Position numbers and translations under genes: made by a program
In this document: positions 1-64,000 of the stretch, one piece after another
How positions within the stretch are numbered: the stretch's first letter is position 1
Layout of the letters: the number at the start of each line of letters is the position of its first letter
The notes under the pieces: generated by a model
What the model was told of the DNA's origin: nothing
Database searches by the model: none
The model's input: the letters and a program-made list of their open reading frames with translations, nothing else
NCBI GenBank assembly: GCA_021796275.1
Contig: JAJYOI010000001.1
Location: forward strand, 6,803-70,802
Reading direction: 5' to 3'
DNA length: 64,000 nucleotides
Origin: Bacteroidota bacterium
GTDB taxonomy: Bacteria; Bacteroidota; Ignavibacteria; UBA10030; UBA8401

Positions 1-417
1 CCGCAGGAATTCCCCAGCCAAGCTCACTCGCACCGCTGCTCGCTGCCAAGGCGCCGAAGAAGACACTCCCTTCACTCGGCCGGCCGGCGGACGGTGAACT
101 TGAACTGCTTTGCGACGGCCCTGAAGATTGAGCAACTTCCGAATGAGTAAATTGAATCTGCCGCACCGAGGCTGCCGGGGTGTAGGTAACTTCTTTCGCC
201 AAATCGAACGACTTGACGAATCGCGGCGGCTGTGCTTCAAATTTGACCGGCGGCTTCACAACATCGTACGAGGGAAGTTCAACTGACACATACTTCACGC
301 CTTTTTCTTCGTGAGTTAGAAAATACGAAATGAAACCGACCACCACGTGCAACAGAAACGATGCGAGAAAAGCATAGCCTAAATTGCGCCGATAATTTTT
401 TCTCCACGACTGCAGCA
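1..417 (-). CDS. Partial membrane-anchored TonB-like protein. The N-terminus is inside the window and the C-terminus runs off the window start. It was not in the ORF track because no stop codon falls within the window.
   Basis: Manual translation of the minus strand from ATG 417-415 gives MLQSWRKNYRRNLGYAFLASFLLHVVVGFISYFLTHEEKGVKYVSVELPSYDVVKPPVKFEAQPPRF... This is a basic N-terminus, one TM helix, then a Pro/Ser-rich linker, which is the TonB-family architecture. The ATG overlaps the TAA stop of the upstream TPR gene (TAATG). The frame is open to position 1. Confidence 0.35.
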
Positions 418-3400
418 TTACTCTTTCTTTCCGCTTTCAATCCACCGTTTATGAAGCTCGGCAAAAAAAATCACTTCTTGCGCCGCCTGCGTGTCGGAGT
501 ATTTCGTGATAATGCGATTGAACATGGTCAGAGCTTTCGCTTTCTCGCCTAACTGTGAATATGCGGACGCAATGTTCGCCTCGCAGGCAAAGCGCACATC
601 TGCATCAGGGTATTTTTTCAGAACCGACTCCAGTTCTTGAATTGCCTTTCGGTAGTCTTTCGCATCGAAGGCCTGCATCGCGCGCTCATATTCTTTGTAG
701 GAATTAATCTGTGCAAGTTCATGAACCAAACCTTTGGCTTCTTCATACCGTGAATAGTCCGGGTACCGGGCCACAATCACTTGATAGGCATCTTTCGCTT
801 CTTCGTACTGCTGCGTATTGTAATAATAATCGCCGACGCTGAACTGAGCATCAGGCGCCTGTGCGCATTTCGGATACGCCGCAACAAAGCGCTTAAACGT
901 CTCTACCATCTGCAGCGTATCGCCGGAGCGATAGTAACACCACCCTTTGTTATACAGCGCGGACATGGCAAAATCGGATTGCGGGAATTCCTTTGCGGTA
1001 CGTTCGTATTCAGGGATGGCGCGTTCGAAACGGTTTGAATTATAATATGCTTCCGCAATTTGGTATTGCGCTTCAGCAGCACGCGGACTGGAAGAATATT
1101 TTTCAATGTAGCTCTTCAACAATGCAATGCCGTCGTCGGCTTTTCCGGATTGAATCAGGCTCATCGCACGGAAATAAAACGCATCCTGCGTTTTCACATT
1201 CGCCGGATATTTTTCAAGGAACGTACCAAAAAGTTTCTGCGCGCCGTCAAATGCCTGACCGTCATAAAACATGACTGCCATTTGGTACACAATGTCGGTG
1301 ATATATGGATGCGCTGGTAATCTGTCTGTGGCTTCCGTCAATGTCGCAACAACCTTGTCAAGCTCATTCTGGTTGCCGTATGCATTAGCAAGCGCAACGT
1401 ACGCCTTCGCACGCGAATTATCATCGGCACTGTCTGCATGAATCACTTTCGATGCGTTTTCAATAACGCGGGGAAAATCATTCAACTGCGCATAGATTTC
1501 AGTCAATGAAGAGAGGTACCGGATTCTTTCGCCGTTCGACGAAGCGGAGCCGAGAAGCCGGTTAATTCTATCGATGGCATCTTTCTTCTTTCCGATATCA
1601 AGATACGCAAGCGCGAGTTTTTCATTTGCAGCAGGAACCACAGTGCTGAAATTTTTTCGAAAAGCTTCCTGCTTCAGACAGAGTTCCAAATCGGCAATTG
1701 CCTCTTTACTTCTCTTCGCTTGCTGGTACAGAATGCCGCGCCCGTACAACGCCTGAAGCCGCGCATTCTCATTGATTGAAGTATCCCGGAGCACCAGAGA
1801 CATTTCGGAAAGCGCCTTATCATTTTTTTCCCACATTGCCAGCAGATCGCCGTATGCAAGATGAGCATATGCAGCATGTCCAAGCGAATCCGCTGTTCGC
1901 GAAGCAATGATGCCGGTAATGTATTTTTCTCCTTCTTCAAACTTTCCCTGTGCAATATAAATTTTTACAGACCGGGCGAAAGCGAAAGGATAATACTGAG
2001 ACACTGCGCTGACGGAGGTAAGCGATCGCAGCGAACTGTCAAGTTTCGACGCGAAGAAAAAAGACATCCCCAAATAATAGTAAGCCTCGTTCGTATCAAT
2101 CTTATCGGTCTGGGAAACAAGTAATCCTTGGTATTCATTGACCGCCTGATCATAGCGCTTTTCTTCGTAGAACGATTTTGCGAGCTGCAATCGCGCCTGA
2201 AGTGCTTCTTCCGAAGCCGGATACGCGGAAAACACATCGTGGTAGCATTGGCGAGCTTCAGCAAATTTTCCAAGATTCTGAAACGCCGTTCCCCGCATGA
2301 CCAACGCTTTGGCAGAAAATTCGCTGCCGGCGTGATTCGTCAGAAAAGAATCCGTTGAAGCGATTACATTGGGATAATCTTTCGCTGCATAATAGTTCAG
2401 GACAGCAAAGAACCGCCCGTTCTCTATAGAAAATTCCGCGGCTTCGGCAAACTCACCGTACGCCTTCACATAAAATTGATATTCCGCCGCCGCTTTCGCA
2501 AACGCATTGTTATCCTGGTACGTGCGCGCGATTTTATACTGCATGCGCGCTTGAAAAACTTTATTCTGAAAATTGTCGTCAATCGCTTTCCGATAAATTG
2601 CAATTGCATTGTCCAGTCCCTTCACACGTAACGTCAGCTCCGCCATTTTGATATACGAAATTTCAATGAGCGAAGGAAGAAGCGTGTACGTACGGATAAT
2701 ATAATGGTAGCGTGTCATCGCCGAATCGTATTGATTTAGTTGCTCAAACGCCTCGGCAATTTTGAATTCCGACTTTGAAGCGAGTTCAAGGTTCGTGTTG
2801 TCAGATTCGCGGTTCGACGCCGCATCGAAAATCTGCCTTTCGCGGTTAGCACGAAGTTCCATATTTTGAAAATCAGTCTTGCTGAACGATTCCGGTTTGT
2901 AGTCTGTAAGCAAGGCTTTGAATTCTGTCAGTGCAGCCTGCCACTGCTTCGTGTCCATGGCGTTCTGACCGATCTGGTACATTGCTCTGCCGCGAAGCGG
3001 GCCGCTTTTGAAATTATCTGCCAGGAAATGAAATGTAAGGGAAGAGCTGTCGTACTGTTCCATAAATCGGAATGCCCAGCCGATATCGTAGTACGCCTGT
3101 TCGACTTTTTCGTCGAAAGGATAACGAGCAATCAACTGACGCGCTTCTGTAACAGCACTGTCGTACTGTTTTTCGCTGAAGAAAATATCGTACACCTGAA
3201 ATTGTGAAAGAGCGAGCAGCGTTGGCGCATCATCGCGGGTTTGCACTAAACGGAACATTGCAATGGCAGAATCATTTTTTCCCATGTTGCGGAAAGCGTT
3301 TGCTTTTTGATACATCGAAGCTGTGCGTACGCCCACCGTTAATTCTCCATCAAGAAGCGTAACGTGAACGCTGTCTTCTTTAAGGAAATCGCTCTCTGTC

Positions 3401-3561
3401 CCCAGCACTTTGTCGTATTCTTCAATCGCCTTTGAGTAATTCCTCGCAGCGAAATAATTTTGGCCCGCGACGAATTGGAGGCGAAGTTCCTGAGGTGTCG
3501 GAACAAAATAACTCGCACTGCCTATTGAAAGAAGAATAAATACGATGACTTGTAATGACAT
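418..3561 (-). CDS. Large tetratricopeptide-repeat (TPR) protein of 1047 aa with an N-terminal signal/TM segment
   Basis: Long ORF with many degenerate 34-aa TPR-like repeats (recurrent A..Y..A/G, YY.LG, W..A patterns) and an N-terminal hydrophobic segment VIVFILLSIGSASYF. Confidence 0.75.
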   Translation of the reverse strand: MSLQVIVFILLSIGSASYFVPTPQELRLQFVAGQNYFAARNYSKAIEEYDKVLGTESDFLKEDSVHVTLLDGELTVGVRTASMYQKANAFRNMGKNDSAIAMFRLVQTRDDAPTLLALSQFQVYDIFFSEKQYDSAVTEARQLIARYPFDEKVEQAYYDIGWAFRFMEQYDSSSLTFHFLADNFKSGPLRGRAMYQIGQNAMDTKQWQAALTEFKALLTDYKPESFSKTDFQNMELRANRERQIFDAASNRESDNTNLELASKSEFKIAEAFEQLNQYDSAMTRYHYIIRTYTLLPSLIEISYIKMAELTLRVKGLDNAIAIYRKAIDDNFQNKVFQARMQYKIARTYQDNNAFAKAAAEYQFYVKAYGEFAEAAEFSIENGRFFAVLNYYAAKDYPNVIASTDSFLTNHAGSEFSAKALVMRGTAFQNLGKFAEARQCYHDVFSAYPASEEALQARLQLAKSFYEEKRYDQAVNEYQGLLVSQTDKIDTNEAYYYLGMSFFFASKLDSSLRSLTSVSAVSQYYPFAFARSVKIYIAQGKFEEGEKYITGIIASRTADSLGHAAYAHLAYGDLLAMWEKNDKALSEMSLVLRDTSINENARLQALYGRGILYQQAKRSKEAIADLELCLKQEAFRKNFSTVVPAANEKLALAYLDIGKKKDAIDRINRLLGSASSNGERIRYLSSLTEIYAQLNDFPRVIENASKVIHADSADDNSRAKAYVALANAYGNQNELDKVVATLTEATDRLPAHPYITDIVYQMAVMFYDGQAFDGAQKLFGTFLEKYPANVKTQDAFYFRAMSLIQSGKADDGIALLKSYIEKYSSSPRAAEAQYQIAEAYYNSNRFERAIPEYERTAKEFPQSDFAMSALYNKGWCYYRSGDTLQMVETFKRFVAAYPKCAQAPDAQFSVGDYYYNTQQYEEAKDAYQVIVARYPDYSRYEEAKGLVHELAQINSYKEYERAMQAFDAKDYRKAIQELESVLKKYPDADVRFACEANIASAYSQLGEKAKALTMFNRIITKYSDTQAAQEVIFFAELHKRWIESGKKE

Positions 3562-3600
3562 TGGAAATCAACTGCCTGTCAAATACTGCCGTGAAATCAA

Positions 3601-3630
3601 TAGCCAGCGGTACACATGCACCGCTGGCTA
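3601..3630 (-). terminator. Perfect 11-bp inverted repeat (tagccagcggt N8 accgctggcta) between the T9SS cargo gene and the TPR gene. It is a putative terminator or attenuator hairpin.
   Basis: The stem and loop are read directly from the sequence. A moderately U-rich tract (ttgatttca) follows on the minus strand. Confidence 0.35.
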
Positions 3631-3667
3631 GTCATACCGATGTGTTACCTACCTCTCTCGCCAGTCG

Positions 3668-6388
3668 TTATTTCAACAAAATCATTTTTTTAGTCGAGAC
3701 ATAATTATTGACGTTCACGCGGTACAGGTACACGCCGCTTGCAACAGCGCGCCCCTCGCTATTTCTGCCGTCCCACACAATACTGTAATTACCTGCATGA
3801 TAGTTGCTCGAAATCAATGTCTTTACTTCCCGTCCAAGAATATCGAACACTTGCAGTGTAACAAACCCGGAACTCGGCAGGGCAAAACGAATCTGCGTTG
3901 TCGGATTGAACGGATTTGGGAAATTCTGCGACAGATCATACTTATCCGGCAGCGACGGATTGACCTGATATTCGACCCCAGTGAACGGCTCAACAAGAAT
4001 AATCGCATCCGCACGAATGACAAAACTATCGCGCTGGGCAACATTGATCGTGTCCTTGTATACCGCGTTTACGAGCGCTGTATCATTCTGAACGCGGACA
4101 TAGCCATTGATAGCGCCGCCATTGTGAGCGTCGCGGGAATCTGAGCGCAGAAATTGTGCGGAACCGAGGAGCACTCGGCTTGAGGTTCGATTATTTTGAT
4201 TGATGATCGTGTCAATCGGTGTTCCTCCGCCGGCAGGAAAAATTGTGTACCGAACAGCAGGGGAAGAATTTGTTGAACCTACCGGCACCTGAGCATAAAC
4301 CCTGAATGTTTCAAGATACGGCGTTGCACCAGCGGGAACAGGAAGCTGCGGGAAATATTCAACATAGGCTGTGTGGTTCACCGCCGCATCGCCATCAAGA
4401 AAATAAATGTATCCGATCATTCTGCTTCCGCCGCTTGCAGCCTGATCACTGATCGTCTGCCATTTGTTAATATTGGCAAGGTCGGGATACACTGCCGGAC
4501 TAGCGGGATAGATGTACGCGCCTTGTGCATCGTTTTCTTCTACCGTCAAGTTCGTTCCAATGCCATTACCGCGCAATTGAATAACTGTCGGATTCCTGGT
4601 AGTATCGTTCGAATAGAGCAGCAATTGATCGGTCAATCCATTGGCAATCGTATCCGGAGCGAACATGAGCGTGAATAATTGTGTCCCGTTCACTGCAGCA
4701 AGTTCCAGAGGAAATGCCGGCGGATTCACCAGCGAGTAATATCTTCCCTTTGCAAATTTCACACTGTCAATCACCAGCTTTGATTCACCGCCGCTAATGA
4801 CTTGAATGTTCAATCTGTAATTATCGTCTTTTTGCCGCTGGAACTGATACACAGAGACATTCTGAAAATTAACATCGGTTGAAGCAACAATTGCCGGTCC
4901 CGTCGGGATTTTTCGAATGCGGAGAAGATCCGCGCGGATAACCGGTCCGCCACTTGGTGTCAATGGCCGGTAAAAATCAACAGTAGTAAAATCTCCTTGC
5001 GTAAGAAAGACAGGCTGACTCACCAATGGCACGAAAAATTTCGGCGTTCCGGTTTGTGTATCGTTTTGATTGAACGAAGCTTTAATAGTGTCTGTCGTAA
5101 ACGCCGGAAGAATAGATATTTGTGTATTCGGTTCAGAGTTCGACGAGAATGCTATCCATCCCCATTCAATAAAGTAATATCCCGACGATCCTTGTTTTCC
5201 ATTCAAACTGTCCGGCAATTGAAATTTGTATTCAACACCGGTCGCCGGCGTTACATCAGAAGAATATGTTCCATGTCTGTTACCGCTCGGAATGGGATAT
5301 GGGAATGCAGCGTACCCTGTCCCGCTTTCACTCCATGCCCCGAAAAAAGTGATCGTAGGACGGCGCGGATCGCCAAGCTTATCAAACGGTGCGTTATAAT
5401 GCGGTTCATTGCTCAAGCTTGCATTAAGAATGAAATTATAATTCACGCCATTTCCGCTGATGGGAATTGTTGCTTGCGGTTCTGCAGGATCGTTGCTTTC
5501 CACTACAAGCGTATCGCTCACCGATTCTTCTTCAAAAGGATGGAAACCGACCGCGATAATTCCTTTTTGTCCCGGATGGATTGTCATCGGGAAACTTCCA
5601 TCGCGCGGAACAATGCTCCAACGTGATTGCTTTACTACCGCATGAACACCCGTAACAATTAAATCTTGTGCGCCAAGATTGAACAAAGGAACTTCGTTAT
5701 ACGTCACGGTTCCGAGCGGAGCGTCTAACCATTGTTCTCCGACGCGAACTGAGTCAAAAGCATTTTTGTCTCTCCGTCCAAATTCTAAGTCAGGTCCGGT
5801 TGCAGTGCTGCGAAGCCAGCGAATTGCATCCGCGCGCATAATTGCAGTTCCGGAAAAAGTATCGGCGCCAACGGTAACAAATGTATTTCCCGGAAGCAGC
5901 GGAACTATCGTCAATGGAACCCACGCACCTGTTCCAACAGTTGTGCTGTAATTCAACGTCGACCGGCGCAAATCGTGCCGCACTGAATCGAGCATCGTCG
6001 TTTCAAATTCACGTTGAATGGTATAGTAAACATTTGATGCATTGTTTGCCGCCTGCAAGACGTAGGTGTAGAGAATGTAATTGCCGGACATTGTATCGGG
6101 AATTGTCGTTACCCACATCGCCGTTCTTCCGGAAATACTTTCACCGCCAAGCTGCGATGTCTGGCGGTAATCCAATCCCCACGCCAACGATGTAGCGCCG
6201 GTCCACCACGGCCCGACTTCCTTATAGGTTGGGGTATTAGCCGTTGAACCGGCAGTTTGGTTTGGAGCGTTGTCAACCGTGATGTAGTTTGCCGGGTTAA
6301 GCTTTTGCTGTGCCTGAGAAGGCATCACCGCAAACGCTACCATAACAAACGCCACCAACGACGTAAACAGATTGTAAAAATGCTTCAT
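3668..6388 (-). CDS. Secreted protein of about 907 aa with a C-terminal T9SS sorting domain (type A, Por_Secre_tail-like)
   Basis: The C-terminus LSQNFPNPFNPTTQIRFALPSSGFVTLQVFDILGREVKTLIS...WDGRNSEGRAVASGVYLYRVNV matches the T9SS CTD consensus. The N-terminal signal peptide MKHFYNLFTSLVAFVMVAFAVMPSQAQ starts at ATG 6388 with an upstream AAAGGAG RBS. The ORF-track start at 6472 is probably too far upstream. Confidence 0.75.
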   Translation of the reverse strand: MKHFYNLFTSLVAFVMVAFAVMPSQAQQKLNPANYITVDNAPNQTAGSTANTPTYKEVGPWWTGATSLAWGLDYRQTSQLGGESISGRTAMWVTTIPDTMSGNYILYTYVLQAANNASNVYYTIQREFETTMLDSVRHDLRRSTLNYSTTVGTGAWVPLTIVPLLPGNTFVTVGADTFSGTAIMRADAIRWLRSTATGPDLEFGRRDKNAFDSVRVGEQWLDAPLGTVTYNEVPLFNLGAQDLIVTGVHAVVKQSRWSIVPRDGSFPMTIHPGQKGIIAVGFHPFEEESVSDTLVVESNDPAEPQATIPISGNGVNYNFILNASLSNEPHYNAPFDKLGDPRRPTITFFGAWSESGTGYAAFPYPIPSGNRHGTYSSDVTPATGVEYKFQLPDSLNGKQGSSGYYFIEWGWIAFSSNSEPNTQISILPAFTTDTIKASFNQNDTQTGTPKFFVPLVSQPVFLTQGDFTTVDFYRPLTPSGGPVIRADLLRIRKIPTGPAIVASTDVNFQNVSVYQFQRQKDDNYRLNIQVISGGESKLVIDSVKFAKGRYYSLVNPPAFPLELAAVNGTQLFTLMFAPDTIANGLTDQLLLYSNDTTRNPTVIQLRGNGIGTNLTVEENDAQGAYIYPASPAVYPDLANINKWQTISDQAASGGSRMIGYIYFLDGDAAVNHTAYVEYFPQLPVPAGATPYLETFRVYAQVPVGSTNSSPAVRYTIFPAGGGTPIDTIINQNNRTSSRVLLGSAQFLRSDSRDAHNGGAINGYVRVQNDTALVNAVYKDTINVAQRDSFVIRADAIILVEPFTGVEYQVNPSLPDKYDLSQNFPNPFNPTTQIRFALPSSGFVTLQVFDILGREVKTLISSNYHAGNYSIVWDGRNSEGRAVASGVYLYRVNVNNYVSTKKMILLK

Positions 6389-6476
6389 AATATCTCTCCT
6401 TTTATTTATGGATGAGAATGAGTGTGGCATCTTCTCGCCGAAACACGGCTGGCGTGAACAGCCACGTTGCAATGGA

Positions 6477-6923
6477 TTAATTCTTCTTTATAGTTACAAT
6501 CACAATATCAGACGGTTTTCCTGTAAACTGAATTTTGTCGTGCGTGTAACCGGAAGGATACACTTTATACAAAACAACTACGCTATCGCGTGCACCTAGT
6601 TGAATCTCATTCGACGAATCACTGAACGTTGGGAAAAATGTTCTTCCGCGGGATTGAAAGAACGATGTATCATTAAAGCTGCGGAACACTTCCCAATCAC
6701 GAAGATTCGCTTGCTCACGGTCAGTACCGTATCGCACTGTGTCGTACGCCCACGTTAAAGTAATAAGCCTCTTATGCGATTGCGTACTGTCCAGTTGTGC
6801 CGAAAAATCAATCACATCTGGAACTCTGCCGTCGTGAGTATTCGGAATCAATCCGCGTTCCGGACCGCATCCCGCTGCAACCCACGAAAATGCTGCAAGA
6901 AAACACGTTTGCCAAAATTTCAT
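6477..6923 (-). CDS. Small lipoprotein, possibly with an FN3/Ig-like fold
   Basis: Signal peptide with lipobox MKFWQTCFLAAFSWVAAGC. The mature part is beta-rich (LITLTWAY...). Confidence 0.5.
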   Translation of the reverse strand: MKFWQTCFLAAFSWVAAGCGPERGLIPNTHDGRVPDVIDFSAQLDSTQSHKRLITLTWAYDTVRYGTDREQANLRDWEVFRSFNDTSFFQSRGRTFFPTFSDSSNEIQLGARDSVVVLYKVYPSGYTHDKIQFTGKPSDIVIVTIKKN

Positions 6924-6963
6924 ATGCAATTATATTCTATGATGATAGTTCAACAATTCTGAG

Positions 6964-7683
6964 CTACTTTCCTAACGGAATGGATAACGAAACCAGCGGT
7001 TGATGAATCCCTGCTGCCACACTATTTATGTTCACGCGTTCAGCAATCGAGGGAAATGAATTCACATCGTGAGAAAACATCCGCTGGCCATGATCTTCAG
7101 TATTCCAAATCACATCGGCAACATTCACTACCCAGATTACAGCCGACACTGCAAGAAAAATATTCCTACGGCGACGGTCAGTGACAAGCAGATTGTGTGC
7201 ATCAATCATCGATTGATAAACAGACTCCGAGTACGTCCAATTCGTAGAATTCTTGTACTGGAATTCCAACGCATCTAATCGTTCGCCGCGCGCAACATAA
7301 TTATTATGTGAGATCAATGCCGTGATCGCCGAACCGAACGCAAGCAGCGTGAACCCTGCGCCTTTATAGGTGTCACCAAGCATCGTTTGCCCTGCGCCGG
7401 GAATAAAGCAGGAATAAATAATTGCCGACGTTCTGCGCGACGAACTTTCGTCAGAGACTATCGCTGACGATTTCGAAGTGGATGCTGCCGAATCTTGCAC
7501 ATCGATGAAAGCGAATTGAAGCGATGCGACAACCTGCGGCGAAGGATCGGACCCATTGGCGGCGCTTTTCTTTCCGACTTCCGGTAAAGAAAATGCAGAC
7601 GATGCAGCCAATCCTATCAGCAAAAGAATGATGAGGGCAGAACGCCGATAATTAATTTTTGATTTTTTTCGATTCAAGTGCAT
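6964..7683 (-). CDS. Hypothetical membrane protein
   Basis: ORF with an N-terminal signal/TM (ALIILLLIGLAASSAFS) and two further hydrophobic segments (IPGAGQTMLGDTYKGAGFTLLAFGSAITALI; NIFLAVSAVIWVVNV). The start is taken at the internal Met MHLNRKK. It overlaps the upstream gene by about 30 nt. Confidence 0.45.
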   Translation of the reverse strand: MHLNRKKSKINYRRSALIILLLIGLAASSAFSLPEVGKKSAANGSDPSPQVVASLQFAFIDVQDSAASTSKSSAIVSDESSSRRTSAIIYSCFIPGAGQTMLGDTYKGAGFTLLAFGSAITALISHNNYVARGERLDALEFQYKNSTNWTYSESVYQSMIDAHNLLVTDRRRRNIFLAVSAVIWVVNVADVIWNTEDHGQRMFSHDVNSFPSIAERVNINSVAAGIHQPLVSLSIPLGK

Positions 7684-9169
7684 AATAAAAGATATTTGAG
7701 AGTAATTCACGTTGACGAGTAAAATCCTTTCCTGCGCGAACCTCAGCGGTATTGAACGCACCCCACGCTATCGAATAGCCGCGGTTTGAAACAACAGCAA
7801 CAAGGCGATTCTCGTAAAACATTCCTGAAAGAAAATCATAGATGACCCGTCCGTGCACATTCTGCAAATCGGGATCAACCGGGGGCAACACATCAAATCG
7901 TTTCCAGATGGAATAAATCGGATGGTCGCTGGGAATTCTGCTCGTTGAAACATTTTCTCCCAGCAAGGCGCCGACGTTCGTCAGAAAATTATTGATCGCC
8001 TGCCAATTCTCGCTCTGCGTTGATGTCGAGCGTTCATCGGCAATAATCATACCGCCGTTACGAATAAAATCCGCCGCGTTCTTTTCCTGTTCAGGCGAAA
8101 ACTTCATCTGTCCCTCATCGGCAAGAATCATCAGAACATTAGACGCTTTGAGTTCCGCCGGCAGAAGATTTGTTTTCAAAAAAGAGAGCTTGAAGTTAGT
8201 CGTTTCTGCAAGGTAATCTTCAAGCGGTTTCATCAATTGTTCTGCGGGAAGCACATTCGTTGTACGAACAGCGAGCTTAATTTCTCCGGTAGGGCGGGCA
8301 TTCGGATCAAGCTGCGAGATTTTTCCGCGGCTGCCAGCCGACAAACTGTCCGTTCTTCCCGCCACGTATCCTTGTTGGGCATTGGGCGGTGTAAACGGAA
8401 CCCGTTTAAAAAAGAATGTCAGGTTCACAAATTCTGACGGCTGATTATTTTCATCATAACCGACAATAAAATTTTTCAGGTCGAGTTTCACTTGCTCCAC
8501 TTCATCGGTCAACGGATCGAACACAATCAATCCATCGCGGACATCGCCGCGAAAAACAGGCTTTCCCAAATAATGCACTGTCCGCCGAACAATCCCCATC
8601 CGGCTCTCAAAGACATCATCGTCAACTCCGGATGTTCCCTTAAGTTTTTTAAAATAATTTTCAAGACTATGGTATCGGCTGTTCTTTTCTTCTCGCCCAT
8701 AACTGTACAGAAAATCGCCGCGGTCGCTTGTGAGAAAACAGCTTTCAGGATCAAGATTGATTTTTGAGCCGGCATAATTGTACACTGTAATTTTAAAGAC
8801 CATGAAACGCTGCGGTGTGTACCCCAACACCGGGTCCACCCAATTTCCATACGTGAACGGATTCGTGGAGTATTGACCGGCCTGTGATTCCTGCGGAAAC
8901 TCAACATTGTTCAACTGATAATCGGTCATGTACTTCACTTCGACTTTGAAATCTTTCCGGTCATAAATAGCCGTCAGCCTATCGGAGCTGAGCCGGTACG
9001 AAGAATCATTCAAAGCGTTCATGAATGTTTCATTAGGAACCAATGTGTACTCGATTCGCTGCGGCGGAAACACAACATAATGGTACACCGGATCGCATCC
9101 GCCAAAAGTTGCCGTGAGAAAAAAAACGGCGGCTATAAAGACAAACGCTATGATGTTTCTACGGTACAC
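7652..9169 (-). CDS. Hypothetical exported or membrane-anchored protein of 505 aa. The C-terminal half may be glutamine-amidotransferase-like (DUF4159/ThuA-like).
   Basis: N-terminal TM IIAFVFIAAVFFLTATFGGC. C-terminal motif LMILADEGQMKFSPEQEKNAADFIRNGGMIIADE. The domain assignment is tentative. Confidence 0.5.
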   Translation of the reverse strand: MYRRNIIAFVFIAAVFFLTATFGGCDPVYHYVVFPPQRIEYTLVPNETFMNALNDSSYRLSSDRLTAIYDRKDFKVEVKYMTDYQLNNVEFPQESQAGQYSTNPFTYGNWVDPVLGYTPQRFMVFKITVYNYAGSKINLDPESCFLTSDRGDFLYSYGREEKNSRYHSLENYFKKLKGTSGVDDDVFESRMGIVRRTVHYLGKPVFRGDVRDGLIVFDPLTDEVEQVKLDLKNFIVGYDENNQPSEFVNLTFFFKRVPFTPPNAQQGYVAGRTDSLSAGSRGKISQLDPNARPTGEIKLAVRTTNVLPAEQLMKPLEDYLAETTNFKLSFLKTNLLPAELKASNVLMILADEGQMKFSPEQEKNAADFIRNGGMIIADERSTSTQSENWQAINNFLTNVGALLGENVSTSRIPSDHPIYSIWKRFDVLPPVDPDLQNVHGRVIYDFLSGMFYENRLVAVVSNRGYSIAWGAFNTAEVRAGKDFTRQRELLSNIFYYALESKKIKN

Positions 9170-9171
9170 TC

Positions 9172-12100
9172 TTAATATCCCGCGAAGATGGTAAAATAGA
9201 TCAGCGAAAACTGCGTGTTATTTATTTTATCAACGGGGCGCTGATAATTGTAGTCTGTAATCTTATAGCCGAAATCGATCACGATATTGTAACCGCTGTA
9301 TTGAGCTTTGTTTGTCATTGAAATCGCTGTCGTGGAAGCATTCACGTCGCCGACGCCGTCGCGCAAAAAGCGGTTCTTGACAAGAAGCGCATCAGTGAGA
9401 CCGAACAGGCCTGTTCCCTGAACTCCGAAATGAAGTTCTGTATTATTCGTTAAACGATAATCAACGCGAAGTATCGGGATCAGCGATTGCGTGTGCGCCA
9501 TGATCGTTGTCGAGGTTGAATTGTCGTCATAAACATTTGTCGACACAACCTTCAATGTCCGGATTTTGAACTGCGGACGAAATTGCAAACGATTCTCAAG
9601 TATTGAATATGTGTAGTCAATTTTGTTGACAAGTCCAAGCGAAGTGATTTCGCCGGCAAACTGTTCGTCAACAAGCGGCCCGAATTGAAGTTCCGCCAAT
9701 GTCGGCGCACCGACAACATACCTTTTGTTGGATTCAAACCGAATATTGTTTTCGATGTTCAAATTAGGAATTTGCGTGTACCGCGTTCCGACGTACACTG
9801 TATGAGAAAGGCTATTGCGGTACAAAAGCGGATCAATGACGTACTGCGGGGTCGGGTCATTCGATATCACTCCGCTGAATTGATATCCGTCATTCCGGAT
9901 ATTATCATGAACACGTTTGAGAGTGTAATAGAGATCCACACTTCCCAATCGTGGAGTAGATACGTTGTATGTCGCCTTAAAATAATTCACGTCGCTTTCT
10001 CCACCGCGTGCTAATGCCGTTTCACGAATGAAGCCGATAGCAAGCTGCATGTTCCGCATCGCTTCAAGCAAAGCAAATGCATGGTAGCCGTCGGCGTCGG
10101 GATTATAGGGGTAATCCGGATAGATGTCGTTTTCCTGATCGTCAATGACGCTGTTATTGTTCCAATCGTCCCCGGCTTCAAAAGCAGGTGGGTCGCTGTA
10201 GTACGTCAAGAAATCTTCAGTATAATCCGGCAGACCATTCGAGTTGCGGTCATCGTCCGGAATGCCGTCATGATCTTTGTCTTTCCCGGGAAAAATTCCC
10301 GCGTCGGGTTTGCGGATGATATCGTTCAAGCCGGTAAGCTCATTCACATTTTCACGGTAGCCCAATAAAAATGGATCAGGTTTTGAATTCAGCACATCGG
10401 TATTTCGCGGAAACGATGTGTTTGCCGTTGCATTATAAAAATAGAAGCCATCCTCCCACCGGTCATTGTCATCATTGTCGTCAACAAGATCATAGTTGGC
10501 ACCGCCGGCAAGCAAATTATCTGTTGTTACTTTTGAAATATCATCTGTGCTGTAACCGATTGCATCCGGCGGATTATACACAATCGAACCATCTTGGGCA
10601 AAGCTGCTGTAATAACTGTTTTCCAATGTGTAGAGATTCAGCGATGTGCTGTACCACGGCTCGATACGGTACCGTTCTCCGCCCAGCGTCAACCTCCCAA
10701 TTTTTTTTGTGCCGCGAAAGTAAAACGCTGTACCATCCTTTTCATTCCACGGCGCCGCTAAGAGCGGATATTTACTGTAGGTAGCACTGCGGTCAAATTC
10801 TCCTTCTACGTTAAAGCCATTCCAATCGAACTTAAAGTTCATTCCATAGACGGCCATACCGGTAGTCAAACCGTAGGTATAAGAAACCCACCGCTTGTTC
10901 GAAGCATCCTGCACATTTCCCATTGCACGCTCGACCGGAAAGAACGGTGTCGGTGTTCCGACAATTGTCGTATCCCAGTGATTCGGATACCGTGGATCGT
11001 TTGGAGAATCCGGATACTTATCTGATACAAGCACCCAGTCATGTGCCGCATCCATTGCATAATCGTTCGCAAGCAAAAACGAAACCGATACCGATTGCGT
11101 CCCATACGGCATGATGAAAGCATAAACAAGATTTGAGTTCCCTTTTAATTCCGTAGGGTACTGCGGCGGCGGCACAACTGCACCGTCCTTCATTGTGAAC
11201 TGCGTACGATAATTATCGTAGTTTGTGAAATTCTTGTAAATAGTTTGACCAGAAACCGGATCGGTAACACCGGTATTGACACCTTTTCCCGGAACATAAA
11301 TCTGAGAACTGAAACCGAAATCTTTGAAGACCCAATATTGAATCGGGTTGTTCAAATTCGTATTGAGTTGGCTGGGTACATCTCCGTTAATATTGACAAT
11401 CGCGCGTTGAACACCATTCACAACAATTTTTGGTTGAGCATAAATAATCGGGCCGGATTTATCAAGCGGAGAATCGTCACGGACACGGATGAAAATGACG
11501 CGCGGAATTGCGTCTGCTACAACGCCTTTGAGTGAAGCATTCTTGCTGTCAATGCTCGAGTGCCGTTGATTTTGATTCACGTACGTTGCACCGACGGTCA
11601 GCATATCGCCAAAGTCCGTTTCAAAATGTCCGCCGAACAAATACGTCGCCCAATCCCGCGGCCGGGCAATGGAATTCGGCAAACTCGATGCGTCAAAACG
11701 AATGCGGACAGGATCGGATTCACGCGAGACAAGAATTGTTCCGCGATATTTTTCTGTCGCGCCGTCCCACCGCATGCCGTTGAATCGTGCCTTGTCAAGC
11801 GTAAGCGAAGTGAACTTTGTGCGGATCGCCTCGCCCAACATAATGCGTGAATTAAACCCGCCGTATGCGTCGTTTCCAATTACCAAATTATTGAACCACA
11901 AATTATAGTACTTTGATTTCTGTACGTCACTTCCGCCAAGTACCGGATTAATGAATTCGCTTTGCGATTCATTCAATTCATAAATTGACAGCCCGTCGAC
12001 CAAAAAATTTCCGAAATTATCATAAATTTTTCTTTTATTGAACTGAATGCTGTAGTTCTCGTAATTGCGTCCGGAATAATTTGAATATCCTTCATCGCCT

Positions 12101-12189
12101 TTGATCTCGTCCCGGTTAATAAATTGCGCATAAAAAACATCAGTGCAGCTAAAAAACAGTATCAGCACAGACAGTAACTTACGATTCAC
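9172..12189 (-). CDS. Large outer-membrane protein of 1005 aa with Asp-rich calcium-binding (thrombospondin type-3-like) loops
   Basis: Signal peptide MNRKLLSVLILFFSCTDVFYAQ. DKDHDGIPDDDRNSNGLPDY...DDQENDIYPDYPYNPDADG matches the DxDxDGxxDxxD pattern. The C-terminal strands end in an aromatic residue (..FTIFAGY), which is typical of OM beta-barrels. Confidence 0.55.
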   Translation of the reverse strand: MNRKLLSVLILFFSCTDVFYAQFINRDEIKGDEGYSNYSGRNYENYSIQFNKRKIYDNFGNFLVDGLSIYELNESQSEFINPVLGGSDVQKSKYYNLWFNNLVIGNDAYGGFNSRIMLGEAIRTKFTSLTLDKARFNGMRWDGATEKYRGTILVSRESDPVRIRFDASSLPNSIARPRDWATYLFGGHFETDFGDMLTVGATYVNQNQRHSSIDSKNASLKGVVADAIPRVIFIRVRDDSPLDKSGPIIYAQPKIVVNGVQRAIVNINGDVPSQLNTNLNNPIQYWVFKDFGFSSQIYVPGKGVNTGVTDPVSGQTIYKNFTNYDNYRTQFTMKDGAVVPPPQYPTELKGNSNLVYAFIMPYGTQSVSVSFLLANDYAMDAAHDWVLVSDKYPDSPNDPRYPNHWDTTIVGTPTPFFPVERAMGNVQDASNKRWVSYTYGLTTGMAVYGMNFKFDWNGFNVEGEFDRSATYSKYPLLAAPWNEKDGTAFYFRGTKKIGRLTLGGERYRIEPWYSTSLNLYTLENSYYSSFAQDGSIVYNPPDAIGYSTDDISKVTTDNLLAGGANYDLVDDNDDNDRWEDGFYFYNATANTSFPRNTDVLNSKPDPFLLGYRENVNELTGLNDIIRKPDAGIFPGKDKDHDGIPDDDRNSNGLPDYTEDFLTYYSDPPAFEAGDDWNNNSVIDDQENDIYPDYPYNPDADGYHAFALLEAMRNMQLAIGFIRETALARGGESDVNYFKATYNVSTPRLGSVDLYYTLKRVHDNIRNDGYQFSGVISNDPTPQYVIDPLLYRNSLSHTVYVGTRYTQIPNLNIENNIRFESNKRYVVGAPTLAELQFGPLVDEQFAGEITSLGLVNKIDYTYSILENRLQFRPQFKIRTLKVVSTNVYDDNSTSTTIMAHTQSLIPILRVDYRLTNNTELHFGVQGTGLFGLTDALLVKNRFLRDGVGDVNASTTAISMTNKAQYSGYNIVIDFGYKITDYNYQRPVDKINNTQFSLIYFTIFAGY

Positions 12190-12203
12190 TCTGCACTCCG
12201 AAA

Positions 12204-13184
12204 TCAGTTAAAAACATAGCCTAATGAAAGAGAACTAATACCGCCAACATTCCCCACCATCGCCTGGTATGAAAATGAATAGTCAATCGTAACATTTCCG
12301 ATGACAATGCCAAAACCGGCGTCGTACTCGCCTTGCGAATTTGCCGCAGTTAATCTGCCGCCGCCCGCGCGCACCAAAAATGCGGCAGCCGAGCCGAGCA
12401 CGGTCGTTTTCAAACCGATAAATTCCGCACCGCCGCCGACACGAATATCTTTTCCCTTCACAGTAATGCCCGCAGTAGCTGAATAGTCATACACGCGGGA
12501 AATATAGGAAGCTCCCGCACTCAACTCCGCGGGAAGTTTTGCATCGCTTGATCCGTTTGAGGCGACAGATGGTTGTGTGAAATTCAAGACCGACGCACCA
12601 ATTTGAATGTCGTTGCCTTTGAAAATATCTTTGAACGAATAAATTGCGCCGACATCGAAAGAAAATCCGAGATATGAAAGCGCATCCTCTGGAACCGCAT
12701 TTTCGCCTTGCGGCGCAAGTGCGCTCCACCGAAGCATTTTCACGCTGCCGCCAACGGACAATTGACCGTCGAACATTTGACGCGCAAAGGTACCGACAGC
12801 CATATTTTCCGACCAGCCTGCGGGAGCAAACTGAGTCACGCCGATTCCTATAACGCCAAGATCACTCACAGGATAATCGCCGGCAAACGAAAAGAAATTC
12901 AGGTTGGCATCGGCGATATTCGGATACAGATTTGTATATGAGGTGAAGAGCTTCAGCGAGCGGCCGAAGCCTATACCGGCAGGATTATAAAAAATAAGTG
13001 AGGGATCATCAGAGAGTGAAACAGCGGCACGCCCAAGCGAAGTGATCTTTGCACTGTATCCCTTATCAACAAATGCTTGTGCGTATGCAGTGTCCCGCTC
13101 TGATATGATCAACAATGAGAAAGAAAGAAAAATCTTCAGTAGCAAAGTTCTCACATGTATGCTTTCGTTAGTAAGCAACAACAA
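12204..13184 (-). CDS. FadL-superfamily outer-membrane beta-barrel. It is probably the PorP/SprF-family T9SS partner of the adjacent type-B CTD cargo.
   Basis: About 300 aa with a signal peptide. N-terminal hatch motif GRAAVSLSDDPSLIFYNPAGIGF (the G.A...DD....NPAG motif shared by FadL, PorV and PorP/SprF). Gly/Ala-rich amphipathic strands. It overlaps the 3' end of the upstream cargo gene by 17 nt. Confidence 0.5.
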   Translation of the reverse strand: MLLLTNESIHVRTLLLKIFLSFSLLIISERDTAYAQAFVDKGYSAKITSLGRAAVSLSDDPSLIFYNPAGIGFGRSLKLFTSYTNLYPNIADANLNFFSFAGDYPVSDLGVIGIGVTQFAPAGWSENMAVGTFARQMFDGQLSVGGSVKMLRWSALAPQGENAVPEDALSYLGFSFDVGAIYSFKDIFKGNDIQIGASVLNFTQPSVASNGSSDAKLPAELSAGASYISRVYDYSATAGITVKGKDIRVGGGAEFIGLKTTVLGSAAAFLVRAGGGRLTAANSQGEYDAGFGIVIGNVTIDYSFSYQAMVGNVGGISSLSLGYVFN

Positions 13185-14919
13185 CTGTTTTCGTTACAAA
13201 TTCTCCCCCGTTATCAACATTTACGGCGAGCTGAATAATATACACGCCCGGCAAAACCAGCTTGCCATTATCATTCCTCCCATCCCATAAAAATCCTTTT
13301 CCTCCGCTTCGTGGATCGCCAAAATATGGATTTGCTGCCGACGGCATCGAAACAACCGTTCTGATTTTTTTGCCGGTTAAATCGTAAATGGAAATTGACA
13401 ACGTTTTAGGCGTTTCAACATTAGCCACAGAAAAATCAATAATCGTGGCATCATTTTTTCCATCACCATTAGGAGTGAACGGATTAGGATCTATTTGAAC
13501 ATCAACCAGAACATTTTCAGGCACTCCGTTTGTCGTTACCGACCAACCATCGCCGGTTGCGGTTCGATGAGGATCGACAAACTGAGGGTTCCATGAAGCA
13601 TTTTTGCTGACGATCTCAGCGGGAAAATCGGCGCCTTCAATTAGTTTTGTAGTGAATGTAATATCGATTGTCGAAGATGTAACTATTGTCTGCGGGAACC
13701 CAATTGTCATTTGGTCGGGAGCGGGGAGAAAAGTATAAGAGATTGGAACTCCATCAGAAGAAACGGAACGAACCACTGCCGGACCCGGACTTCTAATTTT
13801 TACTGTATCCAGTCCAAGTGAGCTATGCGAAAAGTACGCCGCAATAGAATATTTCAACGTCACTGGGCTTAGCACGGGAACATCGGACGGAGTAATAAAC
13901 GCAACAGTCGAATCCGCAATCAGATTTTTTTGATAGACAAACTTTACGCCTTTCACTTTCGGCGTACCTAAATCTGACGTGAAAAGATGAAGGCGGTATT
14001 GAAAATTTCTCCTCGGCTCTTTGACATCAAGGAGCGTTCCTTTTTCGGCTTCTTCAGCCGAAAAGAATTCGACCGGCGTTGACCAGGCAGACCAAGTTGT
14101 GTCAGCAGCCGGTGTGTTCCCGGTGCGCATCTCAATTGAAACCGATGTTGCATTATCAAAATCAGCGTCAACATAAACCTGCCCGAAATTCACTGCTGCA
14201 CCAAGCGAGGTATCAATCGCAGAAGTGTACGTTCCCTCCGAAACATATCCTTCCCCGAAAATCCTGATTTCGGAAATAACGGTATAATCCGTGAGAGTCT
14301 GTTTATCCAAGACAAAAACAAGGTAACGCGCAATGACGGGCTGTGAAAGATAGGCAGTATGAATAGAATCCTGGTTATCGAGTTCCTGATAAATTTTTGT
14401 AAGACTATTAGAATCCACCCCGGCATAATAAGAAAATGCGAGCGGGCGTTGTTTCTTTGACGAACCGAACCCGCCCAAATCTGCCACCTGAATTCGATTA
14501 ATACGGCGAATCGCCTGCAAGTCAATTGTAATGAAAGAACCAACATTGCCCGGCGGCAGCGATACGATGGAAAAAAGATTGTTGTCACGCAATTTGTTCG
14601 CATTCATTTTCGCTGTGTCGGGAACCGTCGTGTTGGGAATTGGACCATTAGTTTGCGGAATAGGGCCGATATAGGTTATCGAGAAGCGGGCATCGAGCGC
14701 CAGGTTTTTTGTGTCGCCGCTTGCGAGAACAATGGCATGCGGCACCGCACCCAAGTCAACATCCGCAGTTTGCTGTATATCCCGCTTGGTAGAGTCTGAA
14801 AAATCCGTTATCGAATAAACGAGAGAATCAGAGGAACTTGTAACTTCGGGTAACTGCGAGTATAAACTTAGAGGAAAAATAACCGAGGTGACAAAGAAGA
14901 GATAAAATATTTTTCTCAT
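13168..14919 (-). CDS. Secreted adhesin-like protein with a type-B T9SS C-terminal domain (gliding-motility-associated / SprB-type CTD)
   Basis: The C-terminus VQIDPNPFTPNGDGKNDATIIDF...YDLTGKKIRTV...FLWDGRNDNGKLVLPGVYIIQL carries the NPFTPNGDGKND signature. The signal peptide MRKIFYLFFVTSVIFPLSLYSQ starts at ATG 14919. The ORF-track start at 14994 is likely too long. Confidence 0.7.
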   Translation of the reverse strand: MRKIFYLFFVTSVIFPLSLYSQLPEVTSSSDSLVYSITDFSDSTKRDIQQTADVDLGAVPHAIVLASGDTKNLALDARFSITYIGPIPQTNGPIPNTTVPDTAKMNANKLRDNNLFSIVSLPPGNVGSFITIDLQAIRRINRIQVADLGGFGSSKKQRPLAFSYYAGVDSNSLTKIYQELDNQDSIHTAYLSQPVIARYLVFVLDKQTLTDYTVISEIRIFGEGYVSEGTYTSAIDTSLGAAVNFGQVYVDADFDNATSVSIEMRTGNTPAADTTWSAWSTPVEFFSAEEAEKGTLLDVKEPRRNFQYRLHLFTSDLGTPKVKGVKFVYQKNLIADSTVAFITPSDVPVLSPVTLKYSIAAYFSHSSLGLDTVKIRSPGPAVVRSVSSDGVPISYTFLPAPDQMTIGFPQTIVTSSTIDITFTTKLIEGADFPAEIVSKNASWNPQFVDPHRTATGDGWSVTTNGVPENVLVDVQIDPNPFTPNGDGKNDATIIDFSVANVETPKTLSISIYDLTGKKIRTVVSMPSAANPYFGDPRSGGKGFLWDGRNDNGKLVLPGVYIIQLAVNVDNGGEFVTKTVVVAY

Positions 14920-14972
14920 GAATACTGCATATTGTATCGAAGGTTTGTTAGAAGGGTAAACTAACCGCAGTG

Positions 14973-15001
14973 AATATACAAGATATTGCCCCAATTGTCA
15001 A
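14973..15001 (-). promoter_or_regulatory. Sigma-70-type promoter (TTGACA-N17-TATATT) driving the T9SS-cargo/OM operon
   Basis: On the minus strand, TTGACA is the reverse complement of 14996-15001 and TATATT is the reverse complement of 14973-14978, with a spacer of exactly 17 nt. It sits about 50 nt upstream of ATG 14919. Confidence 0.5.
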
Positions 15002-15012
15002 TATATTGCCAA

Positions 15013-15612
15013 CTAATTCCTATACAACCGATGTTCCATGATATACTCTTCCACAGAAGTAGGAACGAGATAACGAATTGATCGGTGCGCTTTCACTGAG
15101 GCGCGAATTTCCGATGACGATATTTCAATATCTGGAACATCAACAAAAATTGCAGACGAAGAAAATGGAAGCTGCTGCTGATTGTGTTGATATGAAGCGC
15201 GATTCATAACAATAAGCTTTGCCTGTTCTACAATTCGTTCTGGAAATTTCCATGTCCGAAATTCAATGAAGTTATCCATCCCGATCAAAAAAAATAATAA
15301 GTCGTTCGTGTGCTCGGCGCGAAGCGCTTCGACAGTTTCAAAAGTGTAAGATGTCCCTTTCCGCTTCAGTTCAATATCGGAAACTGTGAAATGGGAATTA
15401 TCCTTAATTGCAAGTCTAACCATTTCCAACCGCGCTCGTGCATCTTTTTCTTCCCCCGCTTGTTTATGTGGTGAAATGAAAGATGGAATAAAAATAATTT
15501 TGTCCAAGCCGGCCCTTTCGCGAACATGCTCAGCAACAATCAAATGGCCGTAATGCGGCGGATTGAATGTTCCGCCAAAAATTCCAATGTTCATTTTTTT
15601 CTTATCGTTCAT
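15013..15612 (-). CDS. nadD: Nicotinate-nucleotide adenylyltransferase
   Basis: IGIFGGTFNPPHYGHL (H/TxGH) motif, typical NadD length, SxxxxR-like C-terminal region. Confidence 0.9.
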   Translation of the reverse strand: MNDKKKMNIGIFGGTFNPPHYGHLIVAEHVRERAGLDKIIFIPSFISPHKQAGEEKDARARLEMVRLAIKDNSHFTVSDIELKRKGTSYTFETVEALRAEHTNDLLFFLIGMDNFIEFRTWKFPERIVEQAKLIVMNRASYQHNQQQLPFSSSAIFVDVPDIEISSSEIRASVKAHRSIRYLVPTSVEEYIMEHRLYRN

Positions 15613-16717
15613 TTTTTCCCATCACTTTTTCATAAATTTCCATTGTCTTTTGCGCAGTCGTTCGCCACGAAAAAAGCCGGGAACGCTCTCTCCCTTTCTC
15701 AATCATGTTTTTCCTTAAATCTGGTTCTCGCAATAAACAAACGATCGCATCTGCAAATTCATCAACATTCCCCGACTCGCAAATCATCGCCGCATTCCCT
15801 ACGACTTCCGGCAATGATGCAGCCTTCGAAATAACAACCGGAATTCCGCATGCCATCGCTTCCAACGCGGGCAAACCAAATCCTTCATATAGCGACGGAA
15901 GCACAAGCATCTCTGCCGCGTTGTATGCAAGCATAACGTCATCATCAGCAAGCCGGCCGAGAGTTTTTATTCTTCCCGAAATTTCAGAGACACCGGTGTT
16001 CAGCCAATCCACACCTTCATGATTCAATGTTCCACCTACAATTACAAGGTCAATATCGGGAAAAATGCGAAGGGCTTTTTTGAATGCATCAAGCAATACT
16101 TCCAGCCCTTTGTGAGGTTTGGTGTTGCCGACAAAAAGAACGTACGGCCGTTCAAGTTGAAACCTCGATCTAAAATCCTCAGCTTCAGAAGAAGTATGTT
16201 TTTGACGAAATCGCTCCGACACACCGAGATGAATTGGTACAATCTTTTCTTCCCGCACCCGGAATGAGCGGAGAATATCGTGCTTTGTAAACTCGGAATC
16301 TGTTATGATATATTGAGCATCACGGACTGCGTGAAGAATCATTCCGTAAGAATACGCCCGCTGAAAGGAAGAAAATAATTCCGGAAATCGTAAATGAATA
16401 AGATCGTGGATTGTTACCACCGCTCTCTCCTTCAATCCAAAGGGAAGCGTATAATGCGGCGCATGGAAAACCGAGACATCATTTACTGCAGCCCTTCTGC
16501 CGAATAGAAAAATCTCGCTCACTGAATACTTGCCATATCGTACAACAGATGTTGTCCATCCGTCAGGAATAGAAAGTTTTTCTTCATCCTCCGGCGAGAC
16601 AAAAAGAAGAAACTCGTGCCCGGATTGAATCAAAGGCAATTCTTCAACAAGATGTCTGATATACGTCCCAATCCCGAAGTCATAATATTTTCTTGCGTCA
16701 ATTGCGATACGGCTCAT
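15602..16717 (-). CDS. Glycosyltransferase family 4 (GT-B fold)
   Basis: EX7E-type motif region [18 protein letters not shown]. Start at Met [10 protein letters not shown] (ATG 16717). Overlaps nadD by 11 nt. Confidence 0.8.
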
Positions 16718-16721
16718 AGTA

Positions 16722-17546
16722 TTATCCGTGTGACTTGAACAACGAAGCAAGGATTACTGCCGACGTTTTTTTACCGCTTGCAGTTAGAAACCGAACGGCA
16801 AATTTCAAGAAAAGATAAATACGTAAAAAGATTCGCTGCGGTATTGATCGGAATTTATCGTAAAACCGAAGCTGGCTTTTCCGATATTCTGTCTGGATTT
16901 TCGCATTTGACACATCGTAGCTTTTTCCGCCCAAATGTATAAGGCTGAGTTCTTGAAAATACTTAATTGAAAAGCCATTGCGCAACACGCGAAAGCATAA
17001 ATCAATATCCTCAAAATACATGAAATACTTTTCATCGAACCCGCCGGCTTGCTCAAATACTGACCGGCGCACCATCATCGCGGCTCCAGTTACCCATTCA
17101 ATATTTCCGGATACTACCACTTCACGTTTTGTTTTCCACTCATTCAAAAGTGACGGGAATTTTCCGTACGAAATTTGGAACGAACCATCTTCATTGCTCA
17201 GCGAGGGTGCGGCAATGCCGTTCGTTTCATTTTGTTTCATGAATACAGCAAGCGGCGTAATAATGTCCGAAGTAAAAAGCGTGTCGTTATTAACAAAGAA
17301 AAGAAAATCACCGCACGCTTTCATCACACCAAAATTGTTCGCACTGCTGAAACCTTGATTTTGTTCCAGCAGAAATACTTGATGCTCGGGAAAATCCTTT
17401 TTAAGCCGATGCCCGCTTCCGTCTGCTGAGTTATTATCAACAATAATAACTTCATAATCCAAGGAAGGCGCAAACTGTTTCAGAGATAAAAGACACTGCT
17501 CAGTATAAATGCCGCCGTTATAATTTACAATGATAACGGAAACCAT
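16722..17546 (-). CDS. Glycosyltransferase family 2
   Basis: N-terminal VSVIIVNYNGG...DNNSADGS (DxD-type GT-A signature). Confidence 0.8.
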   Translation of the reverse strand: MVSVIIVNYNGGIYTEQCLLSLKQFAPSLDYEVIIVDNNSADGSGHRLKKDFPEHQVFLLEQNQGFSSANNFGVMKACGDFLFFVNNDTLFTSDIITPLAVFMKQNETNGIAAPSLSNEDGSFQISYGKFPSLLNEWKTKREVVVSGNIEWVTGAAMMVRRSVFEQAGGFDEKYFMYFEDIDLCFRVLRNGFSIKYFQELSLIHLGGKSYDVSNAKIQTEYRKSQLRFYDKFRSIPQRIFLRIYLFLKFAVRFLTASGKKTSAVILASLFKSHG

Positions 17547-17549
17547 GTT

Positions 17550-18581
17550 TTAATCGGTCATGAATTCTATTGTTCGAATATTCACGATTCTGAAATACCA
17601 AAGCGCAATTTTGTTGATGAGTGTTCCGAATATTGATTCGCCGTTCGTTATTTTGCTTGTCATTCGTCGGATGATTTCTTCTTCTGAAACTTTCTTCAAC
17701 ACTGCAAGTTCGCCTCGCTTTTTCCGAATCAATCCGATATGAGACAGGAGCCACCAATACGCCCGGACTATTCCGACGATGGAATATTTCGTCGGAAGCA
17801 AACCGGCGGCACTTTTAGCAAGCGCGTTTAACACGAATAAAGGCAAAAGCTTTACTAATGTTTTCGGAGAGAAAAAAAGAAAAGTATTCAACAAACGATT
17901 ACGCTCTTGATAGAACGTCTTCACAGAAGATTTTTGATTCCTTGCCGTACCGGAGCCGCGATGGTACACAACTGAATCGTTCACATGAATTACATGGTAA
18001 CCGGCAAATCGGGCTTTCAAACTTAAATACACATCTTCACCGTAGGTAAAATACTCAACGTCGAAAGGAATTCCAAAAATGTTCTTCTTGTAAATAAGCG
18101 ACGCTCCGCCTGCAAAAAAAATATCTTCCCGCTTTTTGAAGACACGCATAATGTTATGCCCGAGAAAATTAACCGAACCGTTCATCTCGTAGTATTTTTG
18201 CGGAATACCCTCAGTCAAAATGAGTGATGATGCTGCGGCAACATCAGCCGGAGAAACAGCGCTCACCAGATTAGAAAGCCAGTCTTTTTCTGCTCGTGTG
18301 TCGTTATTTAAAAGAACAATGAGAGTGCCATGCGAAGCTTGAACACCAAGGTTATTCCCTCCGGCAAAACCAGAATTGGTTTGAGAACGGACAATCTTTA
18401 CCTGCGGAAAGTGTTCCCGAACAAATTCCACGCTGTCATCTGATGAAGCATTGTCAACAAGAATAACTTCAAATTGAGTGTACGCTTGTCGAAACACCGA
18501 ACTCAAACACACATCCAAGAAGCGTTTGCCGTTAAAATTGACAATGATAATTGAAACAACCGGTTGTTGAGTCTCGCTCAT
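17550..18581 (-). CDS. Glycosyltransferase family 2
   Basis: VSIIIVNFNGKRFL...VDNASSDDS. Confidence 0.8.
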   Translation of the reverse strand: MSETQQPVVSIIIVNFNGKRFLDVCLSSVFRQAYTQFEVILVDNASSDDSVEFVREHFPQVKIVRSQTNSGFAGGNNLGVQASHGTLIVLLNNDTRAEKDWLSNLVSAVSPADVAAASSLILTEGIPQKYYEMNGSVNFLGHNIMRVFKKREDIFFAGGASLIYKKNIFGIPFDVEYFTYGEDVYLSLKARFAGYHVIHVNDSVVYHRGSGTARNQKSSVKTFYQERNRLLNTFLFFSPKTLVKLLPLFVLNALAKSAAGLLPTKYSIVGIVRAYWWLLSHIGLIRKKRGELAVLKKVSEEEIIRRMTSKITNGESIFGTLINKIALWYFRIVNIRTIEFMTD

Positions 18582-18584
18582 CAG

Positions 18585-19523
18585 TCAGAATTTGAAAAGT
18601 GAATTCACATACCGCAGAGAGACGTTCCGCCGCGATTGGATGTCTTTCCGCTTTGCCAAGAGAACCGGAAAAAATTTGATAACCTCGACAGCTGCCTGAA
18701 GCTGTTCCTTGATAAATCCTTGTTGAAGAATCTTCATCGCATTATAAATTCTGCTCAGAATAATTAACGCAGCACGCAATAAAAAAATCTGCCACGGAAC
18801 ATTTTTGAGCAGGTAAAAGAAAGGATTTCGCGCATGAAGTTTTGCCGCAAGGCTCGTAATCTGTAATTTTGTCCCACCGCGTTTGTGATAGCATACGGCA
18901 TGTGGAGTATAGAGACACTTATAGCCCAGAAGCTGGGAACGAAAATCATGATCAATATCTTCACCCCAGGCAAAAAAAGATTCATCGAATAAGCCGACTT
19001 CATCAAACATCTTTCTGCGATAAAGCGCAGCGCCTGCGCATGCACCGAAAACATAATGGAAAGAATCGAACGAACCGTTATCCAGTTGTTTTTCACCACG
19101 CGAACGACCGTTCCCGGCACAACTCAACTCATCACCGGCGGCATCAATAATATTGCGATGATAAAAGTTCATCATCTTACAAGCAACAGAGCCGATTTCA
19201 TCATGTTGGCGAATTGCTTCAATCATTTTTTCCAGCCAATCGCCCGTTAATTCAATATCGTTATTCAATAGCGCAATATAGTCATTGCGTGTCGCAGTGA
19301 TTCCCGCGTTCACCGCACACGCAAATCCTTTATTCTCACTGAACTGAATCCACCGTACTTGAGGAAAATTTTCCGCTACATACGAAACTGAACTGTCGCT
19401 CGATCCATTATCAACAACGATAACTTCGAAATCGGAATACGTCTGCTTGAAAATCGAATTCAAACAGAGCGGCAAATGCTCCATGCCGTTATAATTCGGA
19501 ATGACAATGCTAACGGCCGGCAT
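18585..19523 (-). CDS. Glycosyltransferase family 2
   Basis: VSIVIPNYNGMEHL...VDNGSSDSS. Confidence 0.8.
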   Translation of the reverse strand: MPAVSIVIPNYNGMEHLPLCLNSIFKQTYSDFEVIVVDNGSSDSSVSYVAENFPQVRWIQFSENKGFACAVNAGITATRNDYIALLNNDIELTGDWLEKMIEAIRQHDEIGSVACKMMNFYHRNIIDAAGDELSCAGNGRSRGEKQLDNGSFDSFHYVFGACAGAALYRRKMFDEVGLFDESFFAWGEDIDHDFRSQLLGYKCLYTPHAVCYHKRGGTKLQITSLAAKLHARNPFFYLLKNVPWQIFLLRAALIILSRIYNAMKILQQGFIKEQLQAAVEVIKFFPVLLAKRKDIQSRRNVSLRYVNSLFKF

Positions 19524-20493
19524 GGAGAGGAACTCCTCGGTGACGAACGAACATCGTGTAAAACGATTTCAAAAAAAGTTTATGCTTTCTTTTGCTATAC
19601 GCAGCCGATTCGAAGGCATTATTGCCAGCAACGGTAATGCTGCGGATGAGATAGATAATGCCGGAGTTACAAACAAGAACGAGTTCGACAAAAAATGCGG
19701 AAAGTTTCGATCTGTTTTTTTTGAAAAACAAAATCAAACTGAGGGTAAATCGTTCAAACACCCATTCATTGTTCTTTGATACAAAGCTCCTTCCGCCAAC
19801 GTGAGTGAGCGCTGCTTTCCGATACAGAACAAGCTTCCACCCTGCTCTTCTCATCCGTAAAGACCAATCCACGTCTTCAAAAAATAATTTGTATTCTTCA
19901 TCCATCAATCCAACAGCAACAATCACGCTGCGCCGAACGAGAATACATGCGCCGGGAATTTGCTCTACCTCAGAATATTCTTCATCCTGAAGCGGCGCTT
20001 CCAGGAATCGCTCAACAAGCCATTGTATTTTTCTGCTCCACGGCTCGAAAAAGGTATGGAAAAATATAACTTGAAAAAGAGTGGGGATTTTTCTCACATA
20101 ACCTTTTTGAAAAACACCGTCTGCATTCATCAACATCGGCATAAGAGCGCCGGCATCAGCGTGTGATTCAAAAAAAGAAATAAGCTTTTCAATCGCTTCC
20201 GGCTGAAGCACAATGTCTGGATTAAGAATCAAAATATATTTACCTTGCGACCTGCGTATTCCTTCATTGACACCCCATGCAAAACCGTTGTTGACAGTGC
20301 TCGCCACTAACGAAACTTCTGCGTAATTAGTTTTCACTGTATCGCAACTCCCATCGCTTGATGCGTTGTCAACGACGATCACTTCTTTTGAAAACGCGGA
20401 AAGGCACCGGACGATAGAATCCAAACACGAAAGGAGATATTCCTTTGTATTCCAATTCACAATGATAATAGAAAGATCGGGTAGCATGTTCAT
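19510..20493 (-). CDS. Glycosyltransferase family 2
   Basis: LSIIIVNWNTKEYL...VDNASSDGS. Start taken at Met MNMLPDL (ATG 20493), downstream of the flippase gene's stop. Confidence 0.75.
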   Translation of the reverse strand: MNMLPDLSIIIVNWNTKEYLLSCLDSIVRCLSAFSKEVIVVDNASSDGSCDTVKTNYAEVSLVASTVNNGFAWGVNEGIRRSQGKYILILNPDIVLQPEAIEKLISFFESHADAGALMPMLMNADGVFQKGYVRKIPTLFQVIFFHTFFEPWSRKIQWLVERFLEAPLQDEEYSEVEQIPGACILVRRSVIVAVGLMDEEYKLFFEDVDWSLRMRRAGWKLVLYRKAALTHVGGRSFVSKNNEWVFERFTLSLILFFKKNRSKLSAFFVELVLVCNSGIIYLIRSITVAGNNAFESAAYSKRKHKLFLKSFYTMFVRHRGVPLHAGR

Positions 20494-20503
20494 AATGTGC
20501 CAT

Positions 20504-22048
20504 TCAGCGTTCGAAAGATGCTGCAACCTTACGAACGATACGACGGACAATACCAATGTCGTATTCATCGAAAACTTTGAACAGCAACAGTGTTGCAACA
20601 ACAATTCCAAGATACAGCATTACGGCTAATAATAAACTGACAATTGTTCCTTCCCGAGAAAATGACATCGGATATATTGCATGAATGACAACTTGAGCGA
20701 TCAACGCAGCCCCAATACAAATTGACATTGGCTTGATGAAGATGCGGGCAATCAGCAGTGAAGAAATGCCCATGGTTCGGTGAAACGCGACAATGAAATA
20801 AAAAGCCCCAATAATAAGTGAAAGCGATGTCCCTAATGCGATGCCAACGGGACCAAATAGAAATGCACCGAGCAACGTAATGCAAATATTTATGACTGCT
20901 ACCAAAAGCCCGTAATTTCTGTCCAATTCTGTTTTACCTAACCCTGCAGTCATCGAACTAGCAACACCTGTGACAATATTAAAGAAATAGCCAATCGCAA
21001 GAAGCCGTACAAAAGCGACTGATGTTTCAAACCCCGCGCCGACCCAGGCATAAATAATATCGGAAACAAAAACAGTAACAAAGCAGAAAAAAAAGCTTGC
21101 GACTATTACAATATATTTCGTTCCGCGTTTATACAATGCCGTTAATTGTTCGCGATCATCTTTTGCATTGATTTCAGCAATCGCCGGAATGAGCGCCGTG
21201 AGGATCATAAATGAAAATGAACGCGCAGCACTTGTCAACCGCACGCTTAAATCATAATACGTTGAAACGAACGCGCCAAAAAAACGAAGGCTGAAAATCC
21301 GATCCGTCTGGAAAAGAATAATTTGCCCCATTCGACTTACCTGCAGATTGAACCCGTAATGCAAGAACTGTTTTACTTTTGTGAAAGCAAAATAGCGCGG
21401 GCGAAGCTTTAATGACGGAACAAGTCGGAATGCAATGACACTTAGACACATGGCATTGACTGCCGCAACAATCAGATTGTTCACAACCAAACCGCGCACG
21501 CCATAACCGGAACGAAGAACAAAAATTGTTCCGGCGATAGTAAGTGTTTGTGTAACAAAAGAAACATATAAATTGACTTCCATTCTTTGAATGCCGTTGA
21601 TGATTGACGTTACCGGAGACGCAATTCCCGACAGAACAAAAATACACACTGCAACTTTTAACACAAACTCTGCATCGCCAAGAATTGCCTGAGGCACTCC
21701 GGCAAGAGAGAGCAGAACGCCGCCAAGAGAAAGTGCTAAACCAATAATTACGATCCCGATGGCTGCATAGACGATCACTCCCGTGTTGACAACTTCGAGA
21801 AGGTCATCCATCATGCCTTTTGTGTAATATTCACTGATATATTTTACGAAGGCAGTGCCTGTTCCCATGTCCAATAAGCCGATGTAGGCAGTCAATGCGC
21901 CGATAATTGCCCACACCCCGCCATACATTTGTTCGCCGAGTGAATGGACAATAAACGGGACAAGAAAAAAGTTGGAGACAAAAATGAAAAAAAAATTGAT
22001 CGAATTGGTGATGGTGTTGCGGATTATTTTACGCGGCGTTTCATTCAT
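20504..22048 (-). CDS. Wzx-like polysaccharide flippase (MOP/MATE superfamily polysaccharide biosynthesis protein)
   Basis: About 12-14 predicted TM helices across 514 aa. It sits inside the GT cluster. N-terminus IRNTITNSINFFFIFVSNFFLVPFIV. Confidence 0.7.
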   Translation of the reverse strand: MNETPRKIIRNTITNSINFFFIFVSNFFLVPFIVHSLGEQMYGGVWAIIGALTAYIGLLDMGTGTAFVKYISEYYTKGMMDDLLEVVNTGVIVYAAIGIVIIGLALSLGGVLLSLAGVPQAILGDAEFVLKVAVCIFVLSGIASPVTSIINGIQRMEVNLYVSFVTQTLTIAGTIFVLRSGYGVRGLVVNNLIVAAVNAMCLSVIAFRLVPSLKLRPRYFAFTKVKQFLHYGFNLQVSRMGQIILFQTDRIFSLRFFGAFVSTYYDLSVRLTSAARSFSFMILTALIPAIAEINAKDDREQLTALYKRGTKYIVIVASFFFCFVTVFVSDIIYAWVGAGFETSVAFVRLLAIGYFFNIVTGVASSMTAGLGKTELDRNYGLLVAVINICITLLGAFLFGPVGIALGTSLSLIIGAFYFIVAFHRTMGISSLLIARIFIKPMSICIGAALIAQVVIHAIYPMSFSREGTIVSLLLAVMLYLGIVVATLLLFKVFDEYDIGIVRRIVRKVAASFER

Positions 22049-22057
22049 GTAAACAGT

Positions 22058-22945
22058 TCACCTTAGCTGAGAATGAAGCAACGACAATTCGGCTTTTGTG
22101 TCATGATGAAAAGAAAAAAGCTTCAGTGCAATAGGGCTTTTGGTCACTGCCATTAAACGGAACAAAAGAATCGGCAAAAGAAAATATTCTGCTTTTCTGC
22201 CAAAATGCATGCGGTAGTATAATAATATATTGCAGTACATTTCCAACCGTAGCTTCGGATTCGCCTGCTTCGTGCTGCGGCTGCCATGATGCATAACAAC
22301 CGCCAGCGGCGTAAAATATATTTCCCATCCACTGTGTTTTATCCGCCGACATAATTCCACATCGTTATAGAGAATTGTTAATCGTTCATCGAAGAGTCCG
22401 AAAGAATCCACGATCGCTTTGCGAACAATTAAGCACGTTGCATCAGGCTGATCTACAGAGCGCACGACGTCATGTTTGAACTTTTTCATCAGATAACCGG
22501 AGTTCAACCAATTGAGCGAACAATATAAAGCCGCTGCGTTCAGCGGAGTCGGAAAGCGTTTGCACGAAGGTTGAAGCTTCCCGTCCGGTGTAACAAGCTT
22601 GCAGCCTACGGCACCGGCATTGTGGTATTCATTCATAAATTGTATCATCTTTTCCAACGCGTTTCCACGAACTTCGGTATCGCTGCCTAAAAGTAAAATA
22701 TATTTCCCTTTTGCAATTTCCGCTCCCTGATTATTTGCCCGCGCATAACCAAAATTTTTTGCATTACAAATCAGGACCACATCAGGAAATTCACTTTCGA
22801 TCATATTTGCTGAGCCATCAACCGATGCGTTATCAACAACTATGATTTCATACGTTCCCTTTGGAGGTTGCACATAAATTGAACGCACACATTCCCTCAA
22901 CAAATCTCGGGTATTCCACGATGCGATGATGATCGATAATTCCAC
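22058..22945 (-). CDS. Glycosyltransferase family 2
   Basis: LSIIIASWNTRDLL...VDNASVDGS. The GTG start lies immediately after the trpB TAG stop. Confidence 0.75.
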   Translation of the reverse strand: MELSIIIASWNTRDLLRECVRSIYVQPPKGTYEIIVVDNASVDGSANMIESEFPDVVLICNAKNFGYARANNQGAEIAKGKYILLLGSDTEVRGNALEKMIQFMNEYHNAGAVGCKLVTPDGKLQPSCKRFPTPLNAAALYCSLNWLNSGYLMKKFKHDVVRSVDQPDATCLIVRKAIVDSFGLFDERLTILYNDVELCRRIKHSGWEIYFTPLAVVMHHGSRSTKQANPKLRLEMYCNILLYYRMHFGRKAEYFLLPILLFRLMAVTKSPIALKLFSFHHDTKAELSLLHSQLR

Positions 22946-24142
22946 CTAAATAATACCTTCCTTCATCACTGTGCCCAAATCTTTATCTCCTCTGCCGGAA
23001 AGATTTACAACAATAATCTCGTCCTTTTCCATTGTTGCCGCCAATGTTACTGCATACGCCACGGCATGGGCAGATTCAAGAGCAGGAATAATTCCTTCTG
23101 TCCGGGAAAGCAACAGCAGCGCATTCAGTGCTTCTTTATCAGTTGCTGAAACATATTCGACAAGCTTCTGATCTTTCAGGTAACAATGTTCAGGACCGAC
23201 ACCCGGATAATCAAGTCCGGCAGAGATCGAATGTGCAAGCTGAACTTGTCCGTTTTCATCCTGTAATAAATATTGCATCGCACCGTGAAGAACGCCGCGC
23301 TGTCCCAACGCAAGCGCCGCCGCATGCTTTCCGGTTTCAAGTCCGTAACCCGCAGCTTCAACTCCGATAAGCCTCACAGCGGGAACATCCTCGAGAAACG
23401 GATAGAAAATTCCCATTGAATTGCTTCCGCCGCCGACACAGGCAACAATCACATTCGGCAGTTTTTTTTCTGATTCAAGAATTTGCACGCGCGTTTCTTT
23501 GCCAATGACTGATTGAAAATCTCGCACCATCATCGGAAAGGGATGCATGCCGACAACCGAGCCGATGACGTAAAATGTATCGCGGACATTTGTTACCCAA
23601 TCGCGGATCGCTTCGCTTGTCGCGTCTTTCAATGTTTTACTTCCGCTCGAAACAGGACGAACTTCAGCGCCAAGCAATTTCATTCGATACACATTCGGCG
23701 CCTGGCGTTCCATATCTTCTTCACCCATGTACACAACGCATTGAAGTCCGAACAACGCGCAGACTGTCGCCGTTGCGACTCCGTGCTGCCCTGCGCCGGT
23801 TTCTGCAATAATGCGCTTCTTCCCCATCTTACGCGCAATAAGAATTTGTCCAATTGTGTTGTTGATTTTATGAGCGCCGGTGTGACATAAATCTTCGCGC
23901 TTCAAATAAATTTTTGCACCGCCAGTTTGAGCAGACAATCTCTGTGCAAAATAGAGCGGCGTCGGCCGTCCGACAAAATTCTTGAGATAATAATTGACCT
24001 CATTCTGAAACGTGAAATCGTTCTTCAGCTTGTCATACCACGCCGTCAGTTCTTCAACTACGGGAAGCAATGTTTCAGGAATATAGCGGCCGCCGTAAAC
24101 GCCAAAATGGCCGGTGGCATTGGGAAGATTTTTGTATTTCAT
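22946..24142 (-). CDS. trpB: Tryptophan synthase beta chain
   Basis: [14 protein letters not shown]-lysine motif and GGGSNSMG. 398 aa, which is the TrpB1 size. Confidence 0.95.
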
Positions 24143-24819
24143 GATTGCAAAGGAATTGATGTACGATGATTTTTCATAGCTTCAAAACCGCGCTGAGCAT
24201 TTCTAACGAAGTCTCTTATTTTTCCGTGATCTTTAATGCCGGGTGAAAATTCAACACCGCTGCTTACATCAACTCCAAACGGCTGAACAAAAGCGATTGC
24301 TTCTTCAACATTGCCCGGTGTCAATCCTCCTGAAAGAATAATCTTGCCGAAATTTTTCGCCTCACGCGCGATAGCCCAATCGAATGTTTTTCCTGTCCCG
24401 CCGAACTCATTCGGTGAAAAGGAATCTAACAAAAAAGCATCAACCGAATAGCGCGAAAGCAAAAGAAGCTGCTCCGCGGTTGCGATGTGTACTGCCTTCA
24501 CAACAGGAATATCGTAACCGGTTGGAAATCCCTTTGGGAAAATCTCCTCCGGCGCTTCATCGCCATGAAACTGAAGTACGTCTAATTTCATCTCACTGCG
24601 CACTGCGTCAATTTCATCTCTCGCTGCATTCACAAAAACACCGGCACGTGCAATAGAGCGGGAAAGTTTAGCAGAAATTTCTGCGGCACGGCGCGGAGTA
24701 ATATATCGTTTGCTGCCGCTGTAAAAATTAAATCCAACTGCCGAAGCTCCGCTTTTAAAAGCACAGAGCGCGTCTTCAAGATTTGTGATACCGCAAATTT
24801 TGATGAACGGCGCTTCCAT
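24139..24819 (-). CDS. trpF: Phosphoribosylanthranilate isomerase
   Basis: [13 protein letters not shown]-terminus. About 225 aa with a TIM-barrel pattern. Confidence 0.85.
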
Positions 24820-24838
24820 TGTCAAAATCTCATTGGGA

Positions 24839-25636
24839 TTATGCAGAAACATGGGAGCGCATTAATTGGCGGAGAGCCTGTGCGCGATCCTTCTGCACCA
24901 TCAGTTGTTCGCCCACAAGAACACAGTCAAAGCCGGCTTGGCGAAGAAGATACACGTGGTGCTCATTCCGTATGCCGCTCTCGCTCACCGTAAGAACGGT
25001 GTTCGGAATCATTCGCTTGAGGTTAAGCGACGTTTCAAGATTCACTTCAAATGTTTTCAAATCGCGGTTGTTGATGCCGATGATTGTCGCCCCGCAGTCA
25101 ACGGCACGGTCAATTTCTTTTTTCGAATGACATTCAACAAGGCACGCAAGTCCGAACTGCTGCGCCAAGCCGAGAAAATGGACGATTTGATCATCACTGA
25201 GCGAAGCAACAATCAGCAGAATTGCATCGGCACCGATTGCCCGCGATTCATAAATTTGATACTCGTCAATGATAAAATCCTTGCGCAGAACCGGCACGTG
25301 AACGTTTCTTTTCACCAATGCAATGTATTCCGGGCTACCTTGAAAAAATTTCCGGTCGGTCAAAACTGAAATCGCATTTGCGCCTCCTTGCGCATACTCG
25401 CGGGCAATTTTCTCCGGTGAAAACGACTCGGCAATCACGCCGCGCGAAGGCGACGCTTTTTTGATTTCTGCAATGCATGCTATTCCATCAAAATCATGAC
25501 TGGCAATTGCTCCGGCAAAATCCCTCGCCGACGACATCGTGCCGATCAACCGCGACAATTTTTCCACGGGCACAGATTGCCTGAGCGATTCGACCTCGCT
25601 TCGTTTATGTTCTACTATTTCATTTAACTTGTTCAT
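24839..25636 (-). CDS. trpC: Indole-3-glycerol phosphate synthase
   Basis: IAEIKKASPSRGVI motif. 265 aa. Confidence 0.9.
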   Translation of the reverse strand: MNKLNEIVEHKRSEVESLRQSVPVEKLSRLIGTMSSARDFAGAIASHDFDGIACIAEIKKASPSRGVIAESFSPEKIAREYAQGGANAISVLTDRKFFQGSPEYIALVKRNVHVPVLRKDFIIDEYQIYESRAIGADAILLIVASLSDDQIVHFLGLAQQFGLACLVECHSKKEIDRAVDCGATIIGINNRDLKTFEVNLETSLNLKRMIPNTVLTVSESGIRNEHHVYLLRQAGFDCVLVGEQLMVQKDRAQALRQLMRSHVSA

Positions 25637-25654
25637 GTTCCGCGTTGTCTTCTT

Positions 25655-26572
25655 TCACAGGCGCTGTTTTTTCACTTTCACCAAGCGAATGCGGCGCTCG
25701 TTTTTCTTGCTCACTAAAAACGCTAAATCGCCATAACGGATTTCTTCGTGCAATTCCGGAATGCGTCCGGTAAACTTGTGAAGAAAACCGCTGATCGTTT
25801 CATAGTCAACATCTTCGGGTACGGCGGCATGGAACTGCGCGTTAAAATCATGAATGCTCATTCCAGCATTCACGACAACCGAACCGTCGCTCGACGGCTC
25901 AATGTCGCGAAGGTCTTCATCATATTCATCCCGAATTTCTCCGACGATTTCCTCAAGAATATCTTCCATCGTAATAATGCCCTCCGTTCCTCCAAACTCA
26001 TCAACAACAATTGCCATGTGCTGTTTTTTTGTTTGAAGCTCACGAAGAAGTGCGCTGATTTTTTTTGATTCAGGAATAAAATAGGGCGGACGAAGAATAT
26101 CCTGAAGAATAATTACATCGCGGTGCTCAAGCATGCTGAGCAGATCTTTCGTGTAAATGATGCCGATAATGTTATCAATGCGGCCGTGATACACCGGCAT
26201 CCGGGAATACCCCTCGTCAATAACCACCTTCACCAATCGTTCGCGGCTGATAGAAATGTCAACGGCAACAACGTCAGTGCGCGGAACCATAATTTCTTTG
26301 ACGGTGGTATCGGTGAACTCGAGAATGCTTTTAAGCAGTTCATGTTCCGTCGAATCAATTGCACCGCTTTGCTGTCCGTCTTCCAGCATCTGCTTGATGT
26401 CGGCTTCGGAAACGTGCTGGCGCCTGACTTTGTTGAAAATCCCTTTGGGAAAGATTCCTGTAATTGCTGCCACAACATCCTTCCAATTAAAAATCCGCCG
26501 TGCTTCATCTTTGGGCGGAAACTCCTTTTGTTTGCTATCGTCATGTAGCCGCACGTCGCTCATGGACGCCAT
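25655..26572 (-). CDS. corC: CorC/YbeX-family soluble protein with a CBS pair plus a CorC_HlyC domain and no DUF21 TM domain
   Basis: Two CBS motifs (IMVPRTDVVAV..., AIVVDEFGGTEGIITMEDILEEIVGEI) followed by a transporter-associated C-terminal domain. Confidence 0.7.
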   Translation of the reverse strand: MASMSDVRLHDDSKQKEFPPKDEARRIFNWKDVVAAITGIFPKGIFNKVRRQHVSEADIKQMLEDGQQSGAIDSTEHELLKSILEFTDTTVKEIMVPRTDVVAVDISISRERLVKVVIDEGYSRMPVYHGRIDNIIGIIYTKDLLSMLEHRDVIILQDILRPPYFIPESKKISALLRELQTKKQHMAIVVDEFGGTEGIITMEDILEEIVGEIRDEYDEDLRDIEPSSDGSVVVNAGMSIHDFNAQFHAAVPEDVDYETISGFLHKFTGRIPELHEEIRYGDLAFLVSKKNERRIRLVKVKKQRL

Positions 26573-26642
26573 GCCATCATGAATACCAGTTCTTCATAGA
26601 CAACGCACAGCGATATCCTTAACTCAAAAAATATCTGCGGCT

Positions 26643-27650
26643 TCATTTCGTCGCCTCGATCAGTGCGTTGAGTTTCTGCTTTGCTTTTCCCGAATCAATG
26701 GAATCTGCCGCGCGTGCAACGCCTTCGTTCATGCCGGACGCAAGTCCTGCAACGCACAGCGCCGCCGCTGCATTCAACACAGTAATATCGCGTTGACCGC
26801 TTTTCTTACCGTCGAAAATATTTTTGAGAATCGCCGCGTTCGTCTCGGCATCGCCGCCTTTGAGTGCGCTCAAATCTCCTTCTGAAATTCCAACTGACGC
26901 GGAACGGAATTCGTACGTTGTCACTGAACCATTCTTCAATTCACTGATGCGCGTTATTCCGAATGTGGAAATCTCATCTAAACCGCCGGCACCGTGAACA
27001 ACCATGGCGTGCTTCGAACCAAGTTCTTTCAGCACATTGGCAAGCGGCTCGGTCAATTGTGAATTGAACACGCCGATCACCTGTCGTTTCGCACCTGCCG
27101 GATTTGTCAATGGACCGAGAATATTGAACACAGTCCGCACTCCTAATTCTCTTCGCACGGGACCCGCGTATTTCATTGCACCGTGGAGCGCTGTCGCAAA
27201 AAGAAACGCAATGCCGACATCGTTCAAACACTGCTCCACTCTTTCTTTCGGAATCTCGATGTTCACCCCTAACGCCACCAGCACATCGGCACTGCCGCTG
27301 CGACTCGAAATTGCTCGATTGCCATGTTTTGCCACAACCGCACCGGCGCCGGCGGCAACAAATGCTGCTGCTGTAGAAATATTGAATGTCCCGGCTCCGT
27401 CGCCGCCCGTTCCGCATGTATCAATCACATCGGAACTTTTCGATTCAATGCGCGTTGCTTTTTCACGCATTGCCTGAGCGCAGCCCGCAATTTCAGCGAC
27501 AGTTTCACCTTTCATGCGGAGCGACACCAAAAACGATGCGATCAGCGGTTCTGAAACATTGCCGGACATAATTTCCGACATCGCCTCGTACGCTTCCTGT
27601 TTTTCTAAGTCTTTGTGCTCTAAGATTTTGCGGAGCGCTTCTTTAATCAT
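26643..27650 (-). CDS. trpD: Anthranilate phosphoribosyltransferase
   Basis: DTCGTGGDGAGTFNISTAAAFVAAGAG signature. Confidence 0.9.
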   Translation of the reverse strand: MIKEALRKILEHKDLEKQEAYEAMSEIMSGNVSEPLIASFLVSLRMKGETVAEIAGCAQAMREKATRIESKSSDVIDTCGTGGDGAGTFNISTAAAFVAAGAGAVVAKHGNRAISSRSGSADVLVALGVNIEIPKERVEQCLNDVGIAFLFATALHGAMKYAGPVRRELGVRTVFNILGPLTNPAGAKRQVIGVFNSQLTEPLANVLKELGSKHAMVVHGAGGLDEISTFGITRISELKNGSVTTYEFRSASVGISEGDLSALKGGDAETNAAILKNIFDGKKSGQRDITVLNAAAALCVAGLASGMNEGVARAADSIDSGKAKQKLNALIEATK

Positions 27651-27702
27651 AAAATTAATTTAATGGAAAAGGCACTGATAATCAATTTACAGGAGTTGCC
27701 AT

Positions 27703-28488
27703 TCAATACACCACTTTTTCCAGCACTAAACCCTTCGCCGGCGCCGCCATCGAGGCACGCCGCCGGTCTTTTGCCTGAATGATGCCGGCAAATTCTTCAA
27801 CACTAATTTTTCCTCTTCCTACATCTATCAGCGTTCCGACAATAGCACGCACCATTCCGTGGAGAAAGCGGTTCGCACGAATAACAAAAACTGCTTTGCC
27901 ATTTTCGGGTTGTGTCGCCTTCGGCGCCATTTTCAACTTCCATTCTGCTTCGAACACCGTGCAGAGAAAGTGCCGCTTTACGGCATCCCGTACAGCGGGA
28001 TTCTTCTGTTCAAAACTCGATGTGCAGAACGATTGGAAATCGTGCGTGCCGAGCAGCAACCGTGCGGCTTCATTCATAACAGTGAAATCCAATTCATAGA
28101 AAATCTGCCAGCACATTTTTCGGTCAAGCGCAGTCCGCTGCTGCGATATGTAATAATGATAGATGCGTTCTTTAGCACTGTACCGCGCAGAAAATTTTTC
28201 AGGAACTTCTTCAAGATGACGGACGACGATGTCTTCGGGAAGGACACCGTTCAACGCACGCAATAAATCTTTCTCGGCGACAGCGGAATTCAATAAAAAA
28301 TTTGCCGCCTGTCCCCGCGCATGAACTCCGGCATCGGTTCTTCCGGCACCGACAACGGAAATTGATTCTTGCGTTACCTGCGCAACGGCTTCTTCTATCA
28401 AAGCCTGAACAGACCTGCCCTTCGCTTGGCGCTGCCAACCGATGAAATCCGTGCCGTCGTATTCAATAATGATCTTGATATTCCGCAT
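27703..28488 (-). CDS. truA: tRNA pseudouridine(38-40) synthase
   Basis: IIIEYDGTDFIGWQRQ and GAGRTDAGVHARGQ catalytic-Asp motif. Start taken at MRNIKIII (ATG 28488). Confidence 0.9.
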   Translation of the reverse strand: MRNIKIIIEYDGTDFIGWQRQAKGRSVQALIEEAVAQVTQESISVVGAGRTDAGVHARGQAANFLLNSAVAEKDLLRALNGVLPEDIVVRHLEEVPEKFSARYSAKERIYHYYISQQRTALDRKMCWQIFYELDFTVMNEAARLLLGTHDFQSFCTSSFEQKNPAVRDAVKRHFLCTVFEAEWKLKMAPKATQPENGKAVFVIRANRFLHGMVRAIVGTLIDVGRGKISVEEFAGIIQAKDRRRASMAAPAKGLVLEKVVY

Positions 28489-28596
28489 AGTGGAAAACAA
28501 TTGCCACAACACCACAGAGTTCACAGAGAATTATTTTAACGGCTTGATTGATAGTCTCTGTGCTCTCAGTGGCTACACTTTTATGTAACCCGTGTA

Positions 28597-28628
28597 CACG
28601 AAAAATCCCGTCACATGCAGCTTGCGTG
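28597..28628 (-). terminator. Rho-independent terminator on the minus strand (8-bp GC stem cccgtcac/gtgacggg, 11-nt loop, then AUUUUUCG)
   Basis: Stem, loop and U-run are all visible in the sequence. It lies in the 420-bp non-coding gap upstream of truA. Confidence 0.5.
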
Positions 28629-28676
28629 ACGGGACAATTTTATAATTGAGACATCTTAAAAACTCAAATGTTTGGT

Positions 28677-28705
28677 GGGACAGACATTCCTGTCTGTCGT
28701 TTTCG
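28677..28705 (+). terminator. Plus-strand hairpin (gacagac/gtctgtc, 7 bp) followed by GTTTTCG. It is a possible terminator for an unannotated plus-strand transcript.
   Basis: Inverted repeat and T4 run read from the sequence. There is no plus-strand CDS upstream. Confidence 0.25.
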
Positions 28706-28804
28706 ATCTAAATTTAATGTTCTTGACAGGCAACAATGACTGTCCTACCAATTTTTCAGATGTCTCTAATTCATAATTTATGTTACGCATGGGAAAAACC
28801 CGCC

Positions 28805-28881
28805 TAAAAAAATAAATTCGTCATGCCCGAACGCTTTAGTCGGGCATCCATACTTGAATTCCCGCCTTCGCGGGAATGACG
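28805..28881 (-). terminator. Compound two-hairpin structure with a closing stem, followed on the minus strand by a U-rich run. It is the putative terminator of gene 28945-29691 and may be a REP-like palindromic element.
   Basis: Hairpin A is gcccga-N9-tcgggc (28825-28845). Hairpin B is attcccgc-cttc-gcgggaat (28858-28877). The closing stem is cgtcat/atgacg. On the minus strand AATTTATTTTTTT follows. Confidence 0.45.
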
Positions 28882-28944
28882 TTACTCTGGTTTTGATTTT
28901 CAAAACAATCTTTTTTGCGTAACATGACTTCATAATTTATTTTT

Positions 28945-29691
28945 TCAAAACACCCCGCGCACAGTAAGAAGAAGTCCGTCAGGCACGCCGCTGTCGCTAA
29001 GCAAGGAAGATTCAATTCGGAGATTGATTCCACTTTCTGCCACATTATTATTGTAGCGGCGCACAAGTCGTGCAGCATTCAATGCGCTCACAACATGATT
29101 CACAATGATTGCTCCGATCACAAACCGTGAATTGTTGAACACGCGATCGCTCGAAACCCGTGCCGTGCGAAATTGCTGGCGGTTGGCATCGGAATCCCAT
29201 TGCCAGGCATATCCCTGATTTGGATCGTACACTTTGTCCGGCTGACGATCACGCAGCTTCTTATCGTTGTATTCGTACACATTCATAAAATTGCTGACAT
29301 CAACGTAGAACTGATCACTCTTCCCGCTTGCAGGCACGCCTGAATGTGAGGCGGCAAATGCGCGCCCGTCGTTCTGAAGCCACGTGCCGTATGTTTCAAA
29401 TGAAGCGTACGTCAGCCACAAACCCGCTTCTGCGCCGAGAAAATATCGCCCGGATTCGAAACCGCCGGCGTACCATTCGCCTAACCCGGGAACTAAGAGC
29501 GAGTAGACAACAGCCGCCGCTACAGATTTTTTTGTCGAAGAGCTTTGTGTATTTTCGAAGATGCCGGACGGCGGCGTTGCCGCATTCATTTCTTTCACTA
29601 ATTGTTGACGGAGCGGAATTGTTTCAGTCTGTGCAACAGCATTTCCTGTCACACAAAGAATATAAAAAACAATCAATAATTTCAGTTTCAC
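28945..29691 (-). CDS. Hypothetical secreted protein of 248 aa
   Basis: Signal peptide MKLKLLIVFYILCVTGNAVAQ. It is Gly/Tyr/Trp-rich and possibly beta-rich periplasmic or OM-associated. Confidence 0.5.
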   Translation of the reverse strand: MKLKLLIVFYILCVTGNAVAQTETIPLRQQLVKEMNAATPPSGIFENTQSSSTKKSVAAAVVYSLLVPGLGEWYAGGFESGRYFLGAEAGLWLTYASFETYGTWLQNDGRAFAASHSGVPASGKSDQFYVDVSNFMNVYEYNDKKLRDRQPDKVYDPNQGYAWQWDSDANRQQFRTARVSSDRVFNNSRFVIGAIIVNHVVSALNAARLVRRYNNNVAESGINLRIESSLLSDSGVPDGLLLTVRGVF

Positions 29692-29771
29692 CGTTATGCC
29701 TCAAATACTAATTTGTACTGTGAAAAATACAAAATCGAATTATGAAATGAAAATTTTGCCGCCGAAAAAAT

Positions 29772-31235
29772 TTATTCGACAAGTGAAGGAACTAACGGAA
29801 GATACGGAATTGACACCGGCACCGCACATGCCTGCTCAACTTCTCCAACACATGCATCGGATGTTACATGCACCAGCCGGACACGCACGAAGGAATTTTC
29901 CAGCGACGTGAGCGCCTGTGGCGCCATGGCGCCCTGCGCCGGATGATACGGCACTTGAACGCGCACGTAATTATCCGTGTACCCGGAGAATCCCGCTGAA
30001 CGGGATGCCGTAAAGTCATCAACCACGCCGTCGCATGTGCGGCACATATTGTCCTCACTCGTTCCTTCCGCCATGCCGCTGGCGTGGTTTTCAACAAGAA
30101 CATCAAGGCTGCGGCCAATTTGTGTTTCGTAAAACGCATGTTTCTTTTTGTGACCAAGCGTGCGAAGCATTTCGCTTCTGCGGTAACGAATGCGCGGTTC
30201 CACGCGTCCTTCAAATTCCACCGACGGAGTATTGGCGCGTTCAGAGTATGTGAAAACATGCAAATAGCTCACAGGAAGAACATGAAGAAAATTGTATTCC
30301 TGCTCAAAAATTTCATTCGTCTCACCCGGAAAGCCGACAATCACATCAGCACCAATGCCGGCATCAGGATTTTTATCTTTTATAGTATGAATCAGATTGG
30401 CATAAGATGACGTGGTATAACGGCGGCGCATTGCTTTCAATTGTGCGTCACTGCCGCTCTGTAATGGAATATGAAAATGCTTGCAGATTTTTTCAGAAGC
30501 GAGCCAATACCCAAGCAATGAAGGTGTAAGCAAATTCGGTTCAATAGAACTGACACGGATGCGCTCAATTCCTTCCACACTTTCCAACGCCTGAAGCAGC
30601 ATCAAGAGTGAATTTCCATCATGCTTTCCGTAATCACCAACGTTTACTCCGGTAAGGACAATTTCTTTGTAGCCCATTTCTTGAAGCTTGTGCGCTTGCT
30701 GAACACATGCTTCGATAGATTGACTTCTGCTTTTGCCGCGGGCCAGCGGAATTGTGCAGAACGAACAACTGAAATCGCAGCCGTCCTGTACTTTTAAGAA
30801 TGCACGCGTGCGGTCATCCACTCCGCCTGAATACGCAATACCGAAATCTTTTGCTTCGTCAATCGAGGGAACAAAAATTTTCGGCGCCGGCTGTTTTGTA
30901 AAATCACCGGCGTATGAGAAGACGTGAAATTTTTCCGATGCTCCAAGAACAATATCAACGCCGTCTATGGAAGCAATTTGCTCCGGTTCAAGCTGCGCAT
31001 AACAGCCCAGCACAATCACACATGCATCGGGTGAGGTGCGCAAAGCACGCCGCACAATTTGTCGGCACTCCCGATTCGCGCGCTCGGTTACACTGCACGT
31101 GTTTATCACACACACATCAGATGGCTGGTCAAACGAAGTAACGGAAAAGCCATGGTCAACGAACTGGCGTTCGAGACTCGCCGTTTCGGCATAGTTCAAC
31201 TTGCATCCGAGTGTATAAAAGGAAACAGTCTTCAT
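29772..31235 (-). CDS. mtaB: Radical-SAM methylthiotransferase, MiaB-like (MtaB/RimO family)
   Basis: UPF0004 N-terminal domain YTLGCKLNYAETASL. CxxxCxxC radical-SAM cluster (CDFSCSFC). A TRAM-like C-terminus. Confidence 0.75.
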   Translation of the reverse strand: MKTVSFYTLGCKLNYAETASLERQFVDHGFSVTSFDQPSDVCVINTCSVTERANRECRQIVRRALRTSPDACVIVLGCYAQLEPEQIASIDGVDIVLGASEKFHVFSYAGDFTKQPAPKIFVPSIDEAKDFGIAYSGGVDDRTRAFLKVQDGCDFSCSFCTIPLARGKSRSQSIEACVQQAHKLQEMGYKEIVLTGVNVGDYGKHDGNSLLMLLQALESVEGIERIRVSSIEPNLLTPSLLGYWLASEKICKHFHIPLQSGSDAQLKAMRRRYTTSSYANLIHTIKDKNPDAGIGADVIVGFPGETNEIFEQEYNFLHVLPVSYLHVFTYSERANTPSVEFEGRVEPRIRYRRSEMLRTLGHKKKHAFYETQIGRSLDVLVENHASGMAEGTSEDNMCRTCDGVVDDFTASRSAGFSGYTDNYVRVQVPYHPAQGAMAPQALTSLENSFVRVRLVHVTSDACVGEVEQACAVPVSIPYLPLVPSLVE

Positions 31236-31250
31236 TGAATTGCTTCACTA

Positions 31251-31307
31251 TAAAAAAAGTCCCGCTGAACAATCCCCGTATACGGGATAAGCGGGACTCT
31301 TTTTTTC
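31251..31307 (-). terminator. Long stem-loop flanked by an A-run and a T-run (agtcccgct...agcgggact). It is the rho-independent terminator downstream of rpsA.
   Basis: 9-bp outer stem with an inner cccgta/tacggg hairpin. There is a T-run on both strands. Confidence 0.6.
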
Positions 31308-31321
31308 TCTGATCATCTTCG

Positions 31322-33079
31322 TCAGTTCGTTGAGGACTCTGGCACCGGCGGCGTATCGCTGCTCGGCGGAGGAGGAACAGACATTGTGTCCTTTAACGTG
31401 ACCGGCGGGAGCTTATGCTGAGCAACATACTCATCAACAAGCTTCTGTTCTTTACCGCGCAGATACTCAACGACAGAAAGAACAATTTTCTTGCTCTCGC
31501 GCTCAAATTCGATCACACTTAACGGCAACGTATCGCCGACCTGAAACGCTTCAGCAATATTCCTGATCTGCGTCTGCGATAATTGTGAGAGTGGAACAAA
31601 TCCATCGACACCAAGAGGAAGTTCAACGATCACGCCCTTTTTAATGATGCGGACAATTTTTCCTTCGACTTCTGTGCCAATCTTGTAGGAATCTGCGAAC
31701 GCTTCCCACGGATTGTCGCTTAATTGTTTGTGGCCGAGAGAAATGCGGCGCTGCTCCACATCAACGCTCAAGATAACGACATCAATGGAATCGCCTTTTT
31801 TCACAACCTCGCCGGGGTGACGAATTTTCTTTGTCCACGACAAGTCAGAAATGTGGATCAAGCCGTCAACGCCTTGTTCCAATTCGACGAACACACCGAA
31901 GTTCGTCAAGTTGCGGACAATACCACTATGGCGCGAGCCGATCGGATATTTCTGCAACAGCGTCATCCACGGATCAGGTTCAAGTTGTTTAATGCCGAGA
32001 GAGATTTTTTTATTCTCCTTATCAAGCGAAAGAATAACGGCATCTATAATTTGTCCCATTGAAACAACCTGCGACGGATGTTTGATATGCTGTGTCCAGC
32101 TCATTTCAGAAATGTGAATCAAACCTTCAATGCCTTTTTCAATTTCAATGAACGCTCCGTAATCCGTCAACGAAACCACTTTACCGGAGACCTTTGTGCC
32201 GACCGGATATTTCGTTTCGATATTTTCCCACGGATGCGGCTGCAATTGTTTGTAGCCGAGAGAAATTCTCTTTTTCTCTGCATCGAAATCGAGAACGACA
32301 ACATTGATAACTTGATCAAGCTTCACAATTTCCGACGGGTGACCGACACGTCCCCACGATAAATCGGTGATATGAACAAGTCCGTCAACGCCGCCAAGAT
32401 CAATGAACACGCCGAAATCAGAAATCGCTTTGACTGTTCCTTCGAGAATTTGTCCTTTCTCAAGACTGTCAAGAATTGCTTTGCGTTGGTCAGCAATTTC
32501 TTCTTCAACAAGAATTTTATGACTCACGACAACATTTTCAGAGGGATGATTGATTTTCACCACACGAAAATCCATTTCTCTTCCGATGAGTGCATCAAAA
32601 TCGCGCACAGGCCGAACATCAATTTGCGAGCCGGGAAGGAACGCATCAATGCCAAGCAAATCGACGACAATTCCTCCTTTGATACGCCGGACACACCGCC
32701 CCTTCAACACTTCTCCCGTTTCATACGAACGCGTCACGCGCTCCCAAATCCGCATGAAATCTGCTCGTTTCCGCGAGAGAACAAGCTGGCCGTCTTTATC
32801 TTCAATGCTTTCGAGAAAGACCTCAACTTCATCGCCGACTTTCAGCTCAGAAAGATTTGTGAACTCATTTTTCGCGACCGTGCCTTCCGATTTGAATCCG
32901 ATATCCAGCGCAATTTCGTTGTCGCCGATATGTACAATTCTTCCTTTGACAATTTCGCCTTGCGAAATTTTCCCAAGGGTGCTTTCGTACAACGCGGCTA
33001 ATTCCTTAAATTCAGATTCGGAATACTCCTTTTCGTCTCCGAATCCTAGTGTGGTTTTTACTGCTTCATCTGTAGACAT
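31322..33079 (-). CDS. rpsA: 30S ribosomal protein S1
   Basis: Multiple S1 RNA-binding repeats (GxV.G.V..i..fGaFV.l..g..GL.HiSe). 585 aa. Confidence 0.9.
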   Translation of the reverse strand: MSTDEAVKTTLGFGDEKEYSESEFKELAALYESTLGKISQGEIVKGRIVHIGDNEIALDIGFKSEGTVAKNEFTNLSELKVGDEVEVFLESIEDKDGQLVLSRKRADFMRIWERVTRSYETGEVLKGRCVRRIKGGIVVDLLGIDAFLPGSQIDVRPVRDFDALIGREMDFRVVKINHPSENVVVSHKILVEEEIADQRKAILDSLEKGQILEGTVKAISDFGVFIDLGGVDGLVHITDLSWGRVGHPSEIVKLDQVINVVVLDFDAEKKRISLGYKQLQPHPWENIETKYPVGTKVSGKVVSLTDYGAFIEIEKGIEGLIHISEMSWTQHIKHPSQVVSMGQIIDAVILSLDKENKKISLGIKQLEPDPWMTLLQKYPIGSRHSGIVRNLTNFGVFVELEQGVDGLIHISDLSWTKKIRHPGEVVKKGDSIDVVILSVDVEQRRISLGHKQLSDNPWEAFADSYKIGTEVEGKIVRIIKKGVIVELPLGVDGFVPLSQLSQTQIRNIAEAFQVGDTLPLSVIEFERESKKIVLSVVEYLRGKEQKLVDEYVAQHKLPPVTLKDTMSVPPPPSSDTPPVPESSTN

Positions 33080-33228
33080 TAACGCTCCTTAACGTCCCGC
33101 TTTTAACGAGACTGCTTATTGTTTTTCGCCGGGTGTGAACAGCCATCACATTCATTCCGCGAAAAAATTCAACAAGCAAAAATAGATTATGGTTGATTGT
33201 TTTAGTGAATTACTGATGACTTAAAAAA

Positions 33229-34119
33229 TTATGCACGCACATGTACGATCTCTTCGATTGAAGATTTGATACGCTCCATCAGCCACTGCGGCGTTGACGT
33301 CGCACCGCTGATGCCGACCGTTTCAACATTTTCAAACCACTCTGGCTGAAGTTCGTTTTCATCTTCAACAAAATACGTCCGCGGGTTTTCTTCTCTGGCA
33401 ATTTCAAAAAGCACTTTTCCGTTTGAACTTTTCTTCCCGGCAACAAATATCAGCACATCGTTGCTTCGGGAAAACTCGCGCAGTTTTTTATCACGTCCCG
33501 ATACCTGTCCGCAAATCGTGTCTTTCGCATGAAAATCAATCGCCATTTCTTCAAAGGTGCCAACTTCAAATTCTGCCTTGATCTTCGACCGGATTTCATC
33601 ACGGATGGCATAGAACGTCGCTTTATCCATTGTGGTTTGAGAAAACAATACTGTGTTTCGTGTGAGATCGAGTTTCGAAACTTCTTCCACCGACTTGATT
33701 ACGATTGCTGTCCCGTTCGTGTGGCCGACCAAGCCGATCACTTCGGCATGATCTTTTTTTCCAAAGATCACAATCTGGTACTCTTTGTCATAGAACTTGC
33801 GGATACGTTCCTGAACTTTCGTCACAACCGGGCATGTCGCATCAATCAATTCGATGCCTAATTCTTTCGCGCGGCGATATGTTTCAGGCGGCTCACCATG
33901 AGCGCGAATAAGAACTTTTGCATCTTTAATATTTTCGAGATCGGCATGAGAAATTGTTTTCAATCCTTCTTCTCCCAGCCGCTCAATCTCAAGCGGATTG
34001 TGAATAATATCACCAAGCGAATATAATTTCTTCGATTCCCGCAATTCCTGTTCTGCAATCTCAATAGTCCGCACAACGCCCCAGCAGAAACCGGAATTCG
34101 GATCAACCGTTACTTTCAT
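33229..34119 (-). CDS. ispH: 4-hydroxy-3-methylbut-2-enyl diphosphate reductase
   Basis: GFCWGVVRTI N-terminus with conserved Cys positions. 296 aa. Confidence 0.9.
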   Translation of the reverse strand: MKVTVDPNSGFCWGVVRTIEIAEQELRESKKLYSLGDIIHNPLEIERLGEEGLKTISHADLENIKDAKVLIRAHGEPPETYRRAKELGIELIDATCPVVTKVQERIRKFYDKEYQIVIFGKKDHAEVIGLVGHTNGTAIVIKSVEEVSKLDLTRNTVLFSQTTMDKATFYAIRDEIRSKIKAEFEVGTFEEMAIDFHAKDTICGQVSGRDKKLREFSRSNDVLIFVAGKKSSNGKVLFEIAREENPRTYFVEDENELQPEWFENVETVGISGATSTPQWLMERIKSSIEEIVHVRA

Positions 34120-34826
34120 CGCATCTTCTCCATCACCTTCGCCACAATAAACTCTACCTGTTCTTCCACACTCAGTGTTGTCGTATCAAGAACAATTGCA
34201 TCCTTTGCCTGCCTCAGAGGACTGAGAGTGCGGCTTGTATCTTTCTTGTCTCTGTCGACAATTTCCTTTTCCAATTCATCTAACGAAACATTTGTACCGC
34301 GTTCTGCCAGTTCCTTGCTCCGCCGCCGCGCGCGTTCATGCGCCTCGGCAATCATAAAAATTTTTACATCGGCTTTTGGGAAAACGACTGTGCCAATATC
34401 TCTGCCTTCCAGCACAATGCCGCCTTTCCTTCCCATCGCTTGCTGCTCGCGTACCATCAGCGCTCTTACCTCTGCAATGCTGCTCACAGCGCTCACTGCT
34501 TTGGTAACTTTCGGACGGCGAATATCTTCACTCACATCAACACCATCCAGCAACACGCTCGACTTTCCGCTGTTGTGAAACAAACGAACTGTCGTCTGTG
34601 GTACAAGGCGCGCAATGCTTGCCGTGTTCTGTATGTCAATTCCTTGTTGAAGCACTTTCAAAGTAAACGCGCGATACATCGCGCCGGTATCAACATGCAA
34701 GTATCCAAGCCGTTCTGCAACAAGTTTGGCAGTTGTGCTTTTTCCCGACGCCGCAGGTCCATCTATTGCAATAATAAGCCGCTTCAAAAGGTTCCGTATG
34801 TTCAGTTTGGATTTGAAATATACCAT
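34116..34826 (-). CDS. cmk: Cytidylate kinase
   Basis: IAIDGPAASGKST P-loop. About 225 aa. Overlaps the ispH start by 4 nt. Confidence 0.85.
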   Translation of the reverse strand: MVYFKSKLNIRNLLKRLIIAIDGPAASGKSTTAKLVAERLGYLHVDTGAMYRAFTLKVLQQGIDIQNTASIARLVPQTTVRLFHNSGKSSVLLDGVDVSEDIRRPKVTKAVSAVSSIAEVRALMVREQQAMGRKGGIVLEGRDIGTVVFPKADVKIFMIAEAHERARRRSKELAERGTNVSLDELEKEIVDRDKKDTSRTLSPLRQAKDAIVLDTTTLSVEEQVEFIVAKVMEKMR

Positions 34827-34869
34827 TTTTTTGAAAGTGAGGCAACTTGTTTAATTCAGAAGCTGTCCA

Positions 34870-34898
34870 TTGCATTGCTTCCGCCTTTTATTTAATTT
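34870..34898 (+). promoter_or_regulatory. Candidate sigma-70 promoter TTGCAT-N17-TAATTT in the divergent cmk / GT2 intergenic region
   Basis: Hexamers and the 17-nt spacer are read from the sequence. It would give a very short leader for the GT2 gene at 34908. Confidence 0.3.
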
Positions 34899-34907
34899 GA
34901 TTCAGCT

Positions 34908-36032
34908 ATGAAATACGAACTTGCTGTTATCATCATTAACGCAATCCTTTTTTTTTGCTACCTCGCCATTCATAGCCTTGTCATACGAGGTATGGCAAAG
35001 CTTCGCAAGGGAAACAATACAGAAATGCGCCGGTTTTCAATCATCGTTGCGGCACGAAATGAGGAAAAGTGCATCGGAAGCTGCCTCGAATTTTTGGCGA
35101 AACTCGAATATCCAAAGAAGCTGTACGAAATCATCGTCGTGAACGACCGCTCCACTGACGCGACCGAAAAAATCGTTCAGGAATACCAAAGAAAATATCC
35201 AATCATTCGCTTGATCTCACTCGACAACATCACGTCCGATCTGCCGGGAAAAAAAAATGCGCTGAACGAAGCGATCAAGGCAAGCACGAATGAGATACTC
35301 GCTTTCACAGACGCAGATTCCATTGTACCGCCGCAATGGCTTACGATACTTTCAGAATATTTTGAGCCAACTGTCGGAGCTGTTGCGGGTTACTCGCCTT
35401 TTGAAGAACATTCTATCGAAACACTTTCTGCCAAAATCGGAGACGGCTTCCTTCGCTATGAAGAAATGAAGAACTCATCAGCTACAGCTGCTGGTATTGG
35501 ATTGAAAAATGCTTACATGTGCACCGGAAGAAATTTTGCTTACCGCAAAAAAGTTTTCGAACAGGTTGGCGGATTTCAAAAAATCAAGCACTCGATCAGC
35601 GGCGATGACGATCTGCTCATCCAGCTTATGCAAAAAGAAACGACATGGGAAATCCGTTATATGTCCGAACCGGAAAGTTTTGTTAAAACTCAACCACCGT
35701 TGACATTCAAGGAGTTTATCAATCAGCGGAAGCGGCATTTTTCTGCCGCACAATTTTATCCGGCAAAGATGAAAATCATCTTCGCGTTGATTCACTCATT
35801 TAACGCCGTATTGATGATTTCGTTTTTTTTCGCCCCGGCTACAGCAGGAATATTTGCGATCGGGAAATTTATCATTGACGGCATTCTTATCCGTAAAGCA
35901 ATACAAACATTCGGGAATCGGAATCTGTTTAAATGGTTTGTTCCATTGGAAATTTGTTTTATCTTCTACAACCTGTTGATAGGCCCGCTCGGCCTTGTTG
36001 GAAAATTTAATTGGAAAAGTTCTCTCGAATGA
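34908..36032 (+). CDS. Membrane-bound glycosyltransferase family 2 (N-terminal TM, GT-A domain, C-terminal TM helices)
   Basis: RFSIIVAARNEEKCIGSCLEFL...VVNDRSTDATEKIV and a DxD region. Several C-terminal TM helices. It is a paralog of 36988-38151. Confidence 0.75.
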   Translation: MKYELAVIIINAILFFCYLAIHSLVIRGMAKLRKGNNTEMRRFSIIVAARNEEKCIGSCLEFLAKLEYPKKLYEIIVVNDRSTDATEKIVQEYQRKYPIIRLISLDNITSDLPGKKNALNEAIKASTNEILAFTDADSIVPPQWLTILSEYFEPTVGAVAGYSPFEEHSIETLSAKIGDGFLRYEEMKNSSATAAGIGLKNAYMCTGRNFAYRKKVFEQVGGFQKIKHSISGDDDLLIQLMQKETTWEIRYMSEPESFVKTQPPLTFKEFINQRKRHFSAAQFYPAKMKIIFALIHSFNAVLMISFFFAPATAGIFAIGKFIIDGILIRKAIQTFGNRNLFKWFVPLEICFIFYNLLIGPLGLVGKFNWKSSLE

Positions 36033-36991
36033 AATTCTTGTCCGATCATCCGCTTCTTACCTTCACCGCGAAAATTGCCATTGGCATTGGACTCATCATT
36101 GCGCTCGTCTCATATATTAACTTCCAGAACTTGCTTGATTCGCTTGTCCATGCAAAAATCATTTATCTAATCGTCGGTGGAGCACTCATGATCGCAAACC
36201 TCACAGTGCAGTTTTATCGCTGGAGATTTCTTTTGCGATTAATTGATGAATCCGTTTCAAACGATGCAATTTTTTCTTCCCTGTTCATAGGGTTTGCTGC
36301 CGGTTTTTTTACACCGGGGCAAATCGGTGAATACGGCGGCAGGGTTGCTGCGTTGCGCTCTTTACGGGGATCAAAAGTACTTGCCTCAAGTTTAATCGAC
36401 AAACTGTACTTATTGGCTGTCACCATCACCGGCGGAATCATCGCGTTGATGTTGTTTGCCAGCTTTTTCTTACCGCGCTATTGGAGCGTTTCGTACATCG
36501 CTATCGGCTTGGCAATCGTGATTATTATGAGCATCGTGATACTGTACCCTCAACGTGTAAAACTCGTCCTGACTTTGCTGCCGAAAAAAATTCTGGAAAA
36601 TCGAGCCGTTGCCGCTTTCCTTTCAATCAATGAATTTTTTCGACGGAAACAGGCGCGCGCATTTCTCCTTTTGACGATCGTGCTGTATTCAATTATACTC
36701 TCTCAATACGTGCTCATTGCAAACTCATTCGAGAGCGTTCCATTTTATTCGGGCGTGATGTGTGCGGCATCCATCCTTATTGTCAAGTCGGCATTTCTTC
36801 CAATTTCTATCGGCGATCTTGGAATCCGCGAAGGAACGGCAATTTTCTTTTTCAGCCGCGCAGGTTTTTTACCGGCAACAGCATTTAACACTTCGATGTT
36901 CTTATTTTTTTTCAACATCTTCATCCCAAGTTTGGTTGGCGCTTTTTATATCATCCGATCAAAAGGGCAACAATCGAAATTTATTCCATGA
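36011..36991 (+). CDS. UPF0104 flippase-like integral membrane protein (lysylphosphatidylglycerol-synthase TM-region-like)
   Basis: 326 aa with about 8 TM helices. The conserved RW/R motif after TM2 (QFYRWRFLLR) is typical of PF03706-like proteins. It overlaps both flanking GT2 genes. Confidence 0.55.
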   Translation: MEKFSRMKFLSDHPLLTFTAKIAIGIGLIIALVSYINFQNLLDSLVHAKIIYLIVGGALMIANLTVQFYRWRFLLRLIDESVSNDAIFSSLFIGFAAGFFTPGQIGEYGGRVAALRSLRGSKVLASSLIDKLYLLAVTITGGIIALMLFASFFLPRYWSVSYIAIGLAIVIIMSIVILYPQRVKLVLTLLPKKILENRAVAAFLSINEFFRRKQARAFLLLTIVLYSIILSQYVLIANSFESVPFYSGVMCAASILIVKSAFLPISIGDLGIREGTAIFFFSRAGFLPATAFNTSMFLFFFNIFIPSLVGAFYIIRSKGQQSKFIP

Positions 36992-38151
36992 ATCTCTTCC
37001 CCGATATACTTTCGATTATTCTTTCCCTTCTTGGAATTATCTACGTACGGCAAATTTTTTTGTTCACCAGCGGCTTAAAGAAGCTACGAGAAGGAATTAT
37101 CGAACAACATCCCTCCATTGCTGTTGTCGTCCCAGCAAGAAATGAAGAAGCACACATCGGCGATTGTCTCTCGTCGCTTTTAAATCAAGACTATCCGAAA
37201 GATAAAATCACCATTGTTGTAGTTGACGATCAATCAACCGACAATACTTCGACAATTGTACAAAATTATGCTTCCAACTCGTCCAGAATAAAATTGCTGG
37301 GCGTTCAAAATCCCTCCAAGCATATTTCTCCAAAAATCAATGCACTGACGCTTGGCATTGCCCAGAGCAAAAGCGATATAATTTTTACAACCGACGCCGA
37401 TTGTATCGCAGGATCAAAATGGATTTCATCCATTATCAAACATTTTGCTCCTGAAGTCGGCATTGTCACGGGAACCACGGTTTTTGACAACAAACAAAAT
37501 GTTTCGCCTCTATTATTCGGTGTTCAATTCCTCGATTTTCTTTCTCACACGGCGTGTGCGGCAGGTGCCATCGGCAATGGAAATGTGAACAACTGCAATG
37601 GAAGTAATATGGCATTCCGGCGCTCAGCCTACGAAGCTGCTGGCGGATATTCTTCACTCGCACATCTCAATTCCGGAGATGATTCGCTTCTTGCCCAACA
37701 AATCGTCTCCAACACGAAATGGAAAATACGTTTTGCAAGTGAGCCTGAATCGCAGATGACAACTTTTCCTGTCGAACACTGGACAGATTTCCTTCAACAG
37801 CGCATGCGGTGGGCAGCACAAACCGCACATTACCGGCCGGCAATGCTTGTGTTTCTCGCAACTTCATTTCTCTTATACGCGCTTCTTTTTGTTTTGACGC
37901 CATTCTCGATTGCATTTTTCACCGAATTTCCGTCTCCGGTTATTGTGCTCTGTGGAAAATTTACGATCGATTATTTAATTCTCAAAAGATTCACAACGCT
38001 GACAAAGACTTCATCTGTGATGAAATTCTTTTTGCCTGCGGAAATTATCCACGTCCCTGCAATTCTCATAGCGGTGCTCGGGGGGTACTTTGGGCACTTC
38101 AAGTGGAAGGGACGAACTCTTCTGCGAACAATGGAAAAAGCGAGCGCGTAG
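36988..38151 (+). CDS. Membrane-bound glycosyltransferase family 2 (paralog of 34908-36032)
   Basis: SIAVVVPARNEEAHIGDCLSSLLNQDYPKDKITIVVVDDQSTDNTSTIV is clearly homologous to the upstream GT2 and has the same TM/GT-A/TM architecture. Confidence 0.75.
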   Translation: MNLFPDILSIILSLLGIIYVRQIFLFTSGLKKLREGIIEQHPSIAVVVPARNEEAHIGDCLSSLLNQDYPKDKITIVVVDDQSTDNTSTIVQNYASNSSRIKLLGVQNPSKHISPKINALTLGIAQSKSDIIFTTDADCIAGSKWISSIIKHFAPEVGIVTGTTVFDNKQNVSPLLFGVQFLDFLSHTACAAGAIGNGNVNNCNGSNMAFRRSAYEAAGGYSSLAHLNSGDDSLLAQQIVSNTKWKIRFASEPESQMTTFPVEHWTDFLQQRMRWAAQTAHYRPAMLVFLATSFLLYALLFVLTPFSIAFFTEFPSPVIVLCGKFTIDYLILKRFTTLTKTSSVMKFFLPAEIIHVPAILIAVLGGYFGHFKWKGRTLLRTMEKASA

Positions 38152-38248
38152 CTGCGGCGTAAAACTTTTCCATTGCACTTGGAAACTTGCTTTCCATTGA
38201 GTAAATTTATGTGCCCTTTAACGACCCACATTTCCTAAAGGAGCTGGC

Positions 38249-38896
38249 ATGAAACTCGACCGGTTTATCAAAGTCCTGCTTCCGCACGACGAAACATTTT
38301 TTTCCCTTTTTGAAGAATCAGCACAAAATCTTGTCACGGCAGCTGCCATAATGAAAAAGCTTGCTGCCGCAAAGACAAAAACAGAACAAGAAAAATTCGT
38401 TCAAGAAATTCGTGGCTGTGAACATGCGGGTGATTCAATTACACACAAGATTTTTTCCGAACTAAACGGAACATTTGTAACACCCTTTGACCGTGAGGAT
38501 ATTCACCTTCTCGCTTATTCACTCGACGAAATTATGGACCAAATTGACGGCTCGGCCCGGCGGTTCTATTTATATAAATTAAAAAAATGGCCTAAAAATT
38601 CGGTTCAGCTCATCAAGATCATTGAAAAATCTGTTTCAGAACTTCGAAGTGGCGTAACTCTTTTACGGAATCTTCAACAAATTGACGAGCTGCAAAAAGT
38701 TTTTACAACTGTCAACGAATATGAAAACGAAGCGGACACTGTCTTTGAGGAGGCAATGGTAGGACTTTTTGGAAAAGAAAGAGATCCTTTCCAGCTTATC
38801 AAACTGAAAGAAGTTTACGTCGGACTGGAAACGGCAACTGACAGTTGTGAAGATGTTGCTAACGTTCTCGAATCAATTGTCATCAAACACGCCTAA
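38249..38896 (+). CDS. DUF47-family (PhoU-like) phosphate-transport regulator
   Basis: 215-aa helical protein immediately upstream of the PiT transporter, which is the canonical DUF47-PiT pair. Confidence 0.7.
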   Translation: MKLDRFIKVLLPHDETFFSLFEESAQNLVTAAAIMKKLAAAKTKTEQEKFVQEIRGCEHAGDSITHKIFSELNGTFVTPFDREDIHLLAYSLDEIMDQIDGSARRFYLYKLKKWPKNSVQLIKIIEKSVSELRSGVTLLRNLQQIDELQKVFTTVNEYENEADTVFEEAMVGLFGKERDPFQLIKLKEVYVGLETATDSCEDVANVLESIVIKHA

Positions 38897-38914
38897 TTAT
38901 TTTTCGAACTCTTT

Positions 38915-39910
38915 ATGTTGACGCCGTTCGTCCTTCTCATCATTCTTATTGCGCTTGTATTCGATTTTCTCAATGGGTTCCACGATGCCGCAAACTCAAT
39001 AGCAACGATCGTTTCGACACGCGTTTTGACTCCACGCAAAGCAGTGGTGTGGGCGGCATTCTTTAATTTTGCCGCAGCATTTTTGTTCGGAGAGAGCGTT
39101 GCTGCAACTGTTGGCAAAGGATTGGTCAAGCTGGAATTGATTAATGAGTATGTCATTCTTTGCGGTTTATTAGGCGCAATTTTTTGGGACATCATCACGT
39201 GGTATTTCGGACTTCCGACAAGCTCTTCACATGCTTTAATGGGCGGTTACGCAGGCGCCGCAATCGCAAAAGCAGGCTTCGGCTCAATTTTGTACGGAGG
39301 ATGGACAAATACGCTTATCTTTATGGTGGTCGCGCCTATTATGGGAATGGTGATTGGATTCACAATCAAGGTAACATTAATGTGGATGTTTCATCACCGG
39401 CCTTCGTCAAAAATCAATCATGCGTTTCGCAGGCTTCAGCTTCTTTCAGCCGCGGCTTTGAGTTTAGGCCACGGCGCAAATGATTCACAGAAAACTATGG
39501 GCGTTATTACCGGATTGCTTGTAACAGCGGGAGTGCTGAAAACATTTGTCGTCCCTTTTGAAGTGCTCATTTTATGTTACGTTTCCATTGCACTCGGAAC
39601 ATTATTCGGCGGCTGGAGAATAGTTAAAACGATGGGGCAAAAGGTAACCAAACTGAAAACGTCCGACGGATTTGCAGCAGAAGGTGCCGGCGCCGTTACG
39701 CTCCTCATGACCGCGATAAGCGGTATTGCTGTCAGCACAACACACACAATCACTGGAGCAATTATGGGCGTTGGTGCAACAAAAAGACTTTCCGCTGTTC
39801 GATGGGGTATAGCGGGAAGGATAGTGATGGCATGGATTCTTACTATTCCCCTTTCCGCAATTGTTTCTGCGTTACTATACTGGCTGCTCTCCCCATTCTT
39901 TTCTCACTGA
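38915..39910 (+). CDS. Inorganic phosphate transporter, PiT family
   Basis: GFHDAANSIAT and GANDSQKTMG signature motifs. 331 aa with multiple TM helices. Confidence 0.9.
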   Translation: MLTPFVLLIILIALVFDFLNGFHDAANSIATIVSTRVLTPRKAVVWAAFFNFAAAFLFGESVAATVGKGLVKLELINEYVILCGLLGAIFWDIITWYFGLPTSSSHALMGGYAGAAIAKAGFGSILYGGWTNTLIFMVVAPIMGMVIGFTIKVTLMWMFHHRPSSKINHAFRRLQLLSAAALSLGHGANDSQKTMGVITGLLVTAGVLKTFVVPFEVLILCYVSIALGTLFGGWRIVKTMGQKVTKLKTSDGFAAEGAGAVTLLMTAISGIAVSTTHTITGAIMGVGATKRLSAVRWGIAGRIVMAWILTIPLSAIVSALLYWLLSPFFSH

Positions 39911-39932
39911 CACCATATTTCTCTGCTAACCT

Positions 39933-40232
39933 TTATCCTTGCGGCGCTGCAGCAGAATCGCTTGCTGTGGCAGGAGTTGGCGACTGTTCTTTTTTCCGAT
40001 AAATGATTCCAACAGGAATAATAACACAGTACCCAATAATCAGAACAACGGGAGCGAGTGTCAAAGCAAGAAAGCCATCCCATGGGTCGGTACCGAGAAG
40101 AATATAGCCAAGAATAATTGTAGCGATGCCGGCAATCAAAATTTTGTAATTTGTCGGGCCAAGAGGAAGGATTTCAATTTTTGCTTTCCTTTTGGCCGCC
40201 AATCGTTCTTTTTCTTTTATCACTTTTGCCAT
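39933..40232 (-). CDS. Small membrane protein with 2 TM helices
   Basis: 99-aa ORF. Basic N-terminus (KEKERLAAKRKAK) then two hydrophobic helices. Confidence 0.4.
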   Translation of the reverse strand: MAKVIKEKERLAAKRKAKIEILPLGPTNYKILIAGIATIILGYILLGTDPWDGFLALTLAPVVLIIGYCVIIPVGIIYRKKEQSPTPATASDSAAAPQG

Positions 40233-40314
40233 GTAATTTACCTCTCAATAGTATCCGGTTAGATGATGTTATGTCGGAAAATGTTCCGTAATAATATTCA
40301 AAATTTTACAAATA

Positions 40315-40350
40315 AAAAAGCCCGGTGTGGGGGGGCACCGAGCTCGACCC
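40315..40350 (-). terminator. Rho-independent terminator on the minus strand (tcggtg/caccgg stem, C-rich loop, then GCUUUUUU) in the 3' UTR of the GH13-like gene
   Basis: Read from the reverse complement of aaaaaagcccggtgtgggggggcaccgag. A further imperfect long-range stem (gttcgaccc/gggtcgagc) lies upstream of it. Confidence 0.45.
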
Positions 40351-40480
40351 TTTTAATGTGCAACAATCAGGGGAGGAATTGCCGCACGGGTCGAACGTAA
40401 ATATAATGATAATTCTTGCAGAGTCAAGAGTCTTAAGAAATATTTTTCTTTCTGGTTAAACAACTGCGAATCAGAAAAAA

Positions 40481-43400
40481 TCATCCGACGCGCCCTTCCG
40501 CAAGCAAATCTTGCAGGCGTTCCACCTGGAACTTCGACTTCAGGGATAACTGTTCAAGAACTTTAATTTCCGCATGGACTGCCGCTGCAAATTTAGTGAG
40601 GCGTTCGGTTTTTTCAGCTACCGCCGTTTGAATTAATACGATGCGTGCAAACCAATGCAATATTTTTTCGAATTGTTCCTTGCTAAAGTACCACACACCT
40701 CCATATAAATTAACTTTAAGAAAATCACGTACAAAAGAATCGTTAAAAAGCTTCTCTATAACTAATCTCCACGACTTAACATCAACGTTTTCGAATTGAG
40801 ATGCATGACGCAATAAAACATGAAAAAGCACTTCTCTGTTTTCTGATGAAACTTTTCGGCGATCTGCTTCGATCATCCCTCGAACAATTTCCGGCAACCG
40901 CAATCTCTCAAAAACCAGATCGCTGTCTTTTAACGTTGTCTTTCGGGAAAGAACATCCATGATGATCCACAGAAAGAGAATTTTTGCTTCTTCCAATGTG
41001 AGAGCCTTATGCAGTAACAATCTTCCGGAAGCTTTTCGAGAACGCTGGCGTTGGCGTTGCGAATCGTGAACAATGCGCTCGACCGCCTGCACTTTTTCCT
41101 TCAGCGCTTGTGCAGCGTATTCCTTATCGAATTGATCACCAAGAAATGGGTACACATCATTTCCTAACTGCACAAATAATCGTTCAATCTGGCTAACTTC
41201 AACCTCGTCGAAAATGAATTTTTTCGATCGAGAAGCAAAGCTCTTCGCAAAACTTTCAATAAATTGATGCCTGAGAATTTTCTCGAACTGTTTATGAATT
41301 GGCGCCAGCCGCAATTGTTCCAACTCACTATAAATGCTGGACATGCCCCGCCCTTTTTGACGGCGCGTGAGCATTTCATACTCACCATTGGAATCAAACA
41401 CCTCTCGAAAATCAAGAAAAATATGATACTGAAATGCTTTCAGTTCGACATACAATCCTTGCTCATATAATTCCGCGCCCGAACGAATGTATTCAAGATT
41501 CGATTTGAAATCTTTGAAGATGTAATATACATTTGGCGACGAATTAAGGCGAAGCGCCTCACCTAACGTTTTCACACCAACTGCTTTCACACCATTTTCC
41601 CGCACATACAATTTTGGCGACGCTGTTCGAATCCACCCTTTGCATTCTTCATATTTGTTGTGATACACAATCAACGCGCGCTCGTTGCCCGCAACGTTCG
41701 AATAAGCAAAAACATTGTCGTTCACAGTGCCGCGCGCATCAACAAAATCGTACAGCTCAAAATTATCAACTTGGCTGAAAAGATACCGCTTGCTCATGAT
41801 CGGAAAAATTTCCTGCTCGTGCCGTCTAATCAAATGCTCATCAGCCGATTCATTATAGTACGCACGTTTGTATTCCATGCCGTATTTTTCCGTTAAGCCT
41901 TCAATCTGGCCGTGAGCAAACATCGGAAGCCCGGGTAACGTCACCATCATGAGCGCGGCACCGAAATATTTATCGTCTTTCCCGAACTGGGCCATGGCAG
42001 TTTGTTCATCAGGATTGCTCATAAAGTTGACATAGCGCTTCAGGATTTCCGGATTGTAATCGAGTGTATTTTTTATGAGCTGGCGGTATTTTCCGTTTTC
42101 TTCCTTCATCAACATGTGCATGAATGCACTGTTATAGACACGATGCATTCCGAGCGTTCGAACAAAATATCCTTCCATCAGCCAAAACGCTTCTGCAAGC
42201 AGCAGCGTGTCTGGCATTTCAGCATTGATACGGTCAACAACGTCTCTCCAAAATTCATTGGAAAAAAGTTTGTCGAATTCATCCCGGCTTAACGCGTGAT
42301 CGGCGCGCGATGGAATGTCGCCGCCGGTTCCCGGTTGCGGATACCACAAACGTTGATAATGTTTTTTTGTCAACGTCATCGCCGCATCAAACCGGATAAT
42401 CGGAAATTTTCTTGCAACATGAAAAATAGTCTGGATCAATGCTTCGCGCACTTCAGCTTTCAATAAATCAAGCTGTGCCGTGTCATTCCACGGCATGCTC
42501 GTGCCATCGTTCCCGTGATAAATGTATGTTACCTTCCCCGTCGCTCGATCAATACGCTGAAAAACAACCGCCGCGTCCGAGCGCCGCCAGTAACCGTCTT
42601 CAATGCGAAGCTCAACCCGCGAGTCGTGCGAAAGATTTTCTCCTGTAAAGCGATAATTGGGAAACGGGCTGTAGTCAGATTGAATAAAAAATTCAGGATG
42701 CTCGATGATCCAACGCGAATATATTCCCATGTGATTAGGTACCATGTCGCCGGCAAGCCGGATTCCTCTTTGCCATGCACGTGCTTTCAAATTTTGAAAC
42801 GCTGCTTCACCGCCAAGATCATTCGCAATTTCATATTCGAATAAAGAATACGCGGAAGGAACAGCTTCCGGATTTCCGGTCAATTGTTTTATCCTCTGCG
42901 AGGCAGTGCTTCGTTCCCACAAGCCGATGAGCCACAGAGCGGTGAAATTCCATCGCGCAAGCTGGTCCAATTCTTCATCAGGAATTTGATCAAGCCGCGT
43001 GATGGATCGTTGATATTTTTTAGATAACTGATCAAGCCAGACATACGAATTTTTCGCAAGCAGCACAACCCTCGGCATCCAGTCGGTGTCAGAAGTAAAT
43101 CGTTCGTACTCCGGTGAATCATAATGCGCGCCGCCTTCATCATGTTTGAATGTAGGAACCGGCGGAAGGGCAGCACCGCCTTGAGGAAACAGTTTCGATT
43201 CTTCCGCAAGAAAATCCATTCCGCTCAAAATACGATTCAGATACTTCGTGGAAAGTATCATTCCCCACCTGCGCCGAATAAATTGAAGCTGTGCTTCTAA
43301 GCTATCGGGATGGGCAAGAATTGGCGCACGCAGCAATTCGAATAACGATTGATGATCAGGTCCAAAAGGCTTTTCGTTTTTGAAAAAATTCTCGAGCGAT

Positions 43401-44052
43401 GTAACAACTTCGGTGTACATCGTGCGGGATGACAACTCAGCATCATCAAAAAGCTCTTTGAGCGGAGAAAACGCAGGATTAACATTAGCGAAGTATAAAA
43501 GAACAATTTCTTCGAGCGTTACGAGGCGGTTCGCACGATTTCCAGACACGCCCGCAAGAAATTCACCAGGCGATTTTAGTTTTCTATGAATTTCTACTGT
43601 CGGAAATTTTCCAACAAATACCGTGAGCAGCTCATCCAGTTTTTGTTTCTTAAGAGTACGAAGCAGCGCATTTTCAGCGCGTAGAAAAACTCCGGGGCTT
43701 GCTGTTTCTTCGTACAACCGGACAACAAAATGAAAAATCTCATCGATTAATCCCATTGCATTAACATGTCCGGCACGCACCGCCTTCTTCGGATCACGCT
43801 GCTCGTTTATTTTTTGCGTGAAGACTCTGACTGCTCGGAAATCAGGAAAAATCACATTGCCGGCAGTTGAAAATAATGAGTCGCTAAACTGATATTTATC
43901 TCTTGCTGAAGCGTGAATATGAAATTCGTAGCAGGGAAAATTTTGACGGGACGTTGGAAATGTTCCAAGCCGGGACAAGGTAATGACGAGAGGAAGCGAA
44001 TTACATTCCCGCCGTGTGAAGATTCCGTTGAATAAGGTTTTTGACTTCATTG
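40481..44052 (-). CDS. Very large (about 1190 aa) GH13-superfamily (alpha-amylase-like) glucan-active enzyme. It has an N-terminal extension of about 400 aa and a C-terminal extension of about 400 aa.
   Basis: GH13 conserved regions: I GDMVPNHMG, II IIRFDAAMTLTKKH (nucleophile Asp), III LLAEAFW (acid/base Glu), IV NFMSNPDE. Start taken at MKSKTLF (ATG 44052). Confidence 0.55.
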
Positions 44053-44280
44053 GGAAATGATGATGTATGGTACGCAATCGTGACACATATTTCAATCTTT
44101 GAGATATTTCATCACTGCCTCTAAAAAAAACTGCCCACAGAAAAATTCCATGAGCAGTCAATTGTTAGCGAATCTTCTTCTTGTGCCGCATCTTCCGCAA
44201 GCGTTTTTTTCGCTTGTGTGTCGCCATTTTATGGCGTTTGCGCTTTTTTCCACTTGGCATAAGTGTTCTCCGTGTTTAGT

Positions 44281-45138
44281 TTATTGAATTTGTGAATGTT
44301 CTGAAAGTATGTCTTTTGCTCGTTGCGCAATTGTCGTCGTTGAATCTATTTTAATAGCTTTCCTTAACCATTCATTCGATTGCTGAACGTTGCCCATATT
44401 CAAATTGACAATGCCAAGATTGAACATTGCCATTTGATGCTTCGGGTCGTATTTCAAAGCAGTCTGCATTTCCTTTGCGGCAGTCGGCGCGTCGCCGGTT
44501 TCGAGATAACAAATTCCCATATCTACACGCGCGTTTGGATCTTCAGGTTTCTTTGCAAGATATTTTTTGTACATCTCAATCGCGCGGGGATAAAAATGCG
44601 CATCGTGCAGCATGTTCGCAAGGTGAAGCATCGCCTGAGTATCATTCGGATTTGCGTCTACCGTTTTTTGCATCGCATCAATATCGGCAAGCATCGTCGG
44701 ACTGACGGACACGCTGTTCGCAGTCGGCGATTCAGACGGCATCTCTTTCGGCGTATTCCGCAATTCGCCGATGACAACCACAATAATAATCACTGCCGCG
44801 GCAGCTATTGCCAGCCAATGCCACGGTTCAAGTTTCATCGATTTCGCTTTTTGCTTCTTGCCACCTTCACTCTTGTGTTTTATCGGCTGTACGCTTTTCT
44901 CCGCTTTCACTTGCTGCCTGGAAAGCGACGAACCGCATGCAGAACAGTTTTTATTCGAATTCGGATTGGGGACGCCGCACGACGGGCAAATGACAATCCC
45001 CTTTTCCATCTGCGCCGGCTCACCGGCGGATTCAGATTCTACCCAGTCAACGGGACTGCCGCATCGTACACAAAATCGGTCATGCAGGCGAATCGGACTG
45101 CCGCATTGACCACACAAAATTGTTGGTTGAATTGCCAC
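44281..45138 (-). CDS. Membrane protein with two N-terminal zinc-ribbons, one TM helix and C-terminal TPR repeats
   Basis: CGQCGSPI...CVRCGSP and CPSCG...CSACGS CxxC pairs. TM WHWLAIAAAAVIIIVVVIG. Three TPR-like repeats at the C-terminus. Confidence 0.65.
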   Translation of the reverse strand: MAIQPTILCGQCGSPIRLHDRFCVRCGSPVDWVESESAGEPAQMEKGIVICPSCGVPNPNSNKNCSACGSSLSRQQVKAEKSVQPIKHKSEGGKKQKAKSMKLEPWHWLAIAAAAVIIIVVVIGELRNTPKEMPSESPTANSVSVSPTMLADIDAMQKTVDANPNDTQAMLHLANMLHDAHFYPRAIEMYKKYLAKKPEDPNARVDMGICYLETGDAPTAAKEMQTALKYDPKHQMAMFNLGIVNLNMGNVQQSNEWLRKAIKIDSTTTIAQRAKDILSEHSQIQ

Positions 45139-45157
45139 GCAAACTCCTGAAAAAATC

Positions 45158-45454
45158 TCAGCCTAATGTCTTCTTAAGATTTTCATTGACAAGCATCTTC
45201 AATTCTTTCGATACTTTGAAGATCGGGACATAATGTTCTTCGACCTTCACTTGCTCGCCCGTCCTCGGATTGCGCGCCACTCTTCCCTTTCTCTTTTTCA
45301 CTTTGAAGCTGCCAAAGCCGCGAATCTCGATATTCTTTCCATCGCGCAAAGAAGTAATCACAGTTTGGATGAAACCATCAACAACCGCTTCCGTTTCCAC
45401 CTTCGTCAAACCGGTGCCAGAAGCAATGATGTCAACAATATCGGCTTTCGTCAC
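45158..45454 (-). CDS. HU/IHF-family DNA-binding protein
   Basis: 98 aa. ...GFGSFKVKKRKGRVARNPRTGEQVKV... beta-arm signature. Confidence 0.9.
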   Translation of the reverse strand: MTKADIVDIIASGTGLTKVETEAVVDGFIQTVITSLRDGKNIEIRGFGSFKVKKRKGRVARNPRTGEQVKVEEHYVPIFKVSKELKMLVNENLKKTLG

Positions 45455-45472
45455 GTGTTTTCTCCTATGCTG

Positions 45473-46375
45473 TTATGGTTGAGTAAGTTTGTATTGCAAT
45501 ATCGGCTGATTCAAAACCTCTTCTTTTAATCCTGAAATTTCATTCTTCACGCTTCCCATTAAAACGTCGAGAAGTCTTTCTTTCTTTCGCTCTTTGATAA
45601 GACGCGGTGTTCCGGAAATTCCCGCCAGGTCCGCGGCAATGGATATCGCATCTTCGTACGTTCCGAGAGTATCAATCAAACCAACTTCGTATGCTTTTTT
45701 TCCGGTGAAGACGCGTCCGTCGGCAAGTTCTTTTGCCTTCGCAGGAGAAAGCTTGCGCTCAGTTTCAACGACATTCAAAAATTGCTGATATACATCGTCA
45801 ATTGTTTCCTGAAAATATTTTTTATCCTCTTCAGAAAACGGACGGTATGGCGAACCGGTATCCTTGAATTTTCCGCTCTTGACTGTCGTCGAGCCGATCC
45901 CGATTTTGTTGAAAAGTTGATTGAAGTTGAGAAATTCTGAGATGACACCAATACTTCCCGTAAGTGTCCCCGGGTTTGCAACAATTTTAGTTGCACCAAG
46001 TGAAACGTAATATCCACCGCTTGCCGCAACAGAACCCATCGAAACAACAACCGGCTTTCCGCTGTCACGGGTTTTTTTCACTTCCTCATAAATTTCCTGG
46101 CTTGCAGAAACGCCGCCACCCGGCGACTCAATACGAAAAACAATTGCTTTGACCGAATTGTCTTCCCGGTATTTTTTGAATTGACGAACGATGTCCTCTG
46201 AAGAAACAATCTGTTCTTTCAATTCCACAATAGCAATCGTCCCTCCGGTCCCCGAAGAATATTCTTCATCGTTCTCACTGTGGAAAAGGAAGAAAAGGAC
46301 CGCCGCCCAAAACAAAATGAAAACCAGAAAAACTGCCCCAATGCTTCCCAACACCCATTTCGTTGTTTTCGTCAT
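45473..46375 (-). CDS. sppA: Signal peptide peptidase SppA (36K type)
   Basis: N-terminal TM, then a ClpP/crotonase-fold region with GSVAASGGYYVS and the catalytic Ser/Lys context. Confidence 0.85.
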   Translation of the reverse strand: MTKTTKWVLGSIGAVFLVFILFWAAVLFFLFHSENDEEYSSGTGGTIAIVELKEQIVSSEDIVRQFKKYREDNSVKAIVFRIESPGGGVSASQEIYEEVKKTRDSGKPVVVSMGSVAASGGYYVSLGATKIVANPGTLTGSIGVISEFLNFNQLFNKIGIGSTTVKSGKFKDTGSPYRPFSEEDKKYFQETIDDVYQQFLNVVETERKLSPAKAKELADGRVFTGKKAYEVGLIDTLGTYEDAISIAADLAGISGTPRLIKERKKERLLDVLMGSVKNEISGLKEEVLNQPILQYKLTQP

Positions 46376-46561
46376 AGAAATATAATCAAGGACGCTAAGT
46401 TGTTGAAATTGCTTGAATTATATGAAAATCAAACACGAATGTCAAATGAACTTGACGGAAATTTATTCAAAAAAATTGGTTGCCGCCATTTTGGCTCATA
46501 ATTGTCTTTGGGAAATAGAAATTTGAAGGGTAAAAAACGACCGACGGTGAACGAAAAAGCC

Positions 46562-48844
46562 CTAAATCTTTGTCATGCGCAAGCGCAGAGAGTTGGATAC
46601 AACACTGACGGAACTAAATGCCATTGCGCCTGCGGCGATGATCGGATTCAACATTCCAAACGCCGCGAGAGGAATACCGATGACATTATAAATGAATGCC
46701 CAAAAAAGATTTTGCTTGATTGTTGAAAGAGTTTTTCCAGACAATTTCATCGCCTGCACAACGCCGTTAAGGTCGGATTTCATTAACGTGATATCGGCGG
46801 TTTCCATTGCGACATCAGTGCCGGTTCCCATCGCAATGCCAATGTCGGCTTGGGCAAGTGCCGGCGCGTCGTTGATGCCATCTCCGACCATTGCAACAAT
46901 TTTTCCCTCCTGCTGCAATTCTTTGATGCGGCTCGCTTTTTCACCGGGAAGAACTTCTGCAATCACGCGGCGGATGCCGACTTGCTGCGCTATGTTGTGC
47001 GCTGCTTGCCGTGAATCGCCGGTCAGCATCACAGTCTCTATCCCTATTTTCCCCAATGACGCAATTGCTGATTTTGAACTTGACTGAACTGTATCGGCAA
47101 CTGCAATAATTCCCGCCGATTTACCATTAACGGCAACAAACATCGGGGTTTTTCCTTCTGACTCAAATCGTGTTGCAGCACTTTCGCCATCAGATGTTTC
47201 GACTGAAAATTCCTGCATGAGTTTTCTATTTCCGACCGCAATCGCATTGCCGCCGATTGAGCCGACTATTCCCATGCCCGGATGTGACACAAAAGACTGA
47301 ACTTCAACAGCGGCAATTCCTTTCCCATTCACGAACGAAACAATTGCGGCGGCGAGAGGATGCTCTGATTTTTTTTCGACGGATGCTGTGAGGCGGAAAA
47401 ATTCATTCTCATCAATCCCGTCCATGAGTTTCACATCTGTCACGGACGGCTTCCCCATTGTCACCGTTCCGGTTTTATCGAAAACAACTGTTTGAACTTT
47501 ATGAAGACGCTCGAGACTATCGGCATTTTTAATAAGAACACCGCTCGAAGCGCCGCGGCCCGTTCCGACCATGATTGCCGTCGGCGTGGCAAGCCCAAGA
47601 GCGCACGGACACGCAATGATCAGCACCGCAATAAAATTTATCATCGCCGGAGTGAAACCAATTCCTCCCACAAAATACCAAAGCAAGAAAGTAACGACCG
47701 CAATTCCAATGACAATCGGAACAAACACAGAAGCAATTTTATCGGCAAGCGACTGGATCGGCGCTTTCGAACCTTGTGCTTCCTCCACCAATTTAATGAT
47801 GTGTGCGATCACCGTATCTTTTCCAATCGCCGCCGCACGGAATTCAATGCTTCCGTTGTTATTGATTGTTCCACCAACAACTTTATCGTCAATGTTTTTT
47901 TCAACCGGAATGCTTTCTCCCGTGATCATTGACTCATCAATTGAAGTGTAACCCTTCGTGACAATTCCATCAACCGGGATTTTTTCTCCGGGGCGCACAA
48001 GAACAATGTCGTTCACCATCACATCGCTAACAGATATATCACTTTCGATTCCTTTGCGAATTACACGTGCTGTTTTCGGCTGCAAACCGAGCAATTTTTT
48101 GATCGCATCCGATGTTTTGCTCTTTGCCCGCGCTTCAAAAACTCGCCCCATCAAAATCAAAGTAATAATTGTTGCCGCCGTGTCAAAATACACTGAGTGC
48201 ATTTCATTCTTGAAACCAAGCCAATGCGGGAAAAGCACGACGATAACACTATAAACGTACGCTACTCCGGTTCCGACAGCTACAAGTGTATTCATATCAG
48301 CAGAAAAATGTTTCACCAATCGCCATGCGGAAATATAAAATCGTTTGCCGGGAACAAACACAACGATCGTCGTCATCATCATAAGAAATTTATTTAGGTC
48401 GTCTATACTCACCGGCGATGCCTGTTTGAACCACTCCGTCATGCCTGCCATGCTCAACAGAACGAGCGGCACGGCGAGCGAAAGGCTGAAGATAAAATCT
48501 CGTTTCAATTCTTGATACGCTTTTTCCTGATGCGAAGGAGCACTGTGCGCTACACCGCCGCTTTCTTTTTTCTGAATATTTTCCTGTGGAATGACAAGTT
48601 TATACCCGGCTTCTTCCACCGCCGATGTAAGCTCCTCAATCTTGACTTGCGCCGGATCGAATGACAAAGAAACTTTTTCTGTTGCGAGATTAACGCTCGC
48701 TGCCTGAACGCCGTCAACTTTTTTCAGTGCCTTCTCAACGCGTAAAACACAACTTGCACATGTCATTCCTTCAACAGGAAGAGTCAATGTTTCAACCCGT
48801 TGAACGTCAGGCGTACTTTCTATTTCCCATTTTCCATCTTCCAT
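46562..48844 (-). CDS. copA: Copper-translocating P1B-type ATPase
   Basis: N-terminal HMA domain [11 protein letters not shown] motif ([11 protein letters not shown]). DKTGT phosphorylation site. GDGINDAP hinge. Confidence 0.9.
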
Positions 48845-48859
48845 TCTTTTACCAATCCA

Positions 48860-49069
48860 TCAATCCAAACCCACAAGCTTATATCCTGCTTCATCAATCG
48901 CGGCGGCGAGCTTTTCTTGCGAGACTTTCGTTTCGTCATACTGCACGCGCGCTTTCCCGATTTGAACATCTTCGACAGTAAGCCCCGCAATTGCCCCCAA
49001 TTCCTTTTTCACCGCCATCACACAATGACCGCAGCTCATTCCTTCAATTTTCAACTCACTCGATTTCAT
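48860..49069 (-). CDS. copZ: Copper chaperone (HMA domain)
   Basis: 69 aa, MKSSELKIEGMSCGHCVMAVKKEL. Confidence 0.8.
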   Translation of the reverse strand: MKSSELKIEGMSCGHCVMAVKKELGAIAGLTVEDVQIGKARVQYDETKVSQEKLAAAIDEAGYKLVGLD

Positions 49070-49197
49070 AACTGTATCTCCTTTCGAAAAATCATCAGTT
49101 CAGTGAATTACTTGATAATAATATAACATCTCTCCCTTGGTACAGCATTATATTTAAATGGAAATGTTTTATAGATTTCTGAGCCTCAAAAAAAGGG

Positions 49198-49854
49198 TTA
49201 TGATGCGACCTTATCAAGTGGCATTCGCTTTACCTGCTGAAGGTCACTTCGAGATTGAAAATTCCTTTGGGATTGTAATTCTTTAAAATATGTCGGTGTA
49301 AAACCGGTAACATCCTTAAATTGACCGGACAAATGCTGCACGCTGCTGTAACCCATCCGATATGCAATTTCGCTAAGCGTTAGTTCGTCGTAAACAAGCA
49401 GCTCTTTTACCCGCTCGATTCTTTGTAGAATGATAAACTTTTCAATCGTTACGTTCTCGATGGAAGAAAAAAGCTTGCTCAAATAACTGTAATCGTGCCC
49501 GACTTGCTCCGCGATGTACTTCGAGAAATTCACATTCATCTCACCGTCACTATCCGAATGGTGGATGCGATTGATAATCAGTGTCTTGATTTTTTCAATA
49601 AGCTTCATTCGCTGATCATCAATCAATTCGAAACCGTTCTCATGCAAAACGCGCCGGACTTTTTCAAGATCAATCTTCTTTGAACCGTTCGCAACGATAG
49701 CTTCACCGAGCCGAATGCTTCGCACGTCAAGCCCAAGATTTGCCAATTCTTCGCGCACAACACGAATGCATCTATCGCACACCATATTTTTGATGTACAA
49801 AGCAGTTGTGGTTACCAGCCTTTGTTTTTTCAATTTTTTCATGGCGCTTTTCAA
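49198..49854 (-). CDS. AraC-family transcriptional regulator with an N-terminal HMA-like metal-binding domain. It is a putative copper-responsive regulator.
   Basis: N-terminus TALYIKNMVCDRCIRVVREELANLGLDV (MxCxxC with a beta-alpha-beta-beta-alpha-beta pattern). The C-terminal AraC HTH is ..LTLSEIAYRMGYSSVQHLSGQFKDVTGFTPTYF. Confidence 0.75.
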   Translation of the reverse strand: MKSAMKKLKKQRLVTTTALYIKNMVCDRCIRVVREELANLGLDVRSIRLGEAIVANGSKKIDLEKVRRVLHENGFELIDDQRMKLIEKIKTLIINRIHHSDSDGEMNVNFSKYIAEQVGHDYSYLSKLFSSIENVTIEKFIILQRIERVKELLVYDELTLSEIAYRMGYSSVQHLSGQFKDVTGFTPTYFKELQSQRNFQSRSDLQQVKRMPLDKVAS

Positions 49855-49911
49855 TGCGTGCTTTCAAAAAAGGTACAAGTACTGAAACCGAAAAACAAAT
49901 GCCTCCCTTCG

Positions 49912-49940
49912 TTGCTTCTCTTCATCATCTTTGGTAAATT
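49912..49940 (+). promoter_or_regulatory. Candidate sigma-70 promoter TTGCTT-N17-TAAATT upstream of the phosphohexomutase operon
   Basis: Hexamers at 49912-49917 and 49935-49940 with a spacer of 17 nt. The ATG at 49976 is about 30 nt downstream of the predicted TSS. Confidence 0.35.
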
Positions 49941-49975
49941 CTCTCACTCAGTTTTTTTTGAAAAGGGCTTTCTGT

Positions 49976-51340
49976 ATGTCTCTCATGGTCAGCATTTCAG
50001 GCATTCGCGGCGTTGTTGGCGAAAGTCTTACGCCGGAAACCATTGTTAAATATGTTGCGGCGTACGCCGAGTATTGCAATCGGGGAACAATCGTTGTCGG
50101 CAGAGACGGGCGCATTACCGGAAAATCTGTCGCCGATATTGTCACTTCAACATTGCTGCAAGCAGGGTGCAATGTAATTTTCATCGGCGTTTGTCCGACG
50201 CCAACAGTGCAGCTTGCGGTGGAACAACTTCACGCCGCCGGCGGAATTTCAATTACGGCAAGCCACAATCCGATGCAATGGAACGGCTTAAAATTTATGG
50301 CAACCACCGGCATGTTTCTTAACGCTGAAGAAAATAAAAAGTTCTGGGCAATTGCAGAACGGGGCAATTTCGGCTTTGCGGCATGGGATAAGCAGGGAAA
50401 ATTCGAAAACGATGCGACATGGATTGACCGCCATATCCAAAAAATTATCAGCCTGCCCTACATCAACCTCGAAGCTGTCCGCTCAAAGAAATTCAAAGTC
50501 GTTGTTGACTGCGATAATGCCGCGGGCTGTGTCATCGTTCCAAAACTGCTGCGCCAATTTGAATGCAGGATCATTCCGCTGAATTGTGAGCTGACCGGAA
50601 TTTTTTCTCACACACCGGAACCGATTCCTGAAAACCTCACACAACTCGCAGCAAAAGTTGTTGAAGAAAAAGCCGATCTCGGCATTGCTGTTGATCCGGA
50701 TGTAGACCGGCTTGTTCTGATCAACGAAAAGGGCGAACCGTTCGTCGAAGAATACACCATCGCTTCGGCAGTGAATTTCGTTCTGAAAAAAGAGATGGAA
50801 CTCGGAAAGAAAGACCAGCGCGTAGTTGTCAATCTTTCAACAACACGCGCGGTTGACGATATTGCTACAAAGTTCGGCGCATCGGTTGCTCGAACGCCAG
50901 TCGGCGAAATCAATGTCGCTGCAAAGATGAAAGAAATCGGCGCTGTAGTTGGCGGCGAAGGAAGCGGAGGCGTAATTCTCCGCGAAGTCCATTTGGGAAG
51001 GGATGCTATGGTCGGCATCGGATTGTTTCTCCAATTCCTTACCGAATTCGGCGGGAAAACATCAGAACTGAAAGCGAGCCTGCCTCAATACACGATTGTG
51101 AAGAATAAAATTGAACTTGGGACACTTCAGCCTGATATAATTCTGAAAAAACTGAACGAAAAATATTCCCGTACTGAAAAAGCGAATTCTGACGACGGCT
51201 TGAAAATTGATTTCGCATCATCGTGGGTGCATTTGCGAAAATCAAACACCGAGCCGATCATTCGCATCATTGCAGAAGCAAAAACCCGCGACGAAGCCTC
51301 CTCGCTTGTTGAACGATTCAAGAAAGAAATTCTGGCATGA
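49976..51340 (+). CDS. Alpha-D-phosphohexomutase (phosphoglucosamine-mutase / phosphomannomutase-like)
   Basis: Active-site loop ITASHNPMQWNGLKF (phospho-Ser). Metal-binding DPDVDR. Start at MSLMVSISGIRGVVG (ATG 49976). The ORF-track start is an upstream TTG. Confidence 0.8.
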   Translation: MSLMVSISGIRGVVGESLTPETIVKYVAAYAEYCNRGTIVVGRDGRITGKSVADIVTSTLLQAGCNVIFIGVCPTPTVQLAVEQLHAAGGISITASHNPMQWNGLKFMATTGMFLNAEENKKFWAIAERGNFGFAAWDKQGKFENDATWIDRHIQKIISLPYINLEAVRSKKFKVVVDCDNAAGCVIVPKLLRQFECRIIPLNCELTGIFSHTPEPIPENLTQLAAKVVEEKADLGIAVDPDVDRLVLINEKGEPFVEEYTIASAVNFVLKKEMELGKKDQRVVVNLSTTRAVDDIATKFGASVARTPVGEINVAAKMKEIGAVVGGEGSGGVILREVHLGRDAMVGIGLFLQFLTEFGGKTSELKASLPQYTIVKNKIELGTLQPDIILKKLNEKYSRTEKANSDDGLKIDFASSWVHLRKSNTEPIIRIIAEAKTRDEASSLVERFKKEILA

Positions 51341-52656
51341 GTAAAATTCAAACAAAAAGTTTCGCTGTCACACTTTCAATATTCCTCATCCTGTTTTTTT
51401 CTTCAGCTATATCGTCCGTTAAGCCGAAGCTGCTTTGGTTTGATGCCACGGCGAATTTCGAACGGCTGAGCTATCCGGATTCCATCCGTTATTATTTGCA
51501 GAAAGCGCATTCTCTTGGCTTTACAGATGCAGTAGTTGATGTAAAACCGATTACCGGCGAAGTGCTCTACCGGAGTGTTGTCGCGCCGCAAATGAAAGAA
51601 TGGAACGGTTTCGCGCGACCCGATACTTTTGATTTTCTTTCAACATTCATTACAGAAGCGCATAAGCAAAAGATGCGCGTTCACGCCTCGCTCAACATTT
51701 TTTCCGGAGGACATAACTATATCGACCGCGGAATCGTTTATACCTCTCACCCCGAATGGGCATCCATCGTCTATACCGATTCCGGAACATTTCCAATCAC
51801 AAAAGTAAAGGCAAAATATTCGGCAATGCTCAATCCGGCAAATCCCGAAATCCAAAATTACGAAATCGAAATTCTCAAAGAACTTGTTTCAAAATATCCA
51901 CACCTCAATGGCATCATTCTTGACCGCGTCCGTTACGACGGAATTTGTGCCGACTTCAGCCCGCTTTCGCGCTCACTTTTCGAACACTCTCTTGAGAAAA
52001 AGATCGAACATTTCCCCGAAGATATTTTTTCATGGAAAAAAGATTCCGCAGGCAATACGTATCGTGCCGACGGAAGATATTTCAAACAATGGTTGGAATG
52101 GCGTGCACGCGTTATTACAGGATTTATGAAGAAAGCGCGCGCCGCGGTCAAGAACATCAATCCGAAAATTTCCTTTGGCGACTATACCGGATCTTGGTAT
52201 CCGATTTATTATGAAGTTGGTGTAAACTGGGCGAGCAAAAAGTATGACCCGTCAAAAAAATATTCATGGGCAACACCGACATATAAAAACACCGGCTACG
52301 CAGAATTGCTTGACCTTTTCTCTTCCGGAAATTATTATTTTGAAGTGACAAAAAAAGAAGTGCTTTCAAAAAACGAAACCGGCACAACAGAATCCGGGCG
52401 CGTTGGCAAAAAAGAATATTGGTACAGTGTCGAAGGCGCATGTGAAATTACAAAAGAAGTGCTGAAGAATGCGGTTCCGGTGTACGGCGGATTATATGTT
52501 GACCAGTACAACGGACACCCTGAGCAATTTGAAAAAGCTATTGCTATGTGTTTAAAAAAATCCGACGGGCTGATGATTTTTGATATTGTGCATATTATCA
52601 ACAATCATTGGTGGGATGTGCTGCAACGTGGGATTCAAATGGGAGAATCGAAATGA
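51337..52656 (+). CDS. Secreted GHL10/DUF187-family glycoside-hydrolase-like protein (YddW/YngK-like)
   Basis: Signal peptide. LLWFDAT...GFTDAVVDVKP...EAHKQKMRVHASLN...HPEW...LNPANPEIQNY...GIILDRVRY matches the GHL10 TIM-barrel-like pattern. ATGA start/stop overlap with the upstream gene. Confidence 0.6.
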   Translation: MSKIQTKSFAVTLSIFLILFFSSAISSVKPKLLWFDATANFERLSYPDSIRYYLQKAHSLGFTDAVVDVKPITGEVLYRSVVAPQMKEWNGFARPDTFDFLSTFITEAHKQKMRVHASLNIFSGGHNYIDRGIVYTSHPEWASIVYTDSGTFPITKVKAKYSAMLNPANPEIQNYEIEILKELVSKYPHLNGIILDRVRYDGICADFSPLSRSLFEHSLEKKIEHFPEDIFSWKKDSAGNTYRADGRYFKQWLEWRARVITGFMKKARAAVKNINPKISFGDYTGSWYPIYYEVGVNWASKKYDPSKKYSWATPTYKNTGYAELLDLFSSGNYYFEVTKKEVLSKNETGTTESGRVGKKEYWYSVEGACEITKEVLKNAVPVYGGLYVDQYNGHPEQFEKAIAMCLKKSDGLMIFDIVHIINNHWWDVLQRGIQMGESK

Positions 52657-52931
52657 GGCTCTGCAAAGTTACAGGAACAATCGTTTCAACTCAAAAAAAT
52701 GAAACGCTCAGGCAGTACAAGATTCTCATTGTTCAGCCAATTGATTTGCAGGGAAATTTCATTGAGAGGGATGTGCTGGCAATTGATACGGTTGATGCCG
52801 GCATCGGCGATACAGTGCTTATCATCCAAGAAGGCGCCGGCGCGCAGCAAGCGCTGAAACGGAAAGATGTTCCGGTTCACACTGTGGTTGTTGCGGTGGT
52901 CGATGGGCTTGACATTGCGGGGAACAAGTAA
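52653..52931 (+). CDS. EutN/CcmL/PduN-family protein (bacterial microcompartment vertex pentamer homolog). It is an orphan.
   Basis: MRLCKVTGTIVSTQKNETLRQYKILIVQPIDLQGN...VLAIDTVDAGIGDTVLIIQEGAGAQQAL...VHTVVVAVVDGLDI aligns along its length with CcmL/EutN (KV.GTVVSTQK..L.G.KLL.V...D..G.......A.D..GAG.G..VL...GS.AR.A). 92 aa. The ATG overlaps the upstream TGA (ATGA). Confidence 0.7.
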   Translation: MRLCKVTGTIVSTQKNETLRQYKILIVQPIDLQGNFIERDVLAIDTVDAGIGDTVLIIQEGAGAQQALKRKDVPVHTVVVAVVDGLDIAGNK

Positions 52932-52934
52932 GAG

Positions 52935-54047
52935 ATGCCGAAAAAAGAAATTAACATTCACGACCTTCTTCGCCTTGCAATGATTCCGGGCATAGGTGCA
53001 AATCGTCTTCGTGCGCTTGTCAGTCATTTTGGCTCGCCGACGGAAGTTTTGCACGCATCACCGCGTGAGCTTGTACATGTCGAAGGCATAGAAAAGAAGC
53101 TCGCTTCAGCGATTGCACATTATCCGACAAGCAGTGAAGCCGCAGATCGCCAATTATCGCTTCTCAATAAAGTCAACGGACATATCATCACATTGTGGGA
53201 TGATGAATATCCGGAATATCTCCGACGCATTTACGACCCGCCGCCGATTCTTTTTGCTCGCGGCAGACTTCTTCCTGCCGACAAATTTTCCATTGCGGTT
53301 GTTGGTACACGCCGGCCGACGGCGTACGGAAAACTTATTGCAGAACGATTCGCTCGTGAACTTGCTGAACAAGGATTAACTATCATCAGCGGATTAGCGC
53401 GCGGCATAGATACAATTGCGCATCACGCAACACTTAAATCTGGCAGAAGAACAATCGCCGTAATCGGTTCAAGCATCGATATTATTTATCCGCCTGAGAA
53501 CAAGAAGCTGGTTGAAATGATTGAGGCGAATGAAAACGGCGCCGTTGTTTCGGAATTTTTCATGGATACAAAGCCCGATCCCGGAAATTTCCCGCGCCGC
53601 AATCGCATTATCAGCGGGATGTCCCTTGGTACATTGATCGTTGAAACTGCCGAAAACGGCGGCGCAATGATCACTGCATCAACCGCGCTTGACCAAAACC
53701 GGGAATTATTTTGCATCCCGGGCAACATCACAGAGAAATACAGCGCCGGTACAAACAGGCTTATCCGCGATGGACATGCAAAGCTTGTCCAGAATGTCGA
53801 AGACATTCTTTCGGAACTCGAATCGGTGCTGCGCCCGATTCTCAAAACGACAGCACCAAAACAAGTAGCTCAGTTGACTGCTTTCGAGCAAAAAATTATT
53901 GACACCCTCACCTCTGACCCTGTACACATTGATACGATTGCAGAACGCTCGAATTTTTCGACCTCCGACGCGTTGGTTAATCTTCTGAGCTTGGAATTTA
54001 AAGGCATTGTCAAACAGCTTCCGGGAAAAATGTTTGTGAGAATGTAA
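52935..54047 (+). CDS. dprA: DNA-processing protein DprA (Smf)
   Basis: N-terminal SAM/HhH region, then the Rossmann-like DprA domain GLARGIDTIAHHATL...TIAVIGSSIDIIYPPEN. A C-terminal winged-helix-like tail. Confidence 0.85.
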   Translation: MPKKEINIHDLLRLAMIPGIGANRLRALVSHFGSPTEVLHASPRELVHVEGIEKKLASAIAHYPTSSEAADRQLSLLNKVNGHIITLWDDEYPEYLRRIYDPPPILFARGRLLPADKFSIAVVGTRRPTAYGKLIAERFARELAEQGLTIISGLARGIDTIAHHATLKSGRRTIAVIGSSIDIIYPPENKKLVEMIEANENGAVVSEFFMDTKPDPGNFPRRNRIISGMSLGTLIVETAENGGAMITASTALDQNRELFCIPGNITEKYSAGTNRLIRDGHAKLVQNVEDILSELESVLRPILKTTAPKQVAQLTAFEQKIIDTLTSDPVHIDTIAERSNFSTSDALVNLLSLEFKGIVKQLPGKMFVRM

Positions 54048-54111
54048 GCCGCCTTTCTTCTCATCTTTTCTTCATTACTATTGCCGCTCTTTTCTTTGTC
54101 GCCTTGTGCCT

Positions 54112-54139
54112 GCCTGTCCGGTAGACAGGCGCCATTTTT
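54112..54139 (+). terminator. Rho-independent terminator after dprA (gcctgtc-cggta-gacaggc then GCCATTTTT)
   Basis: 7-bp GC-rich stem, 5-nt loop and T5 run. Confidence 0.6.
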
Positions 54140-54190
54140 AATTTGACCAAAAATGCGTATCTTATTGGAAATTTCGTTGTGATTCTCACG

Positions 54191-54760
54191 ATGACAGCCA
54201 ATAAAATTCAGATAGAACGGAGCGACGCAGAGATCAAATTTGCGTGCGATCTCGCACAATGCAAGGGTGCCTGCTGCACAATGAAAGGTGCGCGCGGCGC
54301 GCCGCTTTCCGACAATGAAGTTGATGAAATCTATAAAGCGTTTCCCGTCGTGAAACGGTATCTTCCAAAAAAACATCTTTCTGTCATTAAGAAGTATGGT
54401 ATGATTGAAGGCGGCAACAGTAATTTTGCAACACAATGTGTTGACGGGCAAGCGTGTGTTTTTGTTTATTATGAAAACGGGATTGCAAAGTGCTCGTTCG
54501 AGAAAGCTTTTCTCAACGGTGAAATCAATTGGCGAAAACCGCTCTCATGCCACCTCTTCCCGTTCAGGCAAAGTTACAACGGCAAGCGAGGATTATTCTT
54601 TGAATATATCAGAGAATGCGAACCGGCGTTAAAACGCGGGACACGGGAAGAAATTCCGGTCTATAAATTTTTGAAGGACGCTCTCGTACGTGCGTATAGT
54701 GAAAAATCTTATGATGAATTTTCCACGGAATATGAGCGCGGCAATGACAAGAGCAAATGA
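54191..54760 (+). CDS. Cysteine-rich hypothetical protein with a possible Fe-S/Zn-chelating CxxxxCxxxCC cluster
   Basis: FACDLAQCKGACCTMKG N-terminal Cys cluster, plus CVDGQACVF and CSFEKAF. Start taken at ATG 54191. The ORF-track start at 54143 is a TTG inside the terminator. Confidence 0.4.
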   Translation: MTANKIQIERSDAEIKFACDLAQCKGACCTMKGARGAPLSDNEVDEIYKAFPVVKRYLPKKHLSVIKKYGMIEGGNSNFATQCVDGQACVFVYYENGIAKCSFEKAFLNGEINWRKPLSCHLFPFRQSYNGKRGLFFEYIRECEPALKRGTREEIPVYKFLKDALVRAYSEKSYDEFSTEYERGNDKSK

Positions 54761-54784
54761 GAAGATTCTGATGCGGTTGAATGT

Positions 54785-56239
54785 ATGATTCATATTTCGC
54801 AACAACAACGATTACTCCAGAAACTTACCCCGCAACAAATTCAATATCTCAAGCTTTTGCAGCTTCCGACGCTGGCGCTTGAACAGCGCATCAAAACCGA
54901 GCTTGAGCAAAATCCGCTGCTTGAAGAAAGCGAAGAATCTGAAGAAGAAACTGAACTTGCAGAAGATGAGGAGAACCAAACTGATGCGCCCACTGACGGC
55001 GTAGCTGAAAAGGAAAAATCAGAAGAGAAAAAAGATGATGAGTTTTCGTTCGAAGATTTTCTGAATGACGAGGCGTCGTTTTCGTACAAGGGCGAACGCC
55101 GCGATGATGAAGAGCGCGACGAAATGCCTATCGCTGCAACCGAAGCTCTGACAAAAAAACTCCTCGATCAACTCCAACTTGCCGACCTCACAGACACTGG
55201 AATGCTGGTGGCAGAGGAAATCATCGGCAACATAGATGAAGACGGTTACCTGCGGAGAGACTTGAATCTTATTGTGCAGGACATCAATCTTACGCATAAA
55301 ATGCAATTGACGGTCGCTCAAGCCGAGGAAGTTTTACGACGTGTTCAGAGACTCGACCCTGTGGGCGTCGGCGCACGAACATTGCAAGAGTGTTTGCTCG
55401 TTCAGCTTGAGACCCTGGTTTGTGATCCGCACATCAAGCAGATTGCCCGCGACATTATCGAAAAATATTTCGATGATTTCACAAAAAAGCATTACGAGCA
55501 ATTGGCGAAACAAATAAATGTTTCACTCGATGAAATCAGACAAGCCCTGGATGCTATTGCGAAACTCAATCCCAAACCCGGCGAAGGAGAAATTACTACT
55601 CAGGAAAACTATATCACGGTTGATTTTATTGTCACAGAAGAAGACGGCGATTTCATCATTCAATTAAACGACAGGCATGTCCCTCCTCTTCGCATCAATA
55701 AGCGTTACCGTGAGATGATGTCGCGCCGGAAAGTTGCCGGCGTCAATCCGGAAACGAAACAATTTTTACGGCAAAAATTCGAGGCGGCAAAATGGTTCAT
55801 TGCTTCCATCCACCAGCGCCGCGAAACGATGATGAAAGTGATGCGCGCCATTGTTGAAAAGCAAAAACAGTTCTTTGAAACCGGCGAAGGCTTAAAGCCG
55901 ATGATCTACAAAGACATTGCCGAAATAATCAAGATGGACATTTCGACCATCAGCCGCGTTGTCAACGGTAAATATGTTCAAACCGATTACGGCGTGCACG
56001 AACTTCGCTATTTTTTCAGCGAAGGCATCAGCACACAAGGCGGCGAGGATGTTTCAAACAAGGAAGTGAAGCAGAAAATCAGAGAAATTGTCGAAGCGGA
56101 AGATCCGCACAAGCCCTTGAGCGACGACCGCATCGCAGAAATCCTGAACGGACAAGGTTTTAATATTGCACGCCGCACCGTTGCAAAATATCGTGAATCA
56201 ATGATGGTCCCCGTAGCACGGCTGCGGAGAAAAATCTAA
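54785..56239 (+). CDS. rpoN: RNA polymerase sigma-54 factor
   Basis: Gln-rich region I, acidic region II, and a C-terminal RpoN box [10 protein letters not shown] with the HTH upstream. Confidence 0.95.
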
Positions 56240-56282
56240 TCTTTGCTGTCTATTCAGATATCTACTCAAAGGAATTTCCACT

Positions 56283-56819
56283 ATGGAACAAATTCGTGCA
56301 ACGACGATCATCGGACTTGTCCGCGACGGCAAGGTAGCGATGGGAAGTGACGGACAAGTCACGCTCGGCAATGTTGTGATGAAGCAAAATTCCAAAAAAG
56401 TCCGCGCGTTGTACAACAACGCAGTGCTTGTTGGTTTCGCCGGCGCTTCAGCCGATGCATTTACCTTAATGGAGCGATTCGAAGAAAAACTTCAGCAGTA
56501 CCGCGGCAATGTAGAGCGGGCAGCTGTTGAGCTGGCAAAAGACTGGCGCACCGACAAATATCTACGCAGACTTGAAGCGATGTTAGGTGCGATCAGCAAA
56601 GAGCACGCGTTTGTCATTTCTGGAACAGGCGACGTTATCGCTCCAGATGACGGAATCATTGCCATCGGTTCCGGCGGCAGCTATGCACTTGCAGCGGCAC
56701 GCATGCTTCTCAAATTCACAAAATTATCCGCGAAAGAAATCGTGGACGAATCGTTGAACGTTGCCGGCGATATTTGTATCTACACCAACAAACAAATCAC
56801 AATTGAAGAATTGCCATAA
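56283..56819 (+). CDS. hslV: ATP-dependent protease subunit HslV
   Basis: N-terminal catalytic Thr context [30 protein letters not shown]. 178 aa. Confidence 0.95.
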
Positions 56820-58273
56820 TGACAAAATCAGAATCACTGGAACGAAAAACTGAGCGCGGCGCCAAAAGCGACAAAAACTCGCGCGCCGCCCGCACAATAC
56901 ATGAAGGTGTGCGGGAATTAACCCCGCGGGAAATTGTCAAAGAACTTGATAAATATATTATCGGACAGCATGAAGCAAAGAAAGCTGTTGCAATCGCTTT
57001 GCGAAACCGGTGGCGCCGCCAGCAAGTCATAGGCCTGCTTCGTGAAGAAATTATGCCTAACAATATTATTCTCATTGGACCAACCGGCGTCGGTAAAACG
57101 GAAATTGCCCGTCGCCTTGCAAAATTGTCCAACGCACCGTTCATCAAAGTTGAAGCATCGAAATTTACAGAAGTCGGCTACGTGGGCCGCGATGTCGAGT
57201 CGATGATTCGTGATCTTATGGAAACTGCTGTTGTGATGGTGCGAAATGAAAAGACCGCTGAAGTTCAGGAGAAAGCGCGCAATCACGCACTTGAACGCGT
57301 CCTCGATATTCTCATCCCGCCAGTTCGCCGCACGCCTGTCAATGATTCGATGACAACCACCGCCGACACAAACGATGCAGAGCTCAATGAAAAAACGAGA
57401 GAGCGATTTCGGGAAAAAATTGCCGCCGGTGAATTGGACAATCGTATTATTGAAATTGATGTGCCGACCGATCAATTCCCGGCAATGCAGGTCTTCGGGC
57501 CCATGAATCTTGAGGACATGGGGGTGAATATTCAAGACATGCTGAGCAATATCATGCCGAAGAAAATGAAGAAGCGCAAACTGCCGGTGGAAGAAGCGCT
57601 GCAACTTTTGACCCAAGAAGAAGCTCAAAAAATGATTGATCAGGATGCGGTTGTCAAAGAAGCGATCCGCCGTGTAGAAAATTCCGGCATTGTTTTCCTT
57701 GATGAGATTGACAAAATTGCTGGCACGCGGGGTGCTGTTGGAGGTCCCGATGTTTCACGCGAAGGTGTTCAGCGTGATCTTCTCCCGATTGTCGAAGGCT
57801 CCTCTGTCGCAACAAAATACGGCACGGTAAAAACAGATTATATTCTCTTTATTGCATCCGGTGCATTTCACGTTTCAAAACCGTCCGATCTTATTCCTGA
57901 ACTGCAAGGACGTTTTCCGATTCGCGTCGAGCTGAAAAGTTTGAGCGAAGATGATTTTGTAAAGATTCTCACAATCCCACAAAATGCTCTTATTAAATTA
58001 TACATCGCTCTGCTCAAGTCCGACGGAATCAGTATAGAATTTTCAGACGACGCGATTCGCACGATTGCGCGGACCGCTGCCGAAGTCAATGAACAGGTCG
58101 AAAATATCGGTGCGCGCAGACTTCACACCATCATGAATTCGCTCCTCGATGAAGTCCTGTTTGATGCACCGGATAACATTTCTCAAACTCGTGTGTCTGT
58201 TACGAAAGAAATGGTTGAGACAAAGCTCGAGACGATTGTAAAGAACCGCGACCTGAGCAAATACATTCTCTAA
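56819..58273 (+). CDS. hslU: ATP-dependent protease ATPase subunit HslU
   Basis: Walker [18 protein letters not shown], an I-domain insertion, sensor motifs. TAATG overlap with hslV. Confidence 0.95.
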
Positions 58274-58280
58274 TACGAAC

Positions 58281-58312
58281 GAAAACAATAAAAAAGCCGC
58301 GCTAACAGCGCG
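58281..58312. terminator. Bidirectional rho-independent terminator (gccgcgct-aaca-gcgcggc flanked by an A6 and a T6 run) shared by hslU (+) and the FadL-like gene (-)
   Basis: Perfect 7-8-bp GC stem with poly-A upstream and poly-T downstream. Confidence 0.7.
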
Positions 58313-58345
58313 GCTTTTTTATTGTACAATGCTTTTCTCGCGCAG

Positions 58346-59797
58346 CTAAATTCTAAATCTCATTCCCAACGTGAACGATGCATAACGGAAACTGTTCGGA
58401 TTCGTTAACAGCGAAAGACTTTCGGTTGCCAAATCCAAATCCCAAATCGGAGTATTAATTCCAAATCCTCCTGAAAATGTAAAGCGGTCTCTTCCGCCCG
58501 CAGATATTCCAAGCCGAATCGGAAACGCCATCACCGGACGATATTCCATTCCAAGAGCAAACCGCGGTGTTGTAGTATTTCCCGGCTCGTTGTTAAATCC
58601 AAAATGCAGATCGGCCGCCAGCAGCAATCTTCCCGGAAATGAAGTAATAAACGGCGCTTCATCAAGTTGAAACGCAGCTCCAATGTGCATTGCTGTCGGC
58701 AGCTTCGTCGTGAAACCGGTTGTATCGTACTGCTGGCCTTTGAACGCATTCTTAATCGAATCCTGCTGCTGCTGTGGATTGTTGATGGTCAAGTTCGCGC
58801 TGCCAACAATCACTTTCGTGTTTTTTGACCAATCAACGCTTCCAATATCGGTTATGCTGACGCCAACACGCAATGCCGGAAACAAAACGGATGAAGAAAC
58901 TCCAACGTCGAAACCTGTGCCTTTGCCCAGCGGACTGAAAAGATTATTAGTAATACTATCTTGTGGAAAGCTTGCCTTGAACTGCTGAAAATCTACCGCC
59001 GCATGTAATTTTACATCATCCGGCACACCGGGAGTTTGACTTGGAGTAACGATATTTTCAAGTGTGCCTGTATAATGATCAGTACCGAAATATCCAAATC
59101 CTTGAATAACCTTTATCCCGACGCCGACGCTGATGTCACTAAATATCTTGAAATCGAACGGCAGGATGCGCGCGTACGTGAAATTATATTCACGTAACCA
59201 CGAAGCCGTGATCGCAGTGTTATCCAAAGAATACGTGGCGCCATTTGCGGGCAGGCCATTCAATAAAAATTGTAAGTAACCTTCGGGAATATCAAGGTTC
59301 ATCGCGACCCGGTCGCTTACCGCAAATCCAATGCCGCCGAGAGTTTTGCTTTCAATACTCAAGCCAAATTCATTGATGTCAAAATTCAATTGCGTGTGCG
59401 CAATACCGCCCGGAAAAAGTCCCAAAATTGATTGCTTGTCAGCATCAGATAATGCTTTTCCGACGCGAATCGTGCTGCCGTCCGGCTTGACGCTATCAAC
59501 ACCGGTGAAATAATCCTGATAGATTTGGTAGTTGATGAAATCACTGCCGGCCTTCACGCCGAATGGCGCAATCTGAAATGTCACTGTGCTGCCCCGGTCG
59601 TCAAGAGCAAGATTGGCAGGATTGAGTCCCATCGCATCAAGACCGCGCGACGATGCGACGTACGTTCTCGCCATGCCAACCGTTCTTCCAGAGACACGGT
59701 CGTTTCCCGCTATGGATGTGTTGATGCCAACCACACCCAGAATTACAACGCTCATCACCATCGCGGTGAAATGTTTTCGTTGAAATACGTTGTTCAT
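58346..59797 (-). CDS. FadL/OmpP1/TodX/PorV-family outer-membrane beta-barrel of 483 aa
   Basis: Signal peptide. N-terminal hatch motif GMARTYVASSRGLDAMGLNPANLALDD (compare FadL [26 protein letters not shown]). Alternating amphipathic strands. C-terminal ...FTLGMRFRI. Confidence 0.5.
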   Translation of the reverse strand: MNNVFQRKHFTAMVMSVVILGVVGINTSIAGNDRVSGRTVGMARTYVASSRGLDAMGLNPANLALDDRGSTVTFQIAPFGVKAGSDFINYQIYQDYFTGVDSVKPDGSTIRVGKALSDADKQSILGLFPGGIAHTQLNFDINEFGLSIESKTLGGIGFAVSDRVAMNLDIPEGYLQFLLNGLPANGATYSLDNTAITASWLREYNFTYARILPFDFKIFSDISVGVGIKVIQGFGYFGTDHYTGTLENIVTPSQTPGVPDDVKLHAAVDFQQFKASFPQDSITNNLFSPLGKGTGFDVGVSSSVLFPALRVGVSITDIGSVDWSKNTKVIVGSANLTINNPQQQQDSIKNAFKGQQYDTTGFTTKLPTAMHIGAAFQLDEAPFITSFPGRLLLAADLHFGFNNEPGNTTTPRFALGMEYRPVMAFPIRLGISAGGRDRFTFSGGFGINTPIWDLDLATESLSLLTNPNSFRYASFTLGMRFRI

Positions 59798-59842
59798 TTT
59801 TTTCTCCTGAAACTCGATGAACGATGATTTTGGATGTGATTG

Positions 59843-62074
59843 TTATTTTTTGCTGCTAAAGTCAACATTGAAAACTATATTGGCAGAAACAACAAGATGA
59901 ATTTTGTTGGTAGTATTGAACGAAACAGGCTGACCGGTATTGCCAGCAGTTTTCAATGCAATCTGAACTGTCATAAAATCTGCTGACGTAAACTTCTCAA
60001 CATCGGCAGGAGTAAGGCTAACAAAACTGCCGCTTGTTCCCGTTCCTCCGCCGGTAAAATAGCGGGAACTGTCGGCAATAATTGGAGGATCACCATTATG
60101 CGGAAGTGAAATAAGCAGGTTTGTCGTATCCGGCTTCGACGAATCTGCCGCCATTGCCTTAAACATTGCAGCGCTCACATCAAGCTGGAATGGAAAATCG
60201 TTCTCAATCTTGAAAAAGATGGAACCGTTATCCACTTTTGAATAGGTGCTTTTATTTATATTTTGTTTCCCCAACGCCACGGTATCGCGCAGCACGCCAT
60301 TCATAATGCCGACACGCACAGGAAAAGAGAAATCTACTGAAGTGTAAATGCTGTCTCCGACTTTCACCGTGCCGCTACTCAGTGAATCCAAATACACATC
60401 CATTGGATCTATGACGGCATTTCCATCGACCAATAATTTATCCGGCAGGCGTCCGTTTCTGCCAAAAAAGCTGGAAAGAAAACGAGCGACGCCGGTGCCT
60501 TTCGTAAAAACAATTTGAGCAGAATCGCCGGGCAGTATCCTAAACGCATTTCGTCCCGGCGAATGCGGAACTTCCAGAGAATCGCCGCGATTGCCGTCTT
60601 TATCTAAAGCAATGATTGTCATGTTCAGATCAGTCGGAAACAATCCTGTGCTCAAAATATTAACGGTGATCGTTACAGAATCGAACGAAATACTGTCAGC
60701 CCTAAATTTATCTCCCAAATCGCCGATTGATGCAGGCATTTCAAAATGAATCGTCTCCGGCGTTGGTTTCACTTTCCCGCGAACATTGCTGATCGTATAC
60801 GGAATTGTGTTTCCTTGAAGATCCTTATCGGGATATATTCCTGCAACAACTGAATCATCTTTTGAAATCACTCGCTTGTCGGTCGTTCGAACCAAGGTCT
60901 TGATGCTGAGCGAGAAGTGAACCACTTTAGTTGACAAGGTGTCAATTTCTGCGCCGATAGTATCTATGTGCTGGGACTGAAGCACATAATCCTGCATCAA
61001 AACAGGCATATCGTATGTGCTCTTTCCACTCACAATCACTGAATCGCTGGGCGCACCAATGCCTCCCTCTTTCAATTTAAATGGCTCATTCGTTGCTTTA
61101 TCAATGAATTCATCCAGCTTAAAGTCAACCACAATGTCAGTTGCTATATCATTCACAATTTTGATATGAAAACTTCCGCCGCTGAACTCAGCACGAAACA
61201 CGCCAGTGGAATCATCCAATTTCTGAACCGAGTCGCGTACATTCACTAACGGATAATCGCCTGTCAATTGCACTTTCGCAGAATTAAGCCCGGCATTCGT
61301 AATCTGCATTACCGCTGCAATATGATCGGTTGATTGAATTGTTTTGCCGTGGATCTGATCCGTTTGAAGCGTGAAGCTCATGTGCATCTTCGCATCCATT
61401 CTGATTCCTGCAAGATCGGATGTTGCCGATTGCGAAGTGTTCGGGCTGATGACGCCGGCAAAATTGAACGTTGCCACAACGGTATTGTCTGAATCGTTCA
61501 CAATTCTGATTCCAGACGGAAAACTGATGCCAAACGAAAACGTGTTCGTGACCGTCAATGTCATTGTACCAGTCTCAAAAATCATCCAGTCGTATGTTGC
61601 TGAAGGATTGCCAATGTCTATCGGAGCCGGAGTAACAGTAGTATCATTCCCCGGATACGGAATTGGGTTACCTAAAAATGTCGGCGGATCTTGACCGAAC
61701 ATATCTTTAAATGTCGCCGTAAATCCGGGAAGCGCAGGAATATCCAACGGAACCACTCCCAGCTTATTTGTCACTTGACCTTGAGCCGGATTCAATGTTG
61801 GAATCTGTATTCCGGTCGGATTATTCTTTACCGACGACGGCCGGTAAATGACATTGATGCCCGAGGATGTATCAAACTTCGGATCCTTCTTGATCATGTC
61901 GGCAAAAGTGAATGTGCGGTCAAGCAGCGGAATTGTAAGCTGCGTTTTCCACGTCGGAGCAACAGGCTCAAGAGGCGCTTTGACACATTCGTATGAAAGC
62001 GGAAGCAAGCTCACAAGAAGAAGATAGAATATTCCCTTTTTGAGCTTCGTCTTTCGACTGAGCGATAGTGGCAT
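59843..62074 (-). CDS. Large secreted, possibly lipidated beta-rich surface protein of 743 aa
   Basis: N-terminus MPLSLSRKTKLKKGIFYLLLVSLLPLSYEC is signal-like with a Cys. The mature part is Thr/Ser/Asn/Gly-rich, consistent with Ig-like or beta-sandwich repeats. It is co-oriented with, and 45 nt upstream of, the FadL-like gene. Confidence 0.5.
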   Translation of the reverse strand: MPLSLSRKTKLKKGIFYLLLVSLLPLSYECVKAPLEPVAPTWKTQLTIPLLDRTFTFADMIKKDPKFDTSSGINVIYRPSSVKNNPTGIQIPTLNPAQGQVTNKLGVVPLDIPALPGFTATFKDMFGQDPPTFLGNPIPYPGNDTTVTPAPIDIGNPSATYDWMIFETGTMTLTVTNTFSFGISFPSGIRIVNDSDNTVVATFNFAGVISPNTSQSATSDLAGIRMDAKMHMSFTLQTDQIHGKTIQSTDHIAAVMQITNAGLNSAKVQLTGDYPLVNVRDSVQKLDDSTGVFRAEFSGGSFHIKIVNDIATDIVVDFKLDEFIDKATNEPFKLKEGGIGAPSDSVIVSGKSTYDMPVLMQDYVLQSQHIDTIGAEIDTLSTKVVHFSLSIKTLVRTTDKRVISKDDSVVAGIYPDKDLQGNTIPYTISNVRGKVKPTPETIHFEMPASIGDLGDKFRADSISFDSVTITVNILSTGLFPTDLNMTIIALDKDGNRGDSLEVPHSPGRNAFRILPGDSAQIVFTKGTGVARFLSSFFGRNGRLPDKLLVDGNAVIDPMDVYLDSLSSGTVKVGDSIYTSVDFSFPVRVGIMNGVLRDTVALGKQNINKSTYSKVDNGSIFFKIENDFPFQLDVSAAMFKAMAADSSKPDTTNLLISLPHNGDPPIIADSSRYFTGGGTGTSGSFVSLTPADVEKFTSADFMTVQIALKTAGNTGQPVSFNTTNKIHLVVSANIVFNVDFSSKK

Positions 62075-62362
62075 TTAAATCCTCCGGATTAAAGCAAAAA
62101 AATTGCGTTCAATAAAAAATTACTTTTGTCTTCATTTCTTGCACAAAGTAACATTCGTCTTCGTTATCCACTTTGATACCTGTCACGTTGCGCTTAAAAA
62201 GTGTTCACAAAGAACAACGCTCGTGTACATCGGCGAATACGTGTGATATAACTTCATCAGAACATCACCAGCAACTGAAAAGTATCTATCTCTACATCAA
62301 CAACATACGTTCGCTGTATACTAATATCAATCACACAAAAGTTGTATTTTTAGTGCTGATGG

Positions 62363-62695
62363 TTAGTGAATCTTTTCGTCTTTGGTAGGAATTTGAAATC
62401 CGAAATTCGACACTGGTGGTGTATCTCCGGCGATTTTGATTTCTCCGAATTTGCCTTCATACTTCTCAATATTATCCTTCAACGCATTAAGAAGAAGCTT
62501 GGCATGCTGCGGCGTCATCACAATGCGGGCAAAAACTTTTGCTTTCGGCACACCGGGGAGAATACGAGTAAAATCGATAACGAACTCCGCCGGCGAATGT
62601 GTTATAATGGCAAGGTTAGAGTAAATACCTTCTGCTTCTTTTTCACCAAGCTCGACATTAATTTGCTGACCCTGTGGCGGCTGCTGAGTTGACAT
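62363..62695 (-). CDS. DUF3467-family small protein
   Basis: About 110 aa. Conserved core NLAIITHSPAEFVIDFTRILPG...ARIVMTPQHAKLL. Start at MSTQQPP. Confidence 0.55.
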   Translation of the reverse strand: MSTQQPPQGQQINVELGEKEAEGIYSNLAIITHSPAEFVIDFTRILPGVPKAKVFARIVMTPQHAKLLLNALKDNIEKYEGKFGEIKIAGDTPPVSNFGFQIPTKDEKIH

Positions 62696-62705
62696 GAATA
62701 CTCCT

Positions 62706-64000
62706 TTATTTCTTGCCTTCGCGAATTTCATCGGCTTTTTTATAGGCTTCCATTGCTTTGTCCTGCTGATTTAAATTTGCATACACTTGCCCAAGAAGCT
62801 CCCACATTTGAACATCGCTGTCTTTTTTCTTAACGACTTGTTCCAAATAAGGAAGCGCAAGTTTGAACTTTTCTTTATAGCCAGCATCTTCTTTGCCTTC
62901 TTCCTTCGCTTTTTCTTGCTCTGCAACACCCCAGTTCACATACGCAGCCGCAAGGTTATACAAAGCATTATCAAATGTTGAATCAACCCGAAACGCTTCC
63001 TTGAATTGGTCAATCGCGTCAACATAGTTTGAATCTTTGAGGAAGAAAACACCGAGATTGTAATGATCAAATTTGCTGTCCGGGTATTTCTTTACACGTG
63101 CGACCAGCAATTGACGCGCTTCTTCGTTTCGTTCTGCTCCGATGTACGAATTCATCAGGTTTTCGGAAATCTCCGCATCTTCCGGAAATAATTGTATTCC
63201 CTTTTTCAATATATCCACTGCCTTATTGTACAGATCAATTGCAAGCCGATAATCCGTCGAATCAATCTTTGGCGCATACGGCGTGCTGTATTTCATTGCA
63301 GCAACGATGTCCCCTTCCACAGTTAACGTAAGATTATATTGAGCGTATGACCATTCTTCTTTCACTTCCGCCGCTGATTTCTTTTTCTTTTTTTCCGGCT
63401 CCAGATTTTTCACCGAAGAAGGCTCGCCAAGAATATATTTTGCGTCTGCAGCTTTCATTTTTTCATGGATCGAAGCAAGATTTTTGATCGCCGTGAAAGC
63501 ATCGCGGTTCGTATCCGTAAAACGCGATTTGAGCACTGTCGCACTGTCAAGATAAATTCTTCCCAACAATCTACACGCAAGATTATCCTGAGCTTTATCA
63601 AACGCCGTAGTGAAACTTGCGATGGCATTATCAATCATGCTGGCACGATAATATGCCAATCCAAGATTGCGATATGTGAGTGTGCTTTCAGGCAGTACAT
63701 AAATTGCCGTAGTAAACAAATCAATCGCCGTGCCGTATCCTGTCGAATCCGATGCATTATTAATCGCTTCCACGCCTTGATTAAAAAGATGTCCCCACAC
63801 CGAAAGCTCATGTCCTTTAATTTCTTTTTGATGCGTCGGAGCAATCGCGAGCGCTTTGTCAAAGGCATCTTTCATTTTTTTGTAGTCTTTCAATTCCGCC
63901 TGCACCTCGCCAAGCAAAAAATAGCCTTCTTCGCTCTTCGGATTTTTTGCCACTTCCTTTTCCAACTGTTCCACCGCTTTCGGATAATCTTTGCGCTGAA
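62706..64000 (-). CDS. TPR-repeat protein. It is partial: the N-terminus lies beyond the window end.
   Basis: Multiple TPR-like repeats (AL.LG..Y, YY.LG..). The frame stays open upstream of the GTG at 63974 to position 64000. The stop at 62706 is only 11 nt from the DUF3467 start. Confidence 0.7.
   Translation of the reverse strand, partial: QRKDYPKAVEQLEKEVAKNPKSEEGYFLLGEVQAELKDYKKMKDAFDKALAIAPTHQKEIKGHELSVWGHLFNQGVEAINNASDSTGYGTAIDLFTTAIYVLPESTLTYRNLGLAYYRASMIDNAIASFTTAFDKAQDNLACRLLGRIYLDSATVLKSRFTDTNRDAFTAIKNLASIHEKMKAADAKYILGEPSSVKNLEPEKKKKKSAAEVKEEWSYAQYNLTLTVEGDIVAAMKYSTPYAPKIDSTDYRLAIDLYNKAVDILKKGIQLFPEDAEISENLMNSYIGAERNEEARQLLVARVKKYPDSKFDHYNLGVFFLKDSNYVDAIDQFKEAFRVDSTFDNALYNLAAAYVNWGVAEQEKAKEEGKEDAGYKEKFKLALPYLEQVVKKKDSDVQMWELLGQVYANLNQQDKAMEAYKKADEIREGKK

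Follow-up and report, generated by a model that had tools for sequence, protein, structure and literature searches.

Two adjacent minus-strand genes in the 64,000-nt stretch of DNA that we analyzed (the window), encoding a 583-aa secreted protein with a type-B-like C-terminal domain (CTD), here called the cargo, and a 316-aa FadL-fold barrel, are on balance best read as a cognate substrate-carrier pair of the type IX secretion (T9SS) kind. The most likely role of the two proteins is that of a dedicated carrier/anchor pair displaying a lectin-like protein, and the displayed cargo probably acts within a larger envelope assembly. This reading builds on the domain content, fold, homology, and co-conservation of the pair, all of which were observed directly. 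The host is an Ignavibacteria-type MAG and thus stands outside the gliding Bacteroidia, as had been assumed when the pair was first noticed; cultured Ignavibacteria are flagellated (PMC3534657). The pair comprises the following features:

13168..14919, minus strand: cargo gene for a 583-aa secreted protein (open reading frame, public gene calls, and family scores)
14269..14598, minus strand: F5/8 type C (discoidin/CBM32-like) carbohydrate-binding domain, cargo aa 108-217
13171..13488, minus strand: cargo CTD, aa 478-583, PNPFTPNGDGKND...WDGRNDNGKLVLPGVYII...TKTVVVAY, type-B-like, with an invariant terminal Tyr
14973..15001, minus strand: sigma-70-like promoter candidate TTGACA-17-TATATT in the 93-nt gap from nadD to the cargo gene
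12204..13154, minus strand: putative carrier/anchor barrel gene, 316 aa from GTG (gene calls, profile scores, and AF2 model)
12975..12986, minus strand: NPAG hatch motif, aa 57-60 of the 316-aa barrel (from the translation)

The sequence-only reading had placed two open reading frames on the minus strand, and both are present at its coordinates. However, its lengths of 608 aa for the cargo and 326 aa for the barrel depend on the TTG codons at 14994 and 13184, respectively, the former giving the longest frame. The supported start of the cargo is ATG 14919, which yields the 583 aa also found in the gene calls of public assemblies; in an orthologue with 82% identity (L002), ATG is the sole start at the equivalent position. 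The same ATG had already been given as the end coordinate of the region in the earlier reading. TTG 14994 falls within the promoter candidate (15001..14973), which is the best site (11/12) in positions 1..15700 of the window and is a consensus match only. The supported start of the barrel is GTG 13154, again the sole start at this position in the L002 orthologue, and the N-termini of barrel homologues align to MRTLLLK/MKTLLLK. Public gene calls place the 316-aa gene beside the cargo gene, and its product is on record (P0001, 100% identical), whereas a 326-aa product is not. The cargo stop codon lies at 13168-13170 and is followed by a gap of 13 nt, so that the 17-nt overlap proposed for the two genes turned out to be an artefact of choosing the longest frames. 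Judged by their profile matches, both are real genes and strongly non-random: the isolated CTD matches CHU_C with an E-value of 2e-7 and the barrel matches the PorV/PorQ model with an E-value of 1e-15, which argues against chance.

The cargo consists of a signal peptide, an F5/8 type C/CBM32-like domain, a beta-rich middle region, and the type-B-like CTD. As judged by eye, it begins with an N-terminal Sec signal peptide (aa 1-22, ending in LYS and followed by QLPEV; N-terminus MRKIFYLFFVTSVIFPLSLYS, then Q), and the CTD occupies the extreme C-terminus up to the stop codon. Residues 108-217 score 28.9 bits against Pfam PF00754 (gathering threshold 28.2), and a PDB sequence match of this domain is the CBM32 of AlyQ (7d29_A, E 0.0026). 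The tail motif quoted in the sequence-only reading was found exactly, within aa 478-583. Its assignment to type B holds in part, with type B models scoring best in all 15 orthologues but the tail staying below the TIGR04131 cut-off and borderline for CHU_C. The full cargo scores 21.3 bits against TIGR04131 and the isolated CTD 24.9 bits (cut-off 35; profile positions 4-44 of 85), while the values for Pfam CHU_C (PF13585, gathering threshold 27) are 26.0 and 31.5 bits (profile 4-72 of 86 for the isolated CTD). The type A model TIGR04183 gives 20.1 bits for the isolated CTD (cut-off 23). Among the cargo orthologues, TIGR04131 and CHU_C each match 15/15 (best E 2.1e-8 and 2.7e-9), and type A models match 13/15 with a best E-value of 5e-4 compared to 2e-8 for type B; a precomputed PF13585 match is present in most family members. 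The cargo CTD also shares 28% identity with a type A CTD encoded nearby in the same cluster, with two insertions, and it matches the PorU and PorZ models at their CTD ends. At the level of sequence, the tail is therefore nearer to type B than to type A CTDs, but divergent, and takes an intermediate position between the two types. The CTD is the most conserved region of the cargo, with an identity of 0.67 within Ignavibacteria compared to 0.47-0.56 elsewhere in the protein, and of 0.42 against KSB1 and Zixibacteria compared to 0.19-0.29 for the rest. This conservation, together with the invariant C-terminal Tyr, fits a retained binding module.

The barrel has a signal peptide (ending in AYA, followed by QAF), and its AF2 model (pLDDT 87.4) shows 14 strands in a FadL fold with N-terminal hatch helices. 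Foldseek ranked PorV first (TM 0.76), with FadL, TodX, and TbuX also high, and the family profile retrieved PorV of Flavobacterium johnsoniae (6h3i_F, E 7.6e-13). The NPAG hatch motif noted previously is confirmed by translation at aa 57-60 and corresponds to WNPAK in the alignment with PorV; N57 shows no variation among 27 family members and 77 wider relatives, and P58 and A59 are conserved in at least 90% of the 27-member family alignment. The model and these matches make us confident in assigning the barrel to the PorV/PorQ/PorP superfamily. The 14-strand FadL fold itself is found in PorV and PorQ as well as in PorP/SprF. A PorP/SprF-family partner, as previously proposed, is only partly borne out. 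Pfam PF11751 is passed marginally (22.6 bits, gathering threshold 22.3), but the PorV/PorQ model NF033709 scores far better, at 57.9-58.2 bits (E 1e-15, profile 6-205 of 326, below its cut-off of 90), than the PorP/SprF model TIGR03519 at 20.7-21 bits (cut-off 90.55). With the PorQ model at 22.9 bits (cut-off 220) and PorV2 at 21.3 bits, PorP/SprF is the last of the four (57.9 > 22.9 > 21.3 > 20.7), and the concern that the barrel might score as a generic PorV was thus partly justified. The PorV equivalog NF033710 gave no match at E <= 0.01. The same ranking is seen in the family, where NF033709 matches 27/27 members (best E 4e-54) and TIGR03519 19/27 (best E 7.7e-11), and in the 77 nearest cluster representatives, with PorV/PorQ in 77/77 and PorP in 38/77. 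Of these wider relatives, 27/77 match PF11751 and 31/77 match TraF_2, and many are fused to LysM, OmpA, or TPR extensions. Some barrel homologues are named PorP/SprF by NCBI, and many have a precomputed PF11751 match.

Co-conservation of the two genes, which had been suggested as a check, is clear. The cargo gene lies directly upstream of the barrel gene in 14/14 related species, and the same order is kept in KSB1 and Zixibacteria at only 27-35% identity; in total, the adjacency was present in 16/16 module-bearing lineages examined, from three phyla. The spacing among orthologues varies from about -13 to +29 nt, indicating that tight juxtaposition is conserved, but not a 17-nt overlap. One distant lineage (L018) has a cargo homologue with a CTD, but without an adjacent small barrel.

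This arrangement resembles known type B systems, in which a type B CTD gene commonly has a porP/sprF-like gene directly 3', needed for secretion (PMC12618676), and the cargo remains on the PorP-like 14-strand barrel with its CTD uncleaved (PMC9143113). SprB-SprF and Fjoh_3952-Fjoh_3951 of F. johnsoniae are such type B CTD substrates with cognate PorP/SprF-like carriers. As in these systems, the substrate gene is here followed directly 3' by the gene of a 14-strand FadL-fold barrel (PMC12618676), and the cargo tail has a PNGDGxND-type motif with TIGR04131/CHU_C as best models; by analogy, the expected outcome would be a surface protein held by its own barrel. Unlike in SprB-SprF, however, the cargo CTD stays short of the TIGR04131 cut-off, carries an additional insertion of ~18 aa, and has an invariant terminal Tyr, the barrel scores higher against PorV/PorQ than against PorP/SprF, the host lineage is flagellated and not gliding (PMC3534657), and the pair sits within a conserved multi-gene cluster. 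SprF moreover has a periplasmic C-tail with an invariant Cys-X-Cys that forms a disulfide bond with GldK (PMC12635249). The barrel described here contains no cysteines and ends at its last strand (...LGYVFN), and therefore lacks the gliding tail of SprF. The absence of this tail would mean no coupling to a track and a static anchor instead of a gliding adhesin.

A non-motile example is PG1035-PorP-PorE of Porphyromonas gingivalis, where the uncleaved CTD of the type B protein PG1035 is anchored on PorP, which in turn connects to TPR and OmpA-like partners in the periplasm (PMC9143113). This may be compared with the giant TPR protein and the lipoproteins co-encoded with our pair and with the LysM/OmpA/TPR fusions of barrel relatives. 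In contrast to P. gingivalis, the cluster yielded no PorE-like gene (TPR-WD40-CRD-OmpA_C), porKLMN are not adjacent, and the family score thresholds are not reached.

For a cognate pair, the course of events would be as follows. Sec would export the 583-aa cargo, and the 316-aa barrel would recognize its conserved, type-B-like C-terminal Ig-like domain with the PNGDGxND loop. By analogy with SprB-SprF and PG1035-PorP, the barrel may collect the cargo at the outer-membrane translocon and then retain it non-covalently with the tail uncleaved, resulting in display of the discoidin/CBM32-like sugar-binding domain on the cell surface. Binding between cargo and barrel, dependence on the T9SS, and retention of the tail are the parts that we infer. 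Against a cognate pair we counted that neither protein reaches the NCBIfam cut-off of its family (TIGR04131, 21.3/35; TIGR03519, 20.7/90.55), that the barrel is nearer to PorV/PorQ than to PorP, the likeness of the cargo CTD to type A, PorU, and PorZ tails, and the L018 locus. We also counted that T9SS core genes (SprA/Sov, GldK/L/M/N, PorU, PorV) are absent from the larger open reading frames scanned in the 64-kb window, and that a BLAST survey of Ignavibacterium and Melioribacter found only SprA, PorV, and Plug among T9SS proteins (PMC11705866). Counted in favor of T9SS use by the host were reports of T9SS components in Ignavibacteriota (PMC11285876, PMC11705866) and an array of three type A CTD proteins on the contig, one scored above the TIGR04183 cut-off and two identified by precomputed Por_Secre_tail matches.

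The sequence-only reading overlooked that the pair is no free-standing adhesin and carrier but heads a multi-gene envelope cluster. In every case examined, a conserved cluster with all genes on one strand starts with cargo and barrel. It also encodes type A CTD proteins, a ~1040-aa TPR protein, DUF4159 lipoproteins, and a novel ~1000-aa barrel. ExbB/ExbD are added in KSB1 and Zixibacteria and absent from the Ignavibacteria version. In the window, the remainder of the cluster consists of:

9172..12189, minus strand: gene for a 1005-aa outer-membrane protein (large beta-barrel into which a beta-sandwich is inserted; Asp-rich loop)
7652..9169, minus strand: gene for a 505-aa DUF4159 protein (PF13709, 32.7 bits) with an apparent lipoprotein signal (..FGGC, read by eye)
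6964..7683, minus strand: gene for a 239-aa DUF5683 membrane protein (PF18935, 31 bits; public gene call)
6477..6923, minus strand: gene for a 148-aa small putative lipoprotein (..AAGC; gene call, syntenic)
3668..6388, minus strand: gene for a 906-aa protein whose T9SS CTD is of canonical type A, and which also contains Golvesin_C and a HYDIN/VesB Ig domain (gene call)
3601..3630, minus strand: terminator-like hairpin, 13-bp stem with 8 GC pairs (consensus match only), in the gap separating the type A CTD gene from the TPR gene
418..3561, minus strand: gene for a 1047-aa TPR protein with YbgF/BamD-like repeats and a partial PorW/SprE-like C-terminus
1..418, minus strand: 5' part of a second DUF4159 gene, cut off by the window edge (complete product on the contig, 465 aa)

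The 1005-aa barrel is the most conserved gene of the cluster (62-88% identity across 14 species). It belongs to no curated family and gave no NCBIfam, Pfam, or PDB sequence match; its 113 homologues are all named 'hypothetical', some with a precomputed PF21620 SlpA_C match. Its AF2 model (pLDDT 74.5) retrieved MtrB and SlpA as top Foldseek matches at a low TM of 0.17-0.25, a generic large-barrel similarity. The 505-aa DUF4159 gene is syntenic at all loci long enough to show it, with its N-terminal half present as a separate gene in KSB1 and Zixibacteria, and the DUF5683 gene is syntenic in Ignavibacteria-type loci. The 148-aa protein had no family match in the NCBIfam/Pfam profile search. The 906-aa protein, which has an orthologue in the Zixibacteria locus, scores 42.4 bits against TIGR04183 (cut-off 23) and also matches FlgD_ig and Por_Secre_tail. 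The TPR protein scores 100 bits against NF052312 (cut-off 250) and 199 bits against tol_pal_ybgF over six stretches, and aligns over its full length, at 31% identity, to cluster members of KSB1 and Zixibacteria. Downstream of the second DUF4159 gene, the contig gene list shows two type A CTD amidases and a PD40 protein.

The whole cluster might be taken for a self-contained outer-membrane export or anchoring machine, independent of the classical T9SS. The ~1000-aa barrel would then be its conduit or platform; the giant TPR protein would join the DUF4159 lipoproteins as periplasmic scaffolds, ExbB/ExbD of KSB1 and Zixibacteria would be the motor, and the small barrel would act as shuttle for the CTD proteins as substrates. 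In line with this, cargo, both barrels, and TPR protein occur together in three phyla at ~30% identity, with ExbB-ExbD inserted in two, and the most conserved gene is the big barrel without a known family, of which L018 has three tandem paralogues beside its cargo homologue in the absence of a small barrel. The survey cited above, with nothing beyond SprA, PorV, and Plug in Ignavibacterium and Melioribacter, points the same way, and our literature search found no paper on DUF4159 function or on a T9SS in Zixibacteria. However, we consider such a machine unlikely, as the Ignavibacteria cluster lacks ExbB/ExbD, its canonical type A CTDs mark known T9SS/PorV substrates, the big barrel is only generically like MtrB and SlpA, and co-location is no evidence of a translocon role.

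Another interpretation starts from the attachment complex. PorZ and PorU keep their CTDs and sit on PorQ or PorV. The barrel could accordingly be the PorQ/PorV-type general T9SS component of its lineage and the cargo a resident partner, analogous to PorZ or PorU, both belonging to an attachment complex in charge of glycan or LPS for the type A cargo of the cluster. Its best-scoring model is indeed that of the PorV/PorQ family, and the PorQ model matches 26/27 alignment members (best E 1e-70, probably a most distant member). Among solved structures, the barrel is matched best by F. johnsoniae PorV (PDB 6H3I chain F), which serves as general carrier for cargo with type A CTDs; the two have in common their 14 strands, an N-terminal hatch, and the NPA motif. 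The CTD protein, presumed to be permanently held on a PorV/PorQ-like barrel, would have its counterpart in PorZ-PorQ and PorU-PorV, to whose tails the cargo CTD is matched, and its carbohydrate-binding domain and the type A CTD proteins of the array would also suit such a complex. Nevertheless, we regard this interpretation as distinctly doubtful. The window barrel is ~85 residues shorter than PorV (316 vs 402 aa), scores far below the PorQ cut-off, and does not match the PorV equivalog; unlike PorV with its link to porU, it has its genetic link to one particular CTD protein. Similarity of the cargo to PorU and PorZ is confined to the tail, with 15-25 bits against cut-offs of 260-420, and it has none of their propeller or peptidase parts. 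Cultured Ignavibacteria are furthermore reported to have a separate PorV (PMC11705866). An ordinary FadL-type channel for hydrophobic small molecules, with a functionally meaningless CTD-gene adjacency, is very improbable despite the FadL fold, the conserved NPA(G) hatch motif, the high structural ranks of FadL, TodX, and TbuX, and Pfam Toluene_X matches in a few relatives, given that the adjacency spans all 16 lineages with the module that were examined, PorV is best by sequence and by structure, and the NCBIfam/Pfam profile search gave no FadL family match for the window protein.

Beyond the cognate pair itself, there is a slim chance that the two genes are the recognizable part of an envelope machine that has not been described before and is conserved among lineages of the FCB group (Ignavibacteria, KSB1, Zixibacteria). 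Besides a PorV-like shuttle and proteins tagged with CTDs, its components would be the novel ~900-1000-aa outer-membrane barrel, the ~1040-aa TPR protein, the DUF4159 lipoproteins, and, as motor in two of the phyla, ExbB/ExbD. Such a machine could be a T9SS-independent export and anchoring system, or it could act as an alternative module, for energy or as a hub, in the CTD-dependent secretion of lineages from which GldKLMN are reportedly missing.

Type B CTD substrate-carrier pairing has so far been shown only in Bacteroidia (Flavobacterium, Porphyromonas), and the same gene logic now recurs in Ignavibacteria-type bacteria, as well as in KSB1 and Zixibacteria, where identity drops to ~30%. The tail lies between types A and B, and the barrel is nearer to PorV/PorQ than to PorP; these two differences suggest an early origin of the dedicated-carrier arrangement and less sharply separated A/B and PorP/PorV categories beyond the Bacteroidia. 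While the cargo-carrier pair is of a known kind, the cluster around it is uncharacterized and conserved in three phyla. Overall, the fixed neighbours of the pair, namely the novel large barrel, the TPR giant, the DUF4159 lipoproteins, and sometimes ExbBD, point to an uncharacterized envelope assembly that belongs to poorly studied phyla.

Both genes of the pair, a cargo surface protein with a C-terminal domain (CTD) and an outer-membrane-type barrel, lie on the minus strand at the head of a same-strand gene array, referred to here as the cluster. The following features are used below.

13168..14919, minus: cargo gene, 583 aa
Cargo N-terminus, minus: signal peptide ...LYS/QLPEV, cleaved between S and Q as judged by eye
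Cargo aa 108-217, minus: F5/8 type C domain, 28.9 bits against a Pfam gathering threshold (GA) of 28.2
Cargo after the F5/8 domain, minus: beta-rich middle region, then the C-terminal domain
13171..13488, minus: tail motif of the cargo
12204..13154, minus: barrel gene, 316 aa
12975..12986, minus: NPAG motif of the barrel
9172..12189, minus: 1005-aa protein, a big barrel
418..3561, minus: TPR protein, 1047 aa

The sequence-only reading had described a 608-aa cargo whose gene overlaps that of a 326-aa barrel by 17 nt. These three figures had to be replaced, while the cargo tail motif and the NPAG motif that it reported are present exactly in the translations. The longest cargo ORF (13168..14994, 608 aa) requires a TTG start at 14994, which falls within TTGACA-17-TATATT (15001..14973), the best sigma-70-like site by consensus match in the 15.7-kb region. 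The supported start is ATG 14919: the 583-aa product is the gene call in public assemblies, and an orthologue with 82% identity has ATG alone at this position. The 326-aa barrel reading likewise requires TTG 13184, and an exact look-up of its product returned no record. Support for GTG 13154 comes from a 316-aa gene called beside the cargo, from a 100% identical protein (P0001), from the N-termini of barrel homologues, which align to this start, and from a close orthologue with GTG alone there. Because these starts are supported, the genes are separated by a 13-nt gap and do not overlap. Spacing in orthologues ranges from about -13 to +29 nt; what is conserved is the tight juxtaposition of the two genes, which may allow translational coupling. 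Nothing relevant emerged when the region was scanned against Rfam and for tRNAs and repeats.

We consider it probable, if narrowly so, that the two genes encode a dedicated substrate and its carrier or anchor, which together display a lectin-like protein. The cargo would be exported by Sec, the barrel would recognise its CTD at the translocon, and the barrel would then retain the lectin-like protein on the cell surface. Homology, fold and co-conservation of cargo and barrel are demonstrated by the comparisons below; binding, dependence on a T9SS and retention of the tail we infer. The proposed logic is that of the SprB-SprF and PG1035-PorP pairs (PMC9143113, PMC12618676), here without gliding.

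The closest solved relative of the F5/8 type C domain of the cargo is the CBM32 of AlyQ. The tail had been assigned to the type B CTDs, one of the two T9SS CTD classes, and this assignment stands in part. A type B match was found in all 15 cargo orthologues (best E 2e-8) and a weaker type A match in 13 of them. Within the full cargo, the tail scores 21.3 bits with the type B model TIGR04131 (cut-off 35), 16.4 with the type A model TIGR04183 (cut-off 23) and 26.0 with Pfam CHU_C (GA 27); scanned in isolation, it reaches 31.5 bits with CHU_C and 24.9 with TIGR04131. It shares 28% identity with the canonical type A CTD encoded by a neighbouring gene, the main differences being two insertions in the cargo tail, NGDGKND and a loop of ~18 aa. 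We read the tail as a divergent Ig-like CTD of type B flavour, intermediate between type A and type B. Within the cargo, the tail is conserved best, and its terminal Tyr is invariant, including in KSB1, Zixibacteria and the distant lineage of locus L018. This conservation fits a module that is retained and bound, not cut off.

The co-conservation of the pair, which the sequence-only reading had proposed to check, is borne out. A scan of a genome collection found 14 species-level loci, all from Ignavibacteriales or 'Bacteroidetes' MAGs, in which the pair is kept and gene order is constant on one strand wherever the contig permits. In this Ignavibacteria-type cluster the order is cargo, barrel, 1005-aa protein, a 505-aa DUF4159 protein, DUF5683, a small lipoprotein, a Golvesin_C/Ig protein with a type A CTD, and the 1047-aa TPR protein. 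In the window's own contig (GCA_027371395.1) the array continues with a second DUF4159 gene, Amidase_2 with a type A CTD, PD40, and Amidase_3 with a type A CTD. Downstream of the window start (L021, 14555..20428), past the TPR and second DUF4159 genes, Amidase_2 and Amidase_3 flank a PD40/TolB-like protein, and both of these peptidoglycan amidases combine a Big_5 domain with a type A T9SS CTD. The ORF beyond the TPR gene, guessed to be TonB-like from its N-terminus, proved on the full contig to encode a DUF4159 protein.

Through homologues of the 1005-aa protein we also reached loci in KSB1 and Zixibacteria (assemblies GCA_016927835.1 and GCA_042572185.1), where the pair is kept as well. Identities there are 27-35% for the cargo (including the tail), 33-34% for the barrel, 34.5% for the big barrel and 31% over the full length of the TPR protein. 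In the distant lineage (L018, 10001..18795), the cargo homologue keeps its CTD (ending in GVVY) and is followed by three tandem big-barrel paralogues, with the small PorV-like barrel absent in between. More distant cargo-like proteins (among them tandem 716-aa CHU_C arrays and a Latescibacteria protein) lie outside the cluster with no adjoining barrel and were left out of the evidence. Locus L023 (5451..14420) holds four tandem paralogues of ~716-721 aa with CHU_C-like tails and no adjoining barrel gene; other contigs with this protein in its lineage reach 6-7 Mb.

Of all genes in the cluster, the one for the 1005-aa protein is conserved best (62-88% identity across 14 species). The protein belongs to no curated family, and a PDB sequence search was empty. 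Its model shows a large barrel into which a sandwich domain is inserted and which has an Asp-rich loop, and Foldseek returned a generic likeness to the large barrels MtrB and SlpA at low TM. A SprA-like or other specific identity is therefore unsupported. Homologues (P0063-P0175) come from Ignavibacteria, KSB1, Zixibacteria and Handelsmanbacteria; all are named 'hypothetical', and a few have a precomputed Pfam SlpA_C match. The TPR protein, possibly the lineage's counterpart of PorW/SprE, matches the PorW/SprE model over the C-terminal portion of that model (100 bits, cut-off 250) and also matches YbgF/CpoB and BamD repeats. Our literature search yielded nothing usable on DUF4159 function or a Zixibacteria T9SS and no paper describing the cluster.

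Evidence on a T9SS is indirect: a canonical type A CTD above cut-off is encoded in the same operon as the pair, with two further ones downstream. A scan of the larger ORFs of the window, about eight ORFs at 29.7-40 kb aside, turned up no core gene; the other larger ORFs scanned are housekeeping genes. Reviews count Ignavibacteriota among the phyla with a possible T9SS (PMC11285876), and Por CTDs are reported on enzymes of M. roseus (PMC3534657). A BLAST survey of Ignavibacterium and Melioribacter recovered SprA, PorV and Plug and no other T9SS component (PMC11705866). This picture would be compatible with a non-standard energy chain. The cluster might alternatively encode a self-contained machine, which we regard as unlikely. 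In the KSB1 and Zixibacteria loci the genes named above are followed by ExbB and ExbD, by DUF4159 genes and by genes for type A CTD proteins, and ExbB/ExbD are missing from the Ignavibacteria version. In the KSB1/Zixibacteria loci, ExbB (MotA_ExbB) and ExbD immediately follow the giant TPR gene (L016, 15973..17433; L020, 16023..17274).

Membership of the barrel in the FadL-fold PorV/PorQ/PorP superfamily is certain. Its narrower identification as PorP/SprF holds only in part: PorP_SprF (PF11751) is its sole Pfam match and passes marginally (22.6 vs 22.3), and the gene context is PorP/SprF-like, but among NCBIfam models PorV/PorQ (NF033709; 57.9 bits, cut-off 90) outscores PorP/SprF (TIGR03519; 20.7 bits, cut-off 90.55), with PorQ at 22.9 and PorV2 at 21.3. 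A profile of the 27-member barrel family matches F. johnsoniae PorV (6h3i_F) over both halves (E 7.6e-13). The AF2 model (pLDDT 87.4, pTM 0.83) is confident and places 14 strands behind hatch helices at the N-terminus. In Foldseek the top rank goes to PorV (TM 0.76), with FadL relatives and BamG next; no PorP/SprF structure was among the PDB fold matches. By sequence the barrel leans to PorV/PorQ. That the two genes encode a PorQ/PorZ-like pair resident in an attachment complex is also unlikely, slightly more so than a self-contained machine. A plain FadL-type channel, despite the FadL relatives among the fold matches, is very improbable for a barrel so consistently placed beside a CTD protein.

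A full-library profile search with the barrel returned 25,535 clusters at E <= 1e-3 and 405 at E <= 1e-30. All 77 neighbours sampled match the PorV/PorQ model, while PorP is matched by 38, PorV by 20 and PorQ by 17 (Pfam: TraF_2 31, PorP_SprF 27); several carry LysM, OmpA or TPR extensions. Among wider relatives (P0205-P0319), many have 430-700 aa with a LysM, OmpA-like or TPR extension after the barrel, and look as if a PorP-like barrel had been fused to a PorE-like wall anchor. In gliding, a Cys-X-Cys tail couples SprF to GldK (PMC12635249); the barrel has no cysteines and therefore lacks such a tail.

Apparent cleavage of the products of the genes starting at 14919, 13154, 12189 and 6388 leaves an N-terminal Gln (LYS/Q, AYA/Q, FYA/Q and SQA/QQ, by eye). 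For these four cluster genes, this agrees with the 'Q-rule', whose value for Ignavibacterium album is 77% (PMC5837995). A second FadL/PorV-like candidate, a 483-aa DUF5723 protein (58346..59797, minus; N-terminus against the PorV/PorQ model, E 5e-7), is encoded immediately downstream of the gene for a 743-aa protein that has neither a family nor a recognisable CTD (59843..62074, minus), and a TPR gene (62706..63974) lies upstream. Upstream of the cluster, a glycosyltransferase run (15602..22945, minus) holds, besides five or six GT2 genes and a single GT4, nadD and the gene for a MATE-like/flippase-like protein of 514 aa; it is placed outside the conserved cluster because parts of it recur in some relatives alone (L002, L012). 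A run of tryptophan biosynthesis genes, trpB, trpF, trpC and trpD (22946..27650, minus), is broken by a 305-aa CorC/GldE-like CBS-domain gene (25655..26572).

The arrangement of substrate and carrier genes is textbook for Flavobacterium. In public annotation, some barrel homologues are already named PorP/SprF, and two distant cargo relatives are annotated as 'gliding motility-associated C-terminal domain-containing protein'. Overall, what is new about the proposed substrate-carrier pair is its lineage range across Ignavibacteria, KSB1 and Zixibacteria, the intermediate character of both tail and barrel, and its place as a fixed member of a deeply conserved, uncharacterised cluster.

Follow-up and report, generated by a model that had tools for sequence, protein, structure and literature searches.

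We tentatively read the seven genes at 15602..22945 as this genome's copy of a glycan locus that is found throughout the lineage, fixed in position and variable in content, whose product would be a Wzx-dependent, unpolymerised oligosaccharide expressed together with housekeeping genes. The genes lie on the minus strand between trpB and nadD, in a 64,000-nucleotide stretch of DNA from an uncultured member of the Bacteroidota, referred to here as the window.

The array from truA to nadD

Gene identities, taken from the ORF list together with Pfam and NCBIfam scans, give the minus-strand order truA, trpD, a corC-like gene, trpC, trpF, trpB, a GT2 glycosyltransferase gene, wzx, four further GT2 genes, a GT4 gene and nadD. 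The gaps from truA to nadD are 52, 70, 18, -14, -4, 0, 9, 10, -14, 3, 3, 4 and -11 nt, exactly the range of -14 to +70 nt that an earlier note on this DNA had given for a co-directional array. Also as described there, the TAG stop of trpB directly abuts the GTG start of the first GT2 gene (the sequence reads ATT TAG followed by GTG GAA), and GT4 and nadD share 11 nt. This overlap recurs in an independent gene call, made on a Logan contig from this organism, which also puts the starts of GT2_b and GT4 at identical positions (proteins of 327 and 371 aa). Some starts are ambiguous: trpF may begin at 24852 or at the ATG at 24819, the latter changing its gap from -14 to +19, and an ATG at 15594 for nadD would give +7 instead of -11. 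The minus strand is common to every real gene between 418 and 34826; co-directionality is not special to the truA-nadD stretch. Downstream of nadD, close packing goes on (18, -17 and 14 nt) if the longest ORFs are taken, whereas in the Logan gene call the next gene begins 93 nt past nadD.

The array opens with truA (tRNA pseudouridine synthase, 27703..28488; PF01416, E 5e-39), whose start is likely the ATG at 28488; homologue alignments begin at residue 9-13 of the longest ORF. It is followed by trpD (anthranilate phosphoribosyltransferase, 26643..27650; PF00591, E 8e-96, and PF02885), a gene for a soluble CorC-like protein with a CBS pair and a CorC_HlyC domain (25655..26572; PF03471, PF00571), trpC (indole-3-glycerol-phosphate synthase, 24839..25636; PF00218, E 4e-89), trpF (PRA isomerase, 24139..24852; PF00697, E 1e-43) and trpB (tryptophan synthase beta, 22946..24142; PF00291). 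At the far end lies nadD (nicotinate-nucleotide adenylyltransferase, 15013..15612), assigned by the NCBIfam equivalog NF000840 with 202 bits at a cut-off of 150. The CorC-like protein, absent from the earlier note, resembles the C-terminal part of GldE/CorC models with a score below the cut-off; its gene sits inside the trp block, a position kept in all relatives. As in a canonical trpEGDCFBA operon, trpD, trpC, trpF and trpB come in the usual order relative to one another, and neighbours among them overlap or adjoin. However, truA lies upstream of trpD, the corC-like gene separates trpD from trpC, trpB leads directly into a glycosyltransferase gene, and trpE, trpG and trpA are missing from the locus throughout the lineage, some members of which additionally carry an inserted aldo/keto reductase or M48 peptidase. 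Domain scans of window ORFs of at least 150 aa found no TrpA, TrpE or TrpG.

Read from trpB, the glycan genes begin with GT2_a (22058..22945; PF00535, E 2e-26), which has orthologues in six genomes including the window, and a Wzx-type flippase of the MOP superfamily with about 11 hydrophobic, presumably transmembrane, segments (20504..22048; PF01943, E 8e-13, and MatE). Four GT2 genes follow: GT2_b (19510..20493; PF00535, PF13641), whose longest ORF extends to 20610 and whose start is M40 of that ORF by homologue alignment and the independent gene call; GT2_c (18585..19523; PF00535, E 1e-31); GT2_d (17550..18581; PF00535, E 2e-25), with orthologues in five genomes including the window; and GT2_e (16722..17546; PF00535 and a weak PF02709 match), which is WbbL/rhamnosyltransferase-like and has 1719 homologues, mostly of about 289 aa and from uncultured Bacteroidota. 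The last gene encodes a GT4 transferase of the GT-B fold (15602..16717, longest ORF to 16750; PF00534, E 3e-37, PF13439). The five GT2 proteins are mutually distant.

In the 456-nt gap upstream of truA, about 110 nt from the gene, a minus-strand terminator-like hairpin with a U-run (28601..28635; -19.2 kcal/mol, z = -4.3) likely marks the end of the upstream transcription unit; in the RNA fold, 0 of 200 shuffles folded as well. The internal gaps of 52 and 70 nt show no RNA structure, and neither an internal terminator nor a convincing promoter was found between the blocks, which accords with the earlier description of a single, unsplit array. Just past the nadD stop, the best sigma-70-like match between 12000 and 30000 (TTGACA-17-TATATT, 14973..15001, minus strand, 11/12) is, as a consensus match, a possible separate promoter for the gene after nadD.

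The trpB-nadD interval across relatives

Is the glycan module a late arrival in a housekeeping operon? The earlier note suggested that an accessory cassette had been inserted into a housekeeping operon; spelled out, this reading would have a horizontally acquired cassette, recently inserted into the trp-nadD operon of this genome and displacing trpA. The comparison set consisted of 21 related species-level genomes with trp genes, with TrpB 67-92% identical to that of the window (61-92% across 80 loci) and 21 kb viewed per locus. The trpB-to-nadD interval holds a glycan module in all 21 trp-bearing relatives with sequence there, down to a TrpB identity of 67%; one further relative no longer has its trp genes, through loss, and its module stands between corC and nadD. 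The backbone (cmk-ispH-rpsA-miaB-hyp-)truA-trpD-corC-trpC-trpF-trpB-[slot]-nadD is present in L001-L019, L083 and L084. Because a glycan module always stands between trpB and nadD in these relatives, the slot is ancestral. As to whether trpB is followed by trpA elsewhere, a point raised in the earlier note, trpA comes directly after trpB in 0 of the 21 relatives as against 49 outgroup loci, and TrpA queries gave no match in the window or in L001-L020; since trpA is missing after trpB lineage-wide, the module did not displace trpA recently. Two relatives, L012 and L083, share the window order GT2_a/Wzx/GT2_b-e/GT4 at 38-57% identity, and their flanking trpD, trpC, trpF and nadD are 48-64% identical to those of the window. 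This divergence of the slot in step with its flanks points to vertical descent.

The contents of the slot tell a different story from its position. At a family threshold of at least 40% identity, the 92 slot proteins of 18 genomes sort into 48 families, of which 29 have a single member. Even the three closest genomes, the window, L001 and L002, all differ: L001 (TrpB 92%) is without GT2_b, GT2_c, GT2_e and GT4 and carries two other GT2 genes, and L002 is missing the first GT2. The GT4 gene is the most widely conserved, always adjoining nadD and present in 10 of the 13 in-group slots for which the viewed sequence includes nadD, plus L082-L084. This turnover was assessed between species. The accessory character proposed for the module thus holds for its gene content, which varies even among closest relatives, but not for the slot itself, which is not recent.

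In the window, GC falls by about 4 points in the slot, and the seven glycan genes have a GC3 of 0.423 against 0.465 in the rest of the window (Mann-Whitney p = 0.003); these modest shifts, the contents that differ from the closest relatives and the IS1595 copies within the slot of L082 are what favours a recently acquired cassette. However, codon usage is ordinary, no integrase, tRNA or flanking att-like repeat was found at the slot, and slot GC follows genome GC over 34 to 53%, staying 2-7 points under the flanks in 12 of 13 genomes, as if ameliorated to each host. GC and codon usage against the flanks therefore give no sign of recent import. With orthologues of all seven genes diverging in step with the flanks, we consider such a cassette very improbable; recent insertion into this genome is largely refuted by synteny. 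Judged from conserved gene order, the slot is instead an ancestral, fixed chromosomal position with contents that have been reshuffled among related uncultured Bacteroidota: from one species to the next, genes in it come, go and are exchanged, with trpB upstream and especially nadD downstream remaining in place.

The link to nadD is the tighter one. In all 16 cases the distance between the last gene of the slot and nadD is from -17 to +7 nt, and because nadD starts within a few nucleotides of whichever transferase is last, by this spacing it probably shares a transcript, and in part translational coupling, with the glycan genes. Such continuity does not extend to trpB in every genome, as the first slot genes face trpB in L004, L005 and L018. 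Synteny stops right after nadD, the last gene of the syntenic block, and the genes beyond it vary among relatives.

The putative product

Window ORFs of at least 150 aa contain none of the domains Bac_transf, Glycos_transf_4, Wzy_C and Wzz, in agreement with the earlier statement that the window has no priming transferase, Wzy or Wzz. The relatives' slots hold GT2 and GT4 transferases, SAM methyltransferases and one MOP flippase, with GT9 in L010 and L017. None of the 16 complete slots has a polymerase, 15 of them hold one MOP flippase as their sole polytopic membrane protein, and scans of relatives' slots turned up none of the domains Wzy_C, Wzz, Bac_transf and TrpA. A flippase and six transferases without polymerase, chain-length regulator or priming enzyme, and likewise in the slot of every relative examined, favour the earlier suggestion that the product is an oligosaccharide and not a polymerised O-antigen of the classical kind. 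On this proposal, a priming transferase encoded elsewhere would start the chain by loading undecaprenyl phosphate with a sugar phosphate, the five GT2 and one GT4 transferases, all six cytoplasmic, would add up to about six sugars, the lone flippase would move the lipid-linked oligosaccharide to the periplasmic face, and a ligase or oligosaccharyltransferase, also encoded elsewhere, would transfer it en bloc. Because there is no polymerase, the product would lack repeats.

Could the genes instead supply the transferases and flippase for a classical Wzx/Wzy-dependent polymer (O-antigen, capsule or exopolysaccharide), with polymerase, chain-length regulator, export and priming encoded elsewhere? 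Split polysaccharide loci exist, in an Eisenbacteria MAG the GT2_e homologue lies in a cluster with a Wzy_C protein (L085), and the view was confined to the 64-kb window and to 21 kb in each relative. But the polymerase of a Wzy-dependent locus is normally found together with the transferases and flippase specific to its unit, and 16 complete slots with 48 families contain no second polytopic membrane protein, Wzy_C, Wzz or export genes, which makes a polymer improbable.

A closer competitor keeps the same machinery and history and changes the acceptor: a single O-unit or outer-core extension of lipooligosaccharide type, which a WaaL-type ligase from another locus would attach to lipid A-core and which might also serve to anchor type IX secretion cargo. 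Wzx and transferases without Wzy or Wzz are what a one-unit O-antigen requires, GT9, a heptosyltransferase family best known from LPS core synthesis, stands beside the terminal GT4 in L010 and L017, and in the window and L001 the genes directly downstream of nadD are T9SS-related, encoding PorP/SprF and a protein with a CHU_C domain. In this phylum, T9SS cargo has been documented to depend on LPS for its anchoring (PMC11611037). These neighbours are not kept, however; because other relatives have LexA, a response regulator or glgB after nadD, their place beside nadD looks incidental. The window and the 10-kb flanks contain no gene for lipid A, Kdo or WaaL, and the many methyltransferases and the conserved terminal transferase with a variable middle fit the LFG locus of Bacteroidota equally well or better. 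We regard an LPS product as rather unlikely, and protein as the most likely acceptor: the locus would then be a counterpart of LFG, making the species-specific outer part of a general O-glycan.

Comparison with known glycan loci

The enterobacterial O-antigen locus between galF and gnd/his and the pneumococcal cps locus between dexB and aliA resemble the slot in their conserved flanks, cassette-like variable interior, slightly lower GC and wzx. Unlike it, they contain wzy, in many cases together with wzz or export genes, as well as genes for nucleotide-sugar synthesis and, frequently, the priming transferase, and they vary between strains of one species, whereas the trpB-nadD slot was assessed at species level only.

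The LFG locus offers the closer likeness. [quoted passage not shown] As its transcriptional linkage to metG is reported for Bacteroides (PMC8698959, PMC12871550), the placement of a surface-glycan module beside biosynthesis genes, which had seemed unusual, has a precedent in the same phylum. Methylation is common in Bacteroidota O-glycans according to the literature. LFG shares with the slot a single, tight, co-directional cluster of one wzx and several glycosyltransferases (with methyltransferases in our relatives), no polymerase or chain-length regulator, a variable middle with conserved terminal transferase(s), and a direct junction with a housekeeping gene at a position fixed across species; a priming enzyme, for which the window has no gene, may be missing from LFG too. 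There are differences: the window locus is flanked by trpB and nadD and not by metG, which is absent from the window, a GT2 gene often precedes wzx in trpB-nadD slots, and the conserved terminal gene here is a GT4, whereas LFG ends with a GT2 fucosyltransferase of about 255 aa (BF4306/Tanf_01305); GT2_e of the window looks WbbL-like instead. The likeness is one of organisation; orthology of any of its genes to those of LFG is putative, as is general O-glycosylation in this uncultured lineage. What the window presents is a known kind of locus organisation, LFG-like, found here between trpB and nadD.

The truA to nadD array and its transcription signals

From 418 to 34826, the ORF list places every real gene on the minus strand. 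Pfam and NCBIfam scans resolve the part from 28488 down to 15013 into an array of truA, trpD, a soluble CBS and CorC_HlyC protein, trpC, trpF, trpB, a GT2 glycosyltransferase, a Wzx-type MOP flippase, four more GT2 enzymes, a GT4 enzyme and nadD. The flippase matches PF01943 (E 8e-13) and has about 11 hydrophobic or transmembrane segments; nadD matches an NCBIfam equivalog above cut-off. With start codons vetted by the onset of homologue alignments and by a separate gene prediction on a Logan contig from this organism, the successive gaps from truA to nadD measure 52, 70, 18, -14, -4, 0, 9, 10, -14, 3, 3, 4 and -11 nt. Within the glycan cluster (15602-22945), which runs in a single direction, they span -14 to +10 nt, and the GTG start of the first GT2 directly follows the trpB TAG stop (gap 0 nt). 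The coordinates and spacing figures of the earlier note are correct, and so is its co-directional array, except that it left out a corC-like gene. Its description of the array as codon-overlapping stands as far as spacing goes, but two overlaps depend on the choice of start (-14 or +19 nt for trpF, -11 or +7 nt for nadD), and tight same-strand packing is not limited to the array and extends past nadD.

The omitted gene (25655-26572, minus strand) encodes a CBS pair and a CorC_HlyC domain without the DUF21 membrane domain. Its position between trpD and trpC is kept in every relative, including one (L082) that has lost its trp genes; we know of no tie between this protein and tryptophan synthesis. 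Elsewhere, the window is typical of Bacteroidota, with T9SS cargo bearing CHU_C or Por_Secre_tail domains, PorP/SprF, rpoN and hslVU. Several large genes for secreted or T9SS-related proteins follow directly downstream of nadD (418-14994, minus strand), a series that is shared with the closest relative, L001, only: a CHU_C-domain protein of 608 aa, PorP/SprF, proteins of 1005 and 505 aa, a DUF5683 protein, a Por_Secre_tail cargo protein of 934 aa and a TPR protein of 1047 aa. Directly beside cmk, a second, divergent glycan/lipid cluster (34908-38151, plus strand) consists of a GT21-like GT2, an LPG_synthase_TM-family membrane protein and another GT21-like GT2, and resembles glycolipid-synthesis modules.

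Terminators separating the blocks, which the earlier note had named as a sign against its array, are not found between array genes, and the scan returned 21 sites, no more than expected from shuffled sequence (23.1 +/- 5.6). The 52- and 70-nt gaps hold no significant RNA structure, and a strong hairpin followed by a U-run (28601-28635, minus strand; -19.2 kcal/mol, z = -4.3) lies in the gap upstream of truA, which fits the end of an upstream unit and the beginning of a new one with truA. Together, these signals make a single 13.5-kb transcription unit from truA to nadD plausible, where we infer co-transcription from the spacing. The gap upstream of truA (28489-28944, minus strand) is itself unusually long, with 456 non-coding nt against 37-180 nt in relatives, and carries three hairpins (28856-28877, 28822-28846 and 28605-28635), the last of them being the one with the U-run. 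Immediately past the nadD stop, at 15001-14973, is the region's best sigma-70-like match (TTGACA-17-TATATT). The Bacteroidetes -7 motif TAnnTTTG has no intergenic match within the array; its only intergenic match lies upstream of rpsA.

Inheritance and turnover of the slot between trpB and nadD

A TrpB scan with one genome per species returned 80 loci. The in-group consists of 20 loci from uncultured Bacteroidota MAGs (L001-L020, TrpB 74-92% identical), and three more (L082, L083 and L084) were added by tracing homologues of GT2_e, the last GT2 of the window cluster, to their contigs. The in-group shares the backbone cmk-ispH-rpsA-miaB-hyp-truA-trpD-corC-trpC-trpF-trpB-slot-nadD, where the slot comprises the genes between trpB and nadD. 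L083 (TrpB 83%) and L084 (TrpB only 67%) have an identical backbone with Wzx, four GT2 and a GT4 in the slot. L082 (ENA ERZ25039512 contig_14908, 3.64 Mb; 1-12600) has no trpD, trpC, trpF or trpB at the locus but keeps truA-corC-slot-GT2_e-GT4-nadD; two IS1595-family transposase genes inside its slot suggest that the trp genes were lost through IS activity. In all relatives, a glycan module fills this site and only individual genes are gained or lost, which contradicts the earlier note's view of an accessory cassette inserted into a housekeeping operon. The genes after nadD vary among relatives (CHU_C/PorP, LexA, a response regulator, glgB), and the syntenic block therefore ends at nadD.

In L001, the 6.5 kb upstream of trpD (1-6540) is without any similarity to the window and lacks truA, miaB and rpsA, so that synteny is lost there yet kept in more distant relatives. 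The trp block also admits other insertions, such as an aldo/keto reductase between trpD and corC in L012 (6790-7692), with similar gaps of about 900 bp in L003, L009, L010 and L016. An M48 peptidase gene lies between truA and trpD in L019 (5790-6605).

Clustering of the slot ORFs at 40% identity or more grouped 92 proteins from 18 genomes into 48 families, 29 of them singletons, whose representatives were domain-scanned. Besides GT2 and GT4 enzymes, the slots contain SAM-dependent and FkbM-type methyltransferases, a C-methyltransferase, GT9 (L010 and L017), an epimerase (L082) and one MOP flippase, either Wzx-like or MurJ-like. In three loci (L011, 11314-12891; L014, 4263-5837; L017, 12030-13580), the flippase strongly matches the MurJ model (E 6e-50) and not Polysacc_synt, and could be either the housekeeping lipid II flippase murJ or a glycan flippase.

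No family is more widespread than the terminal GT4 adjoining nadD, which occurs in L082-L084 and, among the in-group slots that reach nadD, in 10 of 13. Whichever transferase comes last, nadD invariably starts -17 to +7 nt from it. GT2_e precedes GT4 in the window, L012 and L082-L084, and also occurs in the partial slots of L013 and L015. In L014, the terminal GT4 is split into two overlapping ORFs of 242 and 158 aa (7491-8599), a frameshift pseudogene or an assembly error. L001, with a TrpB identity of 92%, retains GT2_a (the first GT2), Wzx and GT2_d at 72-80% identity; GT2_b, GT2_c, GT2_e and GT4 are missing, and its slot ends in two unrelated GT2. The slot of L002 is without GT2_a. By contrast, L012 and L083, which are more distant, have the full slot gene order of the window at 38-57% identity, a level comparable to that of their flanks trpD, trpC, trpF and nadD (48-64%), which argues for an old slot architecture passed on vertically, other branches having seen replacements. 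The accessory content proposed earlier thus holds for the genes, which differ even among the closest relatives (L001, L002), but not for the slot itself, which is ancestral. Three loci (L004, L005 and L018) have their first three slot genes oriented against trpB, and so transcription reading through from trpB is not a feature of all slots.

Composition of the cluster and the absence of trpA

Could the cluster nonetheless be a recent acquisition? Its genes have a GC content of 41-44% and a GC3 of 0.40-0.44, against a window-wide mean GC3 of 0.465 (Mann-Whitney p = 0.003), and nadD, trpF and several unrelated genes are equally low. In the comparison that the earlier note had proposed, GC is only about 4 points lower and codon usage is ordinary, diverging no more than in other genes of comparable length. 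In 13 genomes, the GC of the slot tracks genome GC from 34 to 53% and lies 2-7 points under the flanks in 12 of the 13. The low GC corresponds to the mild AT bias that glycan loci usually show, here ameliorated to each host, and carries no signature of recent import. No tRNA, Rfam family, integrase or transposase domain, other mobility gene or flanking repeat was found at the window cluster. Direct repeats with a spacing of about 1 kb (D1-D3, 17414-22849) were considered as mobile DNA and rejected; they are conserved N-terminal motifs of five GT2 paralogues (27-33% identical). What would mark a genomic island, namely mobility genes, tRNA, att-type repeats or deviant composition and a site left empty in close relatives, is not seen here. 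With GC and GC3 only slightly lower, normal codon usage and no mobility genes, tRNA or repeats, we reject a recent horizontal insertion, and recent accessory insertion is essentially excluded.

The earlier note had also asked whether trpB is followed by trpA elsewhere. In 49 outgroup loci, an ORF of about 265 aa directly 3' of trpB is TrpA; all 49 are mutually similar, and two were verified with PF00290. Used as queries, these 49 proteins detected TrpA neither in the window nor in L001-L020; the sole matches were weak and fell, in four loci, on the trpC TIM-barrel region. By this comparison, the whole lineage is without trpA after trpB, and the gene was not displaced in this genome. TrpE and TrpG domains are likewise absent from the window, and the locus departs from a complete tryptophan operon, in which trpA comes right after trpB and trpE and trpG are present. 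The reading as an unusual insertion gives way to that of a glycan slot which is ancestral in an uncultured lineage of Bacteroidota, clamped by housekeeping genes and variable in content.

The probable product and the comparison with LFG

The window cluster provides one flippase and six cytoplasmic transferases, whose types are distinct and diverged long ago, without polymerase or chain-length control. This parts list points to a fixed-length oligosaccharide that would be built stepwise on a polyprenyl carrier, flipped in its lipid-linked form by Wzx and transferred en bloc by a ligase encoded outside the 64 kb; neither a priming enzyme nor a ligase lies within them. Of the components of a Wzx/Wzy-type O-antigen or capsule system, the window holds Wzx; Wzy and Wzz/PCP occur neither there nor in the 16 complete slots, and a priming phosphoglycosyl transferase of the WbaP/PglC or WecA type neither in the window nor among the slot proteins scanned. 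Window ORFs of at least 150 aa gave no match to Wzy_C, Wzz, PF02397 or PF00953 across the 64 kb, and the scanned slot representatives include no Wzy_C, Wzz, export or priming proteins. Domain scans thus confirm the earlier note on the lack of Wzy, Wzz, priming transferase and TrpA, TrpE and TrpG in the window. In 15 of the 16 complete slots, the MOP flippase is the sole polytopic membrane protein, and a second one was found neither in the window cluster nor in any of the 16. A polymer whose Wzy is encoded remotely is less likely, and the earlier suggestion of an oligosaccharide rather than a classical O-antigen is upheld, given a flippase and transferases without polymerase, Wzz or priming enzyme in the window. 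The main rival to the LFG-like role compared below is an LPS-linked product, either a single O-unit or an outer core. It is hinted at by the GT9 enzymes in two relatives and by the T9SS genes that adjoin the slot block in the window, an adjacency that is, however, not conserved. We rejected specific sugar functions for the transferases: all their NCBIfam matches are far under cut-off, and the solved structures closest to them belong to generic enzymes of GT2 and GT4.

The closest described system is the locus for glycosylation (LFG) of Bacteroides, Parabacteroides and Tannerella. The passages on this locus in PMC12871550, PMC8698959 and PMC6120980 present it as polycistronic and metG-linked, encoding the species-specific outer part of a general protein O-glycan, with metG followed by wzx, species-variable transferases (a set that includes methyltransferases in Tannerella) and two transferases conserved across species. 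Like LFG, the window cluster is co-directional, combines one wzx with multiple glycosyltransferases, is attached to a housekeeping gene, and has a variable middle, a conserved terminal transferase and no polymerase. Unlike LFG, its upstream neighbour is trpB and not metG, the linkage here being to trpB and nadD; no methionyl-tRNA synthetase domain occurs in the window. The ends also differ: LFG closes with a GT2 L-fucosyltransferase of about 255 aa (BF4306/Tanf_01305/Phep_4048), the window slot with a GT4 that is conserved at this position in 13 of 16 slots. A link from GT2_e (274 aa), which looks WbbL-like, to the LFG fucosyltransferase found no support: its homologues are WbbL-like proteins of about 289 aa from uncultured Bacteroidota with no named LFG protein among them. 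A short GT2 family of about 250 aa occurs in L007, L009, L010 and L013 and is absent from the window. A defining trait of LFG is that its deletion shortens the O-glycan on many exported proteins, at D-(S/T)-(A/I/L/V/M/T) sites.

The finding alone alters no concept, and variable glycan cassettes within conserved housekeeping flanks are a familiar theme. If the slot is an outer-glycan locus for O-glycosylation (or LOS), the trpB-nadD interval would be a simple genomic marker with which surface-glycan diversity could be catalogued in a group known from metagenomes only. There would then also be a second, independent example of an essential gene with a variable glycan locus hard-wired to it, which bears on the reason for the tie between metG and the Bacteroides LFG. 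Rather speculatively, and with the odds in our view against it, the slot may be the counterpart of LFG in a deep, uncultured lineage of Bacteroidota, with a species-specific glycosylation locus tied to an indispensable gene twice independently (metG in Bacteroidales, nadD and trpB here) as a selected design that gives constitutive glycan-gene expression, protection from deletion and conserved flanks through which homologous recombination could exchange cassettes. Judged by gene content and order, the trpB-nadD slot would work like the LFG locus, following the same logic.

Follow-up and report, generated by a model that had tools for sequence, protein, structure and literature searches.

Palindromic modules in the spacer upstream of truA, one of them MITE-like with a core of paired CGTC-tagged REP units

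In the window, that is, the whole 64-kb stretch of DNA that we analyzed, the minus strand encodes, in this order, a MiaB-like radical-SAM protein (29772-31235), a protein of 248 aa (28945-29691, stop codon at 28945-28947), TruA (tRNA pseudouridine synthase A; 27703-28491), and TrpD; the 248-aa gene and truA are separated by a gap of 453 nt (28492-28944). The 248-aa protein has a signal-like N-terminus and no Pfam domain; we found 234 homologues, and every one for which a source is named stems from a MAG that is labelled Bacteroidota. Por_Secre_tail domains are present in neighboring genes, and the organism is accordingly an uncultured bacterium of Bacteroidota type.

The gap is rich in secondary structure: the stretch 28590-28950, folded as RNA, has a z-score of -8.2 for the minus strand and of -10.4 for the plus strand, and none of 100 shuffles folds as well. 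Five of the perfect hairpins (stem ≥7 bp) detected by a scan of the window are located here (28606-28634, 28679-28698, 28823-28847, 28858-28877, and 28890-28906). The initial annotation had listed four structures in the gap, and all of these are present in the sequence: a minus-strand terminator, a plus-strand hairpin with a T-run (GACAGACA-TTCC-TGTCTGTC at 28679-28698, then GTTTTCG), a three-way structure of 63 nt (28819-28881) that consists, exactly as described, of two hairpins within a closing stem, and a segment of ~190 nt between this last structure (the doublet in what follows) and the terminator. The folds correspond to three nested palindromic blocks (modules A, B, and C), not to four independent hairpins; the DNA-fold z-scores are -4.4 for module A, -5.5 for module B, -6.3 for module C, and -2.0 for a further insert (module D); for all modules, the fold is significantly better than in shuffled sequence.

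We located the syntenic loci of relatives by exact-protein look-ups of the 248-aa homologues; a search of metagenomes with the 248-aa protein gave three distant relatives only. In four close relatives the 248-aa protein is 77% (L222), 76% (L224), 70% (L226), and 70% (L227) identical to that of the window, and the gaps to truA are 86, 85, 109, and 174 nt, respectively; in a more distant relative (L219, 45% identity), the gap is 25 nt.

Module A (28600-28634, minus strand) is the only structure common to the window and the four close relatives. Its hairpin (28606-28634) has a perfect 9-bp stem (TCCCGTCAC/GTGACGGGA) and is followed by UUUUU (the T-run, an A-run on the plus strand, at 28601-28605); that is, it has the features of an intrinsic (Rho-independent) terminator, a G+C-rich hairpin, a U-run, and an upstream gene on the same strand. 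The terminator of the initial annotation thus exists, although its boundaries (28597-28628) were a few bases off; they take in the tail, left arm, and loop and cut away most of the right arm. Because both the hairpin and the T-run are conserved in the alignment of all four close relatives, module A is predicted to be the ancestral terminator of the 248-aa gene; across the relatives, the 11 predicted pairs show only G-U wobble changes and one broken pair.

The stretch 28641-28928 is absent from all of the aligned relatives and includes modules B and C. Module B (28648-28766) is an imperfect palindrome of 119 bp (GAGACATCT...AGATGTCTC) that encloses the plus-strand hairpin at 28679-28698. It is flanked by TAATT on both sides (28643-28647 and 28767-28771); in DNA this AT-rich, a 5-bp duplication is poor evidence. 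We found no further copy of module B in 1.8 Mb of fetched DNA, and its 44-aa ORF had only itself as a match among 5.8 billion predicted proteins, a collection in which such ORFs are rarely called. Module D (28489-28571), an insert of 83 nt in the truA leader, is specific to the window; it contains an imperfect inverted repeat (CACAGAG...CTCTGTG), and its structure is weak.

Module C (28777-28928) is a MITE-like block of 152 bp. Its ends (TTTATGTTACGCA... and ...TGCGTAACATGAC) contain a 10-nt perfect inverted repeat, that is, terminal inverted repeats (TIRs) at 28780-28789 (ATGTTACGCA) and 28916-28925 (TGCGTAACAT); the outermost 3 nt of the two ends are not complementary (TTT vs GTC). The block is flanked by a 7-bp target-site duplication (TSD), TTCATAA, at 28770-28776 and 28929-28935, and TTCATAA is present as a single copy at the orthologous site in L222. 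An alternative reading of the flanking direct repeat gives 11 nt (TTCATAATTTA), which leaves some doubt about where exactly the block begins and ends. The sole ORF of module C is a 51-aa frame that runs through the REP hairpins described below. Module C has these attributes of a MITE: TIRs, a target duplication with an empty site, and a small, non-coding size. Modules B, C, and D have no second copy in 76 kb of this genome (the 64-kb window and 12 kb adjoining its ends), although MITEs and REPs are normally repeated within a genome. When modules B and C are excised with one copy of each duplication, the remaining sequence is colinear with that of L222 from the stop codon through the terminator.

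The core of module C is the doublet at 28819-28881, in which a ATGCCCGA-N9-TCGGGCAT hairpin and a ATTCCCGC-CTTC-GCGGGAAT hairpin are enclosed by a CGTC/GACG closing stem on the minus strand. Each half has the form of a CGTC-tagged REP, a class of repeats that Di Nocera et al. (2013; PMC3733652) recognize by a terminal CGTC, an A/T start to a stem of 8-9 bp, a loop of 4-5 nt, and CCA as the tail. On the plus strand, H2 (28819-28850) reads CGTC-ATGCCCGA-ACGCTTTAG-TCGGGCAT-CCA, with its tag at 28819-28822; on the minus strand, H1 (28855-28881) reads CGTC-ATTCCCGC-GAAG-GCGGGAAT-TCA, with its tag at 28881-28878. Both tags are terminal and unpaired, and both stems are of 8 bp with A/T in the first two positions, as in the CGTC-1 family. 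In that family the loop is of 4 nt, in families 2-4 it is of 5 nt, and other lengths occur in a few families (PMC3733652); the loop of H1 (4 nt, GAAG) is within CGTC-1, and that of H2 (9 nt) is outside the 4-5 nt of the four families. The tail of H2 is the usual CCA, and that of H1 is TCA, with T in place of the usual C just after the palindrome. The doublet is a heterodimer of CGTC-tagged REPs in the tags-outward (HH) arrangement, which is the predominant one for CGTC repeats (PMC3733652).

CGTC-1 is the repeat known as dRS3 in Neisseria and as RPE-6 in Rickettsia, and CGTC repeats have been reported in Bacteroidetes and Chlorobi (PMC3733652). The doublet resembles CGTC-1 in the tag, 8-bp AT stem, and 4-nt loop of H1, in being an HH dimer, and in its intergenic position downstream of a coding region; it differs in the TCA tail of H1 and in the stem (ATGCCCGA) and 9-nt loop of H2. 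It also differs in being located inside a MITE with TIRs and a TSD and in occurring once in 76 kb, whereas the described families contain from 20 to thousands of units (PMC3733652). The location has a partial parallel in Halothiobacillus neapolitanus, where CGTC-1 dimers are always inside a 41-bp palindrome (PMC3733652); the window doublet likewise lies between inverted arms.

The initial annotation had likened the ATTCCC-N8-GGGAAT palindrome to dispersed repeats, and the likeness is real: the minus strand, CGTCATTCCCGCGAAGGCGGGAAT, is a CGTC-1 REP that matches the core shared by dRS3 and the NTS hairpins of Neisseria (vide infra). The bare motif is not significant (with one mismatch allowed, at least one match occurs in 16 of 100 shuffles of the window); the palindrome is significant because it is identical over 24 nt to a known repeat. 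Its dispersal is seen elsewhere and not in the 76 kb of this genome. In the window, neither the 63-nt doublet (3 mismatches allowed) nor the dRS3 motif (1 mismatch allowed) has a second copy, a scan for tagged hairpins gave no other, and no CGTC doublet is present in the 12 kb that adjoin the window ends; this leaves one copy in 76 kb. In a scan of one genome per species, by comparison, the H2...H1 dimer occurs in 90 stretches (91 copies) from ~25 assemblies; most of these are Nitrospirota/Thermodesulfovibrionales, several are Desulfobacterota (among them the isolate Hydrosulfovibrio ferrireducens), and one is a Chitinophagaceae MAG; the source species of the window is not among these matches. 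Over 65-71 nt, the doublet is ~90% identical to copies in unrelated phyla. The CCA tail follows H2 in 83 of the 91 copies, the equivalent CCA follows H1 in 85, and the C directly after H1 is kept in all 91, in contrast to the T of the window copy. Single units are also found in viral contigs: the H1 pattern (CGTCATTCCCGC-N4-GCGGGAAT) in at least 120 of them, with at least 37 occurrences of the exact GAAG loop, and H2-type units with similar loops in five. A full-text literature search for the exact hairpin sequences returned nothing relevant.

Conservation does not end with the doublet in three lineages in which it has many copies; there it continues into lineage-specific arms with their own inverted repeats (ends CTAGTGT...ACACTAG; AACAGTYTCATAATA; ATTGNNNCGG...TTAAATA); altogether, four sets of inverted arms surround the doublet, two in Nitrospirota, one in Desulfobacterota, and one in Bacteroidota. 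The Chitinophagaceae MAG contains at least five copies of a related element of ~165 bp with the same doublet and with TIRs that contain GTTACGCA; the TIRs are of 16 bp (CTGAAGTTACGCAAAA), and the TSDs are of 7 bp (TAATGAA, TAAGTAA, and TAAATGA). Because this element has the core, TIRs, and TSDs, and because its right arm aligns with that of module C, we assign module C, on sequence grounds, to a MITE family of Bacteroidota whose core is a REP dimer and whose TSD is of 7 bp. No transposase partner for module C was found in the fetched loci, and CGTC REPs have been described as lacking a dedicated transposase.

Among described elements, the closest analogue in layout is QMITE2 of Coxiella burnetii (PMC5896051), which is of ~150-190 bp, has direct repeats of 7-11 nt, carries a REP inside, and is located mainly in 3' UTRs and intergenic regions; QMITE2 differs in its GTAG-type REP, its ~50 copies per genome, its role as a target of IS1111, and the verified sRNA that derives from it. 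REPINs of the RAYT transposase system, in which two inverted REP units of the GTAG type form a larger hairpin that is mobile but non-autonomous, are also similar; the tag in the window is CGTC and not GTAG, however, and no RAYT was found nearby. The single-strand transposition of REPIN/RAYT systems is not expected to give target-site duplications, and module C has one. Module C and its doublet are, then, a new example of types already known, a MITE and a CGTC-tagged REP dimer.

With this anatomy, we think it highly probable that a terminator-bearing spacer of ~90-110 nt was enlarged about four-fold in this species by small palindromic mobile elements. The island is attributed to insertions because the blocks are absent in the relatives, because they are flanked by duplications, and because their excision gives a spacer colinear with that of L222. 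Before the insertions, the spacer would have run from the stop codon through a short AT-rich stretch to a single intrinsic terminator hairpin and on into the truA leader; the AT-rich stretch and the leader would be where the elements came in. The elements are presumably selfish or neutral passengers. Two other origins were considered and rejected. One was an imported, recombined segment; identity to L222 shows no local change. The other was an invertible segment bounded by a 29-nt inverted repeat pair, both arms of which are in-frame in conserved genes; this was rejected because inversion would break both of these genes.

As part of the 3' UTR of the 248-aa gene, modules C and B would be transcribed, up to the conserved terminator. 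A U-rich run (28805-28818, minus strand; AAUUUAUUUUUUUA in the mRNA) is located directly 3' of the doublet, with AAUUUAUUUUUUU two bases past the closing stem on the minus strand, so that the doublet and the U-run together are a candidate premature terminator or 3'-end stabilizer; transcription could stop or pause there, ~130 nt downstream of the stop codon. If it does not, the mRNA would have a 3' UTR structured by the stacked stem-loops. In other bacteria, structured 3' UTRs stabilize the upstream mRNA or attract RNase III, and both early termination and protection of mRNA 3' ends have been described for REPs and MITEs elsewhere.

The doublet might, alternatively, be more than a passenger. 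In Neisseria, SsnA is a small GIY-YIG protein that binds single-stranded NTS hairpins (CGTCATTCCCGCGMAVGCGGGAATCYRG) and cuts upstream of them; its homologues occur across phyla, with ssnA flanked by NTS-like motifs (an NTS-ssnA-NTS layout), and the C right after the NTS palindrome is reported to be the most crucial for binding (PMC11893778, Nat Commun 2025). H1 has no difference from the consensus CGTCATTCCCGCGMAVGCGGGAAT over its first 24 nt, and overall 26 of 28 positions agree; position 25 is T instead of C, and position 28 is A instead of G. Among the fetched loci, moreover, are eight mutually homologous small genes (tblastn; the three checked in Pfam are GIY-YIG, PF01541) with CGTC/TGTC hairpins near all eight, and in seven of the eight the hairpins are within 8-59 nt on both sides with their tags outward; these hairpin-flanked genes match the published layout, and the short doublet looks like a gene-less form of the hairpin/GIY-YIG/hairpin unit. 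In single-stranded form, either strand of the tags-outward dimer would expose one tagged hairpin such as GIY-YIG Ssn nucleases cut, and the window contains a gene for DprA, whose family acts in natural transformation in other bacteria. The doublet could therefore have been kept as a working Ssn-type site that limits recombination of incoming ssDNA nearby. Several observations speak against such retention, however. With two mismatches, H1 falls outside the rule for an NTS match (CGTCATTCCCGCGMAVGCGGGAATCYRG with at most one mismatch), and it has T in the place where every doublet elsewhere keeps C. The SRM pattern, HGTCWYN(0-2)YYVSBRHN(0-5)WNVSBRGN(0-2)RNCYNB, which matches the canonical NTS used as a control, fits neither unit and, on both strands, is absent from module C and from the window as a whole; a motif search and tblastn revealed no GIY-YIG gene, and hence none of the ssnA type (cd10448), in the 64-kb window; and one site per 76 kb is a density far below that of genomes in which the system has been studied. 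We judge a retained nuclease site to be unlikely; the window copy is probably a decaying passenger, because the cytosine on which SsnA binding is reported to depend most is lost from H1.

The reading put forward in the initial annotation, in which the ~190-200 nt between the doublet with its U-run and the terminator at 28606-28634 are a discrete minus-strand sRNA, has in our view only a slight chance of being correct. In its favor, the segment has much structure and a genuine terminator at its end, and MITE-derived sRNAs have been documented in Coxiella (CbsR3, CbsR13, and CbsR16; PMC5896051); the segment is, however, absent in all five relatives (the four at 70-77% identity and the one at 45%), and its anatomy is that of an insertion, that is, the 119-bp palindrome with its flanking duplications plus one arm of the MITE. 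It is also part of the 3' UTR of the upstream gene, and a sigma-70-type scan of the gap, possibly ill-suited to an organism of the Bacteroidota type, gave no promoter-like site for the minus strand. Rfam at its gathering thresholds gave no family anywhere in the window, and a permissive search of the gap yielded nothing above chance level, the matches being to miRNA and sRNA models (best E-values 0.15-0.3). The Francisella sRNA model FtrB contains the same REP hairpin; we considered its sub-threshold match as a sign of an sRNA and rejected it, because it reflects only this shared hairpin.

We consider it very improbable that the hairpins evolved in place, without any mobile element, as tandem or back-up terminators or as a truA attenuator. 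Two of them are followed by T/U-runs on the minus strand, and the simple tandem terminators to which the initial annotation would have fallen back hold for the conserved one at 28606-28634; the other hairpins arrived by insertion, as indicated by the inverted ends, the flanking direct repeats, the clean excision to the sequence of a relative, the ~90% identity of the doublet to those in unrelated phyla, and the homologous TIR-bearing element in another Bacteroidota MAG. Palindromic repeats can confuse assemblers, but an artefact (a chimeric join or a mis-assembled repeat) is next to impossible, with the whole gap identical in an ENA metagenome contig and in the NCBI MAG GCA_027371395.1 (full-length assemblies that may share reads and so are perhaps not independent) and a third assembly, Logan, in agreement over the stretch that it covers.

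The window element, single-copy in 76 kb and partly decayed in look, is probably of small local importance. For annotation, it shows that palindromic insertions stacked in a 3' UTR can convincingly mimic an sRNA gene with terminators and that close relatives resolve such cases fast; for repeat biology, it provides, in a MAG of Bacteroidota type, a cleanly inserted CGTC-REP dimer for which both the target duplication and the orthologous empty site are at hand. Its layout connects REPs and MITEs with the Ssn single-strand nucleases described recently. The general puzzle is larger than the local one: the same REP heterodimer is central to unrelated palindromes in several phyla, and Ssn-type nucleases are its possible movers. 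As a speculation that we hold to be unlikely, the heterodimer would be a unit conserved across phyla that has repeatedly come to lie at the center of unrelated, lineage-specific palindromes, a position that would fit insertion into the apices of extruded hairpins; the doublet would be a gene-less derivative of the REP/GIY-YIG (Ssn)/REP unit, the Ssn-type nucleases would be the long-missing mobilizing enzymes of CGTC REPs, and the resulting composites would then have been amplified. If this were true, the window would contain one such composite, freshly inserted and datable, with its target duplication and empty site.

Short palindromic sequences are also found within neighboring genes. The truA and MiaB-like genes contain short in-frame palindromic insertions that are absent in relatives, in the manner of the Rickettsia palindromic elements and of intragenic REPs; they differ in that the intragenic units of the window have no clean CGTC tag (CGGCATCCCG...). 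Genes for tRNA pseudouridine synthases are listed among those interrupted by REPs (PMC3733652). In one of the relatives with 70% identity (L227), two single CGTC REPs are located in other gaps of the same gene cluster.

We aligned 11.7 kb of the window with the sequence of a relative that is 80% identical and counted the gaps of at least 9 nt that mark window-specific insertions. All eight are located in the 3.3 kb around the intergenic gap that separates truA from the 248-aa gene (27972-31284); the remaining 8.4 kb of the alignment (31285-39691) contains no window-specific insertion gap of this size. One of the eight is in truA, one corresponds to module D (the insertion in the truA leader, 28489-28571), two are in the stretch that comprises modules B (28648-28766) and C (the MITE, 28777-28928), one is at 29707-29756, two are in the MiaB-like gene, and one is at 31270-31284. 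At this hot spot, the sequence identity does not shift locally in a way that would point to an imported segment.

The insertions in truA and in the MiaB-like gene are in-frame. The truA insertion (27972-28001) encodes 10 aa, PAVRDAVKRH, and the first insertion in the MiaB-like gene (29991-30044) encodes 18 aa, CRTCDGVVDDFTASRSAG; each is absent from all five relatives. The two have a 29-nt core in common, AGAATCCCGCTGWACGGGATGCCGTAAAG, that is 97% identical and is located in opposite orientations, and in each an ATCCCG-N5-CGGGAT hairpin adjoins a GCCG...CGGC hairpin; the truA insertion resembles the 18-aa insertion with an internal deletion. Both resemble the intragenic REPs of the RPE (Rickettsia palindromic element) type. 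The second insertion in the MiaB-like gene (29909-29941; 33 nt, encoding 11 aa, AQGAMAPQALT) is species-specific and contains a perfect 14-nt palindrome, GGCGCCATGGCGCC.

In other genomes, the REP heterodimer of module C (hairpin units H2 and H1, with their CGTC tags outward) occupies the center of a different repeated element in each lineage, that is, elements of ~115-230 bp that each have their own terminal inverted repeats. These lineages are represented by Nitrospirae DBS2-1.bin129 (L133-L216), Thermodesulfovibrionales Bin_104 (L146-L213), and loci from Desulfurivibrionaceae. One relative with a 70% identical 248-aa protein (L227, GCA_028873075.1) has two single CGTC/TGTC-tagged REPs (at ~5861 and ~7995 in the L227 coordinates), both in intergenic gaps of this gene cluster other than the one between the 248-aa gene and truA: one REP follows truA and the other follows the CorC-like gene. 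In one of these REPs, the stem is that of H1, and the 9-nt loop is of the H2 type (CGTCATTCCCGC-ACGCTTTTC-GCGGGAAT-CCA).

Small GIY-YIG genes (95-105 aa) with nearby CGTC/TGTC REP hairpins are present in eight of the fetched loci (L005, L064, L089, L091, L104, L137, L162, and L173), and in seven of these the hairpins flank the gene on both sides with their tags outward. A REP/nuclease/REP unit has been discussed as IS-like (PMC11893778), and the REP/GIY-YIG/REP layout of our loci is the same arrangement. In L173 and L162, the GIY-YIG gene with its REP hairpins adjoins H2/H1 doublets.

The annotation of the matching ENA contig places a gene for DprA (DNA processing protein A) at ~52935-54047 of the window. 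Members of the DprA family have a role in natural transformation in other bacteria; for the idea that connects Ssn proteins (GIY-YIG single-strand DNA nucleases such as Neisseria SsnA) with transformation, this gene is only background.

Elsewhere in the window, the strongest hairpin (58285-58325) has a perfect 19-bp stem, ACAATAAAAAAGCCGCGCT-AAC-AGCGCGGCTTTTTTATTGT, with A/T runs flanking both sides, and is probably a bidirectional terminator. Direct-repeat families D1, D6, and D7 (17414-22849) are spaced by ~1-2.5 kb; families D2 and D4 (31722-32392), within the gene encoding ribosomal protein S1, are spaced by 258-261 nt and most likely reflect the repeated S1 domains of that protein.

Follow-up and report, generated by a model that had tools for sequence, protein, structure and literature searches.

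Which protein controls the copper-efflux genes copZ and copA at this locus, and how might it perceive the metal? The standard bacterial copper sensors (CueR, CsoR, CopY, CusRS/CopRS, ComR and CorE) are known mostly from Proteobacteria and Firmicutes, and we found no description in the literature of how copper efflux is induced in Bacteroidota, a phylum that includes dominant commensals of the gut, pathogens in aquaculture, and degraders living in soil and the sea. The stretch of DNA analysed here (64 kb, hereafter the window) carries a gene that was predicted, from the letters alone, to fuse an N-terminal heavy-metal-associated (HMA) domain with an MxCxxC motif to an AraC-type helix-turn-helix, directly upstream of copZ-copA. 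From the sequence comparisons and structural models described below, we conclude that the encoded regulator is probably a one-component sensor of a soft metal, likely Cu(I), that activates copZ-copA from a direct-repeat operator.

The three minus-strand open reading frames are arranged in the order regulator, copZ, copA, and their coordinates agree with the predicted placement of the regulator directly upstream of the copper genes. Its length, given originally as 218 residues, holds for the open reading frame with a TTG start in the mechanical list (49198-49854), whereas the ATG at 49842, used by public gene callers and by the homologues, yields a gene of 214 codons (49198..49842, minus strand; P0121 among the public gene calls matches it from this ATG on). 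Start codons in the family lie mostly 7-19 residues ahead of the cysteine motif; residue numbers follow the 218-residue numbering throughout. A spacer of 128 bp (49070-49197) separates the regulator from copZ (48860..49069, minus strand) and includes a Shine-Dalgarno sequence, AAGGAG (49078..49083, minus strand), that was read from the sequence and is conserved in an alignment of orthologous loci (alignment A2). The copZ product is a probable HMA metallochaperone of 69 residues with an MSCGHC motif that scores 44 bits against Pfam HMA (cut-off 24.8) and 58-66 bits against the NCBIfam CopZ models, just short of their cut-offs (65.8 versus 91 for the CopZ equivalogs, and 57.7 versus 62 for TIGR00003). 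Starting 15 nt past copZ, copA (46562..48844, minus strand) encodes a P1B-1 Cu(I)/Ag(I)-exporting ATPase of 760 residues, as judged by TIGR01511 (Cu-type P1B ATPase; 621 bits versus a cut-off of 397), by the Pfam domains E1-E2_ATPase, Hydrolase and HMA, and by the motifs ACPCALG (CPC), YNVIG (YN), MAFSS (MxxSS) and DKTGT in its translation. It has a single N-terminal HMA domain (GMTCASC), and its score against the E. coli CopA equivalog model (711 bits, cut-off 1316) falls short as expected for a one-HMA form.

At curated cut-offs, Pfam detected an AraC helix-turn-helix domain and nothing else in the regulator (residues 114-191; 39.5 bits for HTH_AraC versus 26.6, and 55 bits versus 33.6 for HTH_18, PF12833, the family proposed as a check). 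Together with PDB sequence matches, Foldseek and a helix map, these hits delimit a MarA/SoxS-like AraC/XylS DNA-binding domain spanning residues 81-202 (49249..49614, minus strand), in which the AlphaFold2 model places seven helices (81-99, 110-118, 122-133, 137-155, 160-166, 172-183 and 187-202). Foldseek matched this domain to GadX, SoxS, MarA and AdpA with TM-scores of about 0.67-0.84 (3oio, 3mn2, 7w5w for SoxS and 1bl0 for MarA). No MerR, CsoR or CopY/BlaI domain was found in the regulator with Pfam or NCBIfam, and the structural matches were of the AraC and HMA types only. The DNA-binding domain is followed by a conserved C-terminal tail, KRxPLDKV (49207..49230, minus strand), whose R210 and D214 are invariant in an alignment of homologues (alignment A1) and which is retained in 81 of 150 diverse representatives; its pLDDT is low.

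The N-terminal domain is less easily recognized by sequence profiles. The proposed test against PF00403 failed at the curated threshold: the full regulator gave no match at E≤0.1, the isolated domain reached 14.4 bits, short of the 24.8 required, and the matches obtained for 18 of 23 family members (best E 2.4e-4) were all sub-threshold, because the domain has diverged too far. Structure prediction, however, did return the HMA fold. The AlphaFold2 model (pLDDT 86 overall, above 90 within this domain) shows a ferredoxin-like βαββαβ arrangement over residues 15-78 (49621..49812, minus strand), assigned by DSSP as β15-22/α27-39/β43-48/β51-56/α63-72/β76-78, and superimposes on the CopZ structures 6ff2 and 2qif with TM-scores of 0.76-0.77 and rmsd of 2.1-2.4 Å. 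The wider set of Foldseek matches (6ff2, 2qif, 1osd, 6a71 and 2l3m; TM 0.65-0.77, rmsd 2.1-3.1 Å) includes CopZ, MerP and ATP7B metal-binding domains, and ZiaA/ZntA domains were matched as well. In hhalign, the domain aligned with HMA domains of CopZ and CopA encoded at the same loci (98.5% probability, E 3.4e-15), both regulator cysteines falling in register with the GMSCxHC motif. On the model and these profile comparisons, the first ~65 residues of the regulator are a divergent HMA domain, joined to the DNA-binding domain by a linker of about 2 residues, and the predicted HMA-AraC fusion is thus borne out by HTH_18, AlphaFold2, Foldseek and hhalign.

The putative metal site of this domain is the loop M24-V-C26-D-R28-C29 (codons 49768..49785, minus strand; NMVCDRC, residues 23-29, spans 49768-49788), located between the first strand and the first helix of the model. 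C26 and C29 are the sole cysteines of the regulator. In 34 close homologues (alignment A1), M24, V25, C26, R28 and C29 never vary, and MVCxRC is retained in about 90% of the 150 diverse representatives, a degree of conservation that stands against an overall identity of 50-60% among homologues; the first cysteine has been lost, with the scaffold retained, in about 11 of the 150. It is this conservation that leads us to presume that C26 and C29 bind Cu(I) or another soft metal.

A comparative motif search (expectation maximization on 73 loci, covering the sequence downstream of the regulator up to the next start codon), followed by an anchored alignment, predicted a binding site for the regulator. 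The candidate operator is a pair of 12-bp direct repeats with a 21-bp period; its family consensus is AAATctTATAAC-N9-AAATTnTGTAAC and the repeat unit is AAATnnTRTAAC. The motif reached a log-likelihood of 536 versus about 90 for shuffles, and the two repeat units correlate at r = 0.86, compared with 0.31 or less in shifted registers. Of 49 CopA loci, 36 carry a strong operator, as do 15 of 24 non-CopA loci, so that the operator follows the regulator rather than the cargo; the remaining 22 of the 73 loci have no strong operator at the position searched. In the window, the predicted operator lies at 49147..49179 (minus strand), with repeats GAAATCTATAAA at 49168-49179 and TTTAAATATAAT at 49147-49158. 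It scores 16.9 bits against the window background, the best of the 128,000 positions on both strands of the 64 kb, and aligns with the orthologous operators (alignment A2), although against the family background it attains 11.8 bits, under the 14-bit cut and weaker than most family sites. This predicted operator, conserved between regulator and cargo, is new in the present analysis.

The position of the operator bears on the transcriptional organization of the locus. No operator was found upstream of the regulator in any of 82 loci, and the corresponding region of the window scores −5.6 bits; we therefore reject autoregulation from such a site. Since the operator is absent from these 82 regions and present in the regulator-copZ spacer, the regulator appears to be expressed separately, with copZ-copA as the controlled unit. 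Its description as the first gene of the operon is doubtful for the same reason, a conserved operator and promoter falling between it and copZ. Read-through from the regulator into copZ-copA may occur, as no terminator was detected in the spacers: in a scan of 46300-50100, the counts of intrinsic terminators were at shuffle expectation. So were those of σ70-type promoters in the same interval, for which the σ70 model is unsuited to this lineage, and Rfam found no family in the whole window, and hence no riboswitch or leader in the spacers. For the two intergenic regions originally put forward for gel-shift experiments, we predict binding at 49070-49197 alone and not at 49855-49975.

Would the regulator activate or repress from this site? 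The predicted operators are followed by a −7 box of the family consensus TAnnTTTG at a fixed spacing of 21 nt, such that TTT[G/A] occurs 24-25 nt past the operator end in 50 of the 51 strong operators; in the window, the candidate box TATATTAT (49118..49125, minus strand) starts 21 nt past the operator, is supported by alignment A2 and agrees weakly with the consensus, at 6 of 8 positions. A repressor working through the same sensor and operator, in which the apo-protein blocks RNA polymerase and Cu(I) releases it according to the logic of CopY and CsoR, would account for an operator that overlaps the −33 region, where bound protein can occlude polymerase, and would agree with the fact that dedicated copper sensors outside the MerR family, such as CsoR and CopY, are mostly derepressors. 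We nevertheless consider repression unlikely. The −33 element TTTG is absent from 48 of the 51 promoters with strong operators, as expected for promoters that depend on an activator and not for strong promoters that are repressed, and the operator leaves the −7 box and the start site uncovered. Moreover, direct repeats with a 21-bp period, the proximal one abutting the −35 element, are the classical layout of AraC/XylS activators, and AraC/XylS proteins are mostly activators.

Variation among the predicted operators also points to a candidate specificity residue. Column 174, which is His in the regulator of the window (codon 49333..49335, minus strand; recognition helix 2, SSVQHLSGQFK), ranked first for association with the operator variant, with Tyr accompanying ACAA and His accompanying RTAA half-sites (Fisher 4e-7). 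The association is confounded by ancestry, as the Tyr group forms a tighter subclade (72% versus 56% identity), and further alignment columns reach p of about 1e-5.

Which signal the regulator perceives is suggested by the company that it keeps. The HMA-AraC family comprises about 1,000 clusters at 50% identity. Members were found on 35 plasmids and in at least 595 species genomes, most of them from Bacteroidota and Ignavibacteria; the carriers named in the genome scan include Bacteroides ovatus, Tenacibaculum discolor, Flavobacterium, Pedobacter and Pontibacter. Its members are nearly always encoded just upstream of copper or heavy-metal genes. In 51 of 80 species loci, a CopA-type ATPase is encoded immediately downstream on the same strand, and in 2 more it lies just upstream, while the other loci whose next genes were read have mostly HMA-fused permeases or membrane proteins, DUF4396 proteins, CusA/CusB/TolC-type efflux systems or a multicopper oxidase. 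Copper-type cargo across the family includes CopZ, multicopper oxidase and cupredoxin, and the plasmid copies of the regulator are located in copper islands. All database labels seen for family members were generic ('AraC family' or 'helix-turn-helix'), and we found no description of an HMA-AraC regulator in the full-text literature available without subscription; the architecture, rightly singled out at the outset as little studied, is apparently uncharacterised.

In light of this cargo, Cu(I) is most likely the sensed metal. We regard it as distinctly improbable that the CxxC loop acts as a thiol switch for redox or electrophile signals, or that another soft metal (Hg, Cd, Zn or Ag) is the main signal. 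A CxxC pair could form a disulfide, and RclR, an AraC-family activator of E. coli that senses reactive chlorine through cysteines and governs rclABC, offers a precedent for an N-terminal cysteine pair as the sensing element of such an activator; its sensor domain, however, is not of the HMA fold, its signal is oxidation and its regulon is not one of copper efflux. Hg(II), Cd(II) and Zn(II) are further ligands of HMA domains, the structural matches include MerP and ZiaA/ZntA, and part of the cargo consists of RND pumps, whose substrate need not be copper. Against this, the cargo is overwhelmingly of the copper type, with a Cu-class P1B-1 ATPase as well as the CopZ, multicopper oxidase and cupredoxin genes mentioned above, neither mer nor oxidative-stress genes occur beside the regulator in the non-CopA loci read or in two plasmid regions, and the fold matched by Foldseek is that of a metallochaperone and not of thioredoxin. 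That the HMA-like domain is a structural or dimerisation module only, in a constitutive or otherwise controlled activator whose adjacency to copZA has no sensing role, would fit the sub-threshold Pfam scores and the relatives that keep the scaffold without the first cysteine, but it is very improbable given the conservation of MVCxRC in close and diverse homologues and an association with metal cargo that spans classes and plasmids.

Our computations show the two folds, the invariant cysteine pair, the linkage to copper and heavy-metal genes across the family, and the conserved operator with a fixed promoter geometry, whereas we infer that the regulator binds metal, that it is specific for Cu(I), its stoichiometry, and that it activates instead of repressing. 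The copper-sensing activator that we favour would work as follows. Two protomers would occupy the paired repeats at 49147-49179, the promoter-proximal repeat standing in for the missing −33 element 21 nt ahead of the −7 box. As cytoplasmic Cu(I) rises, it would be bound at Cys26 and Cys29, either directly or via transfer from CopZ, and the metal-bound regulator would become a competent activator of copZ-copA, akin to AraC at I1-I2 or to class II MarA/SoxS promoters. The mechanism would extend to other genomes, acting there on whichever copper-resistance genes lie behind the operator. Cu(I)-bridged HMA dimers have two-fold symmetry, which is hard to reconcile with direct repeats in tandem and a linker of about 2 residues; a switch based on such a dimer may exist, but it was for this reason not adopted as our main model.

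The proposed sensor combines features of several known systems. It shares with AraC (araBAD I1-I2) and MarA/SoxS/Rob the C-terminal seven-helix domain with two helix-turn-helix motifs, with AraC/XylS proteins the placement of a sensor module N-terminal to the DNA-binding domain, and, in its predicted operator, with AraC at I1-I2 the 21-bp period of direct repeats whose proximal unit abuts or replaces the −35/−33 element. It departs from these activators in having a 65-residue HMA fold as its sensor in place of a cupin or another ligand-binding domain, and a linker of about 2 residues where that of AraC is flexible; a separate dimerisation domain is not evident, its promoters follow the Bacteroidota pattern TAnnTTTG, and the protein bears the extra KRxPLDKV tail. 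With CopZ/Atx1 and the CopA/ATP7B domains it has in common the βαββαβ topology, the M-x-C-x-x-C motif in the β1-α1 loop and a G-[FY] before β4, whereas its HMA domain, in contrast to CopZ, is fused to a transcription-factor domain, and its loop reads M-V-C-x-R-C with an invariant Arg instead of M-S/T-C-x-H/G-C. Like CueR, CsoR and CopY, it is presumed to sense cytoplasmic Cu(I) by Cys thiolates and to control a copA/copZ operon, and, as in the case of Enterococcus hirae CopY, it could receive Cu(I) from CopZ. Its fold and mode of DNA binding are unrelated to those of the three proteins, and it is predicted to recruit polymerase from a site overlapping −33, whereas CueR untwists DNA and CsoR and CopY derepress. 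A parallel in design is offered by archaeal CopR/CopT, in which a helix-turn-helix is joined to a C-terminal TRASH metal-binding domain and the gene adjoins copA: both pair a metallochaperone-type, Cys-based metal-binding module with a DNA-binding domain and occur next to copA and a gene for a small chaperone, but an Lrp/AsnC-like helix-turn-helix with TRASH stands against AraC with HMA, the domains follow the opposite order and the two systems belong to different phyla.

We give even chances to the proposition that the family at large is the main cytoplasmic copper sensor of Bacteroidota and Ignavibacteria, overlooked until now, and a new structural class of bacterial metalloregulator that is maybe loaded by CopZ in a ligand exchange of the chaperone type and activates promoters without a −33 element from an AAATnnTRTAAC direct repeat. 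Among the lineages concerned are Bacteroides and Prevotella of the gut, as well as Flavobacterium and Tenacibaculum, which are pathogens of fish. The predicted operator, the cysteine pair and His/Tyr174 make our reading testable in cultured carriers. If true, it would equip synthetic biology in Bacteroides with a small component, a copper-inducible protein of roughly 190 residues paired with a 33-bp operator; it would account for how copper islands are regulated on the chromosomes and plasmids of Bacteroidota, and it would represent a new architecture of metalloregulation in which a chaperone fold has been turned into an allosteric switch.

The regulator, copZ and copA are three consecutive ORFs on the minus strand: the 218-aa regulator, read from a TTG start (49198–49854), the 69-aa CopZ-type HMA chaperone with an MSCGHC motif (48860–49069) and, 15 nt further on, the 760-aa copper-class P1B ATPase (46562–48844). 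A 128-bp spacer (49070–49197) separates regulator and copZ. The public gene call of identical sequence (P0121) begins at ATG 49842 (214 aa), in agreement with the homologues, most of which start 7–19 residues ahead of the cysteine motif; residue numbers here follow the 218-aa form. CopA scores 621 bits against TIGR01511 (cut-off 397), carries E1-E2_ATPase, Hydrolase and one N-terminal HMA domain, and contains the CPC, YN, MxxSS and DKTGT motifs.

The original prediction, of an HMA domain fused to an AraC DNA-binding domain, had named Pfam PF00403 as a check, which formally failed: Pfam recognized only the AraC helix-turn-helix (HTH_18, 55 bits, residues 114–191), with no PF00403 match on the full regulator even at E ≤ 0.1. 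NCBIfam and PDB sequence searches gave faint matches to CopZ, MerTP and CopA-HMA (E ~0.01, residues 18–76), and the Pfam HMA model matched 18 of 23 family members, each below the gathering score, which explains why the database labels seen read merely ‘AraC family’ or ‘helix-turn-helix’. The architecture was nevertheless borne out by structure prediction and profile comparison. An AlphaFold2 model built from 34 homologues was confident (pLDDT 86, pTM 0.73; HMA domain >90), with an HMA-domain topology of β15–22, α27–39, β43–48, β51–56, α63–72 and β76–78. Foldseek against the PDB matched the N-terminal half to the metal-binding domains of CopZ (6ff2, 2qif), MerP, ATP7B and ZiaA (TM 0.65–0.77, rmsd 2.1–3.1 Å, 68–72 residues), and the C-terminal half to the DNA-binding domains of GadX, AdpA, SoxS and MarA. 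When the family N-terminal-domain profile was compared by hhalign with a profile of CopZ/CopA HMA domains from the same loci, 66 of 69 columns aligned (98.5% probability, E 3.4e-15) with both cysteines in register. The model, Foldseek and hhalign show the N-terminal domain to be a real but divergent HMA domain.

C26 and C29 are the only cysteines of the regulator. The motif M24-V25-C26-x-R28-C29 is invariant across the 34 homologues (54–92% identity), and it is kept in ~90% of 150 family representatives (clusters at 50% identity). About 11 of these diverse members, all outside the window (P0164, P0165, P0191, P0201, P0229, P0235, P0245, P0248, P0260, P0215 and P0232), lack the first cysteine (variants NMVSxRCK, MVGIRC, NMESDRC/NMEGDRC) and keep the HMA-AraC scaffold; this sub-branch is unable to form a two-thiolate Cu(I) site, and its signal may be a different one. 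In the model only ~2 residues link the last HMA strand (76–78) to AraC helix 1 (81–99), so that the regulator is essentially MarA plus an attached chaperone domain, and no separate dimerisation domain is visible. Behind the AraC domain lies a conserved C-terminal tail, KRxPLDKV (residues 209–216; 49207–49230, minus strand), in which R210 and D214 are invariant in the 34 homologues and model confidence is low; just ahead of it, the window protein and its nearest relatives have up to ~13 inserted residues (the QSQRNFQSRSDLQQV region) that most of the family lacks.

An exhaustive profile search (E ≤ 1e-30) delimited a family of 1,023 clusters at 50% identity, and at least 595 carrier species were identified when genomes were scanned at one per species. 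The carriers are chiefly Bacteroidota (Bacteroides, Prevotella, Dysgonomonas, Flavobacterium, Tenacibaculum, Chryseobacterium, Pedobacter, Mucilaginibacter, Pontibacter, Spirosoma, Chitinophagaceae) and MAGs of the Ignavibacteria/Chlorobi type; a few fall elsewhere. In 51 of 80 loci fetched, a same-strand CopA-type ATPase comes next downstream, either directly or after a copZ; in two more, one lies just upstream. In the remaining loci, where downstream genes were read, the neighbours are mostly metal genes too: HMA-fused permeases and MauE-like membrane proteins, DUF4396 and HMA-DUF4396 proteins, CusA/CzcA-type RND pumps with CusB and TolC partners, and one multicopper oxidase. The family is also borne, in one or two copies each, by 35 Bacteroidota plasmids; on the two inspected (L084, Spirosoma linguale pSLIN02; L085, Hymenobacter sp. 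NBH84) the neighbours encode a P-type ATPase, a cupredoxin, a ‘bilirubin oxidase’, DUF305 and heavy-metal-binding proteins. Plasmid copies often occur twice per plasmid, within copper-resistance islands adjoining transposases and conjugative-transposon genes. It is mainly because the metal-gene linkage spans classes and replicons that we propose soft-metal sensing by the HMA domain, with copper as the best candidate.

EM motif discovery in the non-coding DNA that separates regulator and next gene (73 loci) uncovered a 26-bp element, ATAAatctTTtCcAaAATTnTaTAAC (log-likelihood 536 vs ~90 in shuffled sets), with 51 of 73 sites scoring ≥14 bits. Anchored alignment resolved it into two directly repeated 12-bp units, AAATctTATAAC and AAATTnTGTAAC, at a period of 21 bp; their frequency matrices correlate at r = 0.86 vs ≤0.31 in shifted registers. 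In 50 of 51 sites, 21 nt past the element, stands TTT[G/A], the core of a TAnnTTTG box (the -7 element of the Bacteroidota primary sigma factor), and TTTG is absent at the would-be -33 position in 48; the element usually starts 75–85 nt before the ATG of the next gene. Of the CopA loci, 36 of 49 have a strong copy, as do 15 of 24 non-CopA loci, indicating that the element accompanies the regulator rather than any one cargo. None was found in 82 regulator-upstream regions. This conserved predicted operator between regulator and next gene is new here, and the plasmid loci suggest that regulator and operator move horizontally together with their cargo.

The window's predicted copy, ATAAAACATTTCCATTTAAATATAAT (49147–49172, with a GAAATCT flank upstream), scores lower than most, with 11.8 bits against the family background, and aligns column for column with the strong operators of the nearest relatives. 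On the window background it scores 16.9 bits, the top-scoring match anywhere in the 64 kb on either strand (runner-up 13.2 bits; shuffles give 1.85 matches at ≥11.5 bits), and a candidate -7 box, TATATTAT (49118–49125), stands at the canonical 21 nt. The regulator had been described as the first gene of the operon, which is not supported: the regulated promoter is predicted between regulator and copZ, with no operator before the regulator. Downstream of the regulator gene no terminator was found, so some read-through may occur. Of the two fragments proposed for EMSA, binding is predicted for 49070–49197 only.

Elsewhere in the window, a perfect 12/12 σ70 consensus promoter (TTGACA-17-TATAAT, 46417–46445, minus strand) upstream of an SppA-like signal peptide peptidase gene (45473–46375) differs in type from the Bacteroidota-style -7 box predicted for copZ; the source organism may use both promoter styles. 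A very large ORF of ~1,190–1,226 aa (40481–44161, minus strand), kept in the syntenic relative L001 downstream of a TPR/zinc-ribbon gene, gives only a weak alpha-amylase-domain signal, on the L001 counterpart. An isolated EutN/CcmL-type gene for a microcompartment vertex protein (52608–52931, plus strand; true start probably ATG ~52653) lies between a phosphoglucosamine-mutase-like gene and dprA, with no shell-protein genes nearby, and is kept in both syntenic relatives (L001, 4191–4469; L002, 3956–4231). Between it and the mutase gene, a 439-aa ORF with a signal-peptide-like N-terminus (51337–52656, plus strand) has no counterpart at the same position in either relative and thus looks like a lineage-specific insertion.

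In a subset of loci, largely Flavobacteriia with some Sphingobacteriia and Cytophagia, ACAA half-sites replace ATAA/GTAA. Residue 174 in recognition helix 2 (SSVxH/YLSxQFK) was the sole alignment column to pass the discrimination filter and also the best by Fisher's test: Tyr174 accompanies ACAA in 11 of 13 cases and His174 accompanies RTAA in 36 of 39 (p = 4e-7; next column, p = 1.6e-5). As the Tyr174 group is a tighter subclade (72% identity within vs 56% between groups), ancestry contributes to this association, and the link between residue and half-site is suggestive only.

The folds, the cysteine pair, the gene linkage and the operator with its geometry come directly from the computations. 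In the best-supported reading, Cu(I) on Cys26/Cys29 would lead the regulator to activate copZ-copA, two protomers occupying the tandem repeats and the promoter-proximal one taking the place of the -33 element that the promoter lacks; what we infer is the binding of metal, specificity for Cu(I), the two-protomer stoichiometry and activation rather than repression. The predicted promoter layout follows that of AraC at I1-I2 and of class II MarA/SoxS; less probably, the same site is used by a repressor. That the regulator is a redox or other-metal sensor is unlikely, given the predominance of copper-type neighbours. That the HMA domain is a purely structural remnant is likewise improbable in view of the widely kept cysteine motif. 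As to how Cu(I)-dependent activation would be switched, a Cu-bridged, symmetric dimer of HMA domains is hard to reconcile with repeats in tandem and a linker of 2 residues, and a change that the metal induces at the interface of HMA and DNA-binding domains, or in a polymerase-contact surface, seems more likely. Cu(I) hand-over from CopZ to the regulator is possible in the window's clade and cannot be general, because a separate copZ is missing from most loci.

Both domains, cysteine-thiolate copper sensing and AraC-type activation from direct repeats are already known. We found no description of an HMA-AraC regulator with its own operator in the full-text literature open without subscription. 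What appears new is the combination: an AraC/XylS regulator that has a metallochaperone fold as its putative sensor and its own predicted operator, in a family of ~1,000 clusters. The HMA-AraC regulator is of real interest for the metal-homeostasis and Bacteroidota fields.
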